Shown here in pieces: positions 1-38,881 of a DNA stretch of 38,881 nucleotides. Origin of the DNA: a virus; the IMG/VR virus record IMGVR_UViG_3300045988_103004, positions 1 through 38,881 of that record; one strand, 5' to 3'. A model generated the notes under the pieces. The model was not told where the DNA came from. It saw nothing but the letters and a program-made list of their open reading frames with translations, and did not search any database. How positions within the stretch are numbered: position 1 is the first letter of the stretch; each line of letters begins with the position of its first letter. Both the position numbers and the translations under genes were made by a program.

Positions 1-99
1 AACAGAATAAGGCTTTAATAACAAAAGCTAAATCACGCGAAATCAATGAATGTTTATCTAGAATACCTGGATGGGAATCAACCAAAGGTCCAAAAAAGT
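1..99. repeat. Terminal direct repeat identical to 38783..38881; circular permutation or assembly overlap of a circular genome
   Basis: The first 99 nt ('aacagaataaggctttaataacaaaagc...ccaaaaaagt') recur exactly as the last 99 nt of the window; an open reading frame runs continuously across the junction. Confidence 0.9.
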
Positions 100-119
100 A
101 TGGTCCTTATGGATTACAA

Positions 120-415
120 AGAGGTTACATTCGAAAGGTTACAAATTAGCATTAAGGTTACATTATTAACTTAATAAAAGTTACAAAAAAAATAATGTAA
201 CCTAAAATGTAACCCTGAATGTTACCCTTAAAAATTAAAGCCTTATAACCTTTAGGTTATAGATACGAAAAAATCAATTAAAAAAATGGCAAAGGTTACA
301 AAGTTACATTTATTTCTAAGCTTCATGTGAATTTAGACAAAAACAATAGTGGCTAATATGCCTAAAACGCCTAATTACATATATGCGTTAGAAAAAATAA
401 AAAGAATGTAACCTT
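120..415. repeat. AT-rich iteron array with about 10 direct or inverted copies of GGTTACA/TGTAACC; candidate replication origin
   Basis: GGTTACA at 123, 137, 156, 294 and (GTTACA) at 180 and 303; TGTAACC at 196, 208 and 407; TGTTACC at 220; near-palindrome TAACCtttAGGTTA at 245..258. The block lies immediately downstream of the primase-helicase gene end (147..149 in wrapped coordinates) and upstream of the first replication-module gene. Confidence 0.55.
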
Positions 416-434
416 AAAACTAGAAAGGATAAAA

Positions 435-734
435 ATGCTTGAAAACTCGGTAGAAGAAAAACTTAAAAAAGAGGTTAAAAAGATAGGTGGAAAAGCATTC
501 AAGTTTGAAAGTAGCGGAAACGATGGAGTGCCTGATAGGATTGTTATTTTACCAGGAGGAAGAATTTATTTTGTTGAGTTAAAAAGACCAAAAGGAGGAA
601 GGTTTAGAAAATTACAAAAATGGCAAATGGAACAATTAGAACAGTTAGGCTGCAATGTAAAAAAAATCAAATCATACGAAGAAGTAGAAAAGTTTATTAA
701 AGAAGTTCAGGAGGTAAAAAAGGATGAAGTATAA
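435..734 (+). CDS. VRR-NUC domain nuclease
   Basis: 99 aa; 'GVPDRIVILPGGRIYFVELKRPKGG...KLQKWQ' matches the VRR-NUC (PD-(D/E)XK) signature; sits in the typical phage position before an SNF2 helicase; RBS aaaggat. Confidence 0.7.
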   Translation: MLENSVEEKLKKEVKKIGGKAFKFESSGNDGVPDRIVILPGGRIYFVELKRPKGGRFRKLQKWQMEQLEQLGCNVKKIKSYEEVEKFIKEVQEVKKDEV

Positions 735-2103
735 CCCACATGACTATCAAGAGTTTACGACACAGAAAATGATTGATACTCCACACTTCATGGCTTTACT
801 TGATATGGGACTAGGAAAGACAGTCATAACTTTAACAGCCTTGAATGAAATGATGTTTAATTCATTTGAGATAAACAAAGTATTGGTTATAGCACCATTG
901 AGAGTTGCTGAAATGACATGGAGCGAAGAGATAGAAAAGTGGGATCATCTAAAAAATATTGTAGTCTCAAAAATTATAGGACCTGAAAAACAAAGGATTG
1001 AAGCATTGTATAAGCATGCGGATATATTTTGTATCAATAGAGAAAATACTCAATGGTTAATTGACTATTCAATAAAAAAGAAAAAATGGATATTCGATTG
1101 TATCGTCATTGATGAATCAAGCAGCTTTAAAAATAGTCAATCAAAAAGATTTAAAGCTTTAAGAAAAGTTACTGCAATAGTTCCTAGAATAATTCTATTA
1201 ACTGGAACGCCAGCACCTAATAGCTTGATGGACTTATGGTCGCAAATGTATTTAATAGATGCAGGACAACGATTAGGAAGAACTATCACAGCTTATAGAC
1301 AAGAGTTCTTTACACCAGGAAGACGAAATCGAAATGTTGTATTTGAATATGTTCCAAGACCAGAAGCGGAACAAAAAATCTATGGAAGGATTAAGGATGT
1401 AGCTGTTAGTTTAAAAGCAACAGATTATATCAAGATGCCTGAAAGAATAGATAATTATATTAAACTTCAAATGCCAAAAAGAGTTGAGGCTTTATATCAA
1501 GAAATGGAAAAAGAATATATCTTAACTCTCAATGAAGAAGATATTACAGCAGCATCAGCAGCAGTTGTATGCGGTAAGTTACTTCAAATGGCTAATGGTG
1601 CTGTTTATACAAACGAAAAAAATGTTATAGCCATTCATGATTTAAAACTAGATGCTTTACAAGAAATATTAGATGACAATCCTGGAAAGCCTATTATGGT
1701 TTTTTATAACTTCCAACATGACTTAGATAGATTGCTAGAAAGATTTAAAGAAGAAAATCCAAGAAGACTTTTATCAACAGAAGATAAAAAGGATTGGGAC
1801 AATCACCAAATAAGATTACTTTTGGCTCATCCAGCTTCAATGGGACATGGATTAAACCTACAAGCTGGAGGAAATATTATAGTTTGGTTTGGACTAACTA
1901 ATAGTCTTGAATTGTATCAGCAAGCAAATGCAAGACTTTATAGACAAGGTCAAAAAGAAACAGTGATTATCAATCATTTAATTGTTAAAGATACTGAAGA
2001 TGAAAATGTTATAAAACGACTTCAGTCAAAAAGATTAAATCAAGATGAATTAATAGAAGCTGTAAAAGCAAAGATCAGAAAATACAAGGAGGAAACATTA
2101 TGA
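724..2103 (+). CDS. SNF2/DEAD-box family helicase (phage type)
   Basis: 459 aa; Walker A 'LDMGLGKT', DExx-like 'VIDESSSF', helicase C motif 'HPASMGHGLNLQ...QANARLYRQGQ'; start overlaps the VRR-NUC gene. Confidence 0.85.
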   Translation: MKYNPHDYQEFTTQKMIDTPHFMALLDMGLGKTVITLTALNEMMFNSFEINKVLVIAPLRVAEMTWSEEIEKWDHLKNIVVSKIIGPEKQRIEALYKHADIFCINRENTQWLIDYSIKKKKWIFDCIVIDESSSFKNSQSKRFKALRKVTAIVPRIILLTGTPAPNSLMDLWSQMYLIDAGQRLGRTITAYRQEFFTPGRRNRNVVFEYVPRPEAEQKIYGRIKDVAVSLKATDYIKMPERIDNYIKLQMPKRVEALYQEMEKEYILTLNEEDITAASAAVVCGKLLQMANGAVYTNEKNVIAIHDLKLDALQEILDDNPGKPIMVFYNFQHDLDRLLERFKEENPRRLLSTEDKKDWDNHQIRLLLAHPASMGHGLNLQAGGNIIVWFGLTNSLELYQQANARLYRQGQKETVIINHLIVKDTEDENVIKRLQSKRLNQDELIEAVKAKIRKYKEETL

Positions 2104-2330
2104 TCGATATTTTAAAAATTCAATTACAAGAAGCAAAAGAAGAAAGAGCTAAAAAGGTAAGACCTTATGACTTAAGAATTAAAAAATTAAGTGCAGCAAT
2201 TAAAAGCTTAGAAGAATTTAATTCTATTAGTGATGAGATTAATGATGCTGATAAGGATGAAGTAGCTAGTATTCCTACAGTGGAAGAAGCAGTAGAAATT
2301 GAAGAAAAACATCAGTCAGAAAAATTTTAG
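2100..2330 (+). CDS. hypothetical protein (76 aa, acidic C-terminus)
   Basis: ORF coupled by an ATGA overlap to the helicase gene; no recognisable domain. Confidence 0.45.
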   Translation: MIDILKIQLQEAKEERAKKVRPYDLRIKKLSAAIKSLEEFNSISDEINDADKDEVASIPTVEEAVEIEEKHQSEKF

Positions 2331-2450
2331 ATCGTTTTAAATTTAGAAATAAATTAGATACAATACACACGAACTCGGAATAGTCGAACATCCTAAGTGA
2401 GCCAGGACTAGTAGCTGTTTCGGGTTCGTATTTGTTTTAGGGGGTTTAAA

Positions 2451-2762
2451 ATGCCAACACCAGATAAAATACTAAAGTTCTATCACTCGACAGCTTGGAA
2501 GCGAGTACGTAATTTAAAAAAACAATTAGCAAGAGGAGTATGTGAACATTGCGGTGAGGCAGGATATGAAGTACATCATAAAATACCTTTAACATTAAGC
2601 AATGTAGATGATCCTAAAATTAGTTTAAGCTTGGATAATCTAGAGCTTTTATGTACTAGCTGTCATGATGCAGTTAGAGCAAATGAAAAAGAAGTAAGGA
2701 ACGATGTTACATTTGATGAGAATGGCAACTTAATTCCTAAAGAATTAAAAAGAAAAAGGTAA
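2451..2762 (+). CDS. HNH endonuclease (packaging-associated type)
   Basis: 103 aa; 'CEHCG...YEVHHKIPL...LCTSCHD' HNH zinc-finger motif; strong RBS 'gggggt' upstream. Confidence 0.8.
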   Translation: MPTPDKILKFYHSTAWKRVRNLKKQLARGVCEHCGEAGYEVHHKIPLTLSNVDDPKISLSLDNLELLCTSCHDAVRANEKEVRNDVTFDENGNLIPKELKRKR

Positions 2763-2915
2763 ATTATAAAGGGCACCCCCGGGTCTAAAATTCAAAAATT
2801 GAAAGCGAAGACAACGGCAGTGGACTTCAGAAAAATATATACCCGATTTTTGAAAATCGATGATAAACCTAGAAAATTAATTGAAAAAATGACAAAAAGG
2901 AGGAAATAAAAGTTA

Positions 2916-3650
2916 ATGCAAGTTATTAAAATGAAAATCACGGATTTAAAGCCGTATGAGAAAAATGCAAAGCTTCATCCCGATAAACAAATTAATCAGA
3001 TTGCTGAATCAATTAAAAAATTTGGGATGAATGATCCTATAGGTATATGGGGAAAACAAAATCTAATAGTGGAAGGACATGGACGATATTTAGCATGTTT
3101 GAAATTAGGAATAGAAGAAGTGGACTGTATAAGATTAGATCATTTAACCGATATAGAAAGAAAAGAATATACGTTAATTCATAATAAGACCACTATGAAT
3201 TCGGACTTTGATTTAGAAATACTAGCGGAAGAATTGAAAGACATAGCTAATGATGTAACCATCGATATGTCAGAGTTTGATTTTGAAATTCCGGCATTAG
3301 CAGATAAATTAAGCGAAGATAATTATACACCGGAACTTCCTAAAGTTCCTAAGGCAAAAAGAGGAGATATTTATAAATTAGGTAGACATCGATTGATGTG
3401 TGGTGATGCCACTGAAGAAGATGATGTGGAAAAATTAGTCGATTTAGGAAAAGTCGATATTGTAATAACTGACCCTCCATATAATGTAAATTACGAAGGC
3501 ACAGCAGGACAAATAATGAATGATAACATGGAGTCAAACAGCTTCATTAGTTTTTTAAGTAAAGCGTTTAGTTTGATGAACTTGTTTCTTAAGCCGGGGG
3601 GGGGGCATTCTATGTTTGGCATGCAAGTAGTGAGGTTTATAGCTTTGTAA
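2916..3650 (+). CDS. ParB-like nuclease domain fused to the N-terminal half of a DNA amino-methyltransferase (motif IV DPPY); terminates prematurely after the G10 tract
   Basis: ParB N-terminal domain ('KPYEKNAKLHPDKQINQIAESIKKFGMNDPI...EGHGRYLA'); 'IVITDPPYNVNYEG' motif IV of beta-class N6A/N4C methyltransferases; frame 0 reads 'LKPGGGHSMF...IAL*' through the poly-G. Confidence 0.75.
   Translation: MQVIKMKITDLKPYEKNAKLHPDKQINQIAESIKKFGMNDPIGIWGKQNLIVEGHGRYLACLKLGIEEVDCIRLDHLTDIERKEYTLIHNKTTMNSDFDLEILAEELKDIANDVTIDMSEFDFEIPALADKLSEDNYTPELPKVPKAKRGDIYKLGRHRLMCGDATEEDDVEKLVDLGKVDIVITDPPYNVNYEGTAGQIMNDNMESNSFISFLSKAFSLMNLFLKPGGGHSMFGMQVVRFIAL
3596..3605. repeat. G10 homopolymeric tract inside the methyltransferase gene; frameshift or phase-variation point
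   Basis: ccGGGGGGGGGGcat. The upstream frame (0) and downstream frame (2) would fuse with 11 or 8 G; with 10 G the gene is split. Confidence 0.85.
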
Positions 3651-3739
3651 CTGCACTCTTAAATGCAGGGCTCAAAACAAAGCAAGAGATTATCTGGAAG
3701 AAAAATGCCTTTGCATTAGGTAGGCAAGATTACCAATGG

Positions 3740-4171
3740 ATGCATGAACCTTGTTTATATGGATGGAAAGAAGGAGCAAGCCATTATTTTATCGATGATC
3801 GTAGCTATGCAACGGTAGTTGATGAAAAAGAAATTGATATAAATAAAATGAAACTTCCAGAGTTACGAAGATTGGTAAGAGATTTAATGGCACCTAAAGT
3901 CCCAGTTAGTGTGATAGAAGAGGATAAGCCATTACGAAGTATAGAGCATCCCACAATGAAGCCTATAAGACTTATAGGTAGACTGCTAAATAATTCTAGT
4001 AGACAAAATGAAACCGTCTTAGATTTGTTTGGCGGTTCAGGATCTACTCTTATTGCAGCTGAACAGCTAAATAGAAAGTGTTTGATAATGGAACTAGATC
4101 CAAAATACGTTGATGTGATTATTGATAGATACGAAAAACTAACAGGGATAAAAGCAGAAAAAATAAATTAA
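3740..4171 (+). CDS. C-terminal half of the DNA methyltransferase (motif I FGGSGST); the frame is open from 3593 without an ATG and is the continuation of 2916..3650
   Basis: Frame 2 from 3602 reads 'GAFYVWHASSEVYSFVTALLNAGLKTKQEIIWKKNAFALGRQDYQWMHEPCLYGWK...' (conserved amino-methyltransferase core), then 'LDLFGGSGSTLIAAEQLNRKCLIMELDPKY' (SAM-binding motif I). Confidence 0.75.
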   Translation: MHEPCLYGWKEGASHYFIDDRSYATVVDEKEIDINKMKLPELRRLVRDLMAPKVPVSVIEEDKPLRSIEHPTMKPIRLIGRLLNNSSRQNETVLDLFGGSGSTLIAAEQLNRKCLIMELDPKYVDVIIDRYEKLTGIKAEKIN

Positions 4172-4188
4172 ACAAAGGAGACTCATAA

Positions 4189-5268
4189 ATGAATTTATTT
4201 AGTACAGAGCAAGTAAGTAAATATCATCCAGACAAAGTGGCTGATCAAATAAGTGATGCTATTTTAACTGAATGTTTAAAACAAGACCCTACTTCACATG
4301 TTGCAGTAGAATGCCTTATCAAATCGAATCTAGTCGTTTTAGCTGGTGAGGTGAAAACTAAAGCTAATATTAATTATAAAGATGTTGCTTCTAAGGTTTT
4401 AAGAAAATTACATTATTTAGATGAGTATGAATATCGATTTGAGATTAATATATCGGAACAAAGCCCTGAAATAGATGGAGCAGTTATCAATCAAGAAGAA
4501 GTTGATGAATTGGGTGCAGGTGATCAAGGCATTATGATTGGCTATGCTGATAGAACAACTCAAAGTAAACTACCATGGCCATTTGAACTAGCTAATAAAA
4601 TTATTAATTTGATAGAAACAGATGTTGAAAAGCCTAACTCTATTCTTAAGGGTGATGCAAAAACTCAAGTTACAGCTGATATGGATAATAGCGAACAAAA
4701 AGCAAAATTAATAATAGTTAGTGTTTGTCATAAAAGTGCAGTGGCATTTGATGATGTAAAAAAGTACATAAAAAAGATTATTGATGATAATAGCATTCAA
4801 TATGAAAGTTTAATTGTTAATCCAGGTGGTCCTTGGACAATAGGGGGACCTACTGCTGATTGTGGATTAACAGGAAGAAAGATAGTATGTGACTCTTACG
4901 GGGGGTTTATACCAGTTGGTGGCGGTGCTTTTTCTGGAAAGGATCCTACAAAAGTCGATCGTTCTGCATCCTATATGGTTAGACATATAGCATTAAGAAC
5001 GCTCGAAAAATTCCCACAATATAAAACTTGTGAAATAAGGCTAGCTTATGGAATAGGAATACCACAACCAGTATCAGTTGCTATTAATGTAACACCTCAA
5101 TTTGCAGATATGATAGAGGAAAATAGAGTGAAGCGTTTTGTACTTGCACATTTTGATTTAACACCTAAGGGGATTATAGAAACATTAAATTTGCTAAATG
5201 TAGATTATGAAAAATTAGCGGAAGGATGCCATTACAGATATGACTGGACGAAAACCAATGCCTGCTAG
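4189..5268 (+). CDS. metK: S-adenosylmethionine synthetase (methionine adenosyltransferase), phage-encoded
   Basis: 359 aa; 'KYHPDKVADQISDAILTECL...DP...AVEC', 'GAGDQGIMIGYA' (MetK signature 1), 'DAKTQVT', 'GGGAFSGKDPTKVDRSASY' (MetK signature 2); strong RBS aaaggag. Confidence 0.85.
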   Translation: MNLFSTEQVSKYHPDKVADQISDAILTECLKQDPTSHVAVECLIKSNLVVLAGEVKTKANINYKDVASKVLRKLHYLDEYEYRFEINISEQSPEIDGAVINQEEVDELGAGDQGIMIGYADRTTQSKLPWPFELANKIINLIETDVEKPNSILKGDAKTQVTADMDNSEQKAKLIIVSVCHKSAVAFDDVKKYIKKIIDDNSIQYESLIVNPGGPWTIGGPTADCGLTGRKIVCDSYGGFIPVGGGAFSGKDPTKVDRSASYMVRHIALRTLEKFPQYKTCEIRLAYGIGIPQPVSVAINVTPQFADMIEENRVKRFVLAHFDLTPKGIIETLNLLNVDYEKLAEGCHYRYDWTKTNAC

Positions 5269-5737
5269 ATTAATAGATCCAGCAGAACATAAAAAATCAA
5301 AAGAGCAAATTGATGCAAGACAAGAAATTGAAGCTGGTCTACAAACTACTTCAACTCTTAAATGCCCAGGCTTTCTAAGTCCAGAAGCAAAGAAAGAATG
5401 GCGAAGAATAATGAAACTATATAAACAAATGGATAATGGCATATTATGCGATTTGGATAAAATGGCATTAGTCGCATATTGTGAAGCTGTTTCTATGTAT
5501 AATAAAGCACAAGAAACATGGGCTAAATATAATCAAATAGTTGCTGCGAATCCAGATGCACAAAGAGTACTTGATAAAGCAAGACTTGTCATGAAAGAAC
5601 AAACAAAAATAATGGTTAGTTTGTCAGAACAATTATGCCTTACTCCAGTAGGCCGTGCAAGAATGGGAATGGGAATAGGTAAAAAAGAGCCTAGTGCAAT
5701 AGATAAGTTCTTATCTGAGGATGAGGACGATGTATGA
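5240..5737 (+). CDS. terminase small subunit (P27-family-like)
   Basis: 165 aa; positioned immediately upstream of and overlapping the large terminase; basic N-terminus 'MTGRKPMPARLIDPAEHKKSKEQ' is typical of P27-type TerS. Confidence 0.65.
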   Translation: MTGRKPMPARLIDPAEHKKSKEQIDARQEIEAGLQTTSTLKCPGFLSPEAKKEWRRIMKLYKQMDNGILCDLDKMALVAYCEAVSMYNKAQETWAKYNQIVAANPDAQRVLDKARLVMKEQTKIMVSLSEQLCLTPVGRARMGMGIGKKEPSAIDKFLSEDEDDV

Positions 5738-7407
5738 ATTATGTAAAGCTTTATATTGAGAAACTAAAAAGTGGCGAGATTATAACAAGTCAAAAAGTTA
5801 AAAAATGGTATTTTAATCACATAGAGCCCATTATAAATGACCAAGATCCAAATTATTATTTTAATGAAAAACGCGGTGAAAAATTTATCCGCTTTGCTGA
5901 AACGTTTTGTAAACAGTCAAAAGATAGATGGGCAGGCAAACCATTATCATTATGCTTGTTTCAGAAGGCAAAATGGCAATGCATATTTGGAATTTTGAAG
6001 CGAGAAACCAATCGTAGAAAATTCCGTGAAGTACTTGATGTAAGAGGTAGAAAAAACGGGAAGTCAACTGAGCATGCAGCTGTTGCTAACTATTTAACAC
6101 TTACAGAAAAAGGCGGTGAGCTTTATAGTGCAGCGACAGTTGCTGATCAAGCTAGAAGAATCTGGGAAGAAAGCCAAAGTATGATAGATCAATCAAAAGA
6201 CCTCCAATCAGTTTTAGATTATAAAGTATTCCCTAGGCCTACTATTTATAAGAAAAGAACGGCTTTTAAATCAACATATAAAGTACTTTCAAAAAACGTT
6301 AGAACATTTGATGGACTTAATGCTTCTGGTGCTATTATTGATGAAATTCATGAATTGCCAAGATCCATTTATGATATTTTAAAACAATCAATGTCAGCAC
6401 GTAGTGAGCCATTACTAAGTATGATTACTACTGCTGGCTTCGTTCGTGCGGGATTGTTTGATGACGAATATGAATACGCATCAAAAGTTATAGATGGCTT
6501 AATACAGGATGAAACATTATTTCCGCTAATTTATGAATTAGATAGTCCAGATGAAATAGAAGATGAATCGTGTTGGATAAAAGCAAATCCAGCTATTGAT
6601 ATAATCAAAGATAGAGATGAACTAAGACGTAATGTTATAAGAATGAAAGGTGATCCTAATTTTGCAAATACAGTAAAAACAAAAGATTTTAATATGATAG
6701 GAATTCAAGGAAAGACATGGTTAACCTTTGAAGATTTAAATGTAACTGATGAATATAGCGAACAAGAATTGGAAAAATTTAATAACACTATAGTGCTTGG
6801 TGGTTTTGACTTGTCGCGTACTAATGACTTAACAGCATTCACAACTTTATTGTTTGATAAAGAGAATCATAGACCTATTGCAATTACGATGTACTGGATA
6901 ACTGCTAAATTTTTAGAGCAGCAAGAGCAAAATAATTCAAAAGTACCATGGAGGCAATGGGTGGATAGAGGCCTAATAAGAATTAGTGGTAATGAGCTAA
7001 TAGATTACCATGATATAGCAAATTATGTAGCAGCTAATTTTAAGCAAAGAGGATGGATGTATCAATTTATTAATTATGATAGCTACTCAGCTGTTTATTT
7101 AGTTCAAGAATTAGCACAAATGGGATACGCCGAAGATTACTGCTTAAAATCAACACCACAAGGTGCAAAGACCCTTAGCATACCAATGCAAACATTAGAA
7201 GCTCACTTGAAATCAAAGCTCATTTGTTATCAAAATAATCCAGTAACTAAGTGGATGTTATCCAATGTAGAGTTAGAACTTGATCGTAATGGAAACTATA
7301 TGCCTAAGAAAGCAGGCAATAAACGTGAAAGAAAAATAGATGGACCAGCAACTATTTTAGACTGTTATGTGAGCTTGTGCGAGAATGTAGATTACTACCT
7401 AAATTAA
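5734..7407 (+). CDS. terminase large subunit
   Basis: 557 aa; Walker A-like 'DVRGRKNGKSTE'; size and position (TerS-TerL-portal) fit. Confidence 0.85.
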   Translation: MNYVKLYIEKLKSGEIITSQKVKKWYFNHIEPIINDQDPNYYFNEKRGEKFIRFAETFCKQSKDRWAGKPLSLCLFQKAKWQCIFGILKRETNRRKFREVLDVRGRKNGKSTEHAAVANYLTLTEKGGELYSAATVADQARRIWEESQSMIDQSKDLQSVLDYKVFPRPTIYKKRTAFKSTYKVLSKNVRTFDGLNASGAIIDEIHELPRSIYDILKQSMSARSEPLLSMITTAGFVRAGLFDDEYEYASKVIDGLIQDETLFPLIYELDSPDEIEDESCWIKANPAIDIIKDRDELRRNVIRMKGDPNFANTVKTKDFNMIGIQGKTWLTFEDLNVTDEYSEQELEKFNNTIVLGGFDLSRTNDLTAFTTLLFDKENHRPIAITMYWITAKFLEQQEQNNSKVPWRQWVDRGLIRISGNELIDYHDIANYVAANFKQRGWMYQFINYDSYSAVYLVQELAQMGYAEDYCLKSTPQGAKTLSIPMQTLEAHLKSKLICYQNNPVTKWMLSNVELELDRNGNYMPKKAGNKRERKIDGPATILDCYVSLCENVDYYLN

Positions 7408-7425
7408 AGAAAGGAGCTAGATAGC

Positions 7426-8667
7426 GTGGGACTTTTAGCAAAAATACAAAAAGTACTATTTAAAAACGATAAAGGGCTAAAAGAGCCTAAAGGAACGTCA
7501 AATATACTAGATTTGTTTATACCTTCTTTTTCTGGATTAGCTGATCCGGCATTTAATACAACATTTATGGCAGCAGTAAATGCACACGCTAAGCATGTAA
7601 GCAAAATACAGCCTAAGGTATATCTAAAAGAAGAGCCTACTAAAAACAAAATGTATTTGGATAGGATATTATGCCTTAGACCTAACCCTGTTATGAGTGC
7701 ACCATTGATGTGGAAGATCGTAGCAACTTCATACTTTAGAGATAATTTATCTGTATTGTATTTGGAGTGGGACCTTGTCAATTTTAAAGAGCCATTAAAA
7801 GCTATATGGCCTTTAGACCTAGACAAGAATAGTGTTGAGTTTAGAGAAATAGATGGAAGAATCTATTTAAAATTTAGACTCGAAGGTGAAATAAAATATG
7901 CTTCGATGGAAGATTTGATAATTTTGACGCGTGAAGCTGATCCATCATCATTATTAGGATCTAGAAGTCCAGCTATAGCTGAGACTTTAAAGGCAATTAA
8001 AACATCCTATGAAGGAATGCAACAAGCTATTCAAACTAGTGCATTTATTAGATTTATTATTAATTCTACAACACCTTTAACTGATGAAATTAAAGCTCAA
8101 AAAGCAAAAAAGTTTGCCGAAGATTACCTGACAATGGGGAAATCCTATGGTGTAATTTATACAGATAGTGCTTCGCAAGTGACAAAAGTGGAAAGCTCAG
8201 GAAAGTGGGCTAGCTCTGATGAAATTAAAGATCTTAAAAATGACATATATGAATATCAGGGAATAACTGAAGAAATTATTAAAGGTAAATATACAGAAAA
8301 CGAATGGCAAAGCTATTATGAATCAACACTCGAACCATTCCTAATAGAGTTGCAAACAGAGCTAACTTTTAAACTTTTTACAAAAGAGGAAATATGTAAA
8401 GGCAATAACATTAGAGTAATATCAAATAGGCTTCAAAATGCTTCGCTTGAAACAAGATTAAAAATTGCAACAGCTTATATGAGATTGCCAGTTTATAAAC
8501 CAAATGTTATTACTAATTTACTTTATTTACCAGACTTAGAAAATGGCGATAAAGAATATGCAACACTTAATTTTGTAAATGCCGATAAGCAAGATGATTA
8601 CCAAGGAGTTGATAAAACTTCTAATGACAAGGAGGATGAAGAAGATGGCACAAATGAAACAAGCTAG
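7426..8667 (+). CDS. portal protein (HK97-like family)
   Basis: 413 aa; follows TerL; acidic C-terminus; typical length and synteny. Confidence 0.75.
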   Translation: MGLLAKIQKVLFKNDKGLKEPKGTSNILDLFIPSFSGLADPAFNTTFMAAVNAHAKHVSKIQPKVYLKEEPTKNKMYLDRILCLRPNPVMSAPLMWKIVATSYFRDNLSVLYLEWDLVNFKEPLKAIWPLDLDKNSVEFREIDGRIYLKFRLEGEIKYASMEDLIILTREADPSSLLGSRSPAIAETLKAIKTSYEGMQQAIQTSAFIRFIINSTTPLTDEIKAQKAKKFAEDYLTMGKSYGVIYTDSASQVTKVESSGKWASSDEIKDLKNDIYEYQGITEEIIKGKYTENEWQSYYESTLEPFLIELQTELTFKLFTKEEICKGNNIRVISNRLQNASLETRLKIATAYMRLPVYKPNVITNLLYLPDLENGDKEYATLNFVNADKQDDYQGVDKTSNDKEDEEDGTNETS

Positions 8668-9277
8668 AAAACATAATGATTATGTCCGTTATGCTTCTAT
8701 TAAAATCCATGAAAGAAGTGCAGATGATGACCAAAGTGAAATGATTATAGAAGGTAAAGCTGTGTGCTTTGAAGATCCTACAGTCCTTTGGAAAGATGGC
8801 GATACTGAGTATAAAGAAATTATCGCTCGTGATGCATTTAGTGATTGTGATATGAGTGATTGTTTTCTAAAGTACAATCACAATGATACAGTGATGGCAA
8901 TGGCAAGAACAAAAAATAAAACATTGCAAATAGATATAAGAGAAGATGGTGTGTATATTATTGCCAACCTAGCTAATACAACAGCAGGAAGAGATTTATA
9001 TGAACTAGTTAAGCGAGGGGACATTGATAAAATGTCATTTGCTTTTACGATAAGAGAAGAGTCTTACGATCGAGACGCTCATACATGGACTGTACGAAAG
9101 ATTGACAAGCTATATGATGTAGCGGCAGTTACAGTTCCAGCCTATGAAAATACTTCTCTATATGCTCGAAGACATGATGACGTGGAGGCGTTACGTGTTA
9201 AAGAGGTGGAGTCCTTACAGAGAGCATTAGAACAACGTAAAATAAAACTTAAACTAGAAATACAAAAATATATTTAA
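8645..9277 (+). CDS. prohead maturation protease (HK97 family); the ORF is open from 8579, but the likely start is ATG 8645, preceded by aaggagg
   Basis: Same frame as the 8579 ORF; 'ERSADDDQSEMIIEGKAVCFEDPTV...' resembles the S78/U35 prohead protease N-terminus; lies between portal and capsid. Confidence 0.65.
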   Translation: MAQMKQARKHNDYVRYASIKIHERSADDDQSEMIIEGKAVCFEDPTVLWKDGDTEYKEIIARDAFSDCDMSDCFLKYNHNDTVMAMARTKNKTLQIDIREDGVYIIANLANTTAGRDLYELVKRGDIDKMSFAFTIREESYDRDAHTWTVRKIDKLYDVAAVTVPAYENTSLYARRHDDVEALRVKEVESLQRALEQRKIKLKLEIQKYI

Positions 9278-9298
9278 AGTTCAACAGGAGGAAATAAA

Positions 9299-10528
9299 AT
9301 GAACGAACAACAAATCCGTGCGAGATTGAAAGAAATTGCAACTCGCTTATCAGCTTTAGATGCTGACATCGATAATGTAGATTTAAAATCAGCAGAAGCT
9401 GAACAAAGACTTGCTAATCTAAATAATGAAGTAGCTTCATTAGTAGCAGAAAGAGCAGATCTAAACAAAAAATTAACACAAATTGTACGTAGTGCTTTTG
9501 AAGGTGGCAACACTGTTGTTGCACCAAATAAGCCATTAGTAACAGAAAGAAGTGATTTAGCTAAGCTCTCTATGAGAGACAAAATGTCTTATATTTTAGG
9601 CAAACGATTACGTGGACATTTATTTGATGAATCAGAAAAGAGAGCATTAGGAAAAGCTTTAACAACAACAGCAACTGAATATGTTGCTGCATCCACTTCA
9701 GTTGATGGTGTAAATAACGCTGGTGTATTTATTTCAACTACAATTATTTTAGATTTATTAAAGGAAGAAGGTAAACTTAGCCCTATTTTCCGTGATATTA
9801 ATTTCATGCACGTTAAAGGGATGACAACATATCCATATCGTGAATCTAGAACAGCAGCAAAAGCTAAAGCAGAAGGCAAGAACACTGGCGATAACCAAAT
9901 GAAGTGGGGTAAGCTAGAACTTACAAAAGGTTATTTACAAATTGTTATTCCAGTAACTGATGAGGTAGTAGCTTTGACTGATTGGGATTTAGGAGCATAC
10001 ATTGTAAGTCAAATGCTTCAAGACTTAGAAGAAGACTGGGCTAATGATTTAATTTATGCTGATGGAACTGAGAATAAAGTTAAAGGAATTACTGCAGGTG
10101 CTGTAGCCGCTGTTACAGGTGGATATGCCGCAGACGCCGATATTGTTAAAGTATTAACAGATGCAATTAAGGCTTGCAAAGGCAAATTTAGAAAAGGCGC
10201 TAAGGTTTATGTAGCACAAGATATTTATGATAGCGTATTTTTCTCATTAGATAAAAATGGAAACTTTAGATATCCTGTGTTTAACAATACAGCAGGCATT
10301 TCATCGCTAGGAAATATCCGTATTGAAGTAGATGAAAATTTAAATGAAGGTGACTTTATTGTAGGTAATGTTTCTAAATATTTTAAAGCAAACTTATTAC
10401 TTGATTTAAGAGTTGAGCAAGAAAGACAAGCGACTTATGGAATTACAAATCATGTAGCTTCAGAGTTCTGTGCAACTGCACCATTCAGCGGAGCATTTAT
10501 CTACGGCTCTAAAAAAGTAGGTTCCTAA
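9299..10528 (+). CDS. major capsid protein, HK97 fold, with N-terminal coiled-coil (delta/scaffold) domain
   Basis: 409 aa; N-terminal about 100 aa are coiled coil ('IRARLKEIATRLSALDADIDNVDLKSAEAEQRLANLNNEVASL'), followed by a capsid body; RBS aggagga. Confidence 0.85.
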   Translation: MNEQQIRARLKEIATRLSALDADIDNVDLKSAEAEQRLANLNNEVASLVAERADLNKKLTQIVRSAFEGGNTVVAPNKPLVTERSDLAKLSMRDKMSYILGKRLRGHLFDESEKRALGKALTTTATEYVAASTSVDGVNNAGVFISTTIILDLLKEEGKLSPIFRDINFMHVKGMTTYPYRESRTAAKAKAEGKNTGDNQMKWGKLELTKGYLQIVIPVTDEVVALTDWDLGAYIVSQMLQDLEEDWANDLIYADGTENKVKGITAGAVAAVTGGYAADADIVKVLTDAIKACKGKFRKGAKVYVAQDIYDSVFFSLDKNGNFRYPVFNNTAGISSLGNIRIEVDENLNEGDFIVGNVSKYFKANLLLDLRVEQERQATYGITNHVASEFCATAPFSGAFIYGSKKVGS

Positions 10529-10544
10529 TTAAAAGGAGGTAGCC

Positions 10545-10847
10545 ATGATGCGTACGATATTAACTAATGAAGAAGTGGGAAAAGCAATTAACGTAGACCC
10601 TGACTTTGATGAAGAGGTGCTTAGTTCGTATGCAAATACGGCTACCTCTTTTATTAAAGAAAAAACTGGGTATGATTTTTCTAATGATGAAAATATAGAA
10701 CCATTAGCAAAGCAATGCGCTAGAATGTATGTTCGACAATTACATTATGGTAGCAATGGATATAACAAAGAGCATGATTATACATTAGGAATAACAAGTT
10801 TAATAGTTGATTTGCAAGTTATAGCTAATAGAAAGAAGGGTATTTAG
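10545..10847 (+). CDS. head-tail connector protein (gp6-like)
   Basis: 100 aa; small protein immediately after the capsid gene; synteny. Confidence 0.5.
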   Translation: MMRTILTNEEVGKAINVDPDFDEEVLSSYANTATSFIKEKTGYDFSNDENIEPLAKQCARMYVRQLHYGSNGYNKEHDYTLGITSLIVDLQVIANRKKGI

Positions 10848-11246
10848 ATGCCTGATTATAATGGTTATATGTATCCACAAAAAGATAAGAATATTAAAAT
10901 TTTTAAAATCAAAAAAAAGAGATATCCTGACCAGGAACAAATCGAATTAAGAATAAAACAATATATACATCCAGAGTCATCTAAAATTAGAGCCTATATT
11001 AGACAAATAGTAGCTACTGAATCGTTTAATAACGATGGACACCAGCAAAACAGATCTTATTTAGTAGCAATCAATTATAGAAAAGGAATTGATGAAGACT
11101 GCTATATTGAGTATGCAGATAAGGTGTTATCCGTAACTGGTGTTGATGGTTATGAACTAAATAATTTGGAACTAAAATTGACTGCTAAGGAAACTAATGA
11201 CGATTTAGCATTTGATTATGAAGAATATCAGGAGTGGCATAAATGA
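10848..11246 (+). CDS. head closure / head-tail adaptor protein
   Basis: 132 aa; synteny within the connector block; start overlaps the upstream stop. Confidence 0.45.
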   Translation: MPDYNGYMYPQKDKNIKIFKIKKKRYPDQEQIELRIKQYIHPESSKIRAYIRQIVATESFNNDGHQQNRSYLVAINYRKGIDEDCYIEYADKVLSVTGVDGYELNNLELKLTAKETNDDLAFDYEEYQEWHK

Positions 11247-11668
11247 GAGTGGCAGAGTTAGAAGGATGGGCAATTGATAATATCCAAAGAATTTTAAAAA
11301 GTGCGGGGCTTACAAATGGTAATTTGCTTGATCCAGATGAAGTGAAAAAAACAGATGATACATTGTTTTGGTTTAAGAAAAATGAAAATGTAAGCAGTAC
11401 TAACAAAAAAATGTATGTTATATGGAGTTTAGCTTCATTAACGCCATTAGGGTATGCAGATGACAAAGTGGCAGTCAGAAATGTATATATTTCTATTGAT
11501 TTTTACACAAGATTAGGACAACTACATCAAACCACTTTAAAGACTATTGATAGAGTGGATGAAGAATTTACAAAAAACGGCTGGCAATTTGAAAGAGTGG
11601 CATTTGACGCAGTCGATGAAATAAATGGAATAACGCAAATACGTTATTCTGCCACTATTAAAATTTAG
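11243..11668 (+). CDS. tail completion / HK97 gp10-like protein
   Basis: 141 aa; synteny; ATGA overlap with the upstream gene. Confidence 0.45.
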   Translation: MRVAELEGWAIDNIQRILKSAGLTNGNLLDPDEVKKTDDTLFWFKKNENVSSTNKKMYVIWSLASLTPLGYADDKVAVRNVYISIDFYTRLGQLHQTTLKTIDRVDEEFTKNGWQFERVAFDAVDEINGITQIRYSATIKI

Positions 11669-11679
11669 GAGGAAAACAA

Positions 11680-12258
11680 ATGCTAAGAAAAATTAGAGTA
11701 TTCCCAATCACTGGTTATGATAGTACTGGTTATCCGCAATATGGGTCACCATTGCCATTAGTAACAGTAGATGAAGGCGAAACCGAAGTTAATAATATTA
11801 GATTTAAATTAACACCTACAACTACTACTAAAACATTAAGTGCTGATGATAGGGAAGAAACACATACTGCAATTGTAGGTTTTACATTTGAATTAGAAGC
11901 GTATGGAATTGACGGAAAAGCACTTGCGGCAATTACAGAAGCTACATTAGATGCAAATGGAAATATTAATCATACGGTTAACACAGGAACAGAAAAGTAT
12001 GTGGGTATTTTCATTGAAGGTAAAAATGAAAAAGGTAAAAAATTCCAAAAATGGTTTTATAAATGCAAATTTGATCCAATTGATGAAGAGGCTAAAACAC
12101 AATCATCAACTGCAGAATCAATGACATTATCGGGCTCAGGTGTGGTCATTACTGCAGGTGGAAAAGATAGAACACATGCTACAGTTTATGAAGGCAACAC
12201 AGGATATATTAGTGGTGAGCCAACTGCAGCAGGAATATATAAGGAACCAACTGAATAA
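11680..12258 (+). CDS. major tail protein
   Basis: 192 aa; position immediately upstream of the chaperone and tape-measure genes; RBS aggagga. Confidence 0.65.
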   Translation: MLRKIRVFPITGYDSTGYPQYGSPLPLVTVDEGETEVNNIRFKLTPTTTTKTLSADDREETHTAIVGFTFELEAYGIDGKALAAITEATLDANGNINHTVNTGTEKYVGIFIEGKNEKGKKFQKWFYKCKFDPIDEEAKTQSSTAESMTLSGSGVVITAGGKDRTHATVYEGNTGYISGEPTAAGIYKEPTE

Positions 12259-12626
12259 TGCGTACAGCAACGTATAAAGGACGTATTTTAGGCAATAGCA
12301 TAAATGCTTATAATTTTTACAAACAAGCCACAGGGCGCGGATTACAAGCGGATATGGCGATTTTAGGTGAAAGTTCTAAAAAGTTATCTAGCATTGACCC
12401 TAATAAAATGACTCCAGAAGAATTAGTAGAGGCAAGTAAACAAGTTGATACAGCTTCAATAGTTATGGGACTTTATGTAGCTTTAAGAAAAAGTGGAGAT
12501 CCTGAAGTACGTAGAAAAACGCCTGAGCAAATATTAGATGAACTAGAAATGGATAATTTATCAGATCCAAAATTATTAAATGTAATGGTGGAATTAATAT
12601 CACCAAAAAAAGAGCTAGCGGAGTAG
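12258..12626 (+). CDS. tail assembly chaperone (G-like)
   Basis: 122 aa; ends just after an A7 slippery run; lies between the major tail and tape-measure genes. Confidence 0.6.
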   Translation: MRTATYKGRILGNSINAYNFYKQATGRGLQADMAILGESSKKLSSIDPNKMTPEELVEASKQVDTASIVMGLYVALRKSGDPEVRRKTPEQILDELEMDNLSDPKLLNVMVELISPKKELAE

Positions 12627-12814
12627 TAAATCCGAAGAGGGTTGATATTGACCTTCAGATTGCATATTGCTTCGCAGTTTTATCAATACCGAACTTTTAT
12701 TTAGATGTATGGGACATTGATGATTTAAGCAACTTTATAGATCTCTATAATTCGGATGCTAATTCAACCAAGTCAGAAAAAATATATACAGAAGATAACC
12801 TAGATCAGTTTTAG
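12605..12814 (+). other. Programmed -1 ribosomal frameshift site (A AAA AAA at 12605..12611) and the resulting -1 frame extension (GT-like chaperone C-terminus) ending at stop 12812..12814
   Basis: The zero frame reads 'cca aaa aaa gag'; the -1 frame is open for about 67 further codons ('RASGVVNPKRVDIDLQIAYCFAVLSIPNFYLDVWDIDDLSNFIDLYNSDANSTKSEKIYTEDNLDQF*') with no start codon. This is the classic G/GT arrangement. Confidence 0.6.
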
Positions 12815-12825
12815 GAGGTAAACAA

Positions 12826-13221
12826 ATGAATGTGTTATTAAAATATTTAGAAACTCTAAGAACTGATTTAGGACCTACTGTTAAAAATGCGATTAAAGAT
12901 GTAATAGATGAAGAAAGCAATGAATGTTTTACCACAATAAAACAAGGTACGCCTGTTTCATTAAAAGAACATCTACATTTAGTCGATACAATTAAAATTA
13001 CAAAGATTTCTAATCCAAACAAATATGGCTGGAAAATAGACTACGAAGGTTATAACGAAAAGGGTATTCCGTATAGTTTAATAGCTCGTAGTTTAAATAA
13101 AGGCTCAGCATTTGGTGAAGCAACTCATCATATAGACGTTGCTGTTCATAATTTAAAGGGTTTGGATGAAAGAATAGATAAACATGTTGAAGAAGAATTA
13201 AAAAAGTTAGGAGGTAATTAG
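12826..13221 (+). CDS. hypothetical protein between chaperone and tape-measure genes
   Basis: 131 aa; RBS aggagg; no recognisable domain. Confidence 0.4.
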   Translation: MNVLLKYLETLRTDLGPTVKNAIKDVIDEESNECFTTIKQGTPVSLKEHLHLVDTIKITKISNPNKYGWKIDYEGYNEKGIPYSLIARSLNKGSAFGEATHHIDVAVHNLKGLDERIDKHVEEELKKLGGN

Positions 13222-14664
13222 ATGGCAACAGAAGTATCAAGATCGCTAAGCGAAATTAACGCTGAATTAAGTAAAATCGATGAATCGTTAGGTAAGTGCA
13301 AGGATCAAACTTCATTGTTATCTAAAGCTCTACAAATTAATCCAAATAGTTTAGTGCTAATAAATGCTAAATATCAAGCACTAGGTAGACAAGTCGAAGA
13401 AGCAACAAAAAAGGTTAAACTTTTAAGAGAACAACAAAAACTAATGGTCAGCGAGGGTGTGGATAAAGAATCAAAAGAATTTAAAGATTTAACTACACAA
13501 ATCAAAAAAGCTGAATCACAAGTGAGATCACTAAAGGGACAATTGGAAAAAGTAGACTCTCAAAAGTTTAATAACTTAAAATCAGGTTTAAATGGAATAT
13601 CGCGTGCTTGCTCTATGATATTAGCTTCAGTTGTAGCAATAGGAGTTGCTTTTGCGGCATCAGGTGATGAAATAGCTAAAGCTTCAGAAAAATATAGTAT
13701 CAGTGCTGCTACTTATCAGTATTGGAAAAATATATTTTCAAAAACTACTGGCAATGATAATGGCTATATGACAACGCTAGCTAGTGTTACTAATTTATTA
13801 GGACAAGTGGCTAAAGGATCATCAAAAGCAGCAACAGCATTAGCTACGGTAGGATTAAGCTTAGAAGATATAAATGGATTAAGTTCTCAAGAGGCAATGT
13901 TAAAAATTATTAATGCCTTAAAAAACATTGAAGATGAAGAAACGAGAATAGCTGTAGCAACTGCTTTACTTGGAAATACTGGAACTGAAATTGCAATGGT
14001 TGCAGGACTTACGACCGATGAAATAGCTTCTTTAAATGAAGAAATGGATAACGCAGGATTAATTACTGACGAACAAGCACAAGCAGCAGCTAAACTTAAT
14101 GATGCTTATGATAATTTAAAAAATGAATTTAAGGCAGTGATAGTAGAACTAGGAACATCACTTATCCCTATGTTTCAAACGATTATTAATCTTGCTTCAG
14201 CGTTTACACCTTTGATTTCAGGAATTGCGAAAATTATGCAAGCAATAGGACCAGCCGGACAAGTTCTTATAATAGTTATATTAGGATTATTAGTAGTTAT
14301 TCCAAAATTAATAATAGGTGTGTATTCTTTAAACACAGCATTAACGGCTTTAGGTGCTAATCCTATTAGTGCAAAATTTTTATTGATTGCAGCGGCTGTT
14401 GCGGCAGTGACATTAGGTGTTACTGCATTAGCTGGTGCTATAACTAATTTAGATAATACTAGTGCAACAATTGATACAACATTAGCTGAATCAACACTTC
14501 AGCATACTGCTTCAGCAACAAGCGGAAATAGTGAAGGAACAAGCGGTAATACATACGTTACTTACAATGACTATGGAACTCAAAATGTTACGATAGATCA
14601 AGATATAGATATTGATGAAGTTATAGATGCGCTTCATTCTAAAAAAATTCAAGTGGGAGGATAA
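13222..14664 (+). CDS. tail tape measure protein (short, 480 aa)
   Basis: Coiled-coil N-terminus, internal hydrophobic/TM stretches ('IIVILGLLVVIPKLIIGVYSL', 'LLIAAAVAAVTLGVTALAGA'), position after the chaperones. Confidence 0.75.
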   Translation: MATEVSRSLSEINAELSKIDESLGKCKDQTSLLSKALQINPNSLVLINAKYQALGRQVEEATKKVKLLREQQKLMVSEGVDKESKEFKDLTTQIKKAESQVRSLKGQLEKVDSQKFNNLKSGLNGISRACSMILASVVAIGVAFAASGDEIAKASEKYSISAATYQYWKNIFSKTTGNDNGYMTTLASVTNLLGQVAKGSSKAATALATVGLSLEDINGLSSQEAMLKIINALKNIEDEETRIAVATALLGNTGTEIAMVAGLTTDEIASLNEEMDNAGLITDEQAQAAAKLNDAYDNLKNEFKAVIVELGTSLIPMFQTIINLASAFTPLISGIAKIMQAIGPAGQVLIIVILGLLVVIPKLIIGVYSLNTALTALGANPISAKFLLIAAAVAAVTLGVTALAGAITNLDNTSATIDTTLAESTLQHTASATSGNSEGTSGNTYVTYNDYGTQNVTIDQDIDIDEVIDALHSKKIQVGG

Positions 14665-14668
14665 TAAA

Positions 14669-15526
14669 ATGAATAGAAGAATTTTTACACTTGAAGCTTA
14701 TGATTTGTTAATGAACAAATTAAGTGCTTTTATTTTAGAAAAAGTTACCTCAGTATCAGGTATAGGATTTAAACAAAAAGTAACAATTCAAGAAACTGAC
14801 ACTGTAGATTATGTTATACACCAATCAATGGAAAAAAAGGCAATTAAACTTCAAGTACATTTTTGTGGAAGTGATTGTTATTCACAAGCTAGAGCTTTTT
14901 TAGATTGGATAGCCAGCTATGTAGATTTGTCATCATACAAAATGGTTCTTAAATATAATGAAGGAACCTCCGATAAATGGATTGATACATATATTCAAGA
15001 ATATGAATTGATAGGAATGGAGGCTGGAGTGGCAAGTGTACAATTAACCATAAAGCCATTAAGTCCTCCTTATACAAACTTAACAAAAACTATTTTAATC
15101 ACTTCAAGTAAGGATAGTAAAACTTATCCGTATGGTTATCCATACGCTTATGGTGGAGGCTCTTATGGTAGCAATGAATTAGTGAACTCTTATATTCATG
15201 CTATACCATTATGCGTTACTCTTTACGGAAAGATAGCTAACCCCCAGGTGTCATTATTTGATGAAGCTGGTAACTGCTATGCAACTGTTAAATTTACTGG
15301 TGTAACGCTTCAAGCAGGACACAAGATTATAGTTGATGGCATTAATTCTAAAATAACTTATGTAAATGCTGATGGTGAAGAAATAGATTATTTTAATTAT
15401 ATTGATAAAACATCAGATACATTTCTATTTGCAAAAAAAGGAACTTCAAAAATTGTTCCAAACTTAGACTCTTCTGAAGAATCATCCCCTTATGTAGAGA
15501 TAACCTACATTCAGTATTCATTATAG
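14669..15526 (+). CDS. distal tail protein (Dit-like); the ORF is open from 14627, the likely start is ATG 14669 after gggagga
   Basis: Position directly after the tape measure; about 285 aa. Confidence 0.5.
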   Translation: MNRRIFTLEAYDLLMNKLSAFILEKVTSVSGIGFKQKVTIQETDTVDYVIHQSMEKKAIKLQVHFCGSDCYSQARAFLDWIASYVDLSSYKMVLKYNEGTSDKWIDTYIQEYELIGMEAGVASVQLTIKPLSPPYTNLTKTILITSSKDSKTYPYGYPYAYGGGSYGSNELVNSYIHAIPLCVTLYGKIANPQVSLFDEAGNCYATVKFTGVTLQAGHKIIVDGINSKITYVNADGEEIDYFNYIDKTSDTFLFAKKGTSKIVPNLDSSEESSPYVEITYIQYSL

Positions 15527-15536
15527 AGGTGGTAGT

Positions 15537-16571
15537 ATGTTCGTTGTACTTTACGATAAAGACTTCAAAGCATTAGGAAGATGGACAACTTATCCATGTA
15601 GTTCATGGACTTTAACAAAAAAAGCAGTTGAGTTTGATGAGCTAACATGCGTTACAAGAACTATTGATAATTCAAAAAATGCAGTATTTGTAGGATTACA
15701 TGAAAATGATGGATCACTTGTTTATATGGCTTTGTGCGGTAAACCTACTACTGCAAAAGGTCAAACAACTATAAAAGCTGTGGATCTTCGCCAAATTTTT
15801 TCACAAAAAATTAATGTAGAGCTTTCACGATTTACACAAAGCTATAATCAAACACCAGCTGAATTATTTAGTTATTTGTTAGGCTTGCCGAAATCGATTT
15901 CGCTATTAGGATTTACTTATGATGTCGATGTTACTGAGCTAAATAAAAATCATGTAGCATGGAAAACAAATAGTATTGAAACAGAAGATGGAATATGCAA
16001 TGTGTGGTCTTTACTTCAAGCGAGCTGCAACTGGTATGATTGCTATATAGAAACTAACGTTGATTTGATAGAGCTAAAAATAACTTTTAAAGTAAAAGTA
16101 ATTACAGAGCTGATATCATTTAAAATGTCAGACTTTAGTCAAACAAATATAGTAAATAATTCAACTGTTACTAACAGAGTAATAGTTACAGATGGTACTA
16201 ATAAAAGCGAATTTATATTATTAAGTGATGACTCAATAATTGATTTTGCAACAGCTAAAATAGATTATCAAAATCAAATAATATATCCAGCAAGAGTTGA
16301 AACCATAAAAACTGATAAATATTCAGATGCTGTAAAGCAAGGATTACAAATTCTTTATAAGAATAGATTTCAAAGTAAAGTAACAATTGATAGTAATTGT
16401 GCTTTAGGTAGTATTCTTCTTAAACTTGATTTAAATACTTTTGCTGATATTTACGGATATAACGCTGCTGATAATTCGACAAGTAAAAGGTTACCAGTTA
16501 TGTCGATTACCCAGTCAAGCGGGGGCACAACTAAAGTGTCTTTTGGAAGATTATCAGAGTACTGGTACTAG
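15537..16571 (+). CDS. tail protein (Tal-like N-terminal / tail endopeptidase family, tentative)
   Basis: 344 aa; synteny after Dit; RBS gaggtgg. Confidence 0.45.
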   Translation: MFVVLYDKDFKALGRWTTYPCSSWTLTKKAVEFDELTCVTRTIDNSKNAVFVGLHENDGSLVYMALCGKPTTAKGQTTIKAVDLRQIFSQKINVELSRFTQSYNQTPAELFSYLLGLPKSISLLGFTYDVDVTELNKNHVAWKTNSIETEDGICNVWSLLQASCNWYDCYIETNVDLIELKITFKVKVITELISFKMSDFSQTNIVNNSTVTNRVIVTDGTNKSEFILLSDDSIIDFATAKIDYQNQIIYPARVETIKTDKYSDAVKQGLQILYKNRFQSKVTIDSNCALGSILLKLDLNTFADIYGYNAADNSTSKRLPVMSITQSSGGTTKVSFGRLSEYWY

Positions 16572-16585
16572 AAAGGGAAAATGGT

Positions 16586-17605
16586 ATGGCATTAAAGCTT
16601 ATTAGAAAAAACAATCAAACTGAAGTTACTGCTTATGATGATGCAACTATTTTTCATCTAGCAAAAGGACATGATGTTTTAACTTTTAAAAATGGTGGAA
16701 TATTTAAAGGTGTTTATAATTCATTCGGTTATATTTTAGATCGCGTAAATAGAAAATTTATTCTTAAGTCAGGAATGGGAATGCTTTATGGAAGACAATT
16801 TGAATTGCCAGATAACGATACTATGGAATTCTCACTTGCAACGGCGACTAGTAATTCGTTTACAACGATTTATGTTGAAATAAATACTACTACAGATCCA
16901 GAAACGATAGAAATAAAATCTATCACATCAAACACTGGAATTGCATCATTAGGGAATACAGACATTTATAAATATAAAAAAGGCGTTGCAAGAATGCCAT
17001 TATATACAATTAGAATAACTGATGGTTTAGTTTTTTCAGTTTCTAAAGTTGCATATATTTACGAACCTGGTGTAGCTGAAAGAGCTAGAGCTTTAGATGC
17101 TGATGCGACTATTAATGGACAAAAAGTAAGTGATTTAGTTGATCCTACTCAAGGCACTGCTTATGTTTATCATTCACGTCATGCGTTACAAGCTGATAGA
17201 GCTACATCGCTAGGCAATACATCAGCAAACGTTAATAATATAGATAACGAATTATACATGCCTAAAAGGGGCTCTTATTTGCTTCAAGCTATGTATTTTA
17301 AAGTTAAAGCTGATGCTAGTGAAGAATGGCAAAAGAAGAGTGTCCACACATTTAATTTGACTAATCCCAAAGGAGTTGTGGTTGGTTATTTATTTAATGT
17401 TAATACAAACTATCAATCTAATCCTTCAAAGGTTTATATGGGCTCTAACGGAGGAACTATTGAAAGAGACGGAGGACCAGTTACTATAGCGGTAACGAAT
17501 AATGGCTCTCAAACAAAGCTTACACTTACAGTGGCTGATTTATACCGTGTTGACTCTTTTAACGGAACAATTGATTTGTATGTGCTTTGTTTTGGAGGTA
17601 AATAA
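16586..17605 (+). CDS. tail fibre / receptor-binding protein, paralog 1
   Basis: 339 aa; shares N-terminal and central motifs ('TAYDDA..H..KG', 'KSGMGMLYGRQFELP', 'YEPGVAERARALD...SLG') with the gene at 17608. Confidence 0.5.
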   Translation: MALKLIRKNNQTEVTAYDDATIFHLAKGHDVLTFKNGGIFKGVYNSFGYILDRVNRKFILKSGMGMLYGRQFELPDNDTMEFSLATATSNSFTTIYVEINTTTDPETIEIKSITSNTGIASLGNTDIYKYKKGVARMPLYTIRITDGLVFSVSKVAYIYEPGVAERARALDADATINGQKVSDLVDPTQGTAYVYHSRHALQADRATSLGNTSANVNNIDNELYMPKRGSYLLQAMYFKVKADASEEWQKKSVHTFNLTNPKGVVVGYLFNVNTNYQSNPSKVYMGSNGGTIERDGGPVTIAVTNNGSQTKLTLTVADLYRVDSFNGTIDLYVLCFGGK

Positions 17606-17607
17606 GT

Positions 17608-18840
17608 ATGTCGTTATCACTGATAGGTAAAGCCAATGGAACTATTACGGCATATCACGATGCTGTTGTATATCATTTTGTAAAAGGAAATTCATACCTT
17701 GATAGAAATAGTAATAAAATAGGTGGTATATTCAAAGATGTGAATAATGAATTTGATTACGAAGTAAATCAAGCACAAAAGAAAATTACTATTAAATCGG
17801 GTATGGCAATGATTTACGGTAGACAATTTGAATTACCCGAAGATGAAAGTATATCAATTGATTTTTCTTTTTTAACAGGAAAGCAATACATAATTATTTA
17901 TTTTGAATTAGATACCAGAAATGTTACAGATGAAAAAGTAACACTAAAATACGCCTATGCTGGTGGAAGTTACCCTATTTTAAATGGCGAAACTAATTTA
18001 TGCGAAAATAAAATAGGAGTAGCAAGACTAATACTTCTTCAACTGGTTTATACAGCTGGTGACGTTGAACCTTTTAGCAACATTAGCAAAGAAGCTTATG
18101 CCTATGAACCAGGAGTAGCTGAAAGAGCGCGGTCAATGGATAGCAGTGGCTCAATTAACGGAAAAGACATTACTGATTTGATTAATGCTCAATATTTCTA
18201 TAACACTAGACATTCACAAAGAGCGGATAGGACTGACTCATTGGGTACAGAAGATAACATAAATGCAATAGATGACGCTTTACATTTAACAGAAAGAGAT
18301 ACAGGTCTAGTTACAATAGGAAAAGGTGTTATATCAGTTGAGGGAGTAGAGTATAAAGATAAGCCAGAAAAAGCTAATTATTTAAATGAAAATGGCGATT
18401 ATGAATTTGTAATGAATTTTTTAGAATTGCAAAATAAATCAAAAGTAATAGGAATAATAATGGAAGGGGATTTAATGGCTTCGGAATTTAAATTTGATAC
18501 ATTATTATGGCCGTTTGGATGGTGGCACGATTTCGGAACTGATAGAGGTAAACTAGGAAAATCATTTAGACATGATGGTGCAGGAATTACTATTCTTGAT
18601 GGAAAGCTATATGAAGAAGAAAAAGAATTCTACATTTACCGTATTACTTACACTCAAGGTTATAGCGACTCCTGGGATGGAAATTGTACGATTTATAGCG
18701 ATAAAAATCTACAAACTTGTGCAGTTATGAAATTTATAAAAGCGAATGGCTCTACGCCAGCAAAATTAAAAGTTCATATCCAAGATAATTTTAGAATAAA
18801 ATGCAATTTAAAATTTAGGTTTATTTATTTAGGTAGTTAG
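17608..18840 (+). CDS. tail fibre / receptor-binding protein, paralog 2
   Basis: 410 aa; 'TAYHDAVVYHFVKG', 'KSGMAMIYGRQFELPED', 'YEPGVAERARSMD...SLG'; divergent C-terminal half. Confidence 0.5.
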   Translation: MSLSLIGKANGTITAYHDAVVYHFVKGNSYLDRNSNKIGGIFKDVNNEFDYEVNQAQKKITIKSGMAMIYGRQFELPEDESISIDFSFLTGKQYIIIYFELDTRNVTDEKVTLKYAYAGGSYPILNGETNLCENKIGVARLILLQLVYTAGDVEPFSNISKEAYAYEPGVAERARSMDSSGSINGKDITDLINAQYFYNTRHSQRADRTDSLGTEDNINAIDDALHLTERDTGLVTIGKGVISVEGVEYKDKPEKANYLNENGDYEFVMNFLELQNKSKVIGIIMEGDLMASEFKFDTLLWPFGWWHDFGTDRGKLGKSFRHDGAGITILDGKLYEEEKEFYIYRITYTQGYSDSWDGNCTIYSDKNLQTCAVMKFIKANGSTPAKLKVHIQDNFRIKCNLKFRFIYLGS

Positions 18841-18856
18841 GAGGAAAAGGAAACAA

Positions 18857-20023
18857 ATGAAACTGTTAGAATCGATGAATACTGAAAATAATAATGTGGC
18901 TCAACAAGTAGATGATGGCGCTCTTATTAATTTCCAAGCAGCTGGTCAGCGTAGTGGATTGCTTTATGGTTGTAGCCTTACCACGTCAGGAAATAAGATA
19001 TATATCGATCCTGGTGTATTAATGATAAGAGGTTATAGACTAAAGATCGAAAGTAAGGAAGAAATTTATAATGCAAGTTCTTTGAGTTTTCCTTCAGTAA
19101 CTACCACTATGTATTTAATTCTTAGAATTACTAGAACAGGACATGATGCAACTTATAGCATATTCTTATCAGCGCAAGGTGCATCAATAACGACCCAGAT
19201 AGAAAAAGAAGAAGGTAGCTATGACTATCAATTAGCTAAAGTAGTTTTAATTTCTTCTGGAATAGCAAATGTTGTATCAACTATAGGAACGATTACTGCT
19301 AGTGCTAGTGGTAATACTGGCACAATAGGAATGCAGATACCTGCTCCAAAATTGGAAATAGTGGGTAATACCTCAGCACAATTAGCAAAAGCTTTTTTAT
19401 GTCTCGGTAATAAACAAGATTATTACAAGTTTACAAGTTCTTATGTAGTTAAGTTTGAATTTTATAGGTGGATGTCAAAAGGGAAATACCGCAAAAGAAA
19501 TGGCTCATCTAAAATTTACACATACAAAACTGGCTTTGTTAAAGTCTACGATCCTACAGGGAATGGAAGTTCCATGATAGGTTGGGAAGGCGATGTTAAA
19601 TTTAAAACAACTTTAAAGTATAGCGATATTACTCAACAAGAAATAGGATCAAATGGCAATTTTAAATACACAAAAGCAGTGATTGATAATATGCTTAATT
19701 ACGTGGATGGAATATTTCATGATAATGAACAAGATGATGGCCATGTAGCTAAAAATTCTGATGTATATAATATAAGGGCAACTAGAAGTAAATCGGTAAG
19801 TCCGTATGGGTGGCTAGGCAGAAAAATAGATGACCCAAAACCTGCTCGTCATAACTTCTTTAGATTTGCTTTCAAAGCTGTAGTTTATGATACAAATGGT
19901 AAAGAAGTAGGTAGATCAGACTTTAGCAATTCTGTACTTATTAGAGTAAACTACAGATATAAATCAGCTCTTTATACACAAGATTATGATATAGGCAAAT
20001 TTTTTAGAATTACATTAGTTTAA
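18857..20023 (+). CDS. tail protein, distant third paralog ('IDPGVLMIRGYRLKIESKEE' resembles the shared N-terminal domain)
   Basis: 388 aa; synteny; weak similarity to the N-terminal domain of the two preceding genes. Confidence 0.4.
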   Translation: MKLLESMNTENNNVAQQVDDGALINFQAAGQRSGLLYGCSLTTSGNKIYIDPGVLMIRGYRLKIESKEEIYNASSLSFPSVTTTMYLILRITRTGHDATYSIFLSAQGASITTQIEKEEGSYDYQLAKVVLISSGIANVVSTIGTITASASGNTGTIGMQIPAPKLEIVGNTSAQLAKAFLCLGNKQDYYKFTSSYVVKFEFYRWMSKGKYRKRNGSSKIYTYKTGFVKVYDPTGNGSSMIGWEGDVKFKTTLKYSDITQQEIGSNGNFKYTKAVIDNMLNYVDGIFHDNEQDDGHVAKNSDVYNIRATRSKSVSPYGWLGRKIDDPKPARHNFFRFAFKAVVYDTNGKEVGRSDFSNSVLIRVNYRYKSALYTQDYDIGKFFRITLV

Positions 20024-20030
20024 ATTTTAT

Positions 20031-20211
20031 TTTTAGGGCCCTTACTAGAGGGTGTAGAGAAATCAGGCGTAGCTGACTAAATGCTCCCCTCCGTGGATTA
20101 TGGCGAACTGCCGGGCATCAATATGTTGCTGGCGTAACGTTCTAGCCGCTTCAAATATAGATACTGCCGCCTTTTATTTACTCCCCTCACTTTCTAGTAA
20201 GGGCCCTAAAA
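20031..20211. repeat. 181-bp GC-rich element closed by perfect 18-bp terminal inverted repeats (TTTTAGGGCCCTTACTAG ... CTAGTAAGGGCCCTAAAA); MITE-like or structured RNA
   Basis: Perfect reverse-complement arms at 20031..20048 and 20194..20211; the interior is about 50% GC against a roughly 33% genome; internal direct repeats CTCCCCTC (x2) and ACTGCCG (x2); no ORF. Confidence 0.6.
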
Positions 20212-20239
20212 TCCATAAGCAAAGGAGGATAAACAGCAA

Positions 20240-21967
20240 ATGGAAAATGAATTAAGATTAAGACTCCATAATAATGGTAAATGGACTGAAATAATCGAAC
20301 AACCTGGCTTAGGAAATTCTTTTGAAAACAAAGCTACGACACTTGTTATAGAATTACCACAAAGCACCTATGGCTTTATGCACTTTTTAGAATTTTTAAA
20401 ACCATCAGGAAGTACTATTTCAACAGGCGCTATTGAAGAAAAAATAGATGATAGCGGAATCCATTATGTGGAATTTAAAGTAGTTAGCGGACTTATTGAT
20501 GAAAGAGGACGCTATCAAATGCAATATGTAGGTAGAAAAGGAAGTCAAACAATTACAGTTGTAAAGAGCGAGTTGAAAGCTTTAGATGTTTTTAAAAGTA
20601 TTAATTCAGGATTAGAAATTTCTATAAGTAATCCAGATTTTATTACATGGGCAACAGAAGAAATAAATAAAATGAGTAGTAGTATTTCCGAAGGCGATAA
20701 ATCAACACTTGAAGAAGCCAAGGCTTATGCTGATAAAAAGATTGCTGAAAAGCACTTAACTATTTATGGCGTTAGTGGCATAGGCGATGAAAACCCAGAA
20801 TTAACAAGAACTTATAATGCCGCAGGAATTAAACTTATTAAAACCAAAATAAATGGTAATATCGAAGTTACTGCTAACGATCCAGCGTTTCAAGAATTTT
20901 TTAACTTTAAAGAATCAACTGATGAACTAGGTAATGTGTTTGTGAACATTCCTCCTATGTCTTTTAAAATTGATAGAATTGAAAATAACGAAGTAAAAGC
21001 TATTTCTGTAAAATTATACGAAACAGGCGATGAAAATTTAGGTTTTGAGGTTCATCCGTTCTTTAGACACTATATTAACGAAACCGAGTGGGATGGTGTT
21101 ACTTCAAGACAAGTAGCTAAATACTTACTTTATTACCAAACAGAAGCTGATGGTGGCGATGGAAAAGTTCATTCTAAGTCTAATAAAAAATATGCAAGCA
21201 ATACATATTTAAATTGGGATAAAGGTAGACAAGCAATTAAAGATACTAAGGAAAGTTATGCGGTGATAAATTGGCATTTCATTTCATTCTTTAGATGGAT
21301 AACCTTGATTTATTTAGCTAGAGTAGATGTTTATAAATTTTTTGAAAAAGAAGATGTAGATGGTAAAGGCGATGAAGGAAATCCTATAGCACAACTATAT
21401 AATGCATGGAATTCAGAAACAGGACTAACAGATAGTATTGTTTCGCATACTGGTATGAATATAGAAAATACATCTATAAAATTATTCAATATTGATGATG
21501 CTTTACATGGCGTTTCATGCGGAGGTATTTATGTAAATAGTGAAGGAAAATATGGCTATTCAAATATCGCAGATTTTGATATTAACAAAGATACAGGAGC
21601 GGTAGAAGCACAGCAAGGAATTTTACAATCCATGTCTGTGGACAATGTAGAAGCTGACAATATAACTAAAATGGGTATTGTTGATGAAAACGAATATCTG
21701 CAAATGCCAGCAGCATTAAGGCTTGCAACATCAGATCTAACTTATGATTGTTCAAAAGCTTATCATAATTACTATTGTTCAAAAGCAAAATTTTGTGGTA
21801 ATCCAGCTGAAAGCGATAATCCTATTGGAAGAGCTCAAATTATATTCTTTGGTTGGACTGATGGACCATGTATAGATAATGGCCTCTTCTATTCTTACTG
21901 TTACTCTGGGGTCTACGACGCGTGGGCCGACCGCTACGGCTGCCGCCTTTGCAAACTCCCTTTATAG
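20240..21967 (+). CDS. DGR target protein (putative receptor-binding tail protein; the C-terminal about 25 aa are encoded by the variable repeat)
   Basis: 575 aa; the 3' end (21883..21952) is homologous to the downstream template repeat with mismatches only at template adenines; C-terminus '...FYSYCYSGVYDAWADRYGCRLCKLPL'. Confidence 0.8.
   Translation: MENELRLRLHNNGKWTEIIEQPGLGNSFENKATTLVIELPQSTYGFMHFLEFLKPSGSTISTGAIEEKIDDSGIHYVEFKVVSGLIDERGRYQMQYVGRKGSQTITVVKSELKALDVFKSINSGLEISISNPDFITWATEEINKMSSSISEGDKSTLEEAKAYADKKIAEKHLTIYGVSGIGDENPELTRTYNAAGIKLIKTKINGNIEVTANDPAFQEFFNFKESTDELGNVFVNIPPMSFKIDRIENNEVKAISVKLYETGDENLGFEVHPFFRHYINETEWDGVTSRQVAKYLLYYQTEADGGDGKVHSKSNKKYASNTYLNWDKGRQAIKDTKESYAVINWHFISFFRWITLIYLARVDVYKFFEKEDVDGKGDEGNPIAQLYNAWNSETGLTDSIVSHTGMNIENTSIKLFNIDDALHGVSCGGIYVNSEGKYGYSNIADFDINKDTGAVEAQQGILQSMSVDNVEADNITKMGIVDENEYLQMPAALRLATSDLTYDCSKAYHNYYCSKAKFCGNPAESDNPIGRAQIIFFGWTDGPCIDNGLFYSYCYSGVYDAWADRYGCRLCKLPL
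21883..21952 (+). repeat. DGR variable repeat (VR)
   Basis: cctcttctattctTactgtTacTCtGgggtcTacGacgcgtggGCcGacCGctacggctgccgcCttTgc; upper-case bases differ from the TR, and every difference lies opposite a TR adenine. Confidence 0.85.
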
Positions 21968-21977
21968 AGGGGTTGGT

Positions 21978-21995
21978 AAGGGGATACTTCCCCTT
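21978..21995. other. GC-rich hairpin (7-bp stem AAGGGGA/TCCCCTT, 4-nt loop TACT) 26 bp downstream of the VR; DGR cruciform/hairpin element
   Basis: Perfect stem-loop immediately 3' of the VR/IMH region, analogous to the hairpin required for efficient homing in characterised DGRs. Confidence 0.55.
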
Positions 21996-22085
21996 ATAAA
22001 ATAAACTTGCGAAGCAAGATAAGTATGATAAAATTTTAAGAAAGGGATTGTATTACCTTTGGCGTAGTTAGTGGCTAGTTTAGTT

Positions 22086-22158
22086 CCTCTTCTATTCTAA
22101 CTGTAACAATAGGGTCAACAACGCGTGGAACAACAACAACTACGGCTGCCGCATTAGC
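22086..22158 (+). repeat. DGR template repeat (TR)
   Basis: cctcttctattctaactgtaacaatagggtcaacaacgcgtggaacaacaacaactacggctgccgcattagc; rich in AAC codons when read in the VR frame; lies between the target gene and the RT. Confidence 0.85.
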
Positions 22159-22284
22159 TAAATAAATAAAATCTTTGTAATACAATTCCTGCTCCCTTGA
22201 GCAAAAGAAAATTCGATAAAGGGGCGGATTAGTAGCGTATAGATAATCGTCGAAAATCCGTTAGAGTTAGCAAAGGATTAAATT

Positions 22285-23295
22285 ATGAAAACATTAAAGA
22301 ACATCTACTCGAACCTTTACCAGCATGACACAATTAGAGATGTACTTACTGAATGTCTAAAAGACAAAAAGTATAGAAAAGAAATGCTGGGACGCTTAGA
22401 AGGTGACATTACTTATGTGCAATCATGCATGGGCACTTTTACCTTTAATAAAAAAGAAACTCATCAAGTGATAATTAGAGATCGTAAAAAAGAAAGAACG
22501 ATAACTATAAGCCCGTACTTTCCTAATAAGATATTTGATTATTTAGTTATTGCTCCATTAAAACCTATGATAAAGAAATCTATGTATAGGTGGAATGTGG
22601 GAAATGTAGAAGGTAGAGGAAAAGACATGGGAATACAGTTTCTTTATTCTCATATAAAAGGTTATAAGTATGCAATCAAACTAGACGTAAAGAAATTCTA
22701 TGACAACATAGACAAAAAGATTTTATTTAAATTGATTAAAAGAAAGGTATCAGATAGCGACTTTTTAAGAATGTATGAAGAAGTTATAGGAACAACTGGT
22801 AAAGGTCTTGATTTAGGCCTAAATTCAAGCCAGTGGCTAGCGAATTACTATTTGCAAGGCCTTGATTACTTCATAAAGCAAGAACTTAAAGCTGAAGTAT
22901 ATGTTCGCTATGTTGATGATATGATTATTCTGGGAAATAATAAAAGGAAATTGCATTATTTCATAAGAGCTATTAATCAATATTTAAAAGAAAAATTAAA
23001 TTTAAAATTAAAAGAAAATTATGCGTTGTTGAATTTAGAAAAAGGTGAAAGTGTGGAATTTGTGGGATACAAAATATCACATAAAGGAATACAACTTATA
23101 AAGCCTTTATTCCATAAGTTTATAAGACTCTACAAAAGAATGAAAGACATGTCAAAAAGACGTGCTAAAACGCTTGTTGCGCTTTGGGGATGGTTCAAAG
23201 CTACAACAGGTTCATACGCTTATTATATAAATCATTTAAGAGATACAATAATGTTCTCTGAAGTTAAAAGGTTATTAAGGAGGACCACAACATGA
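22285..23295 (+). CDS. DGR reverse transcriptase
   Basis: 336 aa; 'LDVKKFYDNID' (RT motif 2), 'LGLNSSQWLANYYLQGLD' (DGR-specific [IL]GxxxSQ motif that replaces QGxxxSP), 'YVRYVDDMIILG' (YxDD catalytic motif). Confidence 0.9.
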   Translation: MKTLKNIYSNLYQHDTIRDVLTECLKDKKYRKEMLGRLEGDITYVQSCMGTFTFNKKETHQVIIRDRKKERTITISPYFPNKIFDYLVIAPLKPMIKKSMYRWNVGNVEGRGKDMGIQFLYSHIKGYKYAIKLDVKKFYDNIDKKILFKLIKRKVSDSDFLRMYEEVIGTTGKGLDLGLNSSQWLANYYLQGLDYFIKQELKAEVYVRYVDDMIILGNNKRKLHYFIRAINQYLKEKLNLKLKENYALLNLEKGESVEFVGYKISHKGIQLIKPLFHKFIRLYKRMKDMSKRRAKTLVALWGWFKATTGSYAYYINHLRDTIMFSEVKRLLRRTTT

Positions 23296-23885
23296 CATCA
23301 GAATTCATAAATAAATTACTAGATGAACTCGAGGGAAGAGGAATAAGAAGAAATACAATTGAATGCATTTTACAAGAAGGATCATCTTTATACTTAGAAA
23401 ATCCTAACGATTTAGATTTTAAAGTAATTGTTAGTTATTATAACCCTAAGGCAGAAACATTTAGTCCTATTGTAATTGATGGCACAGCGGTAGAATGCTG
23501 CTTTTATACGCCACGTGACTGGAATAGGGTTTGTGATTATAAGAAAGCATACTTCATTGTGGAATGCCCAGATATGAAATGCGTATATGGCGACGACTCT
23601 AATTTTAAACGCTATGATGTGCTACATGACAAGAATTTACAAAAATACATAATTAATATCTATGATAAGTTTTTATTTAATGTAGATCCTAATAATAAGA
23701 AAATACAACCATTTAAAAAGAAACGTTTGTGGAATTTCTTATTATTTGCATATCGCATCAAAAATAATTCTTTAGAAGTTACACCAACACAACTTAACAC
23801 AATTCAAAATGCACATGATCAAAAAGTAGAAGTAGAATCATATCAAGTATTATTTGAAGATATTAAAAGAATTGTAAATGCCTAA
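23292..23885 (+). CDS. minimal nucleotidyltransferase-fold protein (Pol-beta superfamily, ANT-like), translationally coupled to the RT
   Basis: 197 aa; 'GSSLYLENPNDLDFKV' fits hG[GS]x9-13Dh[DE]h; ATGA overlap with the RT stop. Confidence 0.55.
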   Translation: MTSEFINKLLDELEGRGIRRNTIECILQEGSSLYLENPNDLDFKVIVSYYNPKAETFSPIVIDGTAVECCFYTPRDWNRVCDYKKAYFIVECPDMKCVYGDDSNFKRYDVLHDKNLQKYIINIYDKFLFNVDPNNKKIQPFKKKRLWNFLLFAYRIKNNSLEVTPTQLNTIQNAHDQKVEVESYQVLFEDIKRIVNA

Positions 23886-23888
23886 GAT

Positions 23889-23929
23889 AAAAGGAGCCCT
23901 AGGAATAACCTAAAGCTCCTTTTTTTTAC
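23889..23929. terminator. bidirectional rho-independent terminator
   Basis: Stem AAGGAGC (23891..23897) / GCTCCTT (23914..23920) followed by T7 (23921..23927); an A-rich stretch lies on the other side. Confidence 0.7.
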
Positions 23930-24120
23930 TTTTTAGATTTCTCTAAATCTTCGCGAATTAAACGCTTAATATAGGCTGATTGTTTGCCTACACCTTGTGA
24001 TTGAATCGCTGCTAATAAATCACCTTCTGTTTGTGGATTAAAGTGCAGCACAAAATCAACCATTTTAACTTTTTTTTGCCATCTTTCTTGTGGCGTGAGT
24101 TTTCTTTCTTTTTCTTCCAT
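23926..24120 (-). CDS. small ribbon-helix-helix-like DNA-binding protein
   Basis: 64 aa; '...GKQSAYIKRLIREDLEK' resembles the C-terminus of Arc/CopG-type RHH regulators. Confidence 0.45.
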   Translation of the reverse strand: MEEKERKLTPQERWQKKVKMVDFVLHFNPQTEGDLLAAIQSQGVGKQSAYIKRLIREDLEKSKK

Positions 24121-24185
24121 AGATAAAATACTCCTTTATTTTTATTATAAAAATGATACAATAATAATAGAAGTCAACCCCCAAA

Positions 24186-24232
24186 GGGGCCCCTGCCCTA
24201 GGACAGGGGGGAAGAGCAATTACTTGCTCTTC
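24186..24232. other. two adjacent GC-rich hairpins (CCCCTG..CAGGGG and GAAGAGCAA-ttac-TTGCTCTTC)
   Basis: 6-bp and 9-bp perfect stems lying between the two small minus-strand genes; the second overlaps the stop of the 24220..24324 ORF. Confidence 0.5.
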
Positions 24233-24324
24233 TTAGAACTTTTAGCAAGTTTAATGATATCACGGACAAGTTTAATCATTTCTAACTTGATTTGAAGTTC
24301 TAGGACTTCTTTTTTATTTGTCAT
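24220..24324 (-). CDS. very small hypothetical protein (34 aa, Lys-rich)
   Basis: ATG at 24324 preceded by GGAGGTT (complement of aacctcc at 24331..24337); 'MTNKKEVLELQIKLEMIKLVRDIIKLAKSSKKSK'. Confidence 0.3.
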   Translation of the reverse strand: MTNKKEVLELQIKLEMIKLVRDIIKLAKSSKKSK

Positions 24325-24355
24325 TTCTTTAACCTCCTTACATTATGTATTATAT

Positions 24356-24373
24356 CATAGTGCTAGCACTATG
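24356..24373. promoter_or_regulatory. perfect 18-bp palindrome CATAGTGCTAGCACTATG (operator candidate) in a divergent promoter region
   Basis: Exact reverse-complement symmetry; lies about 30 bp upstream of the minus-strand small ORF, abutting a TATAAT-like -10 element on the minus strand. Confidence 0.5.
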
Positions 24374-24519
24374 TCAATAGTTTTGAAAAATATTTATAAA
24401 AAATGCAAAAAAGTTTTTATATGTTATAATTAATTCGGCTCACAGATCATAACATAATGTCCGTAAAAATTAAAAAAAAATTTTATACTATTAAATTTGC
24501 TTTTTTTGACCGTATTTAA

Positions 24520-25026
24520 GTGAAAGAAATAGTAGAAGGACAGAAAGGAAGGAAAGCGAACATGTCCGCAGAATTAATTAGTCAGATCTGTAAAATTGCT
24601 TCGATAATTTTAACAGCAATAGTAATTATCCTTAGTGTTATTACAATGCTTTTGAAAAAGTCGAACAATAAAAAAGCACAAGAGATAGCTAGCAAACTTG
24701 AACATGCAACATCAGGAATTATTACGGTTAAAAATGTAATTCTTGAATTTATGGAACAAGCGGAACAATTCGTCAATTACACAGGCAATGATAAAAAATC
24801 CTGGGTGATTACCAAGACGAAAGAATACTGCATCCGTAATGGCATAGCTTATGACGATGAACTTATTGACTCTACACTAGAATCGCTCATCGAGTTTTCA
24901 AAAAGGGTTAATGCGCCTGATGAGAAAAAAGAAGAGGTCGCAGTTGAAGAGTCAACAGTTACAAATGTCAAGTCAGCTGGAGGAACTCAAGCACCAGCAG
25001 AAAAGGAGATCAAAATCAATGGTTAA
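24520..25026 (+). CDS. single-pass membrane protein (possible holin-like); the likely true start is ATG 24562 after ggaaggaaag
   Basis: Predicted TM helix 'ISQICKIASIILTAIVIILSVITMLL' followed by a charged, soluble C-terminal domain. Confidence 0.4.
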   Translation: MKEIVEGQKGRKANMSAELISQICKIASIILTAIVIILSVITMLLKKSNNKKAQEIASKLEHATSGIITVKNVILEFMEQAEQFVNYTGNDKKSWVITKTKEYCIRNGIAYDDELIDSTLESLIEFSKRVNAPDEKKEEVAVEESTVTNVKSAGGTQAPAEKEIKING

Positions 25027-25543
25027 AAGATTTTATGCATTAATTGCTACACACAAAGATCTAGGTGACCTAGAATCAAAAGCTCTTCAATGTGACAAGC
25101 ATGCCGTTGGCTTAACTAAATCAGGAAAGCTCTATAAATACAATTCACGTATTAAAGAGGCTACCGAGATTAGCGAAGAAGAAGCAGCTAACATACTTGA
25201 ATGCTCTATTGAAGATGTTAAGAAAATTAAAGAGAGTAAAGCTCGTTTTGTTTTTTCTGAACCAGTGGATGAGGTAAAAATTGTCCACCCAGTTATAGAA
25301 GAAACATTAGGCGAAGAAGAAACTCAAAATCCAGTAATTGAAAAAGAAGATGCTGAAGATGAAGAAGATGACGAAGTAGAAGATGAAGATCCTACTTCTG
25401 ATATTGATGATTTAATCGAATCAGTTGAAGATGCTTCAGCAGATGTCCAAGATGCCTTAGATAAAAACGCCGATAAAATTACAAATTTATTAACAAGAAT
25501 TGCAAATGCACTAGAAGATATTAATAAAAAACTTTTAGACTAA
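25018..25543 (+). CDS. hypothetical protein with a highly acidic C-terminal region (the ORF is open from 24911; the likely start is 25018 after aaaggag)
   Basis: 'MVKRFYALIATHKDLGDLESKALQCDKH...EDAEDEEDDEVEDEDPTSDIDDLIE'. Confidence 0.4.
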
Positions 25544-27216
25544 GCAATTGTAAAGGTGAAATCAATATTTTCAATTATATTAAATTTGAAATCAGACATA
25601 GAAACTTTCGTGCGTAAAAGTACAATCGTTGAGACGGTAGTATTACTGCGCACGAAAATGTCAGACCCTACTGATGAAGAGTAGGAGCCATTGAAAATAG
25701 GAAATTTAAAAGTAAATTCCAAACGGTCAGGATAAACTATTATACTTTCTAAAAATGTTGATATTAACATTTTACGATATTCTATATCAGATTTATCACC
25801 TTTAAGCGCCTTTAAAAAGGTGCTTTTTATTTGCTTTGTAGTAGGTAGTGGCTTATTACTTTGTGCTGCTTCAACTCGTGCTAATTCTTGATTTAGGCTT
25901 GCTTTTTTTGTTCTACAATCTTTTAAACGTTCTTCGTATTTTTCTTTACTAATTAAACCAGAAATATATGCATCAAGTAATTTGTCTTCTTGACTTTCTA
26001 ATTTTTGAATGCTCTTCTTAATAGATTTAACATCAAATAATTGTTCGCTTTGGCGTTTGCGTGCATCCTTTAATAAAGTAACAATGGAATCGATTATGCT
26101 GTCGCTAGAAATGCAACGCTCAATTAATTCTATGGTGTAGTCCTCAAGCGGTTCTTTTCTTAAAAATACATTATCACATATTTTTTTATAATCACGTACT
26201 GTACAAGCTTCTGTCTTTAAATGCCTTTTTGAGCATCGGTAAGAGTGGTATTCATATTTATAAATGCGCTCGCCTTTTCTGTTGTGACCAGTGCTCTTAG
26301 ATTTGTGGCCATAATAGTTTGAGCCACAGACTCCGCAAAAAATATAACCAGTTAATAAATAAGTTGTTTCTTTTTCTCTTGCTCTTACTTCACGAGTATG
26401 AGTCCACCATTCTTCTTGGTGCTTTTTCTTAATAGAAGAAGCCTGTTCAAACAATTCTTTACTTACAATAGCAGGACATCCATCTTCAATAGTGATGGGT
26501 GTTTTTGTTTTGTCCCTACTTCGTAGACCAAAAATATAAGTTCCTTTATACATAGGATTATCAAGCATACGAGAAATAGAGGTTGATGAAATAATTCTGC
26601 CTTGTCTATTTCTAACACCACGATCATATAAAGAGCGCGAAACTGATCCATAAGACTCACCAGAAGCAACACGTGAAAAGATTTCCTGAATAATTTTAGC
26701 TTCTTCAGGAATTATGACATACTTTTTATTTTCAACAGCATAGCCGTATGTGACATAACCACCACCTAAAAATTGGCATCTTTTAGCTGCTTCGTTTTTT
26801 CCTTTTAAAGTTTCACGTGATAAGTTTTTAGAATAATACTCAGCTAAGGCATCGTAAAGTGCCTCCATAATTCCAGCTTCTGGTGAATTATCCAAAGGCT
26901 CTAAAACAGAAATAATCCTAACCCCTGCATCACGTAATACTTTTTTATAAATAGTAGCATCGTATTTGTTTCTAGCAAAACGATCGAATTTATGAACTAT
27001 AAGGCATTCAAACTTTTTAGCTTTTGCATCGGTAATCATTTGCTGGAATTCTGCACGATCGTCAATAGTTCCAGAACGAGCTTCATCGGCATACGTAAAA
27101 GAAAGCGTATAGCCTTCACGCTCACAATAATTCTTTATAGCATTTAATTGGGCTTCAATTGAATAGCCATCTCTTTGACCTTCGGAAGAGTAACGAACAT
27201 AAGCTGCACAAATCAT
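25540..27216 (-). CDS. large serine recombinase (phage integrase)
   Basis: 558 aa; N-terminal resolvase catalytic domain 'AAYVRYSSEGQRDGYSIEAQ' (Ser nucleophile), large C-terminal recombinase/zinc-ribbon/coiled-coil region. Confidence 0.9.
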   Translation of the reverse strand: MICAAYVRYSSEGQRDGYSIEAQLNAIKNYCEREGYTLSFTYADEARSGTIDDRAEFQQMITDAKAKKFECLIVHKFDRFARNKYDATIYKKVLRDAGVRIISVLEPLDNSPEAGIMEALYDALAEYYSKNLSRETLKGKNEAAKRCQFLGGGYVTYGYAVENKKYVIIPEEAKIIQEIFSRVASGESYGSVSRSLYDRGVRNRQGRIISSTSISRMLDNPMYKGTYIFGLRSRDKTKTPITIEDGCPAIVSKELFEQASSIKKKHQEEWWTHTREVRAREKETTYLLTGYIFCGVCGSNYYGHKSKSTGHNRKGERIYKYEYHSYRCSKRHLKTEACTVRDYKKICDNVFLRKEPLEDYTIELIERCISSDSIIDSIVTLLKDARKRQSEQLFDVKSIKKSIQKLESQEDKLLDAYISGLISKEKYEERLKDCRTKKASLNQELARVEAAQSNKPLPTTKQIKSTFLKALKGDKSDIEYRKMLISTFLESIIVYPDRLEFTFKFPIFNGSYSSSVGSDIFVRSNTTVSTIVLLRTKVSMSDFKFNIIENIDFTFTIA

Positions 27217-27611
27217 TATTTACCACTTCCAAAATCTTGTTGAGCTTCTAAAAATTTTAAGTGATTATAAGCAATTTCAACATTAGCTGCCGTTAAGTTT
27301 AAAACCATTTTCATGCAAGCTAATCGTAAGTGCTTATCTTTATCACAGCTATTTGATTTCTCATATTCATTGAACATCGTCAATAATTTTTCTTCAAATG
27401 TATCTAATAAGTCAGCCTCAGTGTGATAAAGTAAAAAATCTATATCAACATGAAAATAATCGGCTAATTTTGATGCGTAGGTAACATTTAATTTACGTCT
27501 TCCGTTTTCTATTGCACTGATAATGGAAAAGTCAATTCCTACATCTTCAGCGAGCTCTCTAACAGTTAAACCACGGGATACACGTAAATTTTTTAATCTG
27601 TCATTTTTCAT
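27216..27611 (-). CDS. CI-like repressor, XRE-family HTH
   Basis: 131 aa; 'LRVSRGLTVRELAEDVGIDFSIISAIENGRRKLNVTYASKLADYF'; divergent from the early operon; stop overlaps the integrase start. Confidence 0.8.
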   Translation of the reverse strand: MKNDRLKNLRVSRGLTVRELAEDVGIDFSIISAIENGRRKLNVTYASKLADYFHVDIDFLLYHTEADLLDTFEEKLLTMFNEYEKSNSCDKDKHLRLACMKMVLNLTAANVEIAYNHLKFLEAQQDFGSGK

Positions 27612-27668
27612 AAATAGAACCTCTTTTCACTAATTTACAAACTAATTATACCCTAAAAACAAACAATT

Positions 27669-27772
27669 TAGTAGACAAAATAAAACACAAATTAAATAAA
27701 ATTAACTTTCTTGTTGACAAAAAAATCAACAAAAGTAATAATATAAGCAAGCAGTAGACAAAGCTGTACACA
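27669..27772. promoter_or_regulatory. early rightward promoter (TTGACA 27714..27719, 17-nt spacer, TAATAT 27737..27742) flanked by two copies of the operator-like motif GTAGACAAA-NNN-(G/A)(T/A)ACAC
   Basis: 'gtagacaaaataaaacac' at 27671..27688 and 'gtagacaaagctgtacac' at 27754..27771; also the inverted repeat TTGTTGA-n8-TCAACAA at 27711..27732. Confidence 0.55.
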
Positions 27773-27793
27773 AAATTTAGGAGGCTCACATTT

Positions 27794-28108
27794 ATGACTA
27801 AAGAAGAATTTTTATTAAGAAAGCAAGAACTAGCAGACAAGCTATTTGATTTAGCTAGAGGGTTTGAAGAACTAATGGATGAAGCTAGAAATAATTATGA
27901 AGAAGCTAATAACTTAGACGATGAAAATTACTGGGATGATATGCAATTTTCATTAGAAGACGTTGTTAATACTTTGGATGATACCTACTCCGATGTTGAT
28001 GAAGCTGAAGAAGAATCTAGTTCAAGCGATATTAGCGATGAGGATGTAAAAGAATTTGAAGATCTAATCGATGAATTAGAAAAGGAGGATTGCGATAATG
28101 ACATTTAA
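27794..28108 (+). CDS. very acidic small protein, first gene of the early operon (candidate DNA-mimic / anti-restriction protein)
   Basis: 104 aa; about 40% Asp+Glu ('EESSSSDISDEDVKEFEDLIDELEKEDCDNDI'); RBS ggagg. Confidence 0.45.
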   Translation: MTKEEFLLRKQELADKLFDLARGFEELMDEARNNYEEANNLDDENYWDDMQFSLEDVVNTLDDTYSDVDEAEEESSSSDISDEDVKEFEDLIDELEKEDCDNDI

Positions 28109-28391
28109 TGATTTAAACCAATTCAAAGTTATGTCATTAGAAGTTGCAGAACAAAGTGAAGAAGAAAACTTAGTATGGCTTTTAATTGAACCTAATAAGT
28201 CAAGTAAATGCTATATGGTCATTGATCCAGATGGCTTATTCAAAATGAAAAAATCAAAGTTTAAAAAGTTAATTAAATTAGTGAATAGTCCATTATGCAC
28301 AATTGTTGAACACAGTAACAAAGAGGCGATGGGAAAATTTAAAATCAATATTTCAAAAATACTTAATACGAAAGGTAGGACTTCAAAATGA
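28098..28391 (+). CDS. hypothetical early protein
   Basis: 97 aa; overlapping start and stop with its neighbours. Confidence 0.4.
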   Translation: MTFNDLNQFKVMSLEVAEQSEEENLVWLLIEPNKSSKCYMVIDPDGLFKMKKSKFKKLIKLVNSPLCTIVEHSNKEAMGKFKINISKILNTKGRTSK

Positions 28392-28783
28392 AATGCGCAA
28401 TTTGTGGAAAAGAAATAAAAGGTGTAGGACACAGTCCATCACCATTTAGAGGAACTCGCTGTTGCGATGAATGTAACAAGTACGTAATCATAGCAAGAGG
28501 ATTTTTATCAGGATTACAAACTAATATGATTATGATTTTAGGAACTGATAATTCTGTATCTTTTCAACTTAATAGAACTAAAGAAAATGTAACACTTAAA
28601 GAACTTCAAAAATGGGCTGGCGGATTTATAGAAATGTATCCATTAGAAGATGACAAATTTTATTACATAGTTGATGAAGAAGGGCTACTTAAAGAAAGGC
28701 CTTATAACGAATTAGCAAATGATTTATTCGGTATAGATGTAGTAGGTAACCTTCTAGTTGTTCCAAAGCAATTAATAAATTAG
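28388..28783 (+). CDS. Zn-ribbon (CxxC...CxxC) protein whose C-terminal domain resembles DUF3846-type phage/plasmid early proteins
   Basis: 'CAICGK...CCDECNK' followed by 'YIVDEEGLLKERPYNELANDLFGIDVVGNLLVV'; the DUF3846 assignment is from memory of the family profile and is not verified. Confidence 0.4.
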   Translation: MKCAICGKEIKGVGHSPSPFRGTRCCDECNKYVIIARGFLSGLQTNMIMILGTDNSVSFQLNRTKENVTLKELQKWAGGFIEMYPLEDDKFYYIVDEEGLLKERPYNELANDLFGIDVVGNLLVVPKQLIN

Positions 28784-28795
28784 GAGGCAATAAAA

Positions 28796-29008
28796 ATGCT
28801 AGATAGAATATGGTCAACTTTAATAATTGAGTGTGATCAGTGCGGTAATACAGAAGAAGCTGAAATAGATGATTACTGCGATTATTATGATTGCTTAGAC
28901 AGTTTTAAAAATGATGGATGGATTAATAGAAAAGTTGATGATGAATGGCATAACTTTTGTTGCGAAGAGTGTTATCAAAAATTCAAAGCTGAAAAGGATT
29001 TTAAATAA
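28796..29008 (+). CDS. small Cys-rich protein (two CxxC pairs)
   Basis: 70 aa; 'CDQCGN...CCEEC'. Confidence 0.4.
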   Translation: MLDRIWSTLIIECDQCGNTEEAEIDDYCDYYDCLDSFKNDGWINRKVDDEWHNFCCEECYQKFKAEKDFK

Positions 29009-29025
29009 GGAGGTAGTTATTAAAC

Positions 29026-29265
29026 ATGAATAATGAAGAAGAACCAATCTATAAGAAAGGTGAAATTGTAATTTATCAAAATGGCGATAGATATGAATTA
29101 GGTGAGGTTAAAGAAGTATGTAAAAACGAAAATGGTACTTATGATTACCGAGTCTGGTATCACATGGGTGATACATCAGCTCGAACACCATCAAGATGCT
29201 TGCATAAAATATCCAATTTATATGCATTTAGCATTAAAAGAAAGAGAGTAGACAACGATGAATAA
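29026..29265 (+). CDS. hypothetical early protein
   Basis: 79 aa; RBS aggagg. Confidence 0.4.
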   Translation: MNNEEEPIYKKGEIVIYQNGDRYELGEVKEVCKNENGTYDYRVWYHMGDTSARTPSRCLHKISNLYAFSIKRKRVDNDE

Positions 29266-29713
29266 AACTCATAATAGATTAAAAGCTTTAAGAGAATCAA
29301 ATGGTTTAACGCTAAGAAAACTTGAAGAATTTACGGGTATAACCAATTCAACATTAAGTGCAATAGAAAATGGTAATCGTCGTATGAACATAAGAGTTGC
29401 AACTAAGTTAGCTAAATACTTTAACGTTTCAATCGATTATTTAGTTGGATTAGAAAAATTATCAAAACAAAAAGAAATTAAGGATTGCAACTTTGATGAA
29501 CTGTTCCATAACCTATGCGAAACAAGAGGAGTTAATGGCTGCATAAATTGTCCATGGAAAATTTTAGAGATAAAAGTAACGGGACAAAAAGAAATTAATA
29601 CACTAAGTTGTTGCATTATTAATGCTTATGAAATGATGCATAAGACAATTGATATTGATGAAAGCAAAACTTATTTACCAGATAGCATTACATTGGATAA
29701 AAAAGAGAATTAA
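29258..29713 (+). CDS. XRE-family HTH regulator with a Cys-rich C-terminal extension
   Basis: 'LRESNGLTLRKLEEFTGITNSTLSAIENGNRRMNIRVATKLAKYF' HTH; C-terminal 'CNFDE...CETRGVNGCINCPW...SCCI'. Confidence 0.7.
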   Translation: MNKTHNRLKALRESNGLTLRKLEEFTGITNSTLSAIENGNRRMNIRVATKLAKYFNVSIDYLVGLEKLSKQKEIKDCNFDELFHNLCETRGVNGCINCPWKILEIKVTGQKEINTLSCCIINAYEMMHKTIDIDESKTYLPDSITLDKKEN

Positions 29714-29986
29714 GGTCCACTGAAGAGTATTTGAAAATTAATACGAAACCGCCATAGGCGGTCTGGACTCCAACTCCACGGGATGATACTTAGTCCGTTA
29801 GAACGTATCCGCTGGTCTTTTGTTTCTAGTGAGCGTAATGACAAGAAACAATGCAGCTGTGCATATCAGCAATTATGTCGCCTCTACAAGATACGCGAAC
29901 TCGCGAGCACTGTGTATCAAGTTTGAACAAATGTAGACAATACTCAACAAGGGCGACCTACAAATTTATTAGAAGGAGCAACATGC

Positions 29987-30418
29987 ATGGATATTAATCG
30001 AACCATTGAATATAAGTATTCTCATAACAGAGAAGTACTAGCCCACGATAAAAGAAAGGATTATGAATTCTATGTAATTTATATAGGAACACATCCATGT
30101 GCTTATGTTCTATTACCAGAAGGTCATCCGCTATCAAATGCAAAGGATTATGAGGATATAGCTAAATATATACATCCACATGGCGGCGTTAATTACTACG
30201 AAAAATGTTTAAAACTAGAAAATAGCGTAGACTTCTTAAGACATAAACCTGGAATTATAGGCTGGGATTACGGACACATAGGTGATTATGTAGCACACTC
30301 GCCAAGTAAAGAAGATAAAAGGTGGACGATTGTAGAAATCGTATTTGAATGCTGCAATATCATAGATCAATTAATTGAATTAGAAGGAGGTGATAAAGAT
30401 GTCAAGCACGGAAACTAA
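29987..30418 (+). CDS. hypothetical protein
   Basis: 143 aa; RBS aggagc. Confidence 0.4.
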   Translation: MDINRTIEYKYSHNREVLAHDKRKDYEFYVIYIGTHPCAYVLLPEGHPLSNAKDYEDIAKYIHPHGGVNYYEKCLKLENSVDFLRHKPGIIGWDYGHIGDYVAHSPSKEDKRWTIVEIVFECCNIIDQLIELEGGDKDVKHGN

Positions 30419-30608
30419 CATGATCAGAATTGATAAGATCAAAAGAGAGATGGGGGCTCACGACACAACTAAAAAAGCCTTAGCTGAAAAATTAGGGCTA
30501 AGCGAAATCTCTATCGCTCGAAAACTTAAGGGGGAAACTCAATGGACAGTTATCGAGCTTGAAGAACTAGCAAAAATTTATAAAAAAGAAAGGTTTTATT
30601 TTTTTTAA
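30390..30608 (+). CDS. small HTH DNA-binding protein (Cro/XRE-like)
   Basis: 'TKKALAEKLGLSEISIARKLKGE' helix-turn-helix; the probable start is the internal Met at 'MIRIDKI'. Confidence 0.45.
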   Translation: MIKMSSTETNMIRIDKIKREMGAHDTTKKALAEKLGLSEISIARKLKGETQWTVIELEELAKIYKKERFYFF

Positions 30609-30647
30609 TGTCTTGTAGACAAATTAGTACACAAAAATGGTGAACTT

Positions 30648-30794
30648 ATGGATAGTGAAGATATTATTAAAAATTTCACACCTAAGCAAAAACAAGCTAT
30701 GGACCAGTTTATCGATTTCATGCTGAAGAGGATGGAAGCAATAGACGAACAAGAAACCAAATTAGCTGAAGCAAAAAAGGTGGAAGAAAAATGA
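30648..30794 (+). CDS. small hypothetical protein (48 aa), not in the supplied ORF track
   Basis: ATG 30648 to TGA 30792..30794, forming an ATGA overlap with the next gene start at 30791; preceded by the third copy of the GTAGACAAA-NNN-GTACAC motif at 30615..30632. Confidence 0.4.
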   Translation: MDSEDIIKNFTPKQKQAMDQFIDFMLKRMEAIDEQETKLAEAKKVEEK

Positions 30795-31066
30795 AGACCT
30801 ACAACACACAGTACATGACTCAGGATGAGATAGAAAGAATGCAAATTACTGAAGAGTTAATGAAAATTTATCCTTACTCAGAATCCTGGTATCAGAAAAA
30901 ATCGCTAGCACAACTGATAGCCATGTACTACAAGCCAGTGCCAGCAAAAAAGAAAAAACCAGTAATCACAAAGCCAGAAAGAAAAGCTACTTATCGAATC
31001 AATGAAAAAACTGGCGATAAAGAAATTCTAACTGACGGAGGACACTGGGAACCATTCGATGATTAA
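30791..31066 (+). CDS. hypothetical protein
   Basis: 91 aa. Confidence 0.4.
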   Translation: MKTYNTQYMTQDEIERMQITEELMKIYPYSESWYQKKSLAQLIAMYYKPVPAKKKKPVITKPERKATYRINEKTGDKEILTDGGHWEPFDD

Positions 31067-31078
31067 GGAGGAAAAAAA

Positions 31079-31483
31079 ATGAAAATCGAATTAGAAATCT
31101 CATTAGAGAAAAACACACTTGATGTACTTAGCAAATTAGTCGGAGTACTACCTATTAAAGCTACTGCTGCTAAAAGTAACACAAAGGCAAAAACAGCCAC
31201 TGTAACAGCTTCTAGTGAAGTGGTTGAAGAATTAGCCAAGAAAGAAGTAAAAGCGCCTGTAGCACAAAAAGAAGAGCCAAAACAAACACCTGTAGAAGAA
31301 ACATCAGAAGATGAAACAACTTATACAGCTGATGATGTACGTACTGCACTTGCTGAAGCTAAACACCGTGTAGGTAGTTCAACTGGATGTCATGCAATTT
31401 TAGAAGAGTTTGGAGTTAAAAAAGTAAGTGACTTAAAACCTTCAGACTTTAAAGCTGTAATCGAAAAAGCAAAGGCATTATAG
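31079..31483 (+). CDS. hypothetical protein
   Basis: 134 aa; RBS aggagga. Confidence 0.4.
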   Translation: MKIELEISLEKNTLDVLSKLVGVLPIKATAAKSNTKAKTATVTASSEVVEELAKKEVKAPVAQKEEPKQTPVEETSEDETTYTADDVRTALAEAKHRVGSSTGCHAILEEFGVKKVSDLKPSDFKAVIEKAKAL

Positions 31484-31486
31484 GAA

Positions 31487-32236
31487 ATGCCTGAGGTACA
31501 CGCAAAACTCTCTGCTTCAGGGTCAAAGCGATGGATGAATTGTCCTAGAAGCGTAGCTCTTGAATCGTTATTTCCTGAACAATCAAGCGAATACGCTGAA
31601 GAAGGAACAAAGGCGCACTCTGCTGCAGAAACAATTTTAAATTTTTTAAGAAAAAACAAAACTGAAGAACTAAATAAATTTACGGAAGCATTAAAAAAAG
31701 AAAATCCAGAAATGCATTCCAACGTGATGACATACGTGGAGTTCGTAACTGAAAAATATCAACAAATGATACTTGATGGCGACACTCCTATGATGTTTAT
31801 CGAAGAGCGGGTTAATTTTTCAAAATATGTTCCTGATGGATTTGGGACAATTGACTGCCTACTGATAGGTAAGCGCCTGATTATAAATGATCTGAAATAT
31901 GGTAAAGGCGTACTTGTAGAGGCTGAAGATAACTCGCAATTAAGGTTATACGCTGTCGGTGCTTTAGAAGATTACGGGTGGATATATGAAGAAATTGAAG
32001 AAGTGGAAATGAATATAATCCAGCCAAGACTTCACAGCATATCAACTGAAATTATAACAACTAAAGCTCTGTTAAAGTGGGCTAAGGAAACTGCAAAAAA
32101 AGCAAAAATGGCAGATGAGAATAAAGGCTCATATTGTCCAGGTGCTGATCAGTGCAAATTCTGTAAAGCTAGAGCTTTATGCAAAGCACGTGCTAATCAC
32201 ATGCTAACCACTATTGCATCCATTTTAAGCAAATAA
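31487..32236 (+). CDS. PD-(D/E)XK (Cas4/RecB-like) nuclease with a C-terminal 4-Cys cluster
   Basis: 249 aa; 'GFGTIDCLLIGKRLIINDLKYGKGVLVEAEDNSQLRLYAVGA' (D...D/ExK core) and 'YCPGADQCKFCKARALCKA' (Fe-S-type Cys cluster). Confidence 0.65.
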   Translation: MPEVHAKLSASGSKRWMNCPRSVALESLFPEQSSEYAEEGTKAHSAAETILNFLRKNKTEELNKFTEALKKENPEMHSNVMTYVEFVTEKYQQMILDGDTPMMFIEERVNFSKYVPDGFGTIDCLLIGKRLIINDLKYGKGVLVEAEDNSQLRLYAVGALEDYGWIYEEIEEVEMNIIQPRLHSISTEIITTKALLKWAKETAKKAKMADENKGSYCPGADQCKFCKARALCKARANHMLTTIASILSK

Positions 32237-32250
32237 GGAGGTTCACACAA

Positions 32251-32694
32251 ATGGAAGAAATAAAAACACCGCTAATGGCGGATTTAAAAAGTCCTGATTT
32301 ATTAACTAAGGAACAATTAGAAGAATTATTACCCGAATTAGATGGAATTATTAGCTGGGCAAAGCAAGTCCAAGACTTCGCACTTAATCAAGCAATTAAA
32401 GGCGAAAAATTTAAAGGCTTTAAAGTAGTAGAAGGTCGTTCACTTAGAAAGTGGAAAGATGAAGAAAAGGTAGCTGATATTCTCGAAGCTGAAGGTTATG
32501 ATGCTTCATTAATTTATGAGAAGAAGCTAAAAGGAATCAGTGCTGTTGAATCTTTAATGGGTAAAAAAGACTTTGCAAAAGTATTAGGCTCATTAGTTGA
32601 TAAACCAGCAGGCAAGCCAACGCTAGTCCCTGAAAGTGATAAGAGACCAACTTATGATGCCACAGCTCAAGCAGTCGCAGACTTTAAAGATTAA
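32251..32694 (+). CDS. hypothetical replication/recombination-module protein
   Basis: 147 aa; strong RBS aaggagg. Confidence 0.4.
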   Translation: MEEIKTPLMADLKSPDLLTKEQLEELLPELDGIISWAKQVQDFALNQAIKGEKFKGFKVVEGRSLRKWKDEEKVADILEAEGYDASLIYEKKLKGISAVESLMGKKDFAKVLGSLVDKPAGKPTLVPESDKRPTYDATAQAVADFKD

Positions 32695-33055
32695 ATCGAG
32701 AAAATTAAAAGATGAACAATGGATCCTAGCATTTCCTGGTTATGCACTTTCAAACAAGGGACGCTGGTACAGTATGAGCCACAAAAGGATTATGAAACAA
32801 ACCCCTAATAGCAGTGGGTATAGCCGAGTGACCATATCACCAGGAAGAAAGCATATTTTGACCCATATAAAAGTGGTAGAGCTATTCGGTGATTGTAAAC
32901 ATAACAAAATACCAGAAGGAGCAACATCACTTAGGGAACTAGGATTATCAATTGACCACTTAGACTCGAATAGACGTAACCCTTCACAAGACAATTTAGA
33001 ACTAATTACTCACGTTGAAAATTGTCGAAGAAGAGAACAAAGAAAAAATAAATAG
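32636..33055 (+). CDS. HNH homing endonuclease-like (NUMOD4-like N-terminus plus HNH_3)
   Basis: 'EQWILAFPGYALSNKGRWYS' (NUMOD4-like), 'DHLDSNRRNPSQDNLELITHVENCR' (HNH); start uncertain, overlaps the upstream gene. Confidence 0.6.
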   Translation: MIRDQLMMPQLKQSQTLKIKSRKLKDEQWILAFPGYALSNKGRWYSMSHKRIMKQTPNSSGYSRVTISPGRKHILTHIKVVELFGDCKHNKIPEGATSLRELGLSIDHLDSNRRNPSQDNLELITHVENCRRREQRKNK

Positions 33056-33075
33056 CCAAATAGGAGGAATTAAAA

Positions 33076-33645
33076 ATGGCACAAAATCAAAATCCAAATA
33101 CAGCAACAAAAGTAGTAACAGGAAAGGTTCGCTTATCATACGTTCATGTAAATAAACCAGTAGCAATTAGCGATGGTTCTGATGAAAAATACAGTGTATC
33201 AATCATCATTCCTAAAACAGACAAAGAATTAATTAAAAAAATCAAAGCAGCTATTAATGCCGCAATTGAAAATGGTCGTGCTTCTAAGTTTGGAGGTAAA
33301 GTTCCAAATAACCTAAAGACACCTTTAAGAGATGGTGATGAAGATAGAGCAGATGATGAAGCTTATGCTAATAGTTATTTTATTAATGCAACAAGCTCAA
33401 CAAAGCCAGGAGTAGTTGATAGAAATTGTAATCCTATTCTTGATGCTGATGAAGTTTATAGCGGTTGCTATGGCCGTGTATCAATCAACTTCTTTGCATT
33501 TAACACAAATGGAAATAAAGGAATTGCTGCAGGACTTAATAACGTTCAAAAATTAGCTGATGGTGAACCTTTAGGTGGAAGACAATCACCTGAAGTAGAC
33601 TTCGGTGACGGCTTCGAATACGAAGACGACGATGAAGAATTCTAA
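33076..33645 (+). CDS. phage single-stranded DNA-binding protein (DUF2815-like) with an acidic C-terminal tail
   Basis: 189 aa; C-terminus 'DFGDGFEYEDDDEEF' is typical of an SSB tail; sits before the polymerase. Confidence 0.5.
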   Translation: MAQNQNPNTATKVVTGKVRLSYVHVNKPVAISDGSDEKYSVSIIIPKTDKELIKKIKAAINAAIENGRASKFGGKVPNNLKTPLRDGDEDRADDEAYANSYFINATSSTKPGVVDRNCNPILDADEVYSGCYGRVSINFFAFNTNGNKGIAAGLNNVQKLADGEPLGGRQSPEVDFGDGFEYEDDDEEF

Positions 33646-35644
33646 TAACAAAGAATTACATATTGATCTTGAAACTTATAGTGAAATAGACATTGTGGAT
33701 TGTGGCTCATACCGTTATATAGATGATGAATCATTTGAAATTTTATTAGTAGCATTTGCATTTAATAATGATCCAGTAGAAATAGTAGACTTATGCCAGG
33801 GCGAAGTATTACCTGAAATGGTAGTACAAGCCCTAGCAGATCCTACCATTATAAAAAAGGCACACAATGCAAACTTCGAAAGAAATTGTCTTAAAAAATA
33901 TTTAAAAACGGAAATGCCACCAGAGCAATGGGTGTGTTCAGCAGTTCGTGCATCAGAACTGGGACTTCCACGAAGCCTGGAAGCAGTAGGCGAAGCATTA
34001 GGACTTGAAGAAGATCAAAAGAAATTAAAAACAGGCAAAGCTCTTATTCAGTATTTTTGTAAACCATGTAAACCCACTAAAGCTAACGGCGGAAGAACAA
34101 GAAATATGCCATGGCATTATATAGAAAGATGGGAATTATTTAAAGAATATTGTAAGCAAGATGTTGCAACTGAAAGAGTAATCGATAAAAGGCTTGAGGC
34201 TTATCCAGAAACTAAGCCAATGGAAAGAGCGTTATGGTGTTTAGACCAAAGAATAAATGATTATGGAGTTCTCGTTGACCTTACACTTGCTCAAAACATA
34301 CTAAATTATAATGATTACCATATTGAAGCTTTAATGAATGAAGCTAAGACAATATCAGGGTTAGATAATCCGCAAAGTTTGTCACAAGCAAAAGCCTGGA
34401 TTAAAAGCTTAGGTTATTCAGATTTAACGTCACTAACTAAAAACGATATAAAAATTATTTTAAAAGAAATCAATGAAGGGTGGGATAAACTACCACCTGA
34501 AGAAACAAATAAACTCAAACGTTTTCTCGAAATTAGACAAGAACTGGGAAAAACTAGCGTTACGAAATACGCAGCTATAACTCGTTCGGTTTGCCATGAT
34601 GGAAGAGTAAGAGGAATGCTCCTATTTTATGGGGCAAATAGAACTGGTAGATGGGCTGGACGAATAGTCCAATTACAAAACCTACCGCAAAACAAATTAG
34701 ATAAAATAGACTTCACAAGAAATTTGGTTCTTAACAATGACTTTGATCTAATAGAAATGTTTTATAAATCACCTATGGATGTATTTAGTCAATTAATAAG
34801 GACTTCTTTTATAGCAAGAGATGGCTACACATTTGCAGTAGCCGATTATTCAGCGATTGAAGCAAGAGTAATAGCTTGGTTAGCTGGTGAAAAGTGGGTA
34901 CAAGAAGTATTTGCAACACATGGCAAAATTTACGAAGCTACAGCGGCTCAAATGTTTCACGTTCCAATCGAATCAGTTACGCATGGTAGCGACTTAAGAA
35001 AAAAAGGAAAAATTGCTCAACTAGCTTGTGGTTATCAAGGAGGAGTAGGAGCTTTAAGTGCAATGGACTCTAACAATGATATACCAGAAGAAGAAAAGCA
35101 AAGCTTAATTGATAGCTGGCGTGCTGCTAATCCGCACATAGTAAAGTTCTGGTATGACACCGAAGCAAATGCAAAGAATGCCATTAGATATCCTGGAACT
35201 ATTGTAAAAGGACCACATGGAATAGCTTTTAAAATGATAAAAGACACTTTATTTATCAAGCTTCCAAGTGGAAGATCTATAGCTTACAACAAAGCTATTT
35301 TAACAAAGACAGGAAATGGACGAGAAAGCATTACTTATATGGGTACAAACCAAGAAACAAAAAGGTGGGAACGCACAGAAACTTATGGTGGAAAAATAGT
35401 TGAAAATATAGTACAAGCAACAGCTAGAGACTGCCTGGGTAACGCAATGCTTAATTTATCAGCAAAAGGGTATAATGCACAATTCCATATCCACGATGAA
35501 GTAATTATCGAAGTGGAAGAAAGCCGACAAGCTGAAGCCTTAGAAGAAATCAGAAACATTATGCGATTAAAAGATGTTGAATGGATCAAGGGACTAATTC
35601 TTAATGCTGAAGGCTATACAACTAAATATTACATGAAAGATTAG
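33605..35644 (+). CDS. DNA polymerase, family A (3'-5' exonuclease plus polymerase; no 5'-3' exonuclease)
   Basis: Exo I 'HIDLETYSE'; pol motif A 'AVADYSAIEARVIAWLAGE'; motif B 'RKKGKIAQLACGYQGGVGAL'; motif C 'HIHDEVIIE'. Start may be GTG 33605 or ATG 33632. Confidence 0.85.
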   Translation: MTASNTKTTMKNSNNKELHIDLETYSEIDIVDCGSYRYIDDESFEILLVAFAFNNDPVEIVDLCQGEVLPEMVVQALADPTIIKKAHNANFERNCLKKYLKTEMPPEQWVCSAVRASELGLPRSLEAVGEALGLEEDQKKLKTGKALIQYFCKPCKPTKANGGRTRNMPWHYIERWELFKEYCKQDVATERVIDKRLEAYPETKPMERALWCLDQRINDYGVLVDLTLAQNILNYNDYHIEALMNEAKTISGLDNPQSLSQAKAWIKSLGYSDLTSLTKNDIKIILKEINEGWDKLPPEETNKLKRFLEIRQELGKTSVTKYAAITRSVCHDGRVRGMLLFYGANRTGRWAGRIVQLQNLPQNKLDKIDFTRNLVLNNDFDLIEMFYKSPMDVFSQLIRTSFIARDGYTFAVADYSAIEARVIAWLAGEKWVQEVFATHGKIYEATAAQMFHVPIESVTHGSDLRKKGKIAQLACGYQGGVGALSAMDSNNDIPEEEKQSLIDSWRAANPHIVKFWYDTEANAKNAIRYPGTIVKGPHGIAFKMIKDTLFIKLPSGRSIAYNKAILTKTGNGRESITYMGTNQETKRWERTETYGGKIVENIVQATARDCLGNAMLNLSAKGYNAQFHIHDEVIIEVEESRQAEALEEIRNIMRLKDVEWIKGLILNAEGYTTKYYMKD

Positions 35645-35656
35645 AGGTAGATATTT

Positions 35657-36514
35657 ATGCTTGAAGAAAAGATAATATATCGCCATAAATATGAAATCGA
35701 AGGTATTACACTTCATGAATGGTGTAAACGCAATGGATGTAGTTATACAGTTGCATATAAATTAGCTGCTGAAGGTAAAACGGAAGCAGAAATAAAGAAG
35801 TATTTACTAAAGCACTATTTTAAAAGAGAAGATAACATCTATATTGATGCTTTAGTTGCTACTTCAAAATGGAAAGCAGCTAAAACAAGCTACGAAAGAA
35901 ATTGTGTGCGTTCAGAGTTTGAAGCTAACTGGGGCTCACATCATAAATACGAAGTTTTATGGGATGAAATAACCTTAGGAACTTTTGTATTTAAAGGCGA
36001 AAGGTGGTTACCAGTTCCAGGAACAAAGAGCTATGAATGCTCCAATCAAGGAAGAGTAAGAAAGAAATTACAAGGTGGAATATATAAAATACTTCATCCT
36101 TATGCAAAAAATAGATTTAACAAAAAAGGTAAAGCAAATAGAAAAATGCTTGCAGTTAAATGCGGTAATAAAGAATTTGCCTTATCTAGACTAATTGCTG
36201 AAGTGTTTATCCCACACACAGCTGACGAGAAAATCGTTTTAATAAAAGATAGAAAATGGAAGCATGTGTGGGTTGAGAACTTAGAATGGGTTAGTCGAAA
36301 AAAGGCGGGCTCTAAAACGGGGTACTGCCCTAGTCGTTCAATTGAAGTAGAACGATTAGATGATGAAGGAAATGTCATCGAAACTTATAGATCAGCAAGA
36401 GAAGCTGGAAAAGCTCTATTCATGAGTTATCAAACGGCATTAGATTACTGCCACGGAAGAGTAAGAAAGCCCATGTACAATTTGAGGTTTAAAGATAGAG
36501 GTAATAATTTATGA
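35657..36514 (+). CDS. HNH/NUMOD-type homing endonuclease-like protein
   Basis: 285 aa; 'SYECSNQGRVRKK' (NUMOD4) and 'IETYRSAREAGKALFMSYQTALDYCHGR' (NUMOD1-like HTH); inserted between the polymerase and primase genes. Confidence 0.5.
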   Translation: MLEEKIIYRHKYEIEGITLHEWCKRNGCSYTVAYKLAAEGKTEAEIKKYLLKHYFKREDNIYIDALVATSKWKAAKTSYERNCVRSEFEANWGSHHKYEVLWDEITLGTFVFKGERWLPVPGTKSYECSNQGRVRKKLQGGIYKILHPYAKNRFNKKGKANRKMLAVKCGNKEFALSRLIAEVFIPHTADEKIVLIKDRKWKHVWVENLEWVSRKKAGSKTGYCPSRSIEVERLDDEGNVIETYRSAREAGKALFMSYQTALDYCHGRVRKPMYNLRFKDRGNNL

Positions 36515-38881
36515 TTTTAAAGAATGGGAGCAGATTTGAACTAAGCATTGCAATAGGAAAATCGCGCAAAGAAACAAGATGGAAAAATATAGTCATAACA
36601 TGGCAAGAACTAGTTAATAGATTAAGTGAAACAGTTAAAACCTATGAAACTTATAATGACTACGTCTCAATGAAAAAAGATGAACAAGCTCAGATAAAAG
36701 ATGTGGGTGGTTTTGTAGGCGGTGAATTAAGAAACGGAACACGAAAAAATGAATTCGTAAAAAATAGATCCATTGTCACACTTGATATAGACTATGGCAC
36801 GCCTGATTTATGGAATGATATAGAATCATTAACAACCTATGCTCTTGTAGCTTATGGCACACATAAATACACGGAAAAAACACCTCGAATTAGATTAGTA
36901 ATACCTCTAAATAGAAAAGTTAGTCCTGAAGAATATGAAGCAATAGCAAGGAAATTAGCTTCGGAAATAGGAATGGATTATTTCGATGACACTACTTACG
37001 AACCAGCAAGACTAATGTTCTGGCCCTCAACTCCTAAAGATATTAATTACTTTTATAGAGTTCTTGATAATCCTATTCTGGATGCCGACTCAGTACTTGC
37101 AAAATATCCAGATTGGAAAGATACAAGCTATTGGCCTGAATCCAGTAGATCAGAAAAAGTAAGAGCTAAAACAGCAGACAAGCAAGGTGATCCATTAGAA
37201 AAAGAGGGATTGATTGGTGCATTTTGTAGAACTTATAGCATCCAAGAAGCAATAGAAAAATTTATCCCGGATGAATATGTAGAAGCTGGAAAAGGTCGAT
37301 ACACTTATGTAAAAGGTTCAACTTATGGTGGATTAGTAATTTACCAGGATAAATTCGCTTACAGCAATCACTCAACTGACCCAACTGGAGGAATGCTATG
37401 CAATGCATTTGATTTAGTGAGAATTCATAAATTCCACGATGAAGATGCAGAAGCAAAAGAAGGAACTCCAGTTAATAAATTACCATCATGGAATATGATG
37501 ATGGACTTAGTAAGAACTGATAAAGAAGTCAGGGTTACAATCGCTAAGGAGCGACAATCTGAAGCAGCTAAAGAATTTGCACCCCAAGACGAAGAAATCG
37601 CACCAGAAGAAGAATTAGACACAAAGTGGATGGAAAGTCTTACGGTAGGTAAAAATGGAATAATTGAAACTACACGTAACAATTTAATTTTAATTTTAAA
37701 AAACGATCCTAGACTAAATGGCCTAGGAAAATTAAACCTCTTTAATGGGAGGTACATAGTTACTTCTAAATTGCCATGGGTACGAAATAGCGAATGCTGG
37801 ACTGATGTCGATGATGCCGGATTAATGTGGTACGTTGAAGAAGCTTATAGCATCGAAGGAAAACAAAAAATTCTCGATGCAAAAAATTTAGTATTTAATG
37901 AACGTGCTTATCATCCTGTAAAAGAATATTTGAATAGTCTTAAATGGGATGGAAAGCCTAGAGTTGAAAGTCTATTTTGCGATTATCTCGGCGCAGATAG
38001 AAACGAATATACTTATGAGATTACAAGAAAAACATTAGCTGCAGCTGTGGCAAGAATTTTTAATCCTGGATGTAAATTTGACTTTATGCTTACATTGGTA
38101 GGACCGCAAGGGATAGGAAAGTCAATGTTATTAGCTAGATTAGGCGGCGAGTGGTTTAGCGATACTTTAACAGATGTAAAAGGCAAGGAATCGTATGAAG
38201 CACTAGACGGCGTATGGATTATGGAAATGGGAGAACTTACAGCTTTAAAAAGAAGTGAAAGAGAAACTATTAAACAGTACATATCGAAGCAAGTAGATAC
38301 TTACAGAAAGGCTTATGAACGCAATGTTACAGTTAATAAGCGTCAATGTATTTTTATAGGAACAACTAATGATAATGAATTTTTAAATGACTCAACAGGT
38401 GGACGAAGGTTCTGGGTAATTGATACCCACATAGAACAAAGAGTAAAAAAAGTATGGGATGATTTTACTGATGAAGAAAGAGACCAAGTGTGGGCAGAAG
38501 CAGTGCAAATTTATAGAAAGGGTGAATCCATTAATGGATTAAGTGATGAAACACTTAGAAAGGCTCAAGACTTACAACAATCACACTCTGAAGATAATGA
38601 CATGCTAGGTTTAATTGAAGTTTATTTAAATACGCCTATACCATCTAACTGGGATAAATTGTCAATTCCAGAACGTACTCAATGGATCAATGCTACTGAT
38701 GAATTTAGAGACACATCAAATAAAGATGATTTAAAAGTGCGAACACGCATATCAGCAATAGAAGTATGGTGTGAATGTTTGCAACAGAATAAGGCTTTAA
38801 TAACAAAAGCTAAATCACGCGAAATCAATGAATGTTTATCTAGAATACCTGGATGGGAATCAACCAAAGGTCCAAAAAAGT
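36511..38881 (+). CDS. bifunctional AEP primase-polymerase / D5-VirE-type helicase. The 3' end is cut by the window; the frame continues through the terminal repeat to a TAG at 147..149, so the gene is complete on the circular genome.
   Basis: Open frame with no stop for 790 codons; AEP motif 'IVTLDIDYG'; P-loop 'GPQGIGKS'; 'IFIGTTNDNEFLNDSTGGRRFWVI' (VirE/D5 C-terminal). Not listed in the ORF track because no in-window stop. Confidence 0.8.
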   Translation, partial: MILKNGSRFELSIAIGKSRKETRWKNIVITWQELVNRLSETVKTYETYNDYVSMKKDEQAQIKDVGGFVGGELRNGTRKNEFVKNRSIVTLDIDYGTPDLWNDIESLTTYALVAYGTHKYTEKTPRIRLVIPLNRKVSPEEYEAIARKLASEIGMDYFDDTTYEPARLMFWPSTPKDINYFYRVLDNPILDADSVLAKYPDWKDTSYWPESSRSEKVRAKTADKQGDPLEKEGLIGAFCRTYSIQEAIEKFIPDEYVEAGKGRYTYVKGSTYGGLVIYQDKFAYSNHSTDPTGGMLCNAFDLVRIHKFHDEDAEAKEGTPVNKLPSWNMMMDLVRTDKEVRVTIAKERQSEAAKEFAPQDEEIAPEEELDTKWMESLTVGKNGIIETTRNNLILILKNDPRLNGLGKLNLFNGRYIVTSKLPWVRNSECWTDVDDAGLMWYVEEAYSIEGKQKILDAKNLVFNERAYHPVKEYLNSLKWDGKPRVESLFCDYLGADRNEYTYEITRKTLAAAVARIFNPGCKFDFMLTLVGPQGIGKSMLLARLGGEWFSDTLTDVKGKESYEALDGVWIMEMGELTALKRSERETIKQYISKQVDTYRKAYERNVTVNKRQCIFIGTTNDNEFLNDSTGGRRFWVIDTHIEQRVKKVWDDFTDEERDQVWAEAVQIYRKGESINGLSDETLRKAQDLQQSHSEDNDMLGLIEVYLNTPIPSNWDKLSIPERTQWINATDEFRDTSNKDDLKVRTRISAIEVWCECLQQNKALITKAKSREINECLSRIPGWESTKGPKK

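Follow-up and report, generated by a model that had tools for sequence, protein, structure and literature searches.

A poly-G tract as a candidate phase-variable switch in an orphan ParB-like/methyltransferase gene of a temperate phage

Introduction

Phase variation of DNA methylases is a familiar feature of bacterial pathogens. The phasevarions of bacteria are built on Type III mod and Type I hsd genes that carry simple-sequence repeats (PMC5909438, PMC13076061). The locus described here lies in a 38,881-nt stretch of phage DNA, referred to throughout as the window. It resembles the phasevarions in that the length of a repeat within the open reading frame would turn a methylase ON or OFF by slipped-strand mispairing, and in that a poly-G run in an AT-rich genome is the classic form of such a repeat. 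It departs from them in that the gene sits on a temperate phage, whereas phasevarion genes are chromosomal, and encodes an orphan Type II-like beta-class enzyme joined to a ParB-like domain, without a res or hsd partner.

Other precedents come from phages. In coliphage T2, a simple-sequence repeat in the DNA-modification gene agt hedges between the defense systems TgvAB and McrA/BC (preprint 10.1101/2025.10.21.683753). Both loci place a homopolymer in a phage DNA-modification gene, and in T2 the reversible inactivation of that gene allows the population to hedge between defenses directed against modified and unmodified DNA. T2, however, is virulent; its A9 tract affects glucosylation of hmC, and its switching was shown experimentally; the window derives from a temperate gut phage, carries its G6–G10 tract in a methyltransferase, and is known from comparative evidence only, with a tract position conserved across many diverged lineages. 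The orphan adenine methylase bpm of Bordetella phage BPP-1 was reported to contain a poly-G run (Liu et al. 2004, as related in a citing paper), and inspection of that genome located a G8 run (CCG GGG GGG GTG) that is its sole G/C run of at least 8. BPP-1 is likewise a temperate phage, carries a diversity-generating retroelement (DGR), and bears its G run in an orphan beta-class methylase, but that protein, of 251 aa, lacks a ParB domain and is only 23% identical to that of the window. The BPP-1 run precedes motif I directly, whereas the window's run follows motif IV and falls at the LKPGG turn, and the two tracts are therefore independent and non-homologous. In Campylobacter Fletchervirus, hypermutable poly-G tracts of 7–11 G in receptor-binding protein genes are reported to yield phenotypic subpopulations of phage as well (Sorensen et al. 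2021, Cell Rep 35:109214, as related in a citing paper), although these are virulent phages and the genes encode tail fibers that govern adsorption rather than DNA modification. A paper on the CJIE1 prophage was considered as a further precedent and set aside, as its tracts are chromosomal and not in a phage methylase.

The domain architecture of the window's protein is also on record. PMC12704722 reports that phages and prophages are enriched in fusions of a ParB-CTPase fold to an N6_N4 methyltransferase and suggests an anti-defense role for them. The plasmid enzymes M.EcoGIX and M.BceJIII (PMC7736820) are promiscuous methylases of mobile elements that place m6A at SAY on single strands and counter restriction; any kinship of the window's methylase with them, or a shared promiscuity, would be conjectural. 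The methylase- and ParB-related passages of these two papers make no mention of a homopolymer switch. The kind of switch is already known, from bacterial methylases, T2 agt, and BPP-1 bpm, while a conserved tract in the window's phage family appears to be undescribed so far.

Results and Discussion

An earlier note on this DNA proposed that a run of ten G residues splits the gene of a phase-variable methylase that is currently OFF. The G10 homopolymer lies exactly where the note had placed it (Table 1), and the two frames that it separates, 2916..3650 and 3593..4171, were both confirmed. The window is the complete, circular genome of a temperate phage (about 38.8 kb, 33% GC), in which no G or C run other than G10 exceeds 6; the remaining G runs of note are two G6, and the window holds no C run of 6 or more. 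Runs of at least 10 G or C are expected 0.002 times under independent, identically distributed base composition, and G8-mers gave three overlapping matches vs a mean of 0.04 in dinucleotide shuffles.

Table 1. Features of the methylase locus and its neighbors, in window coordinates
Feature	Position	Strand	Remarks
HNH endonuclease gene	2451..2762	+	upstream; small phage type usual beside terminase genes
ParB-like/beta-class DNA methyltransferase gene	2916..4171	+	interrupted (G10 = OFF); 417 aa with G8
N-terminal ParB/Srx-like domain	2916..3335	+	aa 1 to about 140; GHGR box at 3075..3086
Catalytic motif IV, DPPY	3471..3482	+	5' of the tract
Poly-G tract	3596..3605	+	codons of the conserved Pro-Gly-Gly-Ala turn (LKPGGA); in-frame length 8
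Premature TAA	3648..3650	+	ends the G10 and G7 frame; product 244 aa
Conserved stretch FYVWHA ... QEIIWKKN	3606..3739	+	untranslated in the proper frame in the OFF allele
143-aa ORF	3740..4171	+	C-terminal methylase part as annotated by gene callers in OFF alleles
MetK (S-adenosylmethionine synthetase)	4189..5268	+	three MetK Pfam domains; own RBS

The tract is an uninterrupted repeat within an open reading frame, and its length sets that frame, as in a contingency locus. The upstream product of the window ends before motifs V–VIII, X, and I. These continue in the +2 frame, which is open from 3593 to a stop at 4169..4171 and encodes FYVWHA (3608..3625), QEIIWKKN (3683..3706), YQWMHEPCLYGWK (3731..3769), and the SAM-binding motif I, FGGSGST (4028..4048), the last within the 143-aa ORF. 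The earliest start codon of any kind in the +2 frame is the ATG at 3740, so that the conserved continuation lacks a start, as previously claimed. Reconstitution of an enzyme from the 244-aa and 143-aa fragments was considered and rejected, since codons 229–274 (FYVWHA ... QEIIWKKN) are in the proper frame in neither product: the N-terminal one departs from the frame at the tract, and one initiated at ATG 3740 would begin beyond these codons. Adjusting the tract to G8 restores a protein of 417 aa and G11 one of 418 aa, while G9, G10, and G12 leave the frame broken. The expectation that either G8 or G11 would yield the full-length enzyme holds arithmetically, but G11 was never seen among the alleles, and the natural ON length is G8. 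The other lengths encountered (G6, G7, G9, and G10) truncate the product at 236–244 aa.

The frame-repaired protein matches Pfam N6_N4_Mtase (PF01555) at 1e-30 (107.7 bits, with the cut-off at 26.7) and phrog_498 at 5.5e-146. Motif IV precedes motif I, the order of beta-class enzymes, and the nearest structures (8urk, CcrM, MboIIA, RsrI, and DpnA) are all beta-class. In PADLOC the protein is matched best by Type II methylase models (6e-104); matches to Type III models, over motif I, are far weaker (1e-10 to 1e-11), and no res-like gene neighbors the methylase, which sets the enzyme apart from Type III mod proteins. A DPPY motif favors N6-adenine, and the DPPY of this protein suggests N6-adenine as the predicted target base. 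With respect to the 5' part of the gene, the earlier assignment of DPPY stands. The N-terminal 140 aa match the ParB-like PHROG families phrog_620 (1.7e-42) and phrog_8071 (1e-32) and the Spo0J structure 1vz0 (E 8e-4), but Pfam ParB_N (PF02195) scores 20.4 bits (E 5e-4), under its cut-off of 26.3. PF02195 is present in most homologues at 55–60% identity.

An intact G8 allele (P0001, P0125; 417 aa) exists in public assemblies. It is 100% identical to the window's protein outside the tract and occurs on many contigs, integrated prophages included. At the DNA level, 28 independent contigs comprise one G6, six G7, 16 G8, two G9, two G10, and one interrupted tract (G4TG4), all taken from consensus assemblies, several of low coverage (2–8x by their contig names). 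Counted by peptide, 78 contig instances divide into G6 (9), G7 (26), G8 (18), G9 (21), G10 (3), and G4TG4 (1), so that OFF outnumbers ON by 60 to 18 in this cluster tally. When copies were instead sampled through the neighboring HNH gene, an anchor independent of the tract and hence an unbiased sample, six of ten were ON. Identical OFF proteins recur, namely P0123 (G7) on 17 contigs, P0124 (G9) on 10, and P0153 (G7) on nine; the window's own 244-aa product came from three sources on three contigs, and an identical 143-aa protein is found on 57 contigs and is indexed in 107 blocks of the collection. Within IMG/VR, a long exact-flank pattern retrieved no close copy and a shorter pattern a single JGI contig (L122); among species-representative genomes there was none, with a best match of 49%; and among GenBank phages no relative exceeded 50% amino acid identity, nor did the structural region have a nucleotide match.

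The comparison of tract lengths in related phages that had been recommended gave G6 to G10, in some cases between copies that are otherwise identical across the gene. The window (G10) shares its gene haplotype with two G8 contigs (L035 and L038), as does one G9 contig with a G8 contig (L026 and L127), and G10 recurs on a second contig, L027, with a different haplotype. The haplotype tree requires no fewer than 11 changes of the tract, a parsimony count that recombination could inflate; with 0.061 substitutions at an average site, the tract has changed at least 180 times as fast. Control runs of A7, A8, G5, and G6 in the same contigs were invariant except for one A8 to A7 change. Length polymorphism on near-identical genomes is therefore far above the background mutation rate, as in a contingency locus.

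The tract is maintained while the remainder of the gene stays under purifying selection. Values of pN/pS are 0.057 upstream of the tract and 0.012 downstream, where purifying selection is strong, and after repair of the frame none of the 21 haplotypes contains another stop. Codon choice at the tract is unusual: GGG accounts for 5.5% of Gly codons and CCG for 5.6% of Pro codons in the window genome, giving a chance probability of 1.7e-4 for CCG GGG GGG.

The site is also occupied by G runs beyond the window's close relatives. A second lineage has G6, G7, G8 (ON), and G9 alleles. In other lineages the same Gly-Gly site is preceded by AGG (L133, G8, ON), AAG (L141–146, G7, OFF), GCG (L147, G9, OFF), or TCG (L148–149, G9, OFF), and these diverged loci are intact once repaired, save two that are cut by contig ends. 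A scan of IMG/VR returned 44 tract-bearing homologues at the site; a strict subset of 25 spans 16 codon contexts, with 16 ON and nine OFF copies and both states present in two contexts. Across many lineages and codon contexts the site carries G7 to G10, and in many lineages, from 29 to 52% GC, preceding NNG or NGG codons and following codons that start with G lengthen the run. The earlier note had named homologues without a homopolymer as the observation that would speak against a switch. The more distant ones do lack the tract, as does the related lineage P0019 (58% identity), but close and intermediate homologues keep it. In the named phages Javan178, EJ-1, FP_Epona, and Javan476, the run at this site is no longer than G5. 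Split methylases of Streptococcus pyogenes phages (Javan476 and others) were evaluated as further cases and rejected, as the break is elsewhere and there is no tract.

From these data, we consider it likely that the poly-G run is a slipped-strand contingency locus in a phage orphan methylase and that the window represents an OFF allele. The proposal of a phase-variable gene in its OFF state is supported by the existing ON allele, the G6–G10 variation beside stable control runs, purifying selection, and the conserved site. Mechanistically, slipped-strand mispairing during replication would add or remove G residues within the codons of a Gly-Gly turn situated between motif IV and the remaining catalytic and SAM-binding motifs. 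G8 would produce the 417-aa enzyme (ON), and G6, G7, G9, or G10 would bring a stop before motifs V–VIII, X, and I and leave no methylase (OFF). Populations of phages and lysogens may then be a heritable and, we infer, reversible mix of methylating and non-methylating genomes, with the rate of switching within a population similarly presumed. The probable benefit is bet-hedging across hosts: ON genomes, given the predicted activity, would be protected from classical restriction–modification systems, and OFF genomes would evade methylation-dependent (Type IV) restriction and any cost of promiscuous methylation. Both the activity of the G8 product and its target base are predictions.

Illumina chemistry is known to be weak on poly-G, and sequencing or assembly error was the alternative that the earlier note had raised: the phage would truly be G8 with an intact gene, and G10 and the other odd lengths would be artifacts. 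The window is a MEGAHIT contig of short reads, many related contigs have low coverage by their names, and all of the evidence comes from consensus sequences of an error-prone motif. We nonetheless find this account improbable, as deviations of −2, −1, +1, and +2 appear across different studies, assemblers (SPAdes, MEGAHIT, and Logan), and NCBI genomes, and the A and G control runs are stable in the same contigs. The repeated OFF proteins, the three sources of the 244-aa product, and the G10 on a different haplotype in L027 weigh in the same direction. Error is accordingly unlikely as the cause of the phenomenon as a whole, while the window's single contig may still be affected. Programmed recoding, in which transcriptional slippage or ribosomal frameshifting yields the full-length enzyme, or two products, from nominally OFF genomes, is still harder to sustain. 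RNA polymerase slippage can occur on long homopolymers, and a truncated ParB-domain product alongside the full-length one is conceivable. Out-of-frame alleles, however, occupy both the +1 and −1 frames at four lengths, so no single recoding signal rescues all of them, and a programmed site would be expected to hold a fixed length within a lineage. We regard recoding as very improbable.

A non-adaptive hotspot deserves more weight. According to this explanation, a dispensable methylase is repeatedly knocked out at a slippery run that its conserved Gly-Gly codons form by chance, and the OFF alleles are on their way to becoming pseudogenes. The OFF majority of the cluster tally, the second lesion in L122 and L124 (a 4-nt GATA deletion that introduces another frameshift), and the interrupted tract that locks L028 OFF fit relaxed selection equally well as switching, and the tract is absent from some lineages. 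Against this, downstream pN/pS is low with no extra stops in the haplotypes examined, and OFF alleles from four other lineages are intact apart from the tract. One synonymous substitution, to either of the preferred codons GGA and GGT, would be enough to abolish the hotspot, and the rare codons are kept instead (P about 2e-4); the flanking codons that extend the run in many lineages also argue for retention of the tract. Decay without adaptation thus keeps a small but appreciable chance, and a contingency locus remains the favored reading.

A broader proposal is more tentative, and we place it somewhat short of an even chance: that the run is an evolved switch, conserved by selection throughout a clade of ParB–methyltransferase genes in uncultured temperate phages, many of them from the gut, and would serve generally for bet-hedging. 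Both genome types would then arise within each burst or lysogen lineage, some progeny surviving classical restriction and others Type IV or DpnI-like restriction. The truncated OFF product, in which the ParB-like domain is retained, might also serve some function. In the window's phage, the switch would act beside a DGR that diversifies a receptor-binding protein, giving two independent devices for hypervariation of host range. Phage contingency loci are only now being described, in receptor genes of Campylobacter phages and, in a 2025 preprint, in T2/T4. If the proposal is true, temperate phages of gut bacteria carry a conserved homopolymer switch in an anti-restriction methylase, directly visible in public metagenomes, where near-identical genomes bear ON or OFF alleles. 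This raises the question of phages hedging between methylation-sensitive and methylation-dependent defenses, and the tract would provide a natural marker for phage–host restriction dynamics in vivo. Annotation would be affected as well, as calls of split or "pseudogene" phage methylases would need re-reading, the widespread 143-aa "DNA modification methylase" ORF among them.

The methylase is an orphan as far as the scanned neighbors go, in keeping with the earlier description. These are the small HNH protein, MetK, and terminase genes, and a PADLOC scan of 10 window proteins found no restriction endonuclease. The upstream HNH endonuclease, which has no PADLOC match, is not a restriction partner. 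MetK begins 17 nt 3' of the methylase, and this synteny recurs in L133, L141–146, and L148–149 and partially in L134 and L147. As a general partner of tract-bearing methylases it was rejected: MetK is not adjacent in the tract-bearing IMG/VR homologues, and the link is therefore specific to the window's subclade. Genes for replication, HNH, methylase, MetK, and terminase follow one another on a single strand, a gene order that suggests lytic-cycle expression; a promoter and terminator scan gave counts not above those of shuffled sequence. The methylase sits between the replication and packaging modules, and its likely target is therefore phage DNA and not a host regulon. Epigenetic regulation in the lysogen, as suggested earlier, is conjectural.

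Two smaller observations concern relatives and hosts. Homologues without a tract include those of named Streptococcus and Faecalibacterium phages. In the integrated prophages, the junction falls within the 3' end of the integrase gene, which is why the exact integrase is seen only on phage-length contigs, and the host flanks have 29–33% GC and carry GH43, GH3, and LacI genes.

Tract length and reading frame

The earlier note described a ParB-methylase gene split by a G10 run, with DPPY ahead of the run and the conserved continuation in the +2 frame lacking a start codon of its own, and each of these elements proved correct. The earliest start codon of any kind in the +2 frame is ATG 3740. By frame computation, the two lengths proposed to restore the gene, G8 and G11, give one ORF of 417 and 418 aa, respectively; G9 or G12 gives no single ORF. 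The window has 33.4% GC (G 19%, C 14%), and G10 is its only G/C run longer than six; the remaining G runs are two G6, and a run count over the whole window found no C run of six or more. Composition predicts ~0.002 G/C runs of at least 10, and dinucleotide shuffles contained 0.04 G8-mers versus three overlapping ones observed.

Features of the window and their positions
Feature	Position	Strand	Remarks
SNF2 helicase gene	724..2103		
Methylase gene, upstream frame	ATG 2916 to TAA 3648..3650	+	244 aa; GGAGG RBS 5' of ATG
DPPY motif	3471..3482	+	in upstream frame
G10 tract	3596..3605		
Methylase gene, +2 frame	open 3593 to 4171	+	FYVWHA, QEIIWKKN, YQWMHEPCLYGWK, FGGSGST
FGGSGST motif	4028..4048	+	in +2 frame
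MetK (SAM synthetase)	4189..5268		complete; three Pfam domains
DGR	20240..23295		VR 21883..21947; TR 22086..22150; RT 22285..23295
Large serine recombinase + repressor	25540..27611	minus	recombinase gene 25540..27216
285-aa ORF	35657..36514		directly after DNA polymerase gene
Terminal direct overlap	1..99 and 38783..38881		99 nt

Comparison of related phages revealed tract lengths of G6 to G10, whereas the background is constant. An intact 417-aa protein (P0001, P0125) that is the same as the window's except at the tract is present in the protein collection, and its 90% cluster also contains products of 244, 243, 237, and 236 aa. Among 28 independent contigs, all with identical flanks, the DNA reads G6 (1), G7 (6), G8 (16), G9 (2), G10 (2), or GGGGTGGGG (1); peptide signatures in 78 contig instances correspond to G6 (9), G7 (26), G8 (18), G9 (21), G10 (3), and G4TG4 (1). 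A tract-blind sample of 10 long prophage contigs, anchored on the neighboring HNH gene, contained six ON (whole-enzyme) and four OFF alleles. Apart from the tract, the entire gene of the window (G10) is identical to that of two G8 loci (L035 and L038), and the same is true of L026 (G9) and L127 (G8). A neighbor-joining tree built from the gene without its tract requires at least 11 tract changes, 10 of them ON/OFF flips, against 76 substitutions over 1246 sites; the rate of change at the tract is therefore at least 180-fold that of the average site, a figure that recombination could somewhat inflate.

Among the observed lengths, G8 alone yields the whole enzyme, and every OFF length stops at 236-244 aa. 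Codons 229-274 are out of the proper frame in every OFF product; therefore, an OFF allele cannot make the methylase. G8 rather than G11 is the natural ON state, and the window is an OFF allele. Length variation on a constant gene background, together with this frame logic, supports the proposal of a phase-variable gene that is currently OFF, and we consider a genuine hypermutable ON/OFF tract quite likely. The GGGGTGGGG tract belongs to L028 (ERR1137366), at the equivalent of 3596..3605; interrupted and out of frame, it would, judging from its sequence, be locked OFF. Its peptide signature also occurs in P0122, on a 54-kb contig.

Homopolymer sequencing error, raised in the earlier note as the alternative, does not account for the variation as a whole, although it may still explain the window's single contig. 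Within these contigs, the A7, A8, G5, and G6 runs are constant, except for one A8-to-A7 change in six contigs, whereas consensus sequences deviate at the tract by up to plus or minus 2. The deviant lengths come from different projects and assemblers, NCBI genomes among them, and particular OFF proteins are repeated on 9 to 17 contigs. G10 itself was found in a second contig of another haplotype (L027). Nor is the OFF gene a decaying pseudogene: over 21 haplotypes, the two sides of the tract have pN/pS values of 0.057 (upstream) and 0.012 (downstream), and no other stops appear once the tract is repaired. The exceptions to an intact repaired gene are the interrupted tract of L028 and an additional loss of 4 nt (GATA) close to the 3' end in L122/L124 (OLIW01000200.1), a G7 lineage. 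That deletion, at window-equivalent 4121..4124, shortens a GATA-GATA repeat by one unit and leaves a 135-aa downstream ORF, on 8 contigs.

Maintenance of the tract across lineages

GGG and CCG are rare in the window genome (5.5% of Gly and 5.6% of Pro codons), giving CCG-GGG-GGG a chance probability of 1.7e-4. The LKxGG(A/S/V)FY peptide is conserved in the family, and a homologue of 58% identity encodes the same peptide as CCA-GGC-GGG-GCT, without the run. Other lineages carry the run at exactly the same site after differing residues.

Same-site runs in other lineages
Loci	Codons	Tract and state	Locus GC
L133	AGG-GGG-GGG	G8, ON	45%
L141-146	AAG-GGG-GGG	G7, OFF, 9 contigs	38%
L147	GCG-GGG-GGG-GG	G9, OFF	29%
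L148-149 (NCBI genome included)	TCG-GGG-GGG-GG	G9, OFF	49%

When set to G8, each of these loci gives a full-length ORF, except two cut by contig ends. The AAG lineage, with 82% identity to the window's protein over the N-terminal part, displays G6, G7, G8 (419 aa, ON), and G9. A scan of IMG/VR for runs of at least G7 with F-Y-x-W codons after them yielded at least 119 loci, and at least 44 family members have the run at this site. Among the matches listed, a strictly filtered subset (n = 25) spans 16 codon contexts, with 16 ON and 9 OFF; two contexts among the matches listed show both states, CGT-GAA (G7 ON and G8 OFF, three each) and AAA-GAC (G7 ON, G8 OFF). The in-frame length is set by context (NNA 7, NNG 8, NGG 9), and this tracking indicates that flanking codons tend to extend the run.

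Homologues without a homopolymer, which the earlier note would have held against a switch, do exist among more distant relatives, but many other lineages retain the run at the same site. It is absent from the best 80 IMG/VR matches at 41-48% identity (mostly K-P-G-A-V) and from this site in the named phages Javan178, EJ-1, FP_Epona, and Javan476. Split methylases of several S. pyogenes prophages, such as L135 (Javan476, MK448954.1 13823..14989), were rejected as same-site cases, as the break lies near the C-terminus rather than at LKxGG; the gene is annotated as two CDS (311 + 71 aa), with no G/C run of six or more in the upstream CDS. In some truncated homologues (P0166, P0196), the frame apparently changes a few codons ahead of Gly-Gly (LKK-W..., MKP-E...); judging from these peptides, A or C runs next to the site may undergo slippage in other lineages.

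Enzyme, neighbors, and proposed function

The repaired protein (tract set to G8) matches Pfam N6_N4_Mtase (107.7 bits, 1e-30), phrog_498 "DNA methyltransferase" (5.5e-146), and structures of beta-class amino-methyltransferases (8urk, CcrM, MboIIA, RsrI, DpnA, M.PvuII); motif IV precedes I, the beta-class order. Its first 140 residues match several ParB-like families of phages (phrog_620 at 1.7e-42) and, weakly, the Spo0J structure. Pfam ParB_N scores 20.4 bits, below the 26.3 threshold, although among homologues sharing 55-60% identity most do contain PF02195. Phages and prophages are reported to be enriched in fusions of a ParB fold to an N6_N4 methylase (PMC12704722). The present family is widespread among phages, a tblastn search matching 969 GenBank phage records (best 50% identity). 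The proposed orphan status holds: the neighboring genes encode a 103-aa HNH protein, MetK, and terminase subunits, with no restriction partner found among them. MetK (phrog_1569, "unknown function") begins 17 nt past the methylase gene and may supply the methyl donor. Within the subclade that carries the tract, this synteny recurs in L133, L141-146, and L148-149, and in truncated form in L134 and L147; it is absent from the IMG/VR tract-bearing lineages.

Homopolymer tracts change length reversibly via slipped-strand mispairing, and the present tract would do so during replication. The methylase gene lies between replication genes and terminase on the same strand, and a promoter/terminator scan found no terminator-like site on that strand, which is weak evidence. 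From this position, the putative enzyme would methylate phage DNA before packaging. The ON state could protect from classical restriction, and the OFF state could permit escape from methylation-dependent restriction or avoid a cost of promiscuous methylation, making adaptive bet-hedging a plausible candidate reading.

The closest experimental analogue is T2 agt, in which an A9 tract toggles glucosylation and the phage hedges between TgvAB and McrA/BC (preprint 10.1101/2025.10.21.683753). SSR-driven phase variation is classic in Type III mod and Type I hsd methylase genes (PMC5909438, PMC13076061); the window's gene works in the same mode but lacks Type III architecture. Phage poly-G tracts are reported in receptor-binding proteins of Fletchervirus phages, and one has been noted, although not studied, in the BPP-1 methylase gene. 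We confirmed a G8 run in BPP-1 bpm; because it precedes motif I, and the protein has no ParB domain and 23% identity to the window's, that tract is independent. Literature searches turned up no account of a tract conserved at one site in the ParB-methylases of phages. The novelty is thus a tract both conserved and polymorphic across a phage clade, the type of switch itself being already known.

Phage genome and lifestyle

The window corresponds to ENA contig ERZ27261494:k99_157652. Its terminal overlap equals the MEGAHIT k-mer, indicating a complete circular genome of ~38.8 kb. It further carries a gene for a family-A DNA polymerase as well as a DGR. Integrated related copies occur in 60-778 kb contigs with a junction near 25645, and their host flanks have 29-33% GC and glycoside-hydrolase genes; with the recombinase and repressor, this identifies a temperate phage of a low-GC gut bacterium. 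In the integrated L139 and L140, which adjoin different host genes, phage homology stops within the serine recombinase gene, ~105 nt from its 3' end (~25645). The attachment site and the integrase coding sequence therefore overlap, and the C-terminus of the integrase is altered upon integration.

The DGR's 65-nt VR is located at the 3' terminus of a tail-module ORF (575 aa), and its TR lies 203 nt downstream (74% identity), with mismatches at template adenines and the reverse transcriptase gene next. Together with the poly-G tract, this gives the phage two hypervariation devices, as in BPP-1. A NUMOD4 motif and a homing-endonuclease match in PADLOC mark the 285-aa ORF as a probable free-standing homing endonuclease. 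Two related phages, L024 (ERR4564919) and L037, have split or shortened gene calls for the SNF2 helicase (225 + 179 aa, and 423 aa), suggesting further frameshifts elsewhere in the genome.

Follow-up and report, generated by a model that had tools for sequence, protein, structure and literature searches.

Prophages of Streptococcus carry the closest described counterparts of the locus. In the Streptococcus pyogenes prophage Phi1207.3, orf29 is an S-adenosylmethionine (SAM) synthetase (MetK) of 353 aa, and a role as methyl-donor supplier for the phage methylase was already proposed for it in 2014 (PMC4260502). In Ca. Heliusvirales, SAM synthetase (K00789) is present in 58.9% of genomes, alongside very common DNA methyltransferases (PMC11283538). 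Phage MetK was found in 136 GenBank phage records and is among the commonest auxiliary metabolic genes (AMGs) in gut and streptococcal phages, while the literature search returned no experimental study and no functional test of any phage MetK. A phage protein of the opposite kind is the SAM lyase of T3 (gene 0.3 product), which destroys SAM, inhibits the host MetK, and disables SAM-dependent defences (bioRxiv 10.1101/2023.02.27.530186).

The window, which is the whole stretch of 38,881 nt analysed here (IMG/VR record IMGVR_UViG_3300045988_103004), is a temperate gut phage with an uncultured human-gut Bacillota as host. The flanking host MetRS has its best homology match in a 'Bacilli bacterium' MAG at 66%. 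A megablast of positions 2400-5800 against 50,697 phage records gave no match, and therefore no close isolate exists among them. The prophages Phi1207.3, Phi-m46.1, phi-Ssu..._rum, and Javan share with the window a module of a VRR-NUC-like gene, SNF2 helicase, HNH, MetK, ParB-fused methylase, TerS, and TerL, and the 'rum' phages integrate, like the window phage, into a rumA-type RNA uracil-methyltransferase gene. In contrast, the MetK proteins of this group are 42-48% identical to that of the window and form a sister compact clade with S[S/C/V]GHPDK in place of SKYHPDK. The window also has the methylase ahead of metK, lacks a C5 methylase, and comes from a gut Bacillota rather than a Streptococcus host. 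The occurrence of MetK beside DNA methylases is already known and common, and the window MetK is an ordinary further case. Coordinates of the features are collected in Table 1.

Table 1. Genes and sites around metK in the window.
Feature	Position	Strand	Basis and remarks
HNH endonuclease gene, packaging-associated type, upstream of methylase	2451-2762	+	Pfam HNH 3.2e-08; phrog_144, phrog_4581
ParB_N-fused N6/N4 DNA methyltransferase gene, out of frame here	2916-4171	+	ORFs 2916-3650 and 3740-4171
G10 homopolymer in methylase	3596-3605	+	Candidate slipped-strand phase-variation tract; only G/C run of at least 7 in the window
metK ribosome-binding site AAGGAG	4175-4180	+	8 nt before ATG, within 17-nt gap; read from sequence
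metK, compact phage-type SAM synthetase, 359 aa	4189-5268	+	ATG start; ORF, profiles, and model
Small terminase subunit gene (terS)	5240-5737	+	Pfam Terminase_4 5.2e-15; phrog_83
Large terminase subunit gene	5734-7407	+	Pfam TerL_ATPase, TerL_nuclease

The Heliusvirales show a likeness of their own. The records NatCom_42228 and Evtepia NatCom_11697 have the order MetK-HNH-x-x-DNA methylase, and the window MetK is 40-41% identical to the Heliusvirales proteins. All nine Heliusvirales marker functions have counterparts in the window by function type only, namely DUF2800/PDDEXK, Enc34 ssDNA-binding protein, DNA_pol_A, a 99-aa VRR-NUC-like ORF, SNF2 helicase, TerL, portal, Peptidase_S78, and capsid. 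Membership of the window phage in Ca. Heliusvirales is not supported by TerL similarity, used here as a proxy for the authors' criterion, a TerL HMM bit score above 700. The best 25 TerL matches among the 50,697 phage records are phages of C. difficile, Bacillus, and Staphylococcus at 36-40% identity, with no Heliusvirales among these, and the C. difficile siphophages are closest (about 39%).

The metK ORF is a complete, full-length MetK by every in-silico test. The Pfam domains occur in the order N-M-C, with S-AdoMet_synt_N (PF00438, residues 3-87, 3.9e-27), S-AdoMet_synt_M (PF02772, 108-214, 3.6e-20), and S-AdoMet_synt_C (PF02773, 218-350, 3.3e-41) all scoring well above their gathering thresholds. 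The NCBIfam metK equivalog TIGR01034 is matched with 329.1 bits, above its cutoff of 309.4, over profile positions 1-358 of 377, and the margin is narrow because the phage MetK clade is divergent. The window protein also matches phrog_1569 at 2.2e-96 and PDB MetK chains at values down to 3.8e-71. Both signature motifs are intact, as the earlier note had stated: GAGDQGIMIGY at residue 109 and the P-loop nonapeptide GGGAFSGKD (followed by PTKVDRS) at residue 244. In an alignment with E. coli MetK, whose sequence was verified against 7ll3/1fug, the window protein keeps His14, Asp16, Glu42, Glu55, Gln98, Asp118, Lys165, Asp238, Arg244, Lys245, Lys265, Lys269, and Asp271, which in the E. coli enzyme serve in catalysis or ligand binding. 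They are invariant within the compact clade, whose members share as little as about 53% identity. The AF2 model (pLDDT 81.8, pTM 0.83) is of low confidence in the gating loop 101-106 and in residues 226-247, and its top Foldseek matches are all solved MetK/MAT structures, with E about 1e-33 and TM 0.82-0.88, as expected for the three-fold pseudo-symmetric alpha/beta fold of MetK. The ORF is intact, with no stop or frameshift, in 8/8 near-identical copies, where six polymorphic codons have synonymous changes only and four change the amino acid, a ratio that is uninformative on selection. The gene is thus a bona fide SAM synthetase gene as the earlier note had claimed, and the degraded fragment that it had named as the outcome of concern in a profile search was replaced by a full-length match with the catalytic residues present. 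From sequence and fold, the protein is predicted to convert ATP and methionine to SAM.

Cellular MetK, as represented by the E. coli enzyme (PDB 1fug/7ll3) and TIGR01034, has the three-domain fold, signature motifs, and catalytic residues in common with the window MetK. In contrast, the window protein is about 25-35 residues shorter: the loops that follow the first beta-alpha-beta unit and that precede the NP(T/G)G strand are trimmed, and the C-terminus is shorter. The worry that 359 aa is slightly short for a bacterial MetK is removed by the range of the entire clade, 333-369 aa; the length is due to this trimming and not to decay. The clade comprises more than 120 clusters with the signature STEQVSK[Y/F]HPDK. 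Its specific changes are EG to KY before the catalytic His, F230W at the adenine-stacking position, and R229P. Identity to cellular MetKs is only 36-40%, against 64-75% between cellular MetKs from different phyla, the references being cellular MetKs from organisms other than the phage's own host. This low identity argues against recent capture from a host. A phylogeny against the host MetK had been suggested as a check; the compact clade does stand apart from cellular MetKs in a neighbour-joining tree, drawn with the same reference proteins in place of the host's own. The window MetK thus falls within an old, compact, phage-borne clade (PHROG 1569). Several supposed 'phage' MetK matches were rejected as host genes, those of Helicobacter, Acinetobacter, and (probably) Enterococcus being the bacterium's own metK, located at the edge of a prophage or on a chromosomal contig, and they were reused as cellular references. 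Two further annotations require correction: PHROG 1569 is MetK, and two Heliusvirales records carry a 'peptidase' label in error.

The metK gene lies between the packaging-type HNH gene and terS, as described in the earlier note, and is closely packed on both sides. It starts 17 nt after the methylase stop and its 3' end overlaps terS by 29 nt. In Firmicutes, metK is controlled by SAM-riboswitch feedback. The window metK differs from cellular genes in having no riboswitch leader: an Rfam scan of the entire window found no riboswitch and no other RNA family, and together with the 17-nt gap this leaves no room for SAM-riboswitch feedback on the phage gene. A crude consensus scan detected no terminator-like site on the + strand in positions 1-8000, and promoter-like sites (28) were not above the expectation from shuffles (35.7 +/- 6.0). 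The GC content across the methylase-metK pair is 0.33-0.35, which does not deviate from the 0.30-0.37 of the genome, and every relative, near-identical or diverged, carries both genes. The pair is not a moron, and the description of a moron-like insertion is contradicted by the normal GC, the tight packing and overlap, the presence in all relatives, and the lack of an own promoter or terminator in that scan.

The association of metK with DNA methylases extends across many phages. A DNA methyltransferase lies within three genes of metK in 8/8 contexts of the compact clade, even though the gene order and the module differ, and the same neighbourhood occurs in Javan20, phi-SC181, phi1605, NatCom_42228, and Evtepia NatCom_11697. 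In 80 IMG/VR loci, searched for the N6_N4 and C5 families, the density of methylase ORFs per 10 kb is 1.5-1.9 up to 4.5 kb from metK and 0.12-0.13 at 4.5-10 kb, or about 12-fold higher near the gene. A methylase is found within 3 kb in 37/53 viral loci with adequate flanks, and about 30% of such loci have no detected N6_N4 or C5 methylase within this distance; these linkage counts are not independent, since common descent links many of the Streptococcus-type loci. FP_Brigit has no methylase clearly adjacent to metK. Some phages place metK beside a radical-SAM gene. The analysis provides a quantitative, distance-resolved measure of the linkage of phage metK to DNA methyltransferases, and to this extent the coupled MetK-methylase module of the earlier note is supported.

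The always-on form of that coupling is weakened by the state of the methylase in the window. The pair is immediately adjacent as claimed, but the methyltransferase is split into two ORFs by a frameshift at the G10 tract. The Pfam domains ParB_N and N6_N4_Mtase are present with the profile split over these ORFs, which match the phrog_498 DNA methyltransferase at 6.7e-76 and 1.3e-44. The tract covers the Pro-Gly-Gly codons of the methylase motif LK-P-G-G-A-F-Y-V-W-H. In-silico repair restores an intact protein with G8 or G11 (417/418 aa), whereas G9, G10, and G12 give truncated ones. Near-identical contigs, all of them short-read metagenome assemblies, have tract lengths of 6, 6, 7, 8, 8, 9, and 10 with identical 25-nt flanks, and within the observed range G6-G10 only G8 yields an intact methylase. 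The gene is therefore out of frame in 5/7 distinct assemblies (G6, G6, G7, G9, G10) and in frame in 2/7 (G8, G8), the intact 417-aa gene being present in L004 and L006, whereas metK is always intact. The tract is the only indel in an alignment of about 15 kb to five relatives of 98.6-100% identity. A homologous tract occurs at the same Gly-Gly codons in lineages (L025, L046, L049, and L050) whose MetK is 51-64% identical, while the loci of Javan20 and phi-SC181 have no G tract of 7 or more. Judging from these assemblies, the poly-G tract seems to turn the methylase ON and OFF while metK stays intact, and the methylase is a candidate for phase variation. This candidate phase-variable methylase is more interesting than the MetK finding.

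The favoured reading, held with somewhat better than even confidence, is that an active compact SAM synthetase feeds the phage methyltransferase, giving it a SAM supply outside host control and protecting the progeny from restriction. The metK gene lies directly after the ParB-fused N6/N4 methyltransferase, in an operon spanning replication to packaging genes, and would be translated from its own ribosome-binding site. MetK would then make SAM from ATP and methionine during lytic growth, when SAM is presumably limiting, and would escape host control. The methyltransferase, as the probable beneficiary, could methylate the large number of freshly replicated genomes before they are packaged, and the methylated progeny would be protected from restriction in the next host. 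With a switching methylase, MetK would matter only in the ON sub-population or would have a further, methylase-independent benefit. Pfam detects no other SAM-dependent enzyme in the phage, and the out-of-frame state of the methylase partner here counts against the methyl-donor role. The distance-resolved linkage to methyltransferases and the antiquity of phage metK together sharpen the hypothesis, which can be tested in tractable Streptococcus prophages.

That same state of the methylase is an argument for a broader function, in which phage MetK acts as a general AMG that maintains a high SAM level in the infected or induced cell, to the benefit of any process that uses SAM, such as polyamine synthesis, the methyl cycle, RNA or protein methylation, and radical-SAM enzymes, and not of DNA methylation specifically. 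MetK remains intact even where the methylase is OFF, the neighbour of metK is a radical-SAM gene in some phages and no methylase is adjacent in others, and the virome literature lists MetK simply as a common AMG of cysteine and methionine metabolism (PMC11283538). The local enrichment of DNA methyltransferases around metK and the survival of the pairing through rearrangements of gene order and module would be difficult to account for if no specific functional link existed, and a general role is accordingly considered rather unlikely. A role in anti-defence, where the phage restores depleted SAM or shifts SAM-dependent defences such as type I/III R-M and BREX, was suggested in the earlier note by analogy with T3/T7 and is very unlikely. 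The analogy is that SAM levels do have a bearing on type I R-M and BREX, a point shown by the SAM lyase of T3 (bioRxiv 10.1101/2023.02.27.530186), a phage protein that, as MetK would, acts on the host SAM pool in a setting of restriction-modification and BREX. The precedent is nevertheless opposite in direction, since the lyase destroys SAM and inhibits MetK, whereas the window protein is unrelated to it, without similarity, and has opposite chemistry and an intact synthetic active site. Since SAM is a requirement of BREX and of type I restriction, a surplus would be expected to favour the defence. The literature search found neither a SAM-depleting defence nor an anti-defence role of a SAM synthetase, and no pointer to one occurs in the window or its relatives. 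Least probable is a non-catalytic or dominant-negative protein that co-assembles with the host MetK, or a decaying passenger gene. Such a protein would fit the strong divergence from cellular MetK, the three clade-specific substitutions beside the catalytic His and near the adenine-stacking position, and the narrow clearance of the TIGR01034 cutoff; it is opposed by the invariance of all nameable catalytic and ligand residues across the clade, the lack of a stop or frameshift in every copy, and the preserved MetK fold of the model.

The differences in G-tract length may themselves be short-read sequencing or assembly errors in a homopolymer, or may reflect a methylase gene decaying neutrally in lysogens, instead of adaptive phase variation. 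This explanation is improbable on balance and still carries some weight. Every copy is of the short-read kind, L004 may share a study or sample with the window (its assembly pipeline is different), the aligned region offers no homopolymer of at least 9 nt as a control, and ON in 2/7 assemblies is the expectation from random tract lengths. Against this, the span of 6-10 nt exceeds an error of +/-1, and the three A8 runs, eight A7 runs, and single G6 run of the 15-kb alignment are constant throughout. The codon choice CCG-GGG-GGG at the tract defies codon usage, with a chance of about 2e-4, and the placement of the tract at homologous Gly-Gly codons in lineages with such divergent MetK proteins likewise speaks against error or decay.

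Bacterial phasevarions resemble the candidate switch in that simple sequence repeats in Mod or type I/III genes turn a DNA methyltransferase ON and OFF by homopolymer length. The gene here, in contrast, belongs to the lytic operon of a temperate gut-Firmicute phage, encodes an orphan N6/N4 methylase fused to ParB, and is a candidate known from assemblies. No clear phage precedent for a phase-variable methylase was found in a literature search that was not exhaustive. Combining a switching methylase with the favoured role of MetK as its SAM supplier, the pair may tentatively be viewed as a phage phasevarion with its own fuel, a possibility that falls well short of even odds. The poly-G tract, which several gut-phage lineages retain at the same Gly-Gly codons of their ParB-fused methylases, would flip the progeny at random between methylated and unmethylated states, and the unregulated MetK would ensure complete methylation when the gene is ON. 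Methylated progeny would be shielded from classical R-M, and unmethylated progeny would be invisible to methyl-dependent restriction. If the switch is true, phages would share the contingency-locus strategy of bacterial pathogens and hedge between restriction systems, with consequences for phage engineering and the prediction of host range. The G runs of L012 are unremarkable, given that this MAG is GC-rich. In L029, a C5 methylase is split as well, and the split is not at a homopolymer.

The placement of the metK ORF and its identity as MetK, both read by the earlier note from the sequence, are confirmed. The protein carries Pfam's N-terminal, central, and C-terminal MetK domains in that order (3.9e-27, 3.6e-20, and 3.3e-41) and both MetK signature motifs, scores 329.1 bits against the metK equivalog model NCBIfam TIGR01034 (cutoff 309.4), and matches 45 distinct solved MetK/MAT sequences, the best at 3.8e-71. 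When aligned to E. coli MetK (the same as PDB 7ll3/1fug except for one engineered residue), it retains His14, Asp16, Glu42, Glu55, Gln98, Asp118, Lys165, Asp238, Arg244, Lys245, Lys265, Lys269, and Asp271. These 13 positions are catalytic or ligand-binding in E. coli MetK, and do not vary among 19 diverse members of the compact clade of phage-borne MetKs. In the same alignment the window MetK is about 25 residues short, with a loop trimmed behind the first beta-alpha-beta unit, 6 residues deleted ahead of the NP(T/G)G strand, and about 13 residues missing from the C-terminus. Compact-clade changes relative to E. coli comprise EG to KY directly ahead of the catalytic His, Phe230 to Trp, Arg229 to Pro, and TQ to VC within the STQH motif. 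The AlphaFold2 model (pLDDT 81.8, pTM 0.83) reaches TM 0.82-0.88 against solved structures of MetK/MAT, and no other fold ranks close. Its low confidence is limited to the gating loop (101-106) and to residues 226-247, a region that, in real MetKs, packs across the interface of the dimer. The shortness had raised the possibility of a degraded fragment, which fails because the residues are kept, only loops and the C-terminus are missing, and the fold matches. The gene thus probably encodes a bona fide SAM synthetase.

Identity among the cellular MetKs of E. coli, Acinetobacter, and Enterococcus is 64-75%; between the window MetK and any of these it is only 36-40%. At 53-64% identity the window MetK has relatives in at least 120 clusters, every one of 333-369 aa, with the common signatures STEQVSK[Y/F]HPDK and AEGCHYR. 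In a neighbour-joining tree, whose topology is indicative only (distance-based, few cellular references, the host's own MetK absent), the sister of this clade is a second compact clade of 345-349 aa comprising MetKs of Streptococcus Javan and phi-Ssu phages and of Heliusvirales, and both split off from the cellular enzymes. Since every inspected compact-clade metK gene is in a phage or prophage and the clade stands apart from cellular MetKs, the window MetK appears to be an old phage-borne lineage. The recent acquisition from a host that a phylogeny might have revealed gives way to a divergent phage clade, on a tree without that host's MetK. This divergent compact 'SKYHPDK' clade is an addition made by the comparative work.

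Phage metK is itself recognised and widespread, with a published hypothesis, and the window MetK is no new type. A homologue occurs in 136 GenBank phage records, of which 90 are Streptococcus prophages; the usual annotation is S-adenosylmethionine synthetase. At least 595 IMG/VR viral contigs contain a relative. The family is PHROG 1569, which is MetK; its label 'unknown function' is an annotation error. Two Heliusvirales MetK genes are mislabelled 'peptidase' (L028, PV036444.1, 3998-5047; L036, PV036427.1, 3998-5044). Among the 136, the metK records of Helicobacter and Acinetobacter 'phages' were rejected as host metK, and those of Enterococcus 'phages' are probably host genes too. K00789 is present in 58.9% of Ca. 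Heliusvirales genomes according to a 2024 study (PMC11283538). The S. pyogenes prophage Phi1207.3, reported in 2014, has a module of VRR-NUC, SNF2 helicase, a 353-aa MetK, HNH, ParB-DNA methylase, C5 methylase, and TerS, which nearly matches that of the window, and its MetK has already been proposed as the methyl-donor source for the phage methylase (PMC4260502). The literature searched contained no experiment on any phage MetK.

A DNA methyltransferase lies within three genes of metK in all eight compact-clade contexts, and the arrangement varies. The methylase and then metK precede terS in the window and in the diverged locus L025. Other loci have TerS-metK-ParB methylase-TerL (L024, L030), ParB methylase-x-metK-x-terminase (L032), C5 methylase-metK-N6_N4 methylase within the replication module (L029), or metK-x-(x)-N6_N4 methylase-radical SAM (L022, L031). 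In the last sub-lineage the radical-SAM enzyme (L022 8948-9652, L031 7955-8647) adds another SAM consumer to the cluster. Javan20, phi-SC181, Erysipelothrix phi1605, and two Heliusvirales phages likewise have a methylase within three genes of metK, and none is clearly adjacent in FP_Brigit. Across 80 IMG/VR loci, searched with HMMs built from the methylases of the inspected contexts, methylase ORFs per 10 kb number 1.92 at 0-1.5 kb from metK, 1.57 at 1.5-3 kb, and 1.48 at 3-4.5 kb, against 0.12-0.13 at 4.5-10 kb. Where metK is flanked by 3 kb or more on each side (53 loci), a methylase lies within 3 kb in 37. These figures are underestimates because the HMM seeds covered the N6_N4 and C5 families only, and the counts are non-independent because the loci are related by descent. 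This quantitative linkage is a further addition of the comparative work, and that the two genes stay paired when their arrangement changes is good evidence of a functional link.

The coupled MetK-methylase module of the earlier note is thus supported by linkage across phages and weakened by the window copy, in which the methylase sequence directly 5' of metK is present as two ORFs split by a frameshift. The frameshift is at a G10 tract, and the window has no other G/C homopolymer that reaches 7 nt; in silico, G8 or G11 restores a complete methylase (417/418 aa). The tract length in near-identical contigs of other assemblies is G10, G8, G9, G8, G6, G7, and G6 between identical 25-nt flanks, and an intact 417-aa methylase is called in the two G8 copies only. 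It is the only indel over about 15 kb at 98.6-99.3% identity in four relatives, and again the only one in a fifth with 5.9 kb of zero substitutions. Other runs in the region (three A8, eight A7, one G6) are invariant. The tract codons CCG-GGG-GGG (Pro-Gly-Gly) have a chance expectation of about 2e-4, GGG being 5.8% of Gly and CCG 5.7% of Pro codons in this genome. Runs of G7-G8 occupy homologous Gly-Gly codons of the metK-adjacent methylase in four other lineages (MetK 51-64% identical); the frame is broken in L025 and kept in L046, L049, and L050. A more distant homologue has GGC-GGC there. L055, a 33% GC phage, has G9 in both of two adjacent methylase genes, N6_N4 and C5. In 1.27 Mb of viral contigs, 9 of 23 G/C runs of at least 7 nt are within methylase ORFs, and these ORFs account for 11% of the sequence. 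Such a pattern is characteristic of a slipped-strand contingency locus and marks a candidate phase-variable phage methyltransferase, the most promising lead of the comparative work. All tract data are from short-read assemblies, and L004, one of the near-identical contigs, may share a study or sample with the window; the length variation is probably real. That it is an adaptive switch is doubtful, and the in-frame (ON) state in two of seven assemblies is the level expected from random tract lengths.

The best-supported reading, held with slightly more confidence than doubt, is that MetK backs methylation of replicated genomes. An active MetK would be expressed from the same operon as the phage methylase, and methylation before packaging would then be unlimited by SAM supply or SAH build-up. 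Firmicute metK is typically under SAM-riboswitch control, from which the phage gene may be free because its leader is 17 nt and the Rfam scan of the window gave no match, hence no riboswitch family. The chief difficulty is that all copies have an intact metK and the methylase, the only recognisable phage SAM consumer, is out of frame (OFF) in most. The same fact favours a general auxiliary metabolic gene, whose benefit would be independent of the methylase; this is rather improbable. Under the methyl-donor reading, metK could be useful in the ON sub-population alone. The counter to SAM-depleting defences or BREX raised earlier finds no support. The T3 precedent works through SAM destruction, and SAM is needed by both BREX and type I restriction (bioRxiv 10.1101/2023.02.27.530186).

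The moron-like insertion envisaged for the pair does not agree with its setting. No + strand terminator-like site is found in 1-8000 of the window, promoter-like sites (28) are fewer than the shuffle mean of 35.7, and the GC of the pair is unremarkable. The metK start is 17 nt past the methylase stop, its 3' end overlaps terS by 29 nt, and the pair is kept in all near-identical and diverged relatives inspected. It is an integral, if accessory, component of the operon running into packaging, and its shifting placement around TerS in relatives suggests that it moves as a cassette.

The exact terminal repeat indicates a circularly closed assembly, so the genome is circular or circularly permuted at about 38.8 kb; a VapE primase ORF spans the window ends. 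A scaffold from a human-gut metagenome (L003) matches the window at 100% identity. The gene content predicts a temperate, siphophage-type genome, with packaging/head genes (HNH, TerS, TerL, portal, protease, capsid) and a replication module of DUF2800/PD-(D/E)XK exonuclease, Enc34-type ssDNA-binding protein, family A DNA polymerase, VapE primase, and SNF2 helicase. Integrated copies, in contigs up to 305 kb, occupy the 3' end of a rumA-type RNA uracil-5-methyltransferase gene, the same kind of 'rum' site as in the MetK-carrying S. suis phi-Ssu..._rum phages; their integrase ORF is 530-545 aa versus 558 and overlaps the host gene. The named entry nearest to the host MetRS is from a 'Bacilli bacterium' MAG (66%). 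All nine Heliusvirales marker functions have counterparts in the window, but membership in Ca. Heliusvirales is not accepted, as TerL is closest to C. difficile siphophages (about 39%).

Coordinates of features in the window and in related loci
Feature	Position	Strand	Remarks
metK	4189-5268	+	ATG start, 359 aa
metK ribosome-binding site	8 nt 5' of ATG	+	AAGGAG, read from sequence
ParB_N-fused N6/N4 DNA methyltransferase	2916-3650, 3740-4171	+	profile matches, one gene frameshifted
G10 tract	3596-3605	+	frameshift site in methylase 2916-4171
G7-G9 runs in methylases near metK	L055 6173, 6531; L050 850; L049 4246; L046 9419; L025 5408		
Terminal direct repeat	1-99, 38783-38881		99 nt, exact; assembly overlap
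Serine integrase and repressor	25540-27611	-	
Integrase/rumA-type site	~11900-13300		integrated copies L014, L017, L018, L019, L021
Likely diversity-generating retroelement	20240-23295		VR 21883-21947, TR 22086-22150, RT 22285-23295
DUF2800/PD-(D/E)XK exonuclease	31487-32236, 32251-32694		two ORFs, profile 1-243 and 244-368
NUMOD4/HNH_3-type ORFs	32636-33055, 35657-36514		homing-endonuclease-like

A Pfam RVT_1 gene and a 65-nt repeat pair make up a likely diversity-generating retroelement. One repeat copy is at the 3' end of a 575-aa gene, presumably for a tail fibre or receptor binding, the other is 203 nt downstream, and the core-repeat mismatches are at adenines of the downstream (template) copy. 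The two exonuclease ORFs are 14 nt apart in a split common to all relatives, which may reflect either a true split gene or a frameshift that has been conserved. The genes for the ssDNA-binding protein and DNA polymerase lie between the two NUMOD4/HNH_3-type ORFs.

Follow-up and report, generated by a model that had tools for sequence, protein, structure and literature searches.

The 181-base element at 20031–20211 of the window (the whole stretch of viral DNA analysed here, 38,881 nucleotides of IMG/VR record IMGVR_UViG_3300045988_103004) very probably encodes a structured RNA domain that is conserved and is transcribed in the sense (+) direction. The element is previously uncatalogued and is kept by a small lineage of gut phages directly 5' of the gene for a receptor-binding-type tail protein (RBP). 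Compensatory changes preserve its fold in at least five helices, though the flanking proteins of the family are only 38–62% identical. An irregular rod of ~30 bp, composed of P1, P1b (or an extension of P1) and the long-range helix P2, closes a three-way junction; one of the two arms beyond it, Pa–Pc, bears the conserved unpaired motif CCUCNGUG, and the other varies in size. The best explanation overall, for which our confidence is about even, is a conserved sense RNA acting in cis as the leader of the RBP cistron.

Sequence and surroundings of the element

The ends of the element form a perfect inverted repeat, TTTTAGGGCCCTTACTAG at 20031–20048 being the exact reverse complement of 20194–20211 (18 nt); when extended, the repeat covers 24 nt at 92% complementarity (20031–20054 with 20188–20211). 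The 18-mer arm has just its two sites in the window when up to three mismatches are allowed, with a chance expectation of 0.01. The interior (20049–20193, 145 nt) has a GC content of 48.3% and the whole element one of 47.5%, compared with 33.4% for the window. It contains two internal direct repeats, CTCCCCTC (at 20084 and 20181) and ACTGCCG (at 20107 and 20163), and a single AACGTT palindrome at 20136. The initial annotation, made from the sequence alone, had described the perfect repeat, an interior of about 50% GC in a 33% GC genome, the direct repeats and the palindrome, and all of these were located as described. It had also listed GC palindromes at 2771–2785 and 24186–24211 as recurrences, but the family HMM search finds no similarity between them and the element. 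These palindromes resemble ordinary small intergenic hairpins.

The surrounding genes belong to the tail module of a temperate siphovirus-like phage (Table 1). The stop codon of the 388-aa ORF, the fifth ORF downstream of the tape-measure gene, lies 7 nt upstream of P1. On the other side, AGGAGG at 20223 is followed by the ATG at 20240 of the 575-aa ORF, in agreement with a ribosome-binding site annotated within 25 nt of the element; the DGR annotated downstream is likewise present, with its variable repeat (VR), template repeat (TR) and RT gene all identified. No promoter-like or terminator-like site was found within 19900–20300, in or beside the element, and there is no T-run after the stem, as had been noted in setting aside a simple terminator. 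An intrinsic terminator was rejected on geometry also, the arms being 133–145 nt apart and followed by AAAAUCCAUAAG, where the terminator scan finds nothing.

A missed protein-coding gene is ruled out. A 51-aa mechanical ORF exists in the window copy at 20100..20255, but no reading frame is shared among the family members: the longest open stretch changes strand and frame, L001 differs from L007 by a 22-nt indel, and the indels of the family are not multiples of three. The absence of an ORF, claimed from the first, is upheld in this sense.

Nor does the element belong to a catalogued RNA family. Rfam 15 (4227 models) gives nothing at the gathering score for the element when run on the window; at E up to 10 on 19900–20350 only a chance miRNA match appears (E = 8), and in eight relatives no match overlaps the element. 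ARAGORN reports no tRNA or tmRNA. The family therefore stands outside Rfam 15, and no description was found in the literature of the element, nor of any RNA 5' of DGR targets or phage RBP genes.

Table 1. Features of the element, its leader and its genomic surroundings (positions in the window)
Feature	Position	Strand	Basis or remark
Tape-measure gene	13222..14664
Upstream gene, 388-aa tail-module protein	18857..20023	+	Homologues at 38–52% identity always precede the element
P1 5' arm, UUUUAGGGCCCUUACUAG	20031..20048	+	Exact reverse complement of 20194–20211; covaries across the family
P1 extension / P1b 5' strand, AGGGUG, and conserved GUGUAG motif	20049..20056	+	Pairs with 20188–20193
P2 5' strand, GAG-AAAU-(C)-AGGCG	20057..20069	+	Pairs with 20168–20183 in unconstrained and comparative-constrained folds
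Pa 5' strand, AUGCU	20081..20085	+	RNAalifold on structure-blind alignment A6, columns 51–55 with 118–122
Unpaired motif CCUCCGUG (family consensus YCUCNGYG), loop between Pa and Pc	20088..20095	+	Conservation
Pc hairpin, GGC(G)-AAC(U)-GCC	20102..20112	+	Comparison of small and large forms
Pa 3' strand, GGCAU	20114..20118	+	Same RNAalifold helix; constrained fold
Arm-2 hairpin, GC(U)GGC - GUAACGUUCUA - GCCGC, containing the AACGTT palindrome	20128..20149	+	Constrained fold
P2 3' strand, CGCCU-(UUU)-AUUU-(A)-CUC	20168..20183	+	Folds and covariation
P1b 3' strand CCCUC / P1 extension 3' strand CACUUU	20184..20193	+	Pairing and covariation
P1 3' arm	20194..20211	+	Inverted repeat; family covariation
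Rest of RBP leader: box UCCAU 20212–20216, SD AGGAGG 20223–20228, start AUGGA 20240–20244	20212..20244	+
Downstream gene, 575-aa receptor-binding-type protein (RBP)	20240..21967	+	Conserved ~150-aa N-terminal domain; DGR variable repeat in 3' end
DGR variable repeat (VR)	~21883–21947		Near 3' end of the 575-aa ORF
DGR template repeat (TR)	~22086–22150
RT-18 motif	22191–22278		Between TR and RT; 39.3 bits, gathering score 41.3
RT gene	22285..23295		DGR-type
Serine recombinase gene	25540..27216		Resolvase + Recombinase + Zn_ribbon_recom, large serine integrase architecture

The family and its distribution

Sixteen loci were fetched, representing ~11 distinct lineages, and all of them encode a homologue of the upstream tail protein or the N-terminal domain of the RBP (N-domain); one, in SVBD01000019, is a prophage in an Erysipelotrichaceae MAG. 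The homologues come from a large protein collection, at 38–52% identity for the 388-aa protein and 39–62% for the N-terminal 150 aa of the RBP. The N-domain module is rare: 84 clusters match it at E ≤ 1e-3 among 1.84 billion representative proteins, nearly always at the N-terminus of proteins that range from ~50 to 1292 aa.

In all 16 loci a non-coding gap of 190–400 nt is found at the same place, between the homologue of the 388-aa protein and the RBP gene, and each gap contains a GC-rich segment with paired ends. A distance of 2–17 nt separates the upstream stop codon from the first base of the element, and one of 25–74 nt separates the end of the element from the RBP start codon. The member RNAs are 132–320 nt long, the window copy being among the smallest. 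Type A members carry the helices and invariant nucleotides described later in the text; type B and C members lack several of these, and their membership rests on synteny together with hand-registered helices.

A family HMM of 12 members finds exactly one copy per related locus, no further copy in the window and none in ~150 unrelated viral loci that loose pattern scans had brought up. It follows that the element is inherited, syntenic and present once per phage. Searches of INPHARED by blastn and tblastn with the element, a 7.5-kb region and the N-domain returned no relatives. In IMG/VR the exact arm has no match, and three degenerate motif patterns gave nothing or chance matches only, as judged by stem search and nhmmer. 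Host genomes were covered via the protein-anchored search only.

The rod

P1, the closing stem, has 12–20 bp in the family. The sequence at its base is conserved (YUAGRRCC/GGYYCUAR). Between lineages the arm sequence changes and the complementarity stays, as in L001 (..UAUCCGAGG/CCUCGGAUA..) and L138 (..UAUCUGAGG/CCUCAGAUA..). In the relatives P1 contains bulges as well as A·C or G·U positions; one fixed position, G-C in the window, is A·C, G·U or A-U among them. P1b, which in the relatives pairs GRRGG with CCYYC, also covaries (GAGGG/CCCUC, GGAGG/CCUCC, GGGGG/CCCCC); a 3'-side bulge usually separates it from P1. The same bases can prolong P1 in the window, where AGGGUG and CACUUU (20188–20193) pair contiguously with two G·U pairs; the rod of the window copy then has 24 contiguous pairs, compared with a P1 of 12–20 bp plus P1b and P2 in the relatives. 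A conserved GUGUAG segment follows P1b, with G22, U23 and A24 invariant in alignment A6.

The long-range helix P2 is built of two parts. Its usual form is ..AAUCGG/CCGAU(G).., interrupted by a bulged G or an A·G mismatch; the window has AAAU-C-AGGCG/CGCCU-UUU-AUUU, and the homologous helices in relatives covary (AUCGG/CCGAU, GUCGAG/UUUGAC, AUCGGA/UUUGAU). A local hairpin after GUGUAG (UCAG/CUGA) was considered and dropped; the long-range P2 suits all members and carries the G·U signal discussed below.

Covariation of the rod was measured in two ways. In an alignment of the rod segments of 14 sequences, registered by hand in a manner that inflates the percentage paired, 90.3% of cells pair compared with 59.9% after shuffling (none of 500 shuffles reaches the real value) and 32–47% when the partner strand is slid; double changes occur in all 32 pairs (145 cells). 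As hand registration favours structure, the same pairs were mapped onto a structure-blind MAFFT alignment (A6) of 12 full-length type A elements. Here 86.2% of cells pair, compared with 72.9% in shuffles (again 0 of 500 reach it) and 31–53% in slid partners, and 22 pairs show double changes. The independent lineages behind these counts number ~11, and the alignment is partly hand-registered.

The junction and its arms

Within the junction, Pa was found de novo by RNAalifold and is supported by covariation (ACGCC/GGCGU, AGGAU/GUCCU, AGGUC/GACCU, UUGUU/GACAA). The loop between Pa and Pc holds the conserved unpaired stretch listed in Table 1, in which C57, U58, C59, G61 and G63 are invariant across the 12 type A sequences, and no covarying partner for it was found in the family. 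Pairings of the CCUCNGUG motif with the 5' strand of P1b, with UAGAG or with CACAG were each tried and are broken variously by L008, L002 and L007; as these pairings fail across the family, the motif is kept as unpaired. Pairing of the motif with the SD is possible in type A and absent in type B, whose members lack CCUCNGUG at that position. Pc is a small hairpin that lies, like the motif, inside Pa; GGCG/NGCC of the small forms is equivalent to GGUG/CACA of the large ones, with the central pair changed from C-G to U-A. Pa and Pc together have 88.9% of cells paired, compared with 69.9% in shuffles.

The second arm is a hairpin in the window, where 20128–20133 pairs with 20145–20149. In the close relative L141 its sole substitution, U20130 to A, hits the bulged base. 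The arm occupies ~45 nt in the window and becomes a domain of 100–200 nt in the large members, in which it has conserved blocks of its own, GUGUAAAA and AAUAAG. The invariant unpaired nucleotides at the junction comprise CCUCNGUG, GUA and GGYG. The window copy lacks the GA half (3') of the GUA/GA internal loop and the AAUC/GAU(G) of P2, and it may be a reduced variant of the family.

The fold is also stable. RNA folding of the window element gives –70 kcal/mol (z = –4.5), and all members fold better than their own shuffles (z from –2.3 to –7.6). When the comparative helices are forced on the window copy, the cost is +0.5 kcal/mol over the minimum free energy fold. Thermodynamic stability provides no discrimination between the strands. 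G·U pairs exceed A·C positions by 26 to 12 in the rod overall and by 13 to 0 in inner P2, and because of this excess the RNA is assigned the same direction as the genes (+); the reverse strand would have mismatches at these places.

A leader for the RBP cistron

The RNA would be made within the late tail-operon mRNA, since the element carries no promoter-like or terminator-like site of its own. That absence, together with its placement close behind one gene and shortly before the next, makes a cis domain of the late polycistronic mRNA the simplest reading. A role in cis in the processing, insulation and translation tuning of the RBP cistron is plausible, and we hold it at even confidence or a little below. 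Under this proposal the late tail-operon mRNA would include the RNA domain in the RBP leader, and the very stable rod would end translational coupling with the upstream tail gene; the rod would have to block ribosomes and would hold an untranslated gap of 200–400 nt in a folded state. Being long and double-stranded, the rod could also admit an RNase III-type cut; alternatively, it could dock a protein of phage or host origin that recognises the conserved junction. A separate mRNA segment, processed and stabilised, would thereby serve to express the RBP cistron and, in this phage, the DGR that follows. Initiation would be governed by the downstream SD along with a conserved but weak hairpin that takes in the start codon.

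The putative start-codon hairpin involves a UCCAU box, which 12 of 13 distinct leaders share and whose complement is the start region AUGGA. The length of the box tracks the bases before the AUG (UCCAUAU/AUAUGGA, UUCCAUU/AAUGGAA, UUUCCA/UGGAAA), and from this complementarity the box is predicted to pair with the start-codon region. In the window the hairpin is weak (–5.2 kcal/mol, z = –0.7), and the covariation test of box and start gave no signal in favour or in disfavour of it, the start side being invariant coding sequence.

The element is a candidate RNase III-type cleavage site on the model of such sites as at least 20 bp of mostly uninterrupted double-stranded RNA in the sense transcript, the window rod having 24 contiguous pairs. 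Polycistronic mRNAs of phages have RNase III processing hairpins and leaders, of which the intercistronic R sites of T7 and the N leader of lambda are examples. Like these, the element is a sense, intercistronic, long and irregular double-stranded stem in a phage operon transcript; it does not act as a terminator, and it directly precedes the ribosome-binding region of the gene that follows. The T7 and lambda structures, however, are single hairpins of ~50–60 nt with an internal bubble, whereas the element has 130–320 nt, a three-way junction, invariant unpaired nucleotides and expandable arms. The invariant junction nucleotides and modular arms exceed the needs of a simple RNase III site or insulator, and they hint at a specific ligand, a protein partner or a catalytic activity. 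Because they go beyond the leader role, an RNA that senses or one with an activity of its own stays in play.

Alternative explanations

The initial annotation had proposed, among other candidates, a cis-acting structured RNA leader of the riboswitch or ribozyme type. The structured RNA is borne out by its conserved position, its fold and at least five covarying helices; none of the tests made lends support to the two more specific labels. A sensing regulatory RNA that switches RBP translation, whether a riboswitch-like aptamer with a small-molecule ligand or an autogenous operator bound by a protein of the tail/RBP module, is unlikely, although several features recall one. The fold is complex, with invariant unpaired nucleotides at the junction and peripheral arms of variable size around a constant core, as in aptamers; directly 3' of the element come an SD and a start codon, both open to partial sequestration, and CCUCC is complementary to the SD. 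It shares with riboswitch aptamers and translational operators a multi-helix junction, a stem that closes the ends and conserved junction nucleotides. The RNA also co-occurs strictly with the RBP N-domain and the upstream tail gene, but simple inheritance of the module would give the same co-occurrence. Against the label are the lack of any Rfam family even at E up to 10 and a closing rod (24 contiguous bp, ~30 bp overall) that is far too stable for a switching P1. Unlike riboswitches and operators, the element has no overlapping expression platform: no alternative pairing of the element with the SD or AUG was found to be conserved, and the 16-nt complementarity of the window copy (20088–20103 with 20213–20228) is lost in the relatives. 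Type B, moreover, is without the CCUCNGUG motif at its position. It is quite improbable that the element opens a new class of phage RNAs that have a complex fold and an activity of their own, be it as a ligand- or protein-sensing switch or as a self-cleaving ribozyme, and that it gates RBP synthesis.

More doubtful still is an RNA that is functional in itself, either as a self-cleaving ribozyme between the tail and RBP genes or as an excised, stable, trans-acting ncRNA with an imagined role as a decoy, in anti-defence or in assembly. Catalytic and stand-alone RNAs typically show what is seen here, a length of 130–320 nt, a junction with conserved nucleotides, expandable peripheral domains and a raised GC content; many stable RNAs that are excised likewise have their 5' and 3' ends paired with each other over a long stem, and the sequence at the base of P1 is conserved. 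However, no ribozyme or ncRNA model of Rfam 15 matches and no tRNA- or tmRNA-like call was made, the element has neither promoter nor terminator of its own, and its strict site a few tens of nucleotides before one gene fits cis elements better.

It is very improbable that the element serves the DGR as an RNA cofactor or as a boundary, say by marking where the target–TR–RT transcript begins or by aiding retrohoming. Such a role is suggested by the window and most relatives, in which the gene after the element is the DGR target and VR, TR and RT follow just downstream; the annotation had implied a tie to the DGR. Two loci separate them. In L140 a gene whose product is homologous to the window target over the latter's central and C-terminal (variable) part is followed by an RT, but the N-terminus of that product is of a different, BppU_N type and the tail module differs too; no RNA is present there, the gap before the target gene being just 14 nt. 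L135 combines the upstream tail gene and the RNA with an RBP whose similarity to the window protein is confined to the N-terminal 170 aa; neither an RT domain nor a VR/TR repeat is present in the locus examined, which ends ~0.5 kb short of the contig end. Since L140 is a DGR without the RNA and L135 is the RNA with no DGR seen, the RNA travels with the tail/RBP N-domain module. It is part of that module and not of the DGR, and on this comparison of loci its association with the DGR is incidental; the DGR cassette and the RBP leader are separate modules. The element also lies ~1.7 kb from VR, at the opposite end of the gene.

The known DGR-linked RNA of this region is a different one. RT-18, the only Rfam match in the neighbourhood, is a feature separate from the element; it falls short of the gathering score in the window and is above the threshold in L003 and L008. 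RT-18 is an orphan motif of which the sole known attribute is its position near RT genes (PMC5737381). Two further identities were rejected. The RNA component of a DGR (TR/spacer RNA) does not suit an element that sits 5' of the target, not between the target or avd gene and the RT; and for a retron msr-msd the only RT is 2 kb downstream and of DGR type, with its own TR and RT-18, while L135 has the RNA with no RT in the locus examined.

Yet less probable is an element that works at the DNA level, as an invertible promoter or terminator switch or as a palindromic protein-binding or recombination site at the tail/RBP boundary. Its inverted repeats around 145 bp, directly 5' of a host-range gene, resemble those of invertons (~20-bp inverted repeats that flank 130–300 bp directly 5' of a host-range determinant), a serine recombinase gene is present in the window, and inverted repeats matched by recombination could mimic covariation, in P1 alone. 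Unlike invertons, the interior has been seen in one orientation, identical in all 16 assembled loci (~11 lineages), there is no promoter-like site inside it and no dedicated invertase, the recombinase being of large serine integrase architecture and 5 kb away. Bulges and A·C or G·U positions break up P1 in the relatives. The interior helices P2, Pa and Pc covary as RNA, and the strand-specific excess of G·U over A·C (13 to 0) is not explained by DNA symmetry; these G·U-rich, covarying internal helices indicate RNA and make the pure protein-recognition site of the initial annotation unlikely.

Least credible of all, and effectively refuted, is the MITE-like mobile insertion also considered there: the terminal inverted repeats (18 nt perfect, 24 nt at 92%), small size, non-coding nature and composition unlike the surroundings would suit one, but there is no second copy of the arm in the window, no exact arm in IMG/VR and nothing similar in INPHARED, the HMM finds one copy per related phage and none in ~150 other viral loci, the flanks (...AAATTTTAT / TCCATAAGC...) hold no direct repeat that could be a target-site duplication, and the element is vertically inherited at the same site in every relative, diverging in step with the flanking genes.

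Relation to known RNAs and significance

The broad kind to which the RNA belongs is that of the orphan cis-linked structured RNA motifs of phages. Comparative genomics has provided orphan structured RNA motifs, many of them phage-associated, including RT-1 to RT-19 near RT genes [Weinberg et al. 2017; PMC5737381]. Like these, the element is defined solely by intergenic conservation and covariation and is tied to a particular neighbour gene. Unlike RT-1 to RT-19, it lies 5' of an RBP gene and not beside an RT, and it is present in L135 with no DGR seen. To our knowledge, structured RNAs with at least five covarying helices are rare, and new classes of them have tended to reveal new regulation or chemistry.

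The position of this RNA gives it its interest. It is placed at the entry to the gene that determines host recognition, and in most members the same gene is also hypermutated by the DGR. If the RNA controls the amount or timing of the RBP, it would be an undescribed lever on phage host range, and it would offer a compact, portable leader for the engineering of tail-fibre gene expression. Were the sensing or ribozyme reading true, production of the host-range protein in these phages would be controlled at the RNA level. Even as a mere processing or insulation module, the element would provide a defined example of RNA-level operon architecture in the little-studied phages of gut Firmicutes.

Variable and conserved positions in the closing stem and rod of the element

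A single position in P1, the closing stem of the structured RNA at 20031-20211, varies across lineages, the window carrying the pair G20037·C20205. The mixture of A·C, G·U, G-C and A-U found there (see table) is typical of a site needing wobble geometry. Around this position, YUAGRRCC/GGYYCUAR is kept as sequence and not just as pairing.

In most type-A members, a subgroup of the element family, 5'-GUA-3' and 5'-GA-3' are opposed across the rod (P1, P2 and the intervening helix P1b), and both are conserved. The 3' strand of this loop in the relatives reads YUGAAC and lies directly 5' of P1b. The window retains GUA and has lost the GA side. Judged by sequence, the opposition resembles a bulged-G internal loop of the sarcin-ricin or loop E-like kind.

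The prophage locus L008, from an Erysipelotrichaceae MAG, has a large form of the RNA element and two tRNA genes upstream of its tail module. An insertion in its 3' bulge separating P1b from P1, UCUACACUC (6018-6026), is perfectly complementary to the conserved GGUGUAGAG (5806-5814); this alternative pairing is seen in L008 and in no other lineage.

The leader and the receptor-binding protein

Across the loci, the leader of the receptor-binding protein (RBP) gene has a conserved UCCAU box, complementary to the AUGGA of the start codon, and the length of the box changes together with the bases preceding the AUG. In the predicted leader hairpin, which is weak in the window, the SD falls in the loop separating the UCCAU box from AUGGA. 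UUUAU replaces UCCAU in the leader of L138, where two G·U pairs would preserve pairing with the start region.

Comparison with proteins P0012-P0018 and with L140, a DGR locus lacking the element, shows that the window RBP (20240-21967) is modular. Its central and C-terminal (variable) part also occurs in proteins with a different, BppU_N-type N-terminus, and its 150-aa N-domain is borne by proteins of ~50 to 1292 aa with widely differing C-termini.

The DGR cassette and its spacer

The diversity-generating retroelement (DGR) has the order target, template repeat (TR), reverse transcriptase (RT) gene, an avd-like gene being absent between them. Its variable repeat is 74% identical to the TR, and the observed mismatches fall on template adenines. 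Downstream of the RT gene is a 197-aa ORF (23292..23885) without a Pfam family.

In the gap past the cassette, two GC hairpins, CCCCCAAAGGGG and CCCCUGCCCUAGGACAGGGG, stand side by side (24176-24211), one of them terminator-like on the minus strand by score. Kinship of these hairpins to the element was considered and rejected; they are unrelated. A perfect (12/12) sigma-70-like promoter lies on the minus strand at 24377-24349.

Coordinates and variants of features in the window and relative loci
Feature	Locus	Coordinates
P1 variable position, A·C	seven lineages: L001, L003, L004, L007, L134, L135, L143	
P1 variable position, G·U	L133	
P1 variable position, G-C	window, L131	
P1 variable position, A-U	L002, L008, L138	
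GUA of internal loop	window	20054-20056
RBP leader	window	20212-20244
DGR variable repeat	window	21883-21947
DGR template repeat	window	22086-22150
RT-18 match	window	22191-22278 (+)
RT-18 match	L001	9365-9440
RT-18 match	L003	7192-7269
RT-18 match	L008	8272-8346
RT-18 match	L133	5333-5422
RT-18 match	L139	6391-6470
tRNA genes	L008	1191-1263, 1275-1348

With the TR on one side and the RT gene on the other, the window matches RT-18 RNA (Rfam RF03021) at 39.3 bits, slightly below the gathering score of 41.3; the matches in L003 and L008 exceed that score. Since the matches lie between the TR and the RT gene, this DGR lineage carries the orphan 'RT' motif RT-18 in its TR-to-RT spacer.

Follow-up and report, generated by a model that had tools for sequence, protein, structure and literature searches.

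The 38,881-nucleotide viral sequence analyzed here (the window) is from a temperate siphovirus of uncultured gut Bacilli and very probably carries a functional diversity-generating retroelement (DGR). The element is of the ordinary kind, yet Avd is missing from it, and a small nucleotidyltransferase (NTase)-like gene accompanies it in every case. The first-pass annotation had read the locus as a complete DGR with the C-terminus of a tail protein as its target, and this reading is borne out by the adenine-specific pattern of the variable repeat (VR) and template repeat (TR), a DGR-type reverse transcriptase (RT), a hairpin behind the VR, the position in the tail module and natural VR variants. 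Sequence comparison is the basis for the adenine-specific pattern, the invariant TR with its variable VRs, the RNA covariation, the class of the RT and the gene linkage. All features described below are on the + strand unless stated otherwise.

Template and Variable Repeats

The VR (70 nt; 21883..21952) and the non-coding TR (73 nt; 22086..22158) are near-identical and lie where they had been annotated. Tabulation by TR base after alignment agrees with the earlier claim that all substitutions fall at TR adenines: there are 14 mismatches, 14/14 at this base (hypergeometric P = 6e-10, given 21 A columns among 70), and they are confined to the first two codon positions. Translated in the frame of the target, the TR gives LFYSNCNNRVNNAWNNNNYGCRIS*, with 8 AAC codons, AAT, AGG, TAT and TAC, and it holds 21 mutable adenines. 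The codon pairs noted previously, TR AAC/AAT/AGG against VR TAC, TAC, TCT, GGG, TAC, GAC, GCC, GAC and CGC, were recovered. The diversified part of the VR covers approximately 21890-21936, that is, all TR-adenine codons from TAT to TAC, and the window's own substitutions fall within 21896-21933. Two details of the annotation needed correction. The TR is indeed downstream of the VR, at an actual gap of 133 nt rather than 130 bp, and the VR occupies the 3' end of the gene without being its final 70 nt, since it stops 15 nt short of the end of the stop codon. The length difference between the repeats (70 and 73 nt) is an in-frame gap, one AAC of the (AAC)4 tract of the TR having no VR counterpart. 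The VR-TR spacing is 203 nt in the window versus 206 nt in relatives, the target protein has 575 versus 576 residues, and recurrent in-frame codon deletions in the VR are seen in this lineage.

The mismatches at TR 22153 and 22156 (CTTTGC in the VR, ATTAGC in the TR) are the same in every family member, so that 12 rather than 14 mismatches reflect diversification. By this comparison, the two are fixed differences of the IMH/IMH*-like kind. An IMH-like element forms the 3' end of the VR (21935..21952) and consists of the GC-rich TACGGCTGCCGC followed by CTTTGC, with ATTAGC as the IMH*-like counterpart in the TR. The 12-mer TACGGCTGCCGC occurs in the whole window only in the VR and the TR, so the element has a single target. 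The difference between CTTTGCAAA and ATTAGCTAA is fixed in all family loci, and residues R569, C571 and K572 of the target are invariant. The GC hairpin with a 7-bp stem and a 4-nt loop that had been noticed after the VR is present as AAGGGGA-TACT-TCCCCTT (21978..21995; DNA fold -11.2 kcal/mol, z -2.6), with a conserved GGGGTTGG just before it, and is a candidate target-recognition hairpin/cruciform. It lies 25 nt past the end of VR/TR homology, inside the range of 4-34 bp reported for phage DGRs, and TAAGGGG-loop-CCCCTTA is kept, with a variable loop, in five relatives (L001, L002, L010, L013, and L024). On the other hand, the GRNA consensus that has been reported for hairpins of phage DGRs is not matched by the loop, which is TACT in the window and varies among relatives.

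These features resemble the prototype, the DGR of Bordetella phage BPP-1 (mtd-avd-TR-brt). Both have target, TR and RT in this order where the tail module ends, and a VR situated at the C-terminus of a tail protein. In each, AAC-rich TR codons are the source of adenine-specific mutagenesis, fixed VR/TR differences sit in a GC-rich IMH-like boundary, and a GC-rich hairpin follows a few tens of nt past the VR. The TR is 73 nt long in the window and 134 nt in BPP-1, and the hairpin loop of the window, not being GRNA, is a further difference.

Reverse Transcriptase and Activity in Nature

The RT (336 aa, pI 9.85; 22285..23295) contains the DGR motifs LGLNSSQW and YVDD, as annotated, and the profile search proposed for it gave matches to RVT_1 (E 2.9e-14) and phrog_1423 (E 7e-65, 221 bits). 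Its closest phage matches come from DGR phages, including Butyrivibrio Arawn/Idris, LBR48, FP_Lagaffe, and crAss-like phages, and are the RTs of these; Bordetella phage records are also among the matches. BLASTP against BPP-1 Brt (E 2e-21) aligns LGLNSSQ with IGSLTSQ and YVDD with YMDD, and LGLNSSQWLAN lines up with IGSLTSQLFAN of Brt; the two proteins share only 23% identity.

Searching for VR heterogeneity in related phages, as the annotation had suggested, gave VRs that differ solely at TR-adenine codons beside an invariant TR. In 11 near-identical proteins taken from other assemblies, variation affects 12/12 TR codons that contain A and 0/10 that are free of it (Fisher p 1.5e-6). The window, L004 and L022 share one TR sequence, and the VRs of these three differ. 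L009 has three substitutions in its TR relative to that of the window, two of them at non-adenine bases, and all are mirrored in its VR. A-specific VR/TR pairs are also found in the relatives L001, L002, L009, L010, L036, and L039. Because VR variation is limited to TR-adenine codons while the TR is invariant, the element is very probably active in nature.

There is only a slight chance that the cassette is a relic, with VR/TR differences left by past activity and an element that no longer diversifies in this phage. The codon lost from the window's VR relative to the TR, the single VR sequence in the consensus contig and the collapsed or fused VR/TR in some related contigs would fit such a decay. 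However, the RT ORF is intact and has YVDD, the IMH-like element is likewise intact, as are the hairpin and the helices of the RNA, the TR is the same as in relatives whose VRs all differ, and each full-length member read from the target cluster (n = 70 sequences) has a distinct VR. It is far more improbable still that the RT is of a different class (a retron, a group II intron, or DRT/Abi defense) and that the repeat is an unrelated duplication. Generic RT-domain matches to group II, Drt3a, retron St85 and UG17 models do exist, but all are far under the curated cut-offs (81 bits against 300 for group II, 70 against 200 for Drt3a), whereas the score for phrog_1423 is 221 bits and the phage RTs closest to this one belong to DGR phages. 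Moreover, another class would leave the strict adenine pattern (P 6e-10) and the population variation without explanation.

RNA Structure Enclosing the Template Repeat

The TR is inside a predicted, covariation-supported RNA structure that mirrors the "cPRT Stop" of BPP-1. Two 13-nt arms, GGGATTGTATTAC (22044..22056) and GTAATACAATTCC (22177..22189), form inverted repeat I11 and pair as a 12-pair duplex, P1, that encloses the TR; both are in the RNAalifold consensus with compensatory changes. P1 is followed by the short stem-loop P2, TGCTC-CCTT-GAGCA (22190..22203; double compensatory changes in 3/5 pairs, 95% of cells paired), then by an A-rich single strand that is conserved, AAAAGAAAATTCGATAAAGG (22203-22222), and by the stem-loop P3, GGCGGATT...AATCCGTT (22223..22262; double compensatory changes in 6/8 pairs), a candidate RT-binding stem-loop. 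In the consensus structure, 91% of cells are paired versus 34-47% in slid controls, and 13 pairs show double changes versus at most 3 in these controls; 0/500 shuffles reach the observed value.

In the cryo-EM structure of the BPP-1 RNA, a duplex joins sequences upstream and downstream of the TR, and it averages 13 bp across 207 DGRs. P1 is the analog of this cPRT-Stop duplex, and P2 with the A-rich strand corresponds to the stem-loop and adenosines of the cPRT Stop and to the Thumb Ring. The order of TR-enclosing duplex, short stem-loop, adenosines, single strand and long stem-loop before the RT gene is common to both elements. The spacer itself differs, being Rfam RT-18 in the window and RT-10 in BPP-1. 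The match to RF03021 (RT-18 RNA) at 22191..22278 includes P3 and covers the full model (1-84) at 39.3 bits (E 2.5e-5), the gathering score being 41.3; the window copy is 2 bits below this threshold, which is exceeded in L001, L002, L010, L013, and L024. RT-18 was defined as a motif adjoining RT genes (Weinberg et al., 2017), as it does here with a full-length match to the TR-RT spacer. In that study, RT-10 alone was tied to a DGR and the other motifs were a matter of speculation. The RT-18 model of Rfam does not contain the long-range P1 duplex enclosing the TR that is present in this locus.

We infer that the TR RNA starts at about the 5' arm of P1, from a promoter-like site (22007..22034), TTGCGA-N16-TAAAAT, which has an extended -10 TG and was found by consensus scan; because the region is AT-rich and shows no enrichment of such sites relative to shuffles, the assignment is tentative.

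Target Protein and Proposed Mechanism

The target gene (575 aa; 20240..21967) encodes an N-terminal BppU-like baseplate-anchor domain, a conserved core and the C-terminal VR. Genes for the tape measure, Dit and distal tail proteins precede it, so the order target-TR-RT right behind the tail genes stands as annotated. Pfam, PHROG and NCBIfam searches with the 575-aa protein gave no match. However, the N-terminal part of its AF2 model resembles TP901-1 BppU (4v96) and the NF5/80alpha baseplate chains, and Pfam BppU_N was found in two homologs. Only 16 homolog clusters were retrieved. Sequence and model together support assignment as a baseplate-anchored tail protein, of a family that is uncharacterized, unlike Mtd of BPP-1. 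The C-type-lectin fold that had been proposed for it did not find support: the Pfam lectin-fold search matched 0/17 target-family members, pLDDT is <50 across the C-terminal 85 residues of the AF2 model, and the hhalign alignment with Mtd was not significant. Receptor binding by the VR is accordingly suggested by analogy.

In the proposed mechanism, the TR-bearing RNA (22086-22158) would be transcribed with the TR held in a loop closed by P1, and P2, the A-rich strand and P3 would follow in a layout that copies the cPRT-Stop, Thumb-Ring and RT-binding elements of BPP-1. The RT would make cDNA from the TR, presumably by cis-priming, misincorporating opposite adenines. This cDNA would replace the VR at the 3' end of the gene for the baseplate-anchored protein, and the GC-rich IMH-like element would direct homing together with the hairpin downstream of it. 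Twelve codons would be randomized with stop codons impossible, giving ~1.8e12 possible peptides, and receptor specificity would presumably be changed. Avd and its binding stem-loop would have no part in this process, and the RT would instead be coupled to a 197-aa NTase-fold protein.

Absence of Avd and an RT-Coupled Nucleotidyltransferase-Fold Gene

BPP-1 has avd and an Avd-binding element immediately 3' of the TR, and this locus has neither. The bAvd model had no match among 19 small ORFs of the window and the three cassette proteins, and tblastn with BPP-1 Avd and with the Avd-like protein of a sister clade gave none. The interval between the target stop and the TR is just 118 nt. Directly 3' of the TR, the Avd-binding stem-loop is absent and 18 A/T-rich nt lead to P1. 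Because 29% of known DGRs are without any accessory gene, the RT here may need none. The cassette is without avd, HRDC, and MSL, as are the architectures A (TR-RT, no accessory) and E (CH1) of Wu et al. (2018).

The most unusual part of the locus is the gene at 23292..23885 (197 aa), whose start ATG overlaps the RT stop (ATGA); BPP-1 has no such RT-coupled gene. The range of the first-pass annotation took in this third gene and left it uninterpreted. The protein has a GS...DxD nucleotidyltransferase signature with conserved catalytic-type residues and is predicted by modeling to have a nucleotidyltransferase fold; at sequence level it gave no match in PDB, Pfam, NCBIfam, or PADLOC. It shares an alpha/beta NTase domain at the N-terminus (GS, DxD) and a helical domain at the C-terminus with ANT(3'')(9)/AadA, KNTase/ANT(4') and Hailong HalB, although identity to these is only 8-16% with TM-scores of 0.35-0.54, and the protein is shorter than the ANT enzymes (~250 aa). 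The context of these two-domain Pol-beta-superfamily NTases is resistance or defense, whereas here it is a retroelement. CH1 is also a small conserved gene of unknown function flanking the RT, but according to its description it encodes an acidic protein (pI 4.7 +/- 0.2) of 160-169 aa that has no motifs (Wu et al., 2018); the NTase-fold family, with 190-223 aa, pI 7.7 +/- 1.0 (6.2 in the window) and the GS...DxD signature, is set apart by this description.

The 197-aa protein is presumably a DGR accessory, either an RNA-/RT-binding cofactor or an enzyme acting on cDNA or RNA. It is nevertheless quite possible that the DGR is real and this gene independent, an MNT-type antitoxin-like protein, an anti-defense nucleotidyltransferase or some other small accessory enzyme that shares the transcription unit and is co-inherited with the RT. 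A distant family member, P0088, is situated among the genes of a phage replication module (SSB, methylase), where the nearest 5 kb contain no RT; the family at large is thus not tied to an RT. Independence would also suit a family without annotated function and without a defense or Pfam match, the ability of 29% of DGRs to function without an accessory gene, and the finding that BPP-1 cDNA synthesis requires just RT, Avd, and RNA. The sister clade carries an Avd-like ORF as well as the NTase-fold gene; the latter is thus not simply an Avd replacement, and independence would again be compatible with an Avd-like gene already being present. Against these points, a DGR RT lies directly upstream of each close homolog that was examined, and the two overlap or are a few nt apart in all ~19 distinct loci with enough sequence, while the targets (this target family, DUF6273, and a 1235-aa protein) and the downstream genes change. 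The gene partners two RT lineages that are only 26-28% identical, and is itself 41-49% identical between them, which makes hitch-hiking from one ancestor not an easy explanation. The family is also very rare (53 representatives among 1.84 billion), and there is no adjacent HEPN-like partner gene.

A terminator-like hairpin with a U-run (23889..23931; inverted repeat I13; RNA fold -17.9 kcal/mol, z -2.6, followed by UUUUUUUU) closes the cassette and may be bidirectional, with the convergent gene 23926-24120(-).

Variable and template repeats

The first-pass annotation had proposed a complete diversity-generating retroelement (DGR) acting on the C-terminus of a tail protein, and the proposal held: the variable repeat (VR) and the template repeat (TR) differ in an adenine-specific way, the reverse transcriptase (RT) is of the DGR type, and the cassette occupies a distal-tail position. 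By sequence comparison, the element appears to be a genuine and currently active DGR that acts on a baseplate protein. As a DGR it is a further member of a well-known type, DGRs being common in gut phages, and the features that set it apart are modest. It appears to lack both the usual helper protein Avd and the RNA element that binds it, its RT is coupled to a gene for a protein with a nucleotidyltransferase (NTase) fold, its spacer resembles the Rfam motif RT-18, and codon deletions recur in the VR. It also provides an unusually clean natural experiment, with dozens of near-identical phages, an invariant TR, different VRs and an unannotated, probably baseplate-anchored target family.

In a gapped alignment of the VR (21883-21952) with the TR (22086-22158), the two repeats differ by 14 substitutions and one 3-nt gap, which corresponds to one of four consecutive AAC codons of the TR. 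All 14 substitutions fall on TR adenines, as had been claimed (P = 6e-10, given 21 adenines in 70 aligned columns), and in the frame of the target gene they affect codon positions 1 or 2 only. Read in the same frame, the TR has the AAC-rich composition seen at first reading (CTC TTC TAT TCT AAC TGT AAC AAT AGG GTC AAC AAC GCG TGG AAC AAC AAC AAC TAC GGC TGC CGC ATT AGC TAA). The VR encodes residues 549-571 of the 575-aa target ORF (20240-21967); the TR is non-coding and lies within the 317 nt of intergenic DNA that precede the RT gene. The adenine-confined pattern is also found in related loci.

Across the whole window, the GC-rich 12-mer TACGGCTGCCGC occurs nowhere but at the 3' end of each repeat, and the window is therefore taken to hold a single DGR target. 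The two 3'-most adenine mismatches (CTTTGC in the VR, ATTAGC in the TR) are fixed across the family, including loci L001 and L002, which are only 37-41% identical. Because they are identical in all family members, they probably represent a fixed boundary of the IMH/IMH* type, located at the 3' end of each repeat, and not diversification. The arrangement is that of IMH/IMH*, in which a GC-rich stretch shared by both repeats gives way to fixed differences, and it suggests a putative IMH role. The fixed CTTTGC stretch of the VR encodes an invariant R-L-C-K motif.

The hairpin reported after the VR at first reading is present as AAGGGGA-TACT-TCCCCTT at 21978-21995. Its stem of 7-8 bp lies 25 nt from the VR and is kept in 6 distinct loci. 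Hairpins or cruciforms reported for phage DGRs are GC-rich, with a 7-10 bp stem and a 4-nt GRNA loop, and lie 4-34 bp from the VR; the loop in the window is TACT, not GRNA, and its length and sequence differ among relatives. A small hairpin over the target stop codon (21956-21972) was set aside, its conservation being explained by coding constraint. Gapped alignments also showed weak similarity ahead of the two repeat cores, which was attributed to alignment over-extension. A terminator-like hairpin with a U-run (23889-23931) closes the cassette. Upstream of the target gene, a 24-nt inverted repeat (20031-20054 / 20188-20211; 92% complementary, arms 133 nt apart) takes up most of the intergenic region that separates it from the last distal-tail gene.

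Diversification in natural variants

The target protein falls in a cluster of 70 sequences, drawn from other assemblies and grouped at 90% identity, of which 11 full-length members (576 aa) were read. The VR heterogeneity that the first-pass annotation suggested looking for in relatives is pronounced: upstream of the IMH-like element, all 12 adenine-containing TR codons are polymorphic among the 11 variants, with as many as 7 residues at a single site, compared with none of the 10 adenine-free codons (Fisher p 1.5e-6). Compared as DNA, the window and two related loci, L004 and L022, share an identical TR and have three different VRs. In another relative, L009, all three TR substitutions relative to the window, two of which are at non-adenine bases, also occur in its own VR, a probable signature of TR-to-VR transfer. 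Adenine substitution in these TR codons can never create a stop codon, and the theoretical repertoire amounts to 4.4e12 DNA variants or 1.8e12 peptide variants. A scan of IMG/VR found no copy of the exact TR sequence, and a scan of genome contigs recovered only two distant loci.

In three independent loci the VR is shorter than the TR by whole codons, always inside AAC tracts. One codon is missing in the window (VR 21926-21934, TR 22129-22140), three codons are missing at two sites in L036 (VR 3573-3643, TR 3799-3878), and two are missing in L037 (VR ~3640-3690, TR ~3850-3900). VR and TR are of equal length in six other loci of the RT clade. The recurrent deletions suggest that the register sometimes slips when cDNA is made or integrated, which would add length to substitution diversity.

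Single, fused repeats were also encountered. Two 572-aa proteins of the window-target cluster (P0020 and P0028) have as their C-terminus the TR's own translation (...NNNNYGCRIS), and in L018 (3710-3975) the spacer from downstream of the TR comes directly after a VR-like sequence that is poor in adenine. These cases reflect either assembly collapse of the VR and TR or real recombination between them with loss of the intervening ~130 nt.

Reverse transcriptase

The product of ORF 22285-23295 (336 aa) keeps the RT catalytic motifs noted at first reading, LGLNSSQ and YVDD. In an alignment with Brt, the RT of the prototype DGR of Bordetella phage BPP-1 (E 2e-21), LGLNSSQWLAN corresponds to IGSLTSQLFAN and YVDD to YMDD. 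Profile matches were obtained to RVT_1 (E 2.9e-14) and phrog_1423 (E 7e-65, 221 bits). In a comparison with 50,697 phage records all matches were below 35% identity; they included RTs of known DGR phages, among them Butyrivibrio Arawn/Idris, Lactobacillus LBR48, crAss-like phages and Faecalibacterium Lagaffe, as well as records of Bordetella phages, and the nearest phage RTs come from DGR phages. Assignment to group II introns, retrons, Abi or defence RTs (DRT) was rejected, all these models scoring far below their cut-offs. Having [LIV]GxxxSQ and YxDD motifs and being closer to DGR RTs than to other classes, the enzyme most probably belongs to the DGR class. In a 5.8-billion-protein collection its clade comprises 28 clusters of at least 47% identity, followed by a gap down to at most 38%.

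RNA structure around the template repeat

The TR is enclosed by an inverted repeat (22044-22056 / 22177-22189), and an RNA consensus was built from the TR regions of eight loci of the window's RT clade. In this consensus, the two 13-nt arms of the inverted repeat form an enclosing duplex of 12 predicted pairs (P1), a 5-bp stem-loop (P2, 22190-22203) follows directly after it, and a further stem (P3) pairs 22223-22230 with 22255-22262. Paired cells make up 91% of the consensus structure, compared with 34-47% when the partners are slid, and 13 pairs show compensatory double changes, compared with at most 3 in the slid controls; none of 500 shuffles reaches the observed values. P1, P2 and P3, supported by this covariation, would provide the RNA elements found around the TR of DGRs, namely a duplex, a stem-loop with adenosines and a candidate RT-binding stem-loop.

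In the cryo-EM structure of the BPP-1 ribonucleoprotein, the TR is followed by the Avd-binding stem-loop, the primer, the 'cPRT Stop', the single-stranded Thumb Ring and a long RT-binding stem-loop. The 'cPRT Stop' combines a duplex of upstream-of-TR and spacer sequence, which averages 13 bp in 207 DGRs, with a short stem-loop and unpaired adenosines. From P1 on, this order is matched in the window by P1, P2, AAAAGAAAA with a conserved single strand, and P3. On the other hand, the Avd-binding stem-loop is without counterpart, because the stretch from the TR to P1 is just 18 nt long and A/T-rich. The lineage keeps every BPP-1-like RNA element but this one, which bears on how Avd-less DGRs work and also on which factor performs the steps after cDNA synthesis. 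A promoter-like TTGCGA-N16-TAAAAT (22007-22034), a consensus match only, would start the RNA at P1.

The spacer segment 22191-22278 matches the whole of Rfam model RF03021 (RT-18) at 39.3 bits (E 2.5e-5; gathering score 41.3), and the homologous spacers of L001, L002, L010, L013 and L024 score 42.3-44.6 bits, above the gathering threshold. The motifs RT-1 to RT-19 have been described as adjoining RT genes, and only RT-10, the BPP-1 spacer, has been tied to a DGR. The orphan motif RT-18 thereby gains a probable link to a defined function, that of a DGR spacer RNA.

Target protein

Only 16 homolog clusters of the target were found, and it has no match in Pfam, PHROG or NCBIfam; the 50,697 phage records contain no near-DNA match, nor any protein match to the target or the NTase-fold protein. 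Its AF2 model is poor, with a pLDDT of 54 overall and below 50 for the C-terminal 85 residues (491-575); in residues 1-115 the values per 10-residue block range from 37 to 83 and are mostly 61-83. A Foldseek search with the N-terminal part of this low-confidence model returned BppU chains of phage TP901-1 (4v96, E 4e-7) as well as 80alpha and NF5 baseplate chains, and Pfam BppU_N matches two target homologs (E 8e-8). The gene follows those for the tape measure and Dit in the distal tail module. Because the N-terminal part of the model matches these baseplate chains and two homologs carry BppU_N, and in keeping with the gene order, the target is taken to be a baseplate-anchored, BppU-type protein. 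Members of its family are candidate receptor-binding proteins of phages that infect uncultured gut Bacilli.

All 17 target-family members are without a match to a lectin-type or other Pfam family, and the family profile gave only noise against PDB sequences. With hhalign, the family aligns to Mtd, the BPP-1 target, with the expected motifs at a non-significant E of 0.3. The distant homologs P0010-P0016 end in an Mtd-like '...GG.W...GFR', which aligns to GGTD...WG...W.W of Mtd at E 0.08, likewise not significant. The C-type-lectin fold suggested for the target by the first-pass annotation is a candidate only, and any function of the NTase-fold protein is likewise putative.

Comparison of the family indicates that the VR-bearing domain has probably been exchanged as a module. 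P0010-P0016 have the N-terminal anchor domain in common with the window target but Mtd-like '...GFR' VR ends. The VR class of the window target (...F[FY]S.W...AW...G.RLCK.P) is attached to far longer N-terminal portions in L013 (938-4642) and in P0009 and P0016 (about 1000 aa).

Absence of Avd and the NTase-fold gene

Besides Avd, which is present in ~74% of DGRs, the accessory classes HRDC, MSL and CH1 are known; 29% of DGRs carry no accessory gene. The Pfam family bAvd matched none of the cassette proteins or of 19 other small ORFs in the window, and tblastn searches of the window with BPP-1 Avd or an Avd-like ORF of a sister clade gave no match. Only 118 nt separate the target stop from the TR, leaving no room for avd. 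The window cassette is most probably Avd-less.

Next to the RT gene is ORF197 (197 aa, 23292-23885), whose start ATG overlaps the RT stop (ATGA). It has no match in Pfam, PHROG, NCBIfam, PADLOC or PDB sequences, and its family comprises 35 clusters in a word-indexed search and only 53 representatives among 1.84 billion in an exhaustive profile search. Residues G30-S31, D40-x-D42, E91, D94 and K144-R-L-W-N-F are invariant in the family, and the AF2 model is confident (pLDDT 94.7). Given its alpha/beta NTase fold, its hG[GS]-x9-13-Dh[DE]h motif and a further, third acidic residue, the protein falls in the Pol-beta superfamily of nucleotidyltransferases, with conserved residues of catalytic type and putative catalysis. 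CH1 proteins, known from avd-less DGRs, are 160-169 aa long, acidic (pI ~4.7) and without motifs (Wu et al., 2018), whereas members of the ORF197 family have 190-223 aa, a pI of 7.7 +/- 1.0 and a clear NTase motif; by size and charge, as well as by description, the family is not CH1.

In all of the ~19 distinct loci that have a close homolog (at least 41% identity) and enough upstream DNA, the NTase-fold gene comes directly after a DGR RT gene, either overlapping its end or lying within a few nt of it. These loci vary in their downstream genes and also in their targets, among which are members of the window-target family, a DUF6273 protein and a 1235-aa protein. The linked RTs form two lineages that are 26-28% identical to each other, and the NTase-fold proteins are 41-49% identical between them. 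In the sister lineage (L011, L012, L015, L016, L017, L026, L029, L031 and L032), the order is DUF6273 target, Avd-like 138-aa ORF, TR, RT and NTase-fold gene, and in L011/L012 and L015 an ORF of 87-89 aa overlaps the end of the RT gene as well as the start of the NTase-fold gene. The Avd-like ORF, located between target and TR, matches bAvd below the cut-off (E 1e-4) and is conserved in 9/9 sister-clade loci. Because this lineage has an Avd-like ORF as well, the NTase-fold protein would be an addition to Avd there and no simple replacement.

No paper linking a nucleotidyltransferase to DGRs was found in the literature. With the gene adjoining a DGR RT in every linked locus, next to differing targets and downstream genes, we consider a DGR accessory factor, on balance, the likelier identity of ORF197; that it is a co-inherited bystander is less likely, though still quite conceivable. 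The wider NTase-fold family does have RT-independent members, since a distant one, P0088 (E 1.7e-15; L033 4438-4950, 170 aa), keeps the GSS...DID and QKAHD motifs and is surrounded by genes of phage replication (SSB, methylase, DUF1064), without an RT in the nearest 5 kb. As a more tentative extension of the accessory-factor reading, the NTase-fold protein might constitute an unrecognised, RT-coupled class of DGR accessory that has moved between highly diverged DGR lineages. Where Avd is missing, as in the window's lineage, it might take over part of Avd's role or act at a step not yet assigned in DGR biology, for example by adding nucleotides to cDNA or RNA, by processing either of them, or in cDNA integration. 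If such a class exists, the recurrent VR codon deletions could reflect a looser template register of the variant machinery. The three parts, a TR RNA of ~240 nt, the 336-aa RT and the 197-aa protein, form a compact system that could be reconstituted and could suit the engineering of targeted mutagenesis.

Two weak IMG/VR 'relatives' of ORF197, L019 and L020, were discarded as chance pattern matches antisense to the tape-measure gene of a high-GC phage. In L038, where the RT is 38% identical to that of the window and the target has an Mtd_N domain, an overlapping 157-aa ORF (5046-5519) follows the RT. It contains a GS-x13-DID motif and an LTETQL segment, its profile match to the ORF197 family is not significant, and it is at most a candidate for very distant kinship.

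Phage genome and relatives

The window represents a temperate siphovirus. Its genes run from small and large terminase through portal, protease, capsid, connectors, major tail protein, tape measure (13222) and Dit (14627) to four large distal-tail ORFs, which are followed by the DGR cassette, holin, serine recombinase (25540, minus strand), repressors, helicase and DNA polymerase. Related copies are found as prophages in MAGs labelled Bacilli and in metagenomic contigs from human and rabbit gut. A cassette of this type is also present in full in a MAG labelled Brumimicrobium (Bacteroidota; L002, JBBAEU010000025.1), the other labelled relatives being Bacilli; this label could be a binning error or could point to a wider host range. 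The 39-kb genome also contains three separate ORFs of the HNH-endonuclease type, one adjoining the terminase (2451-2762) and two in the replication module (32636-33055 and 35657-36514).
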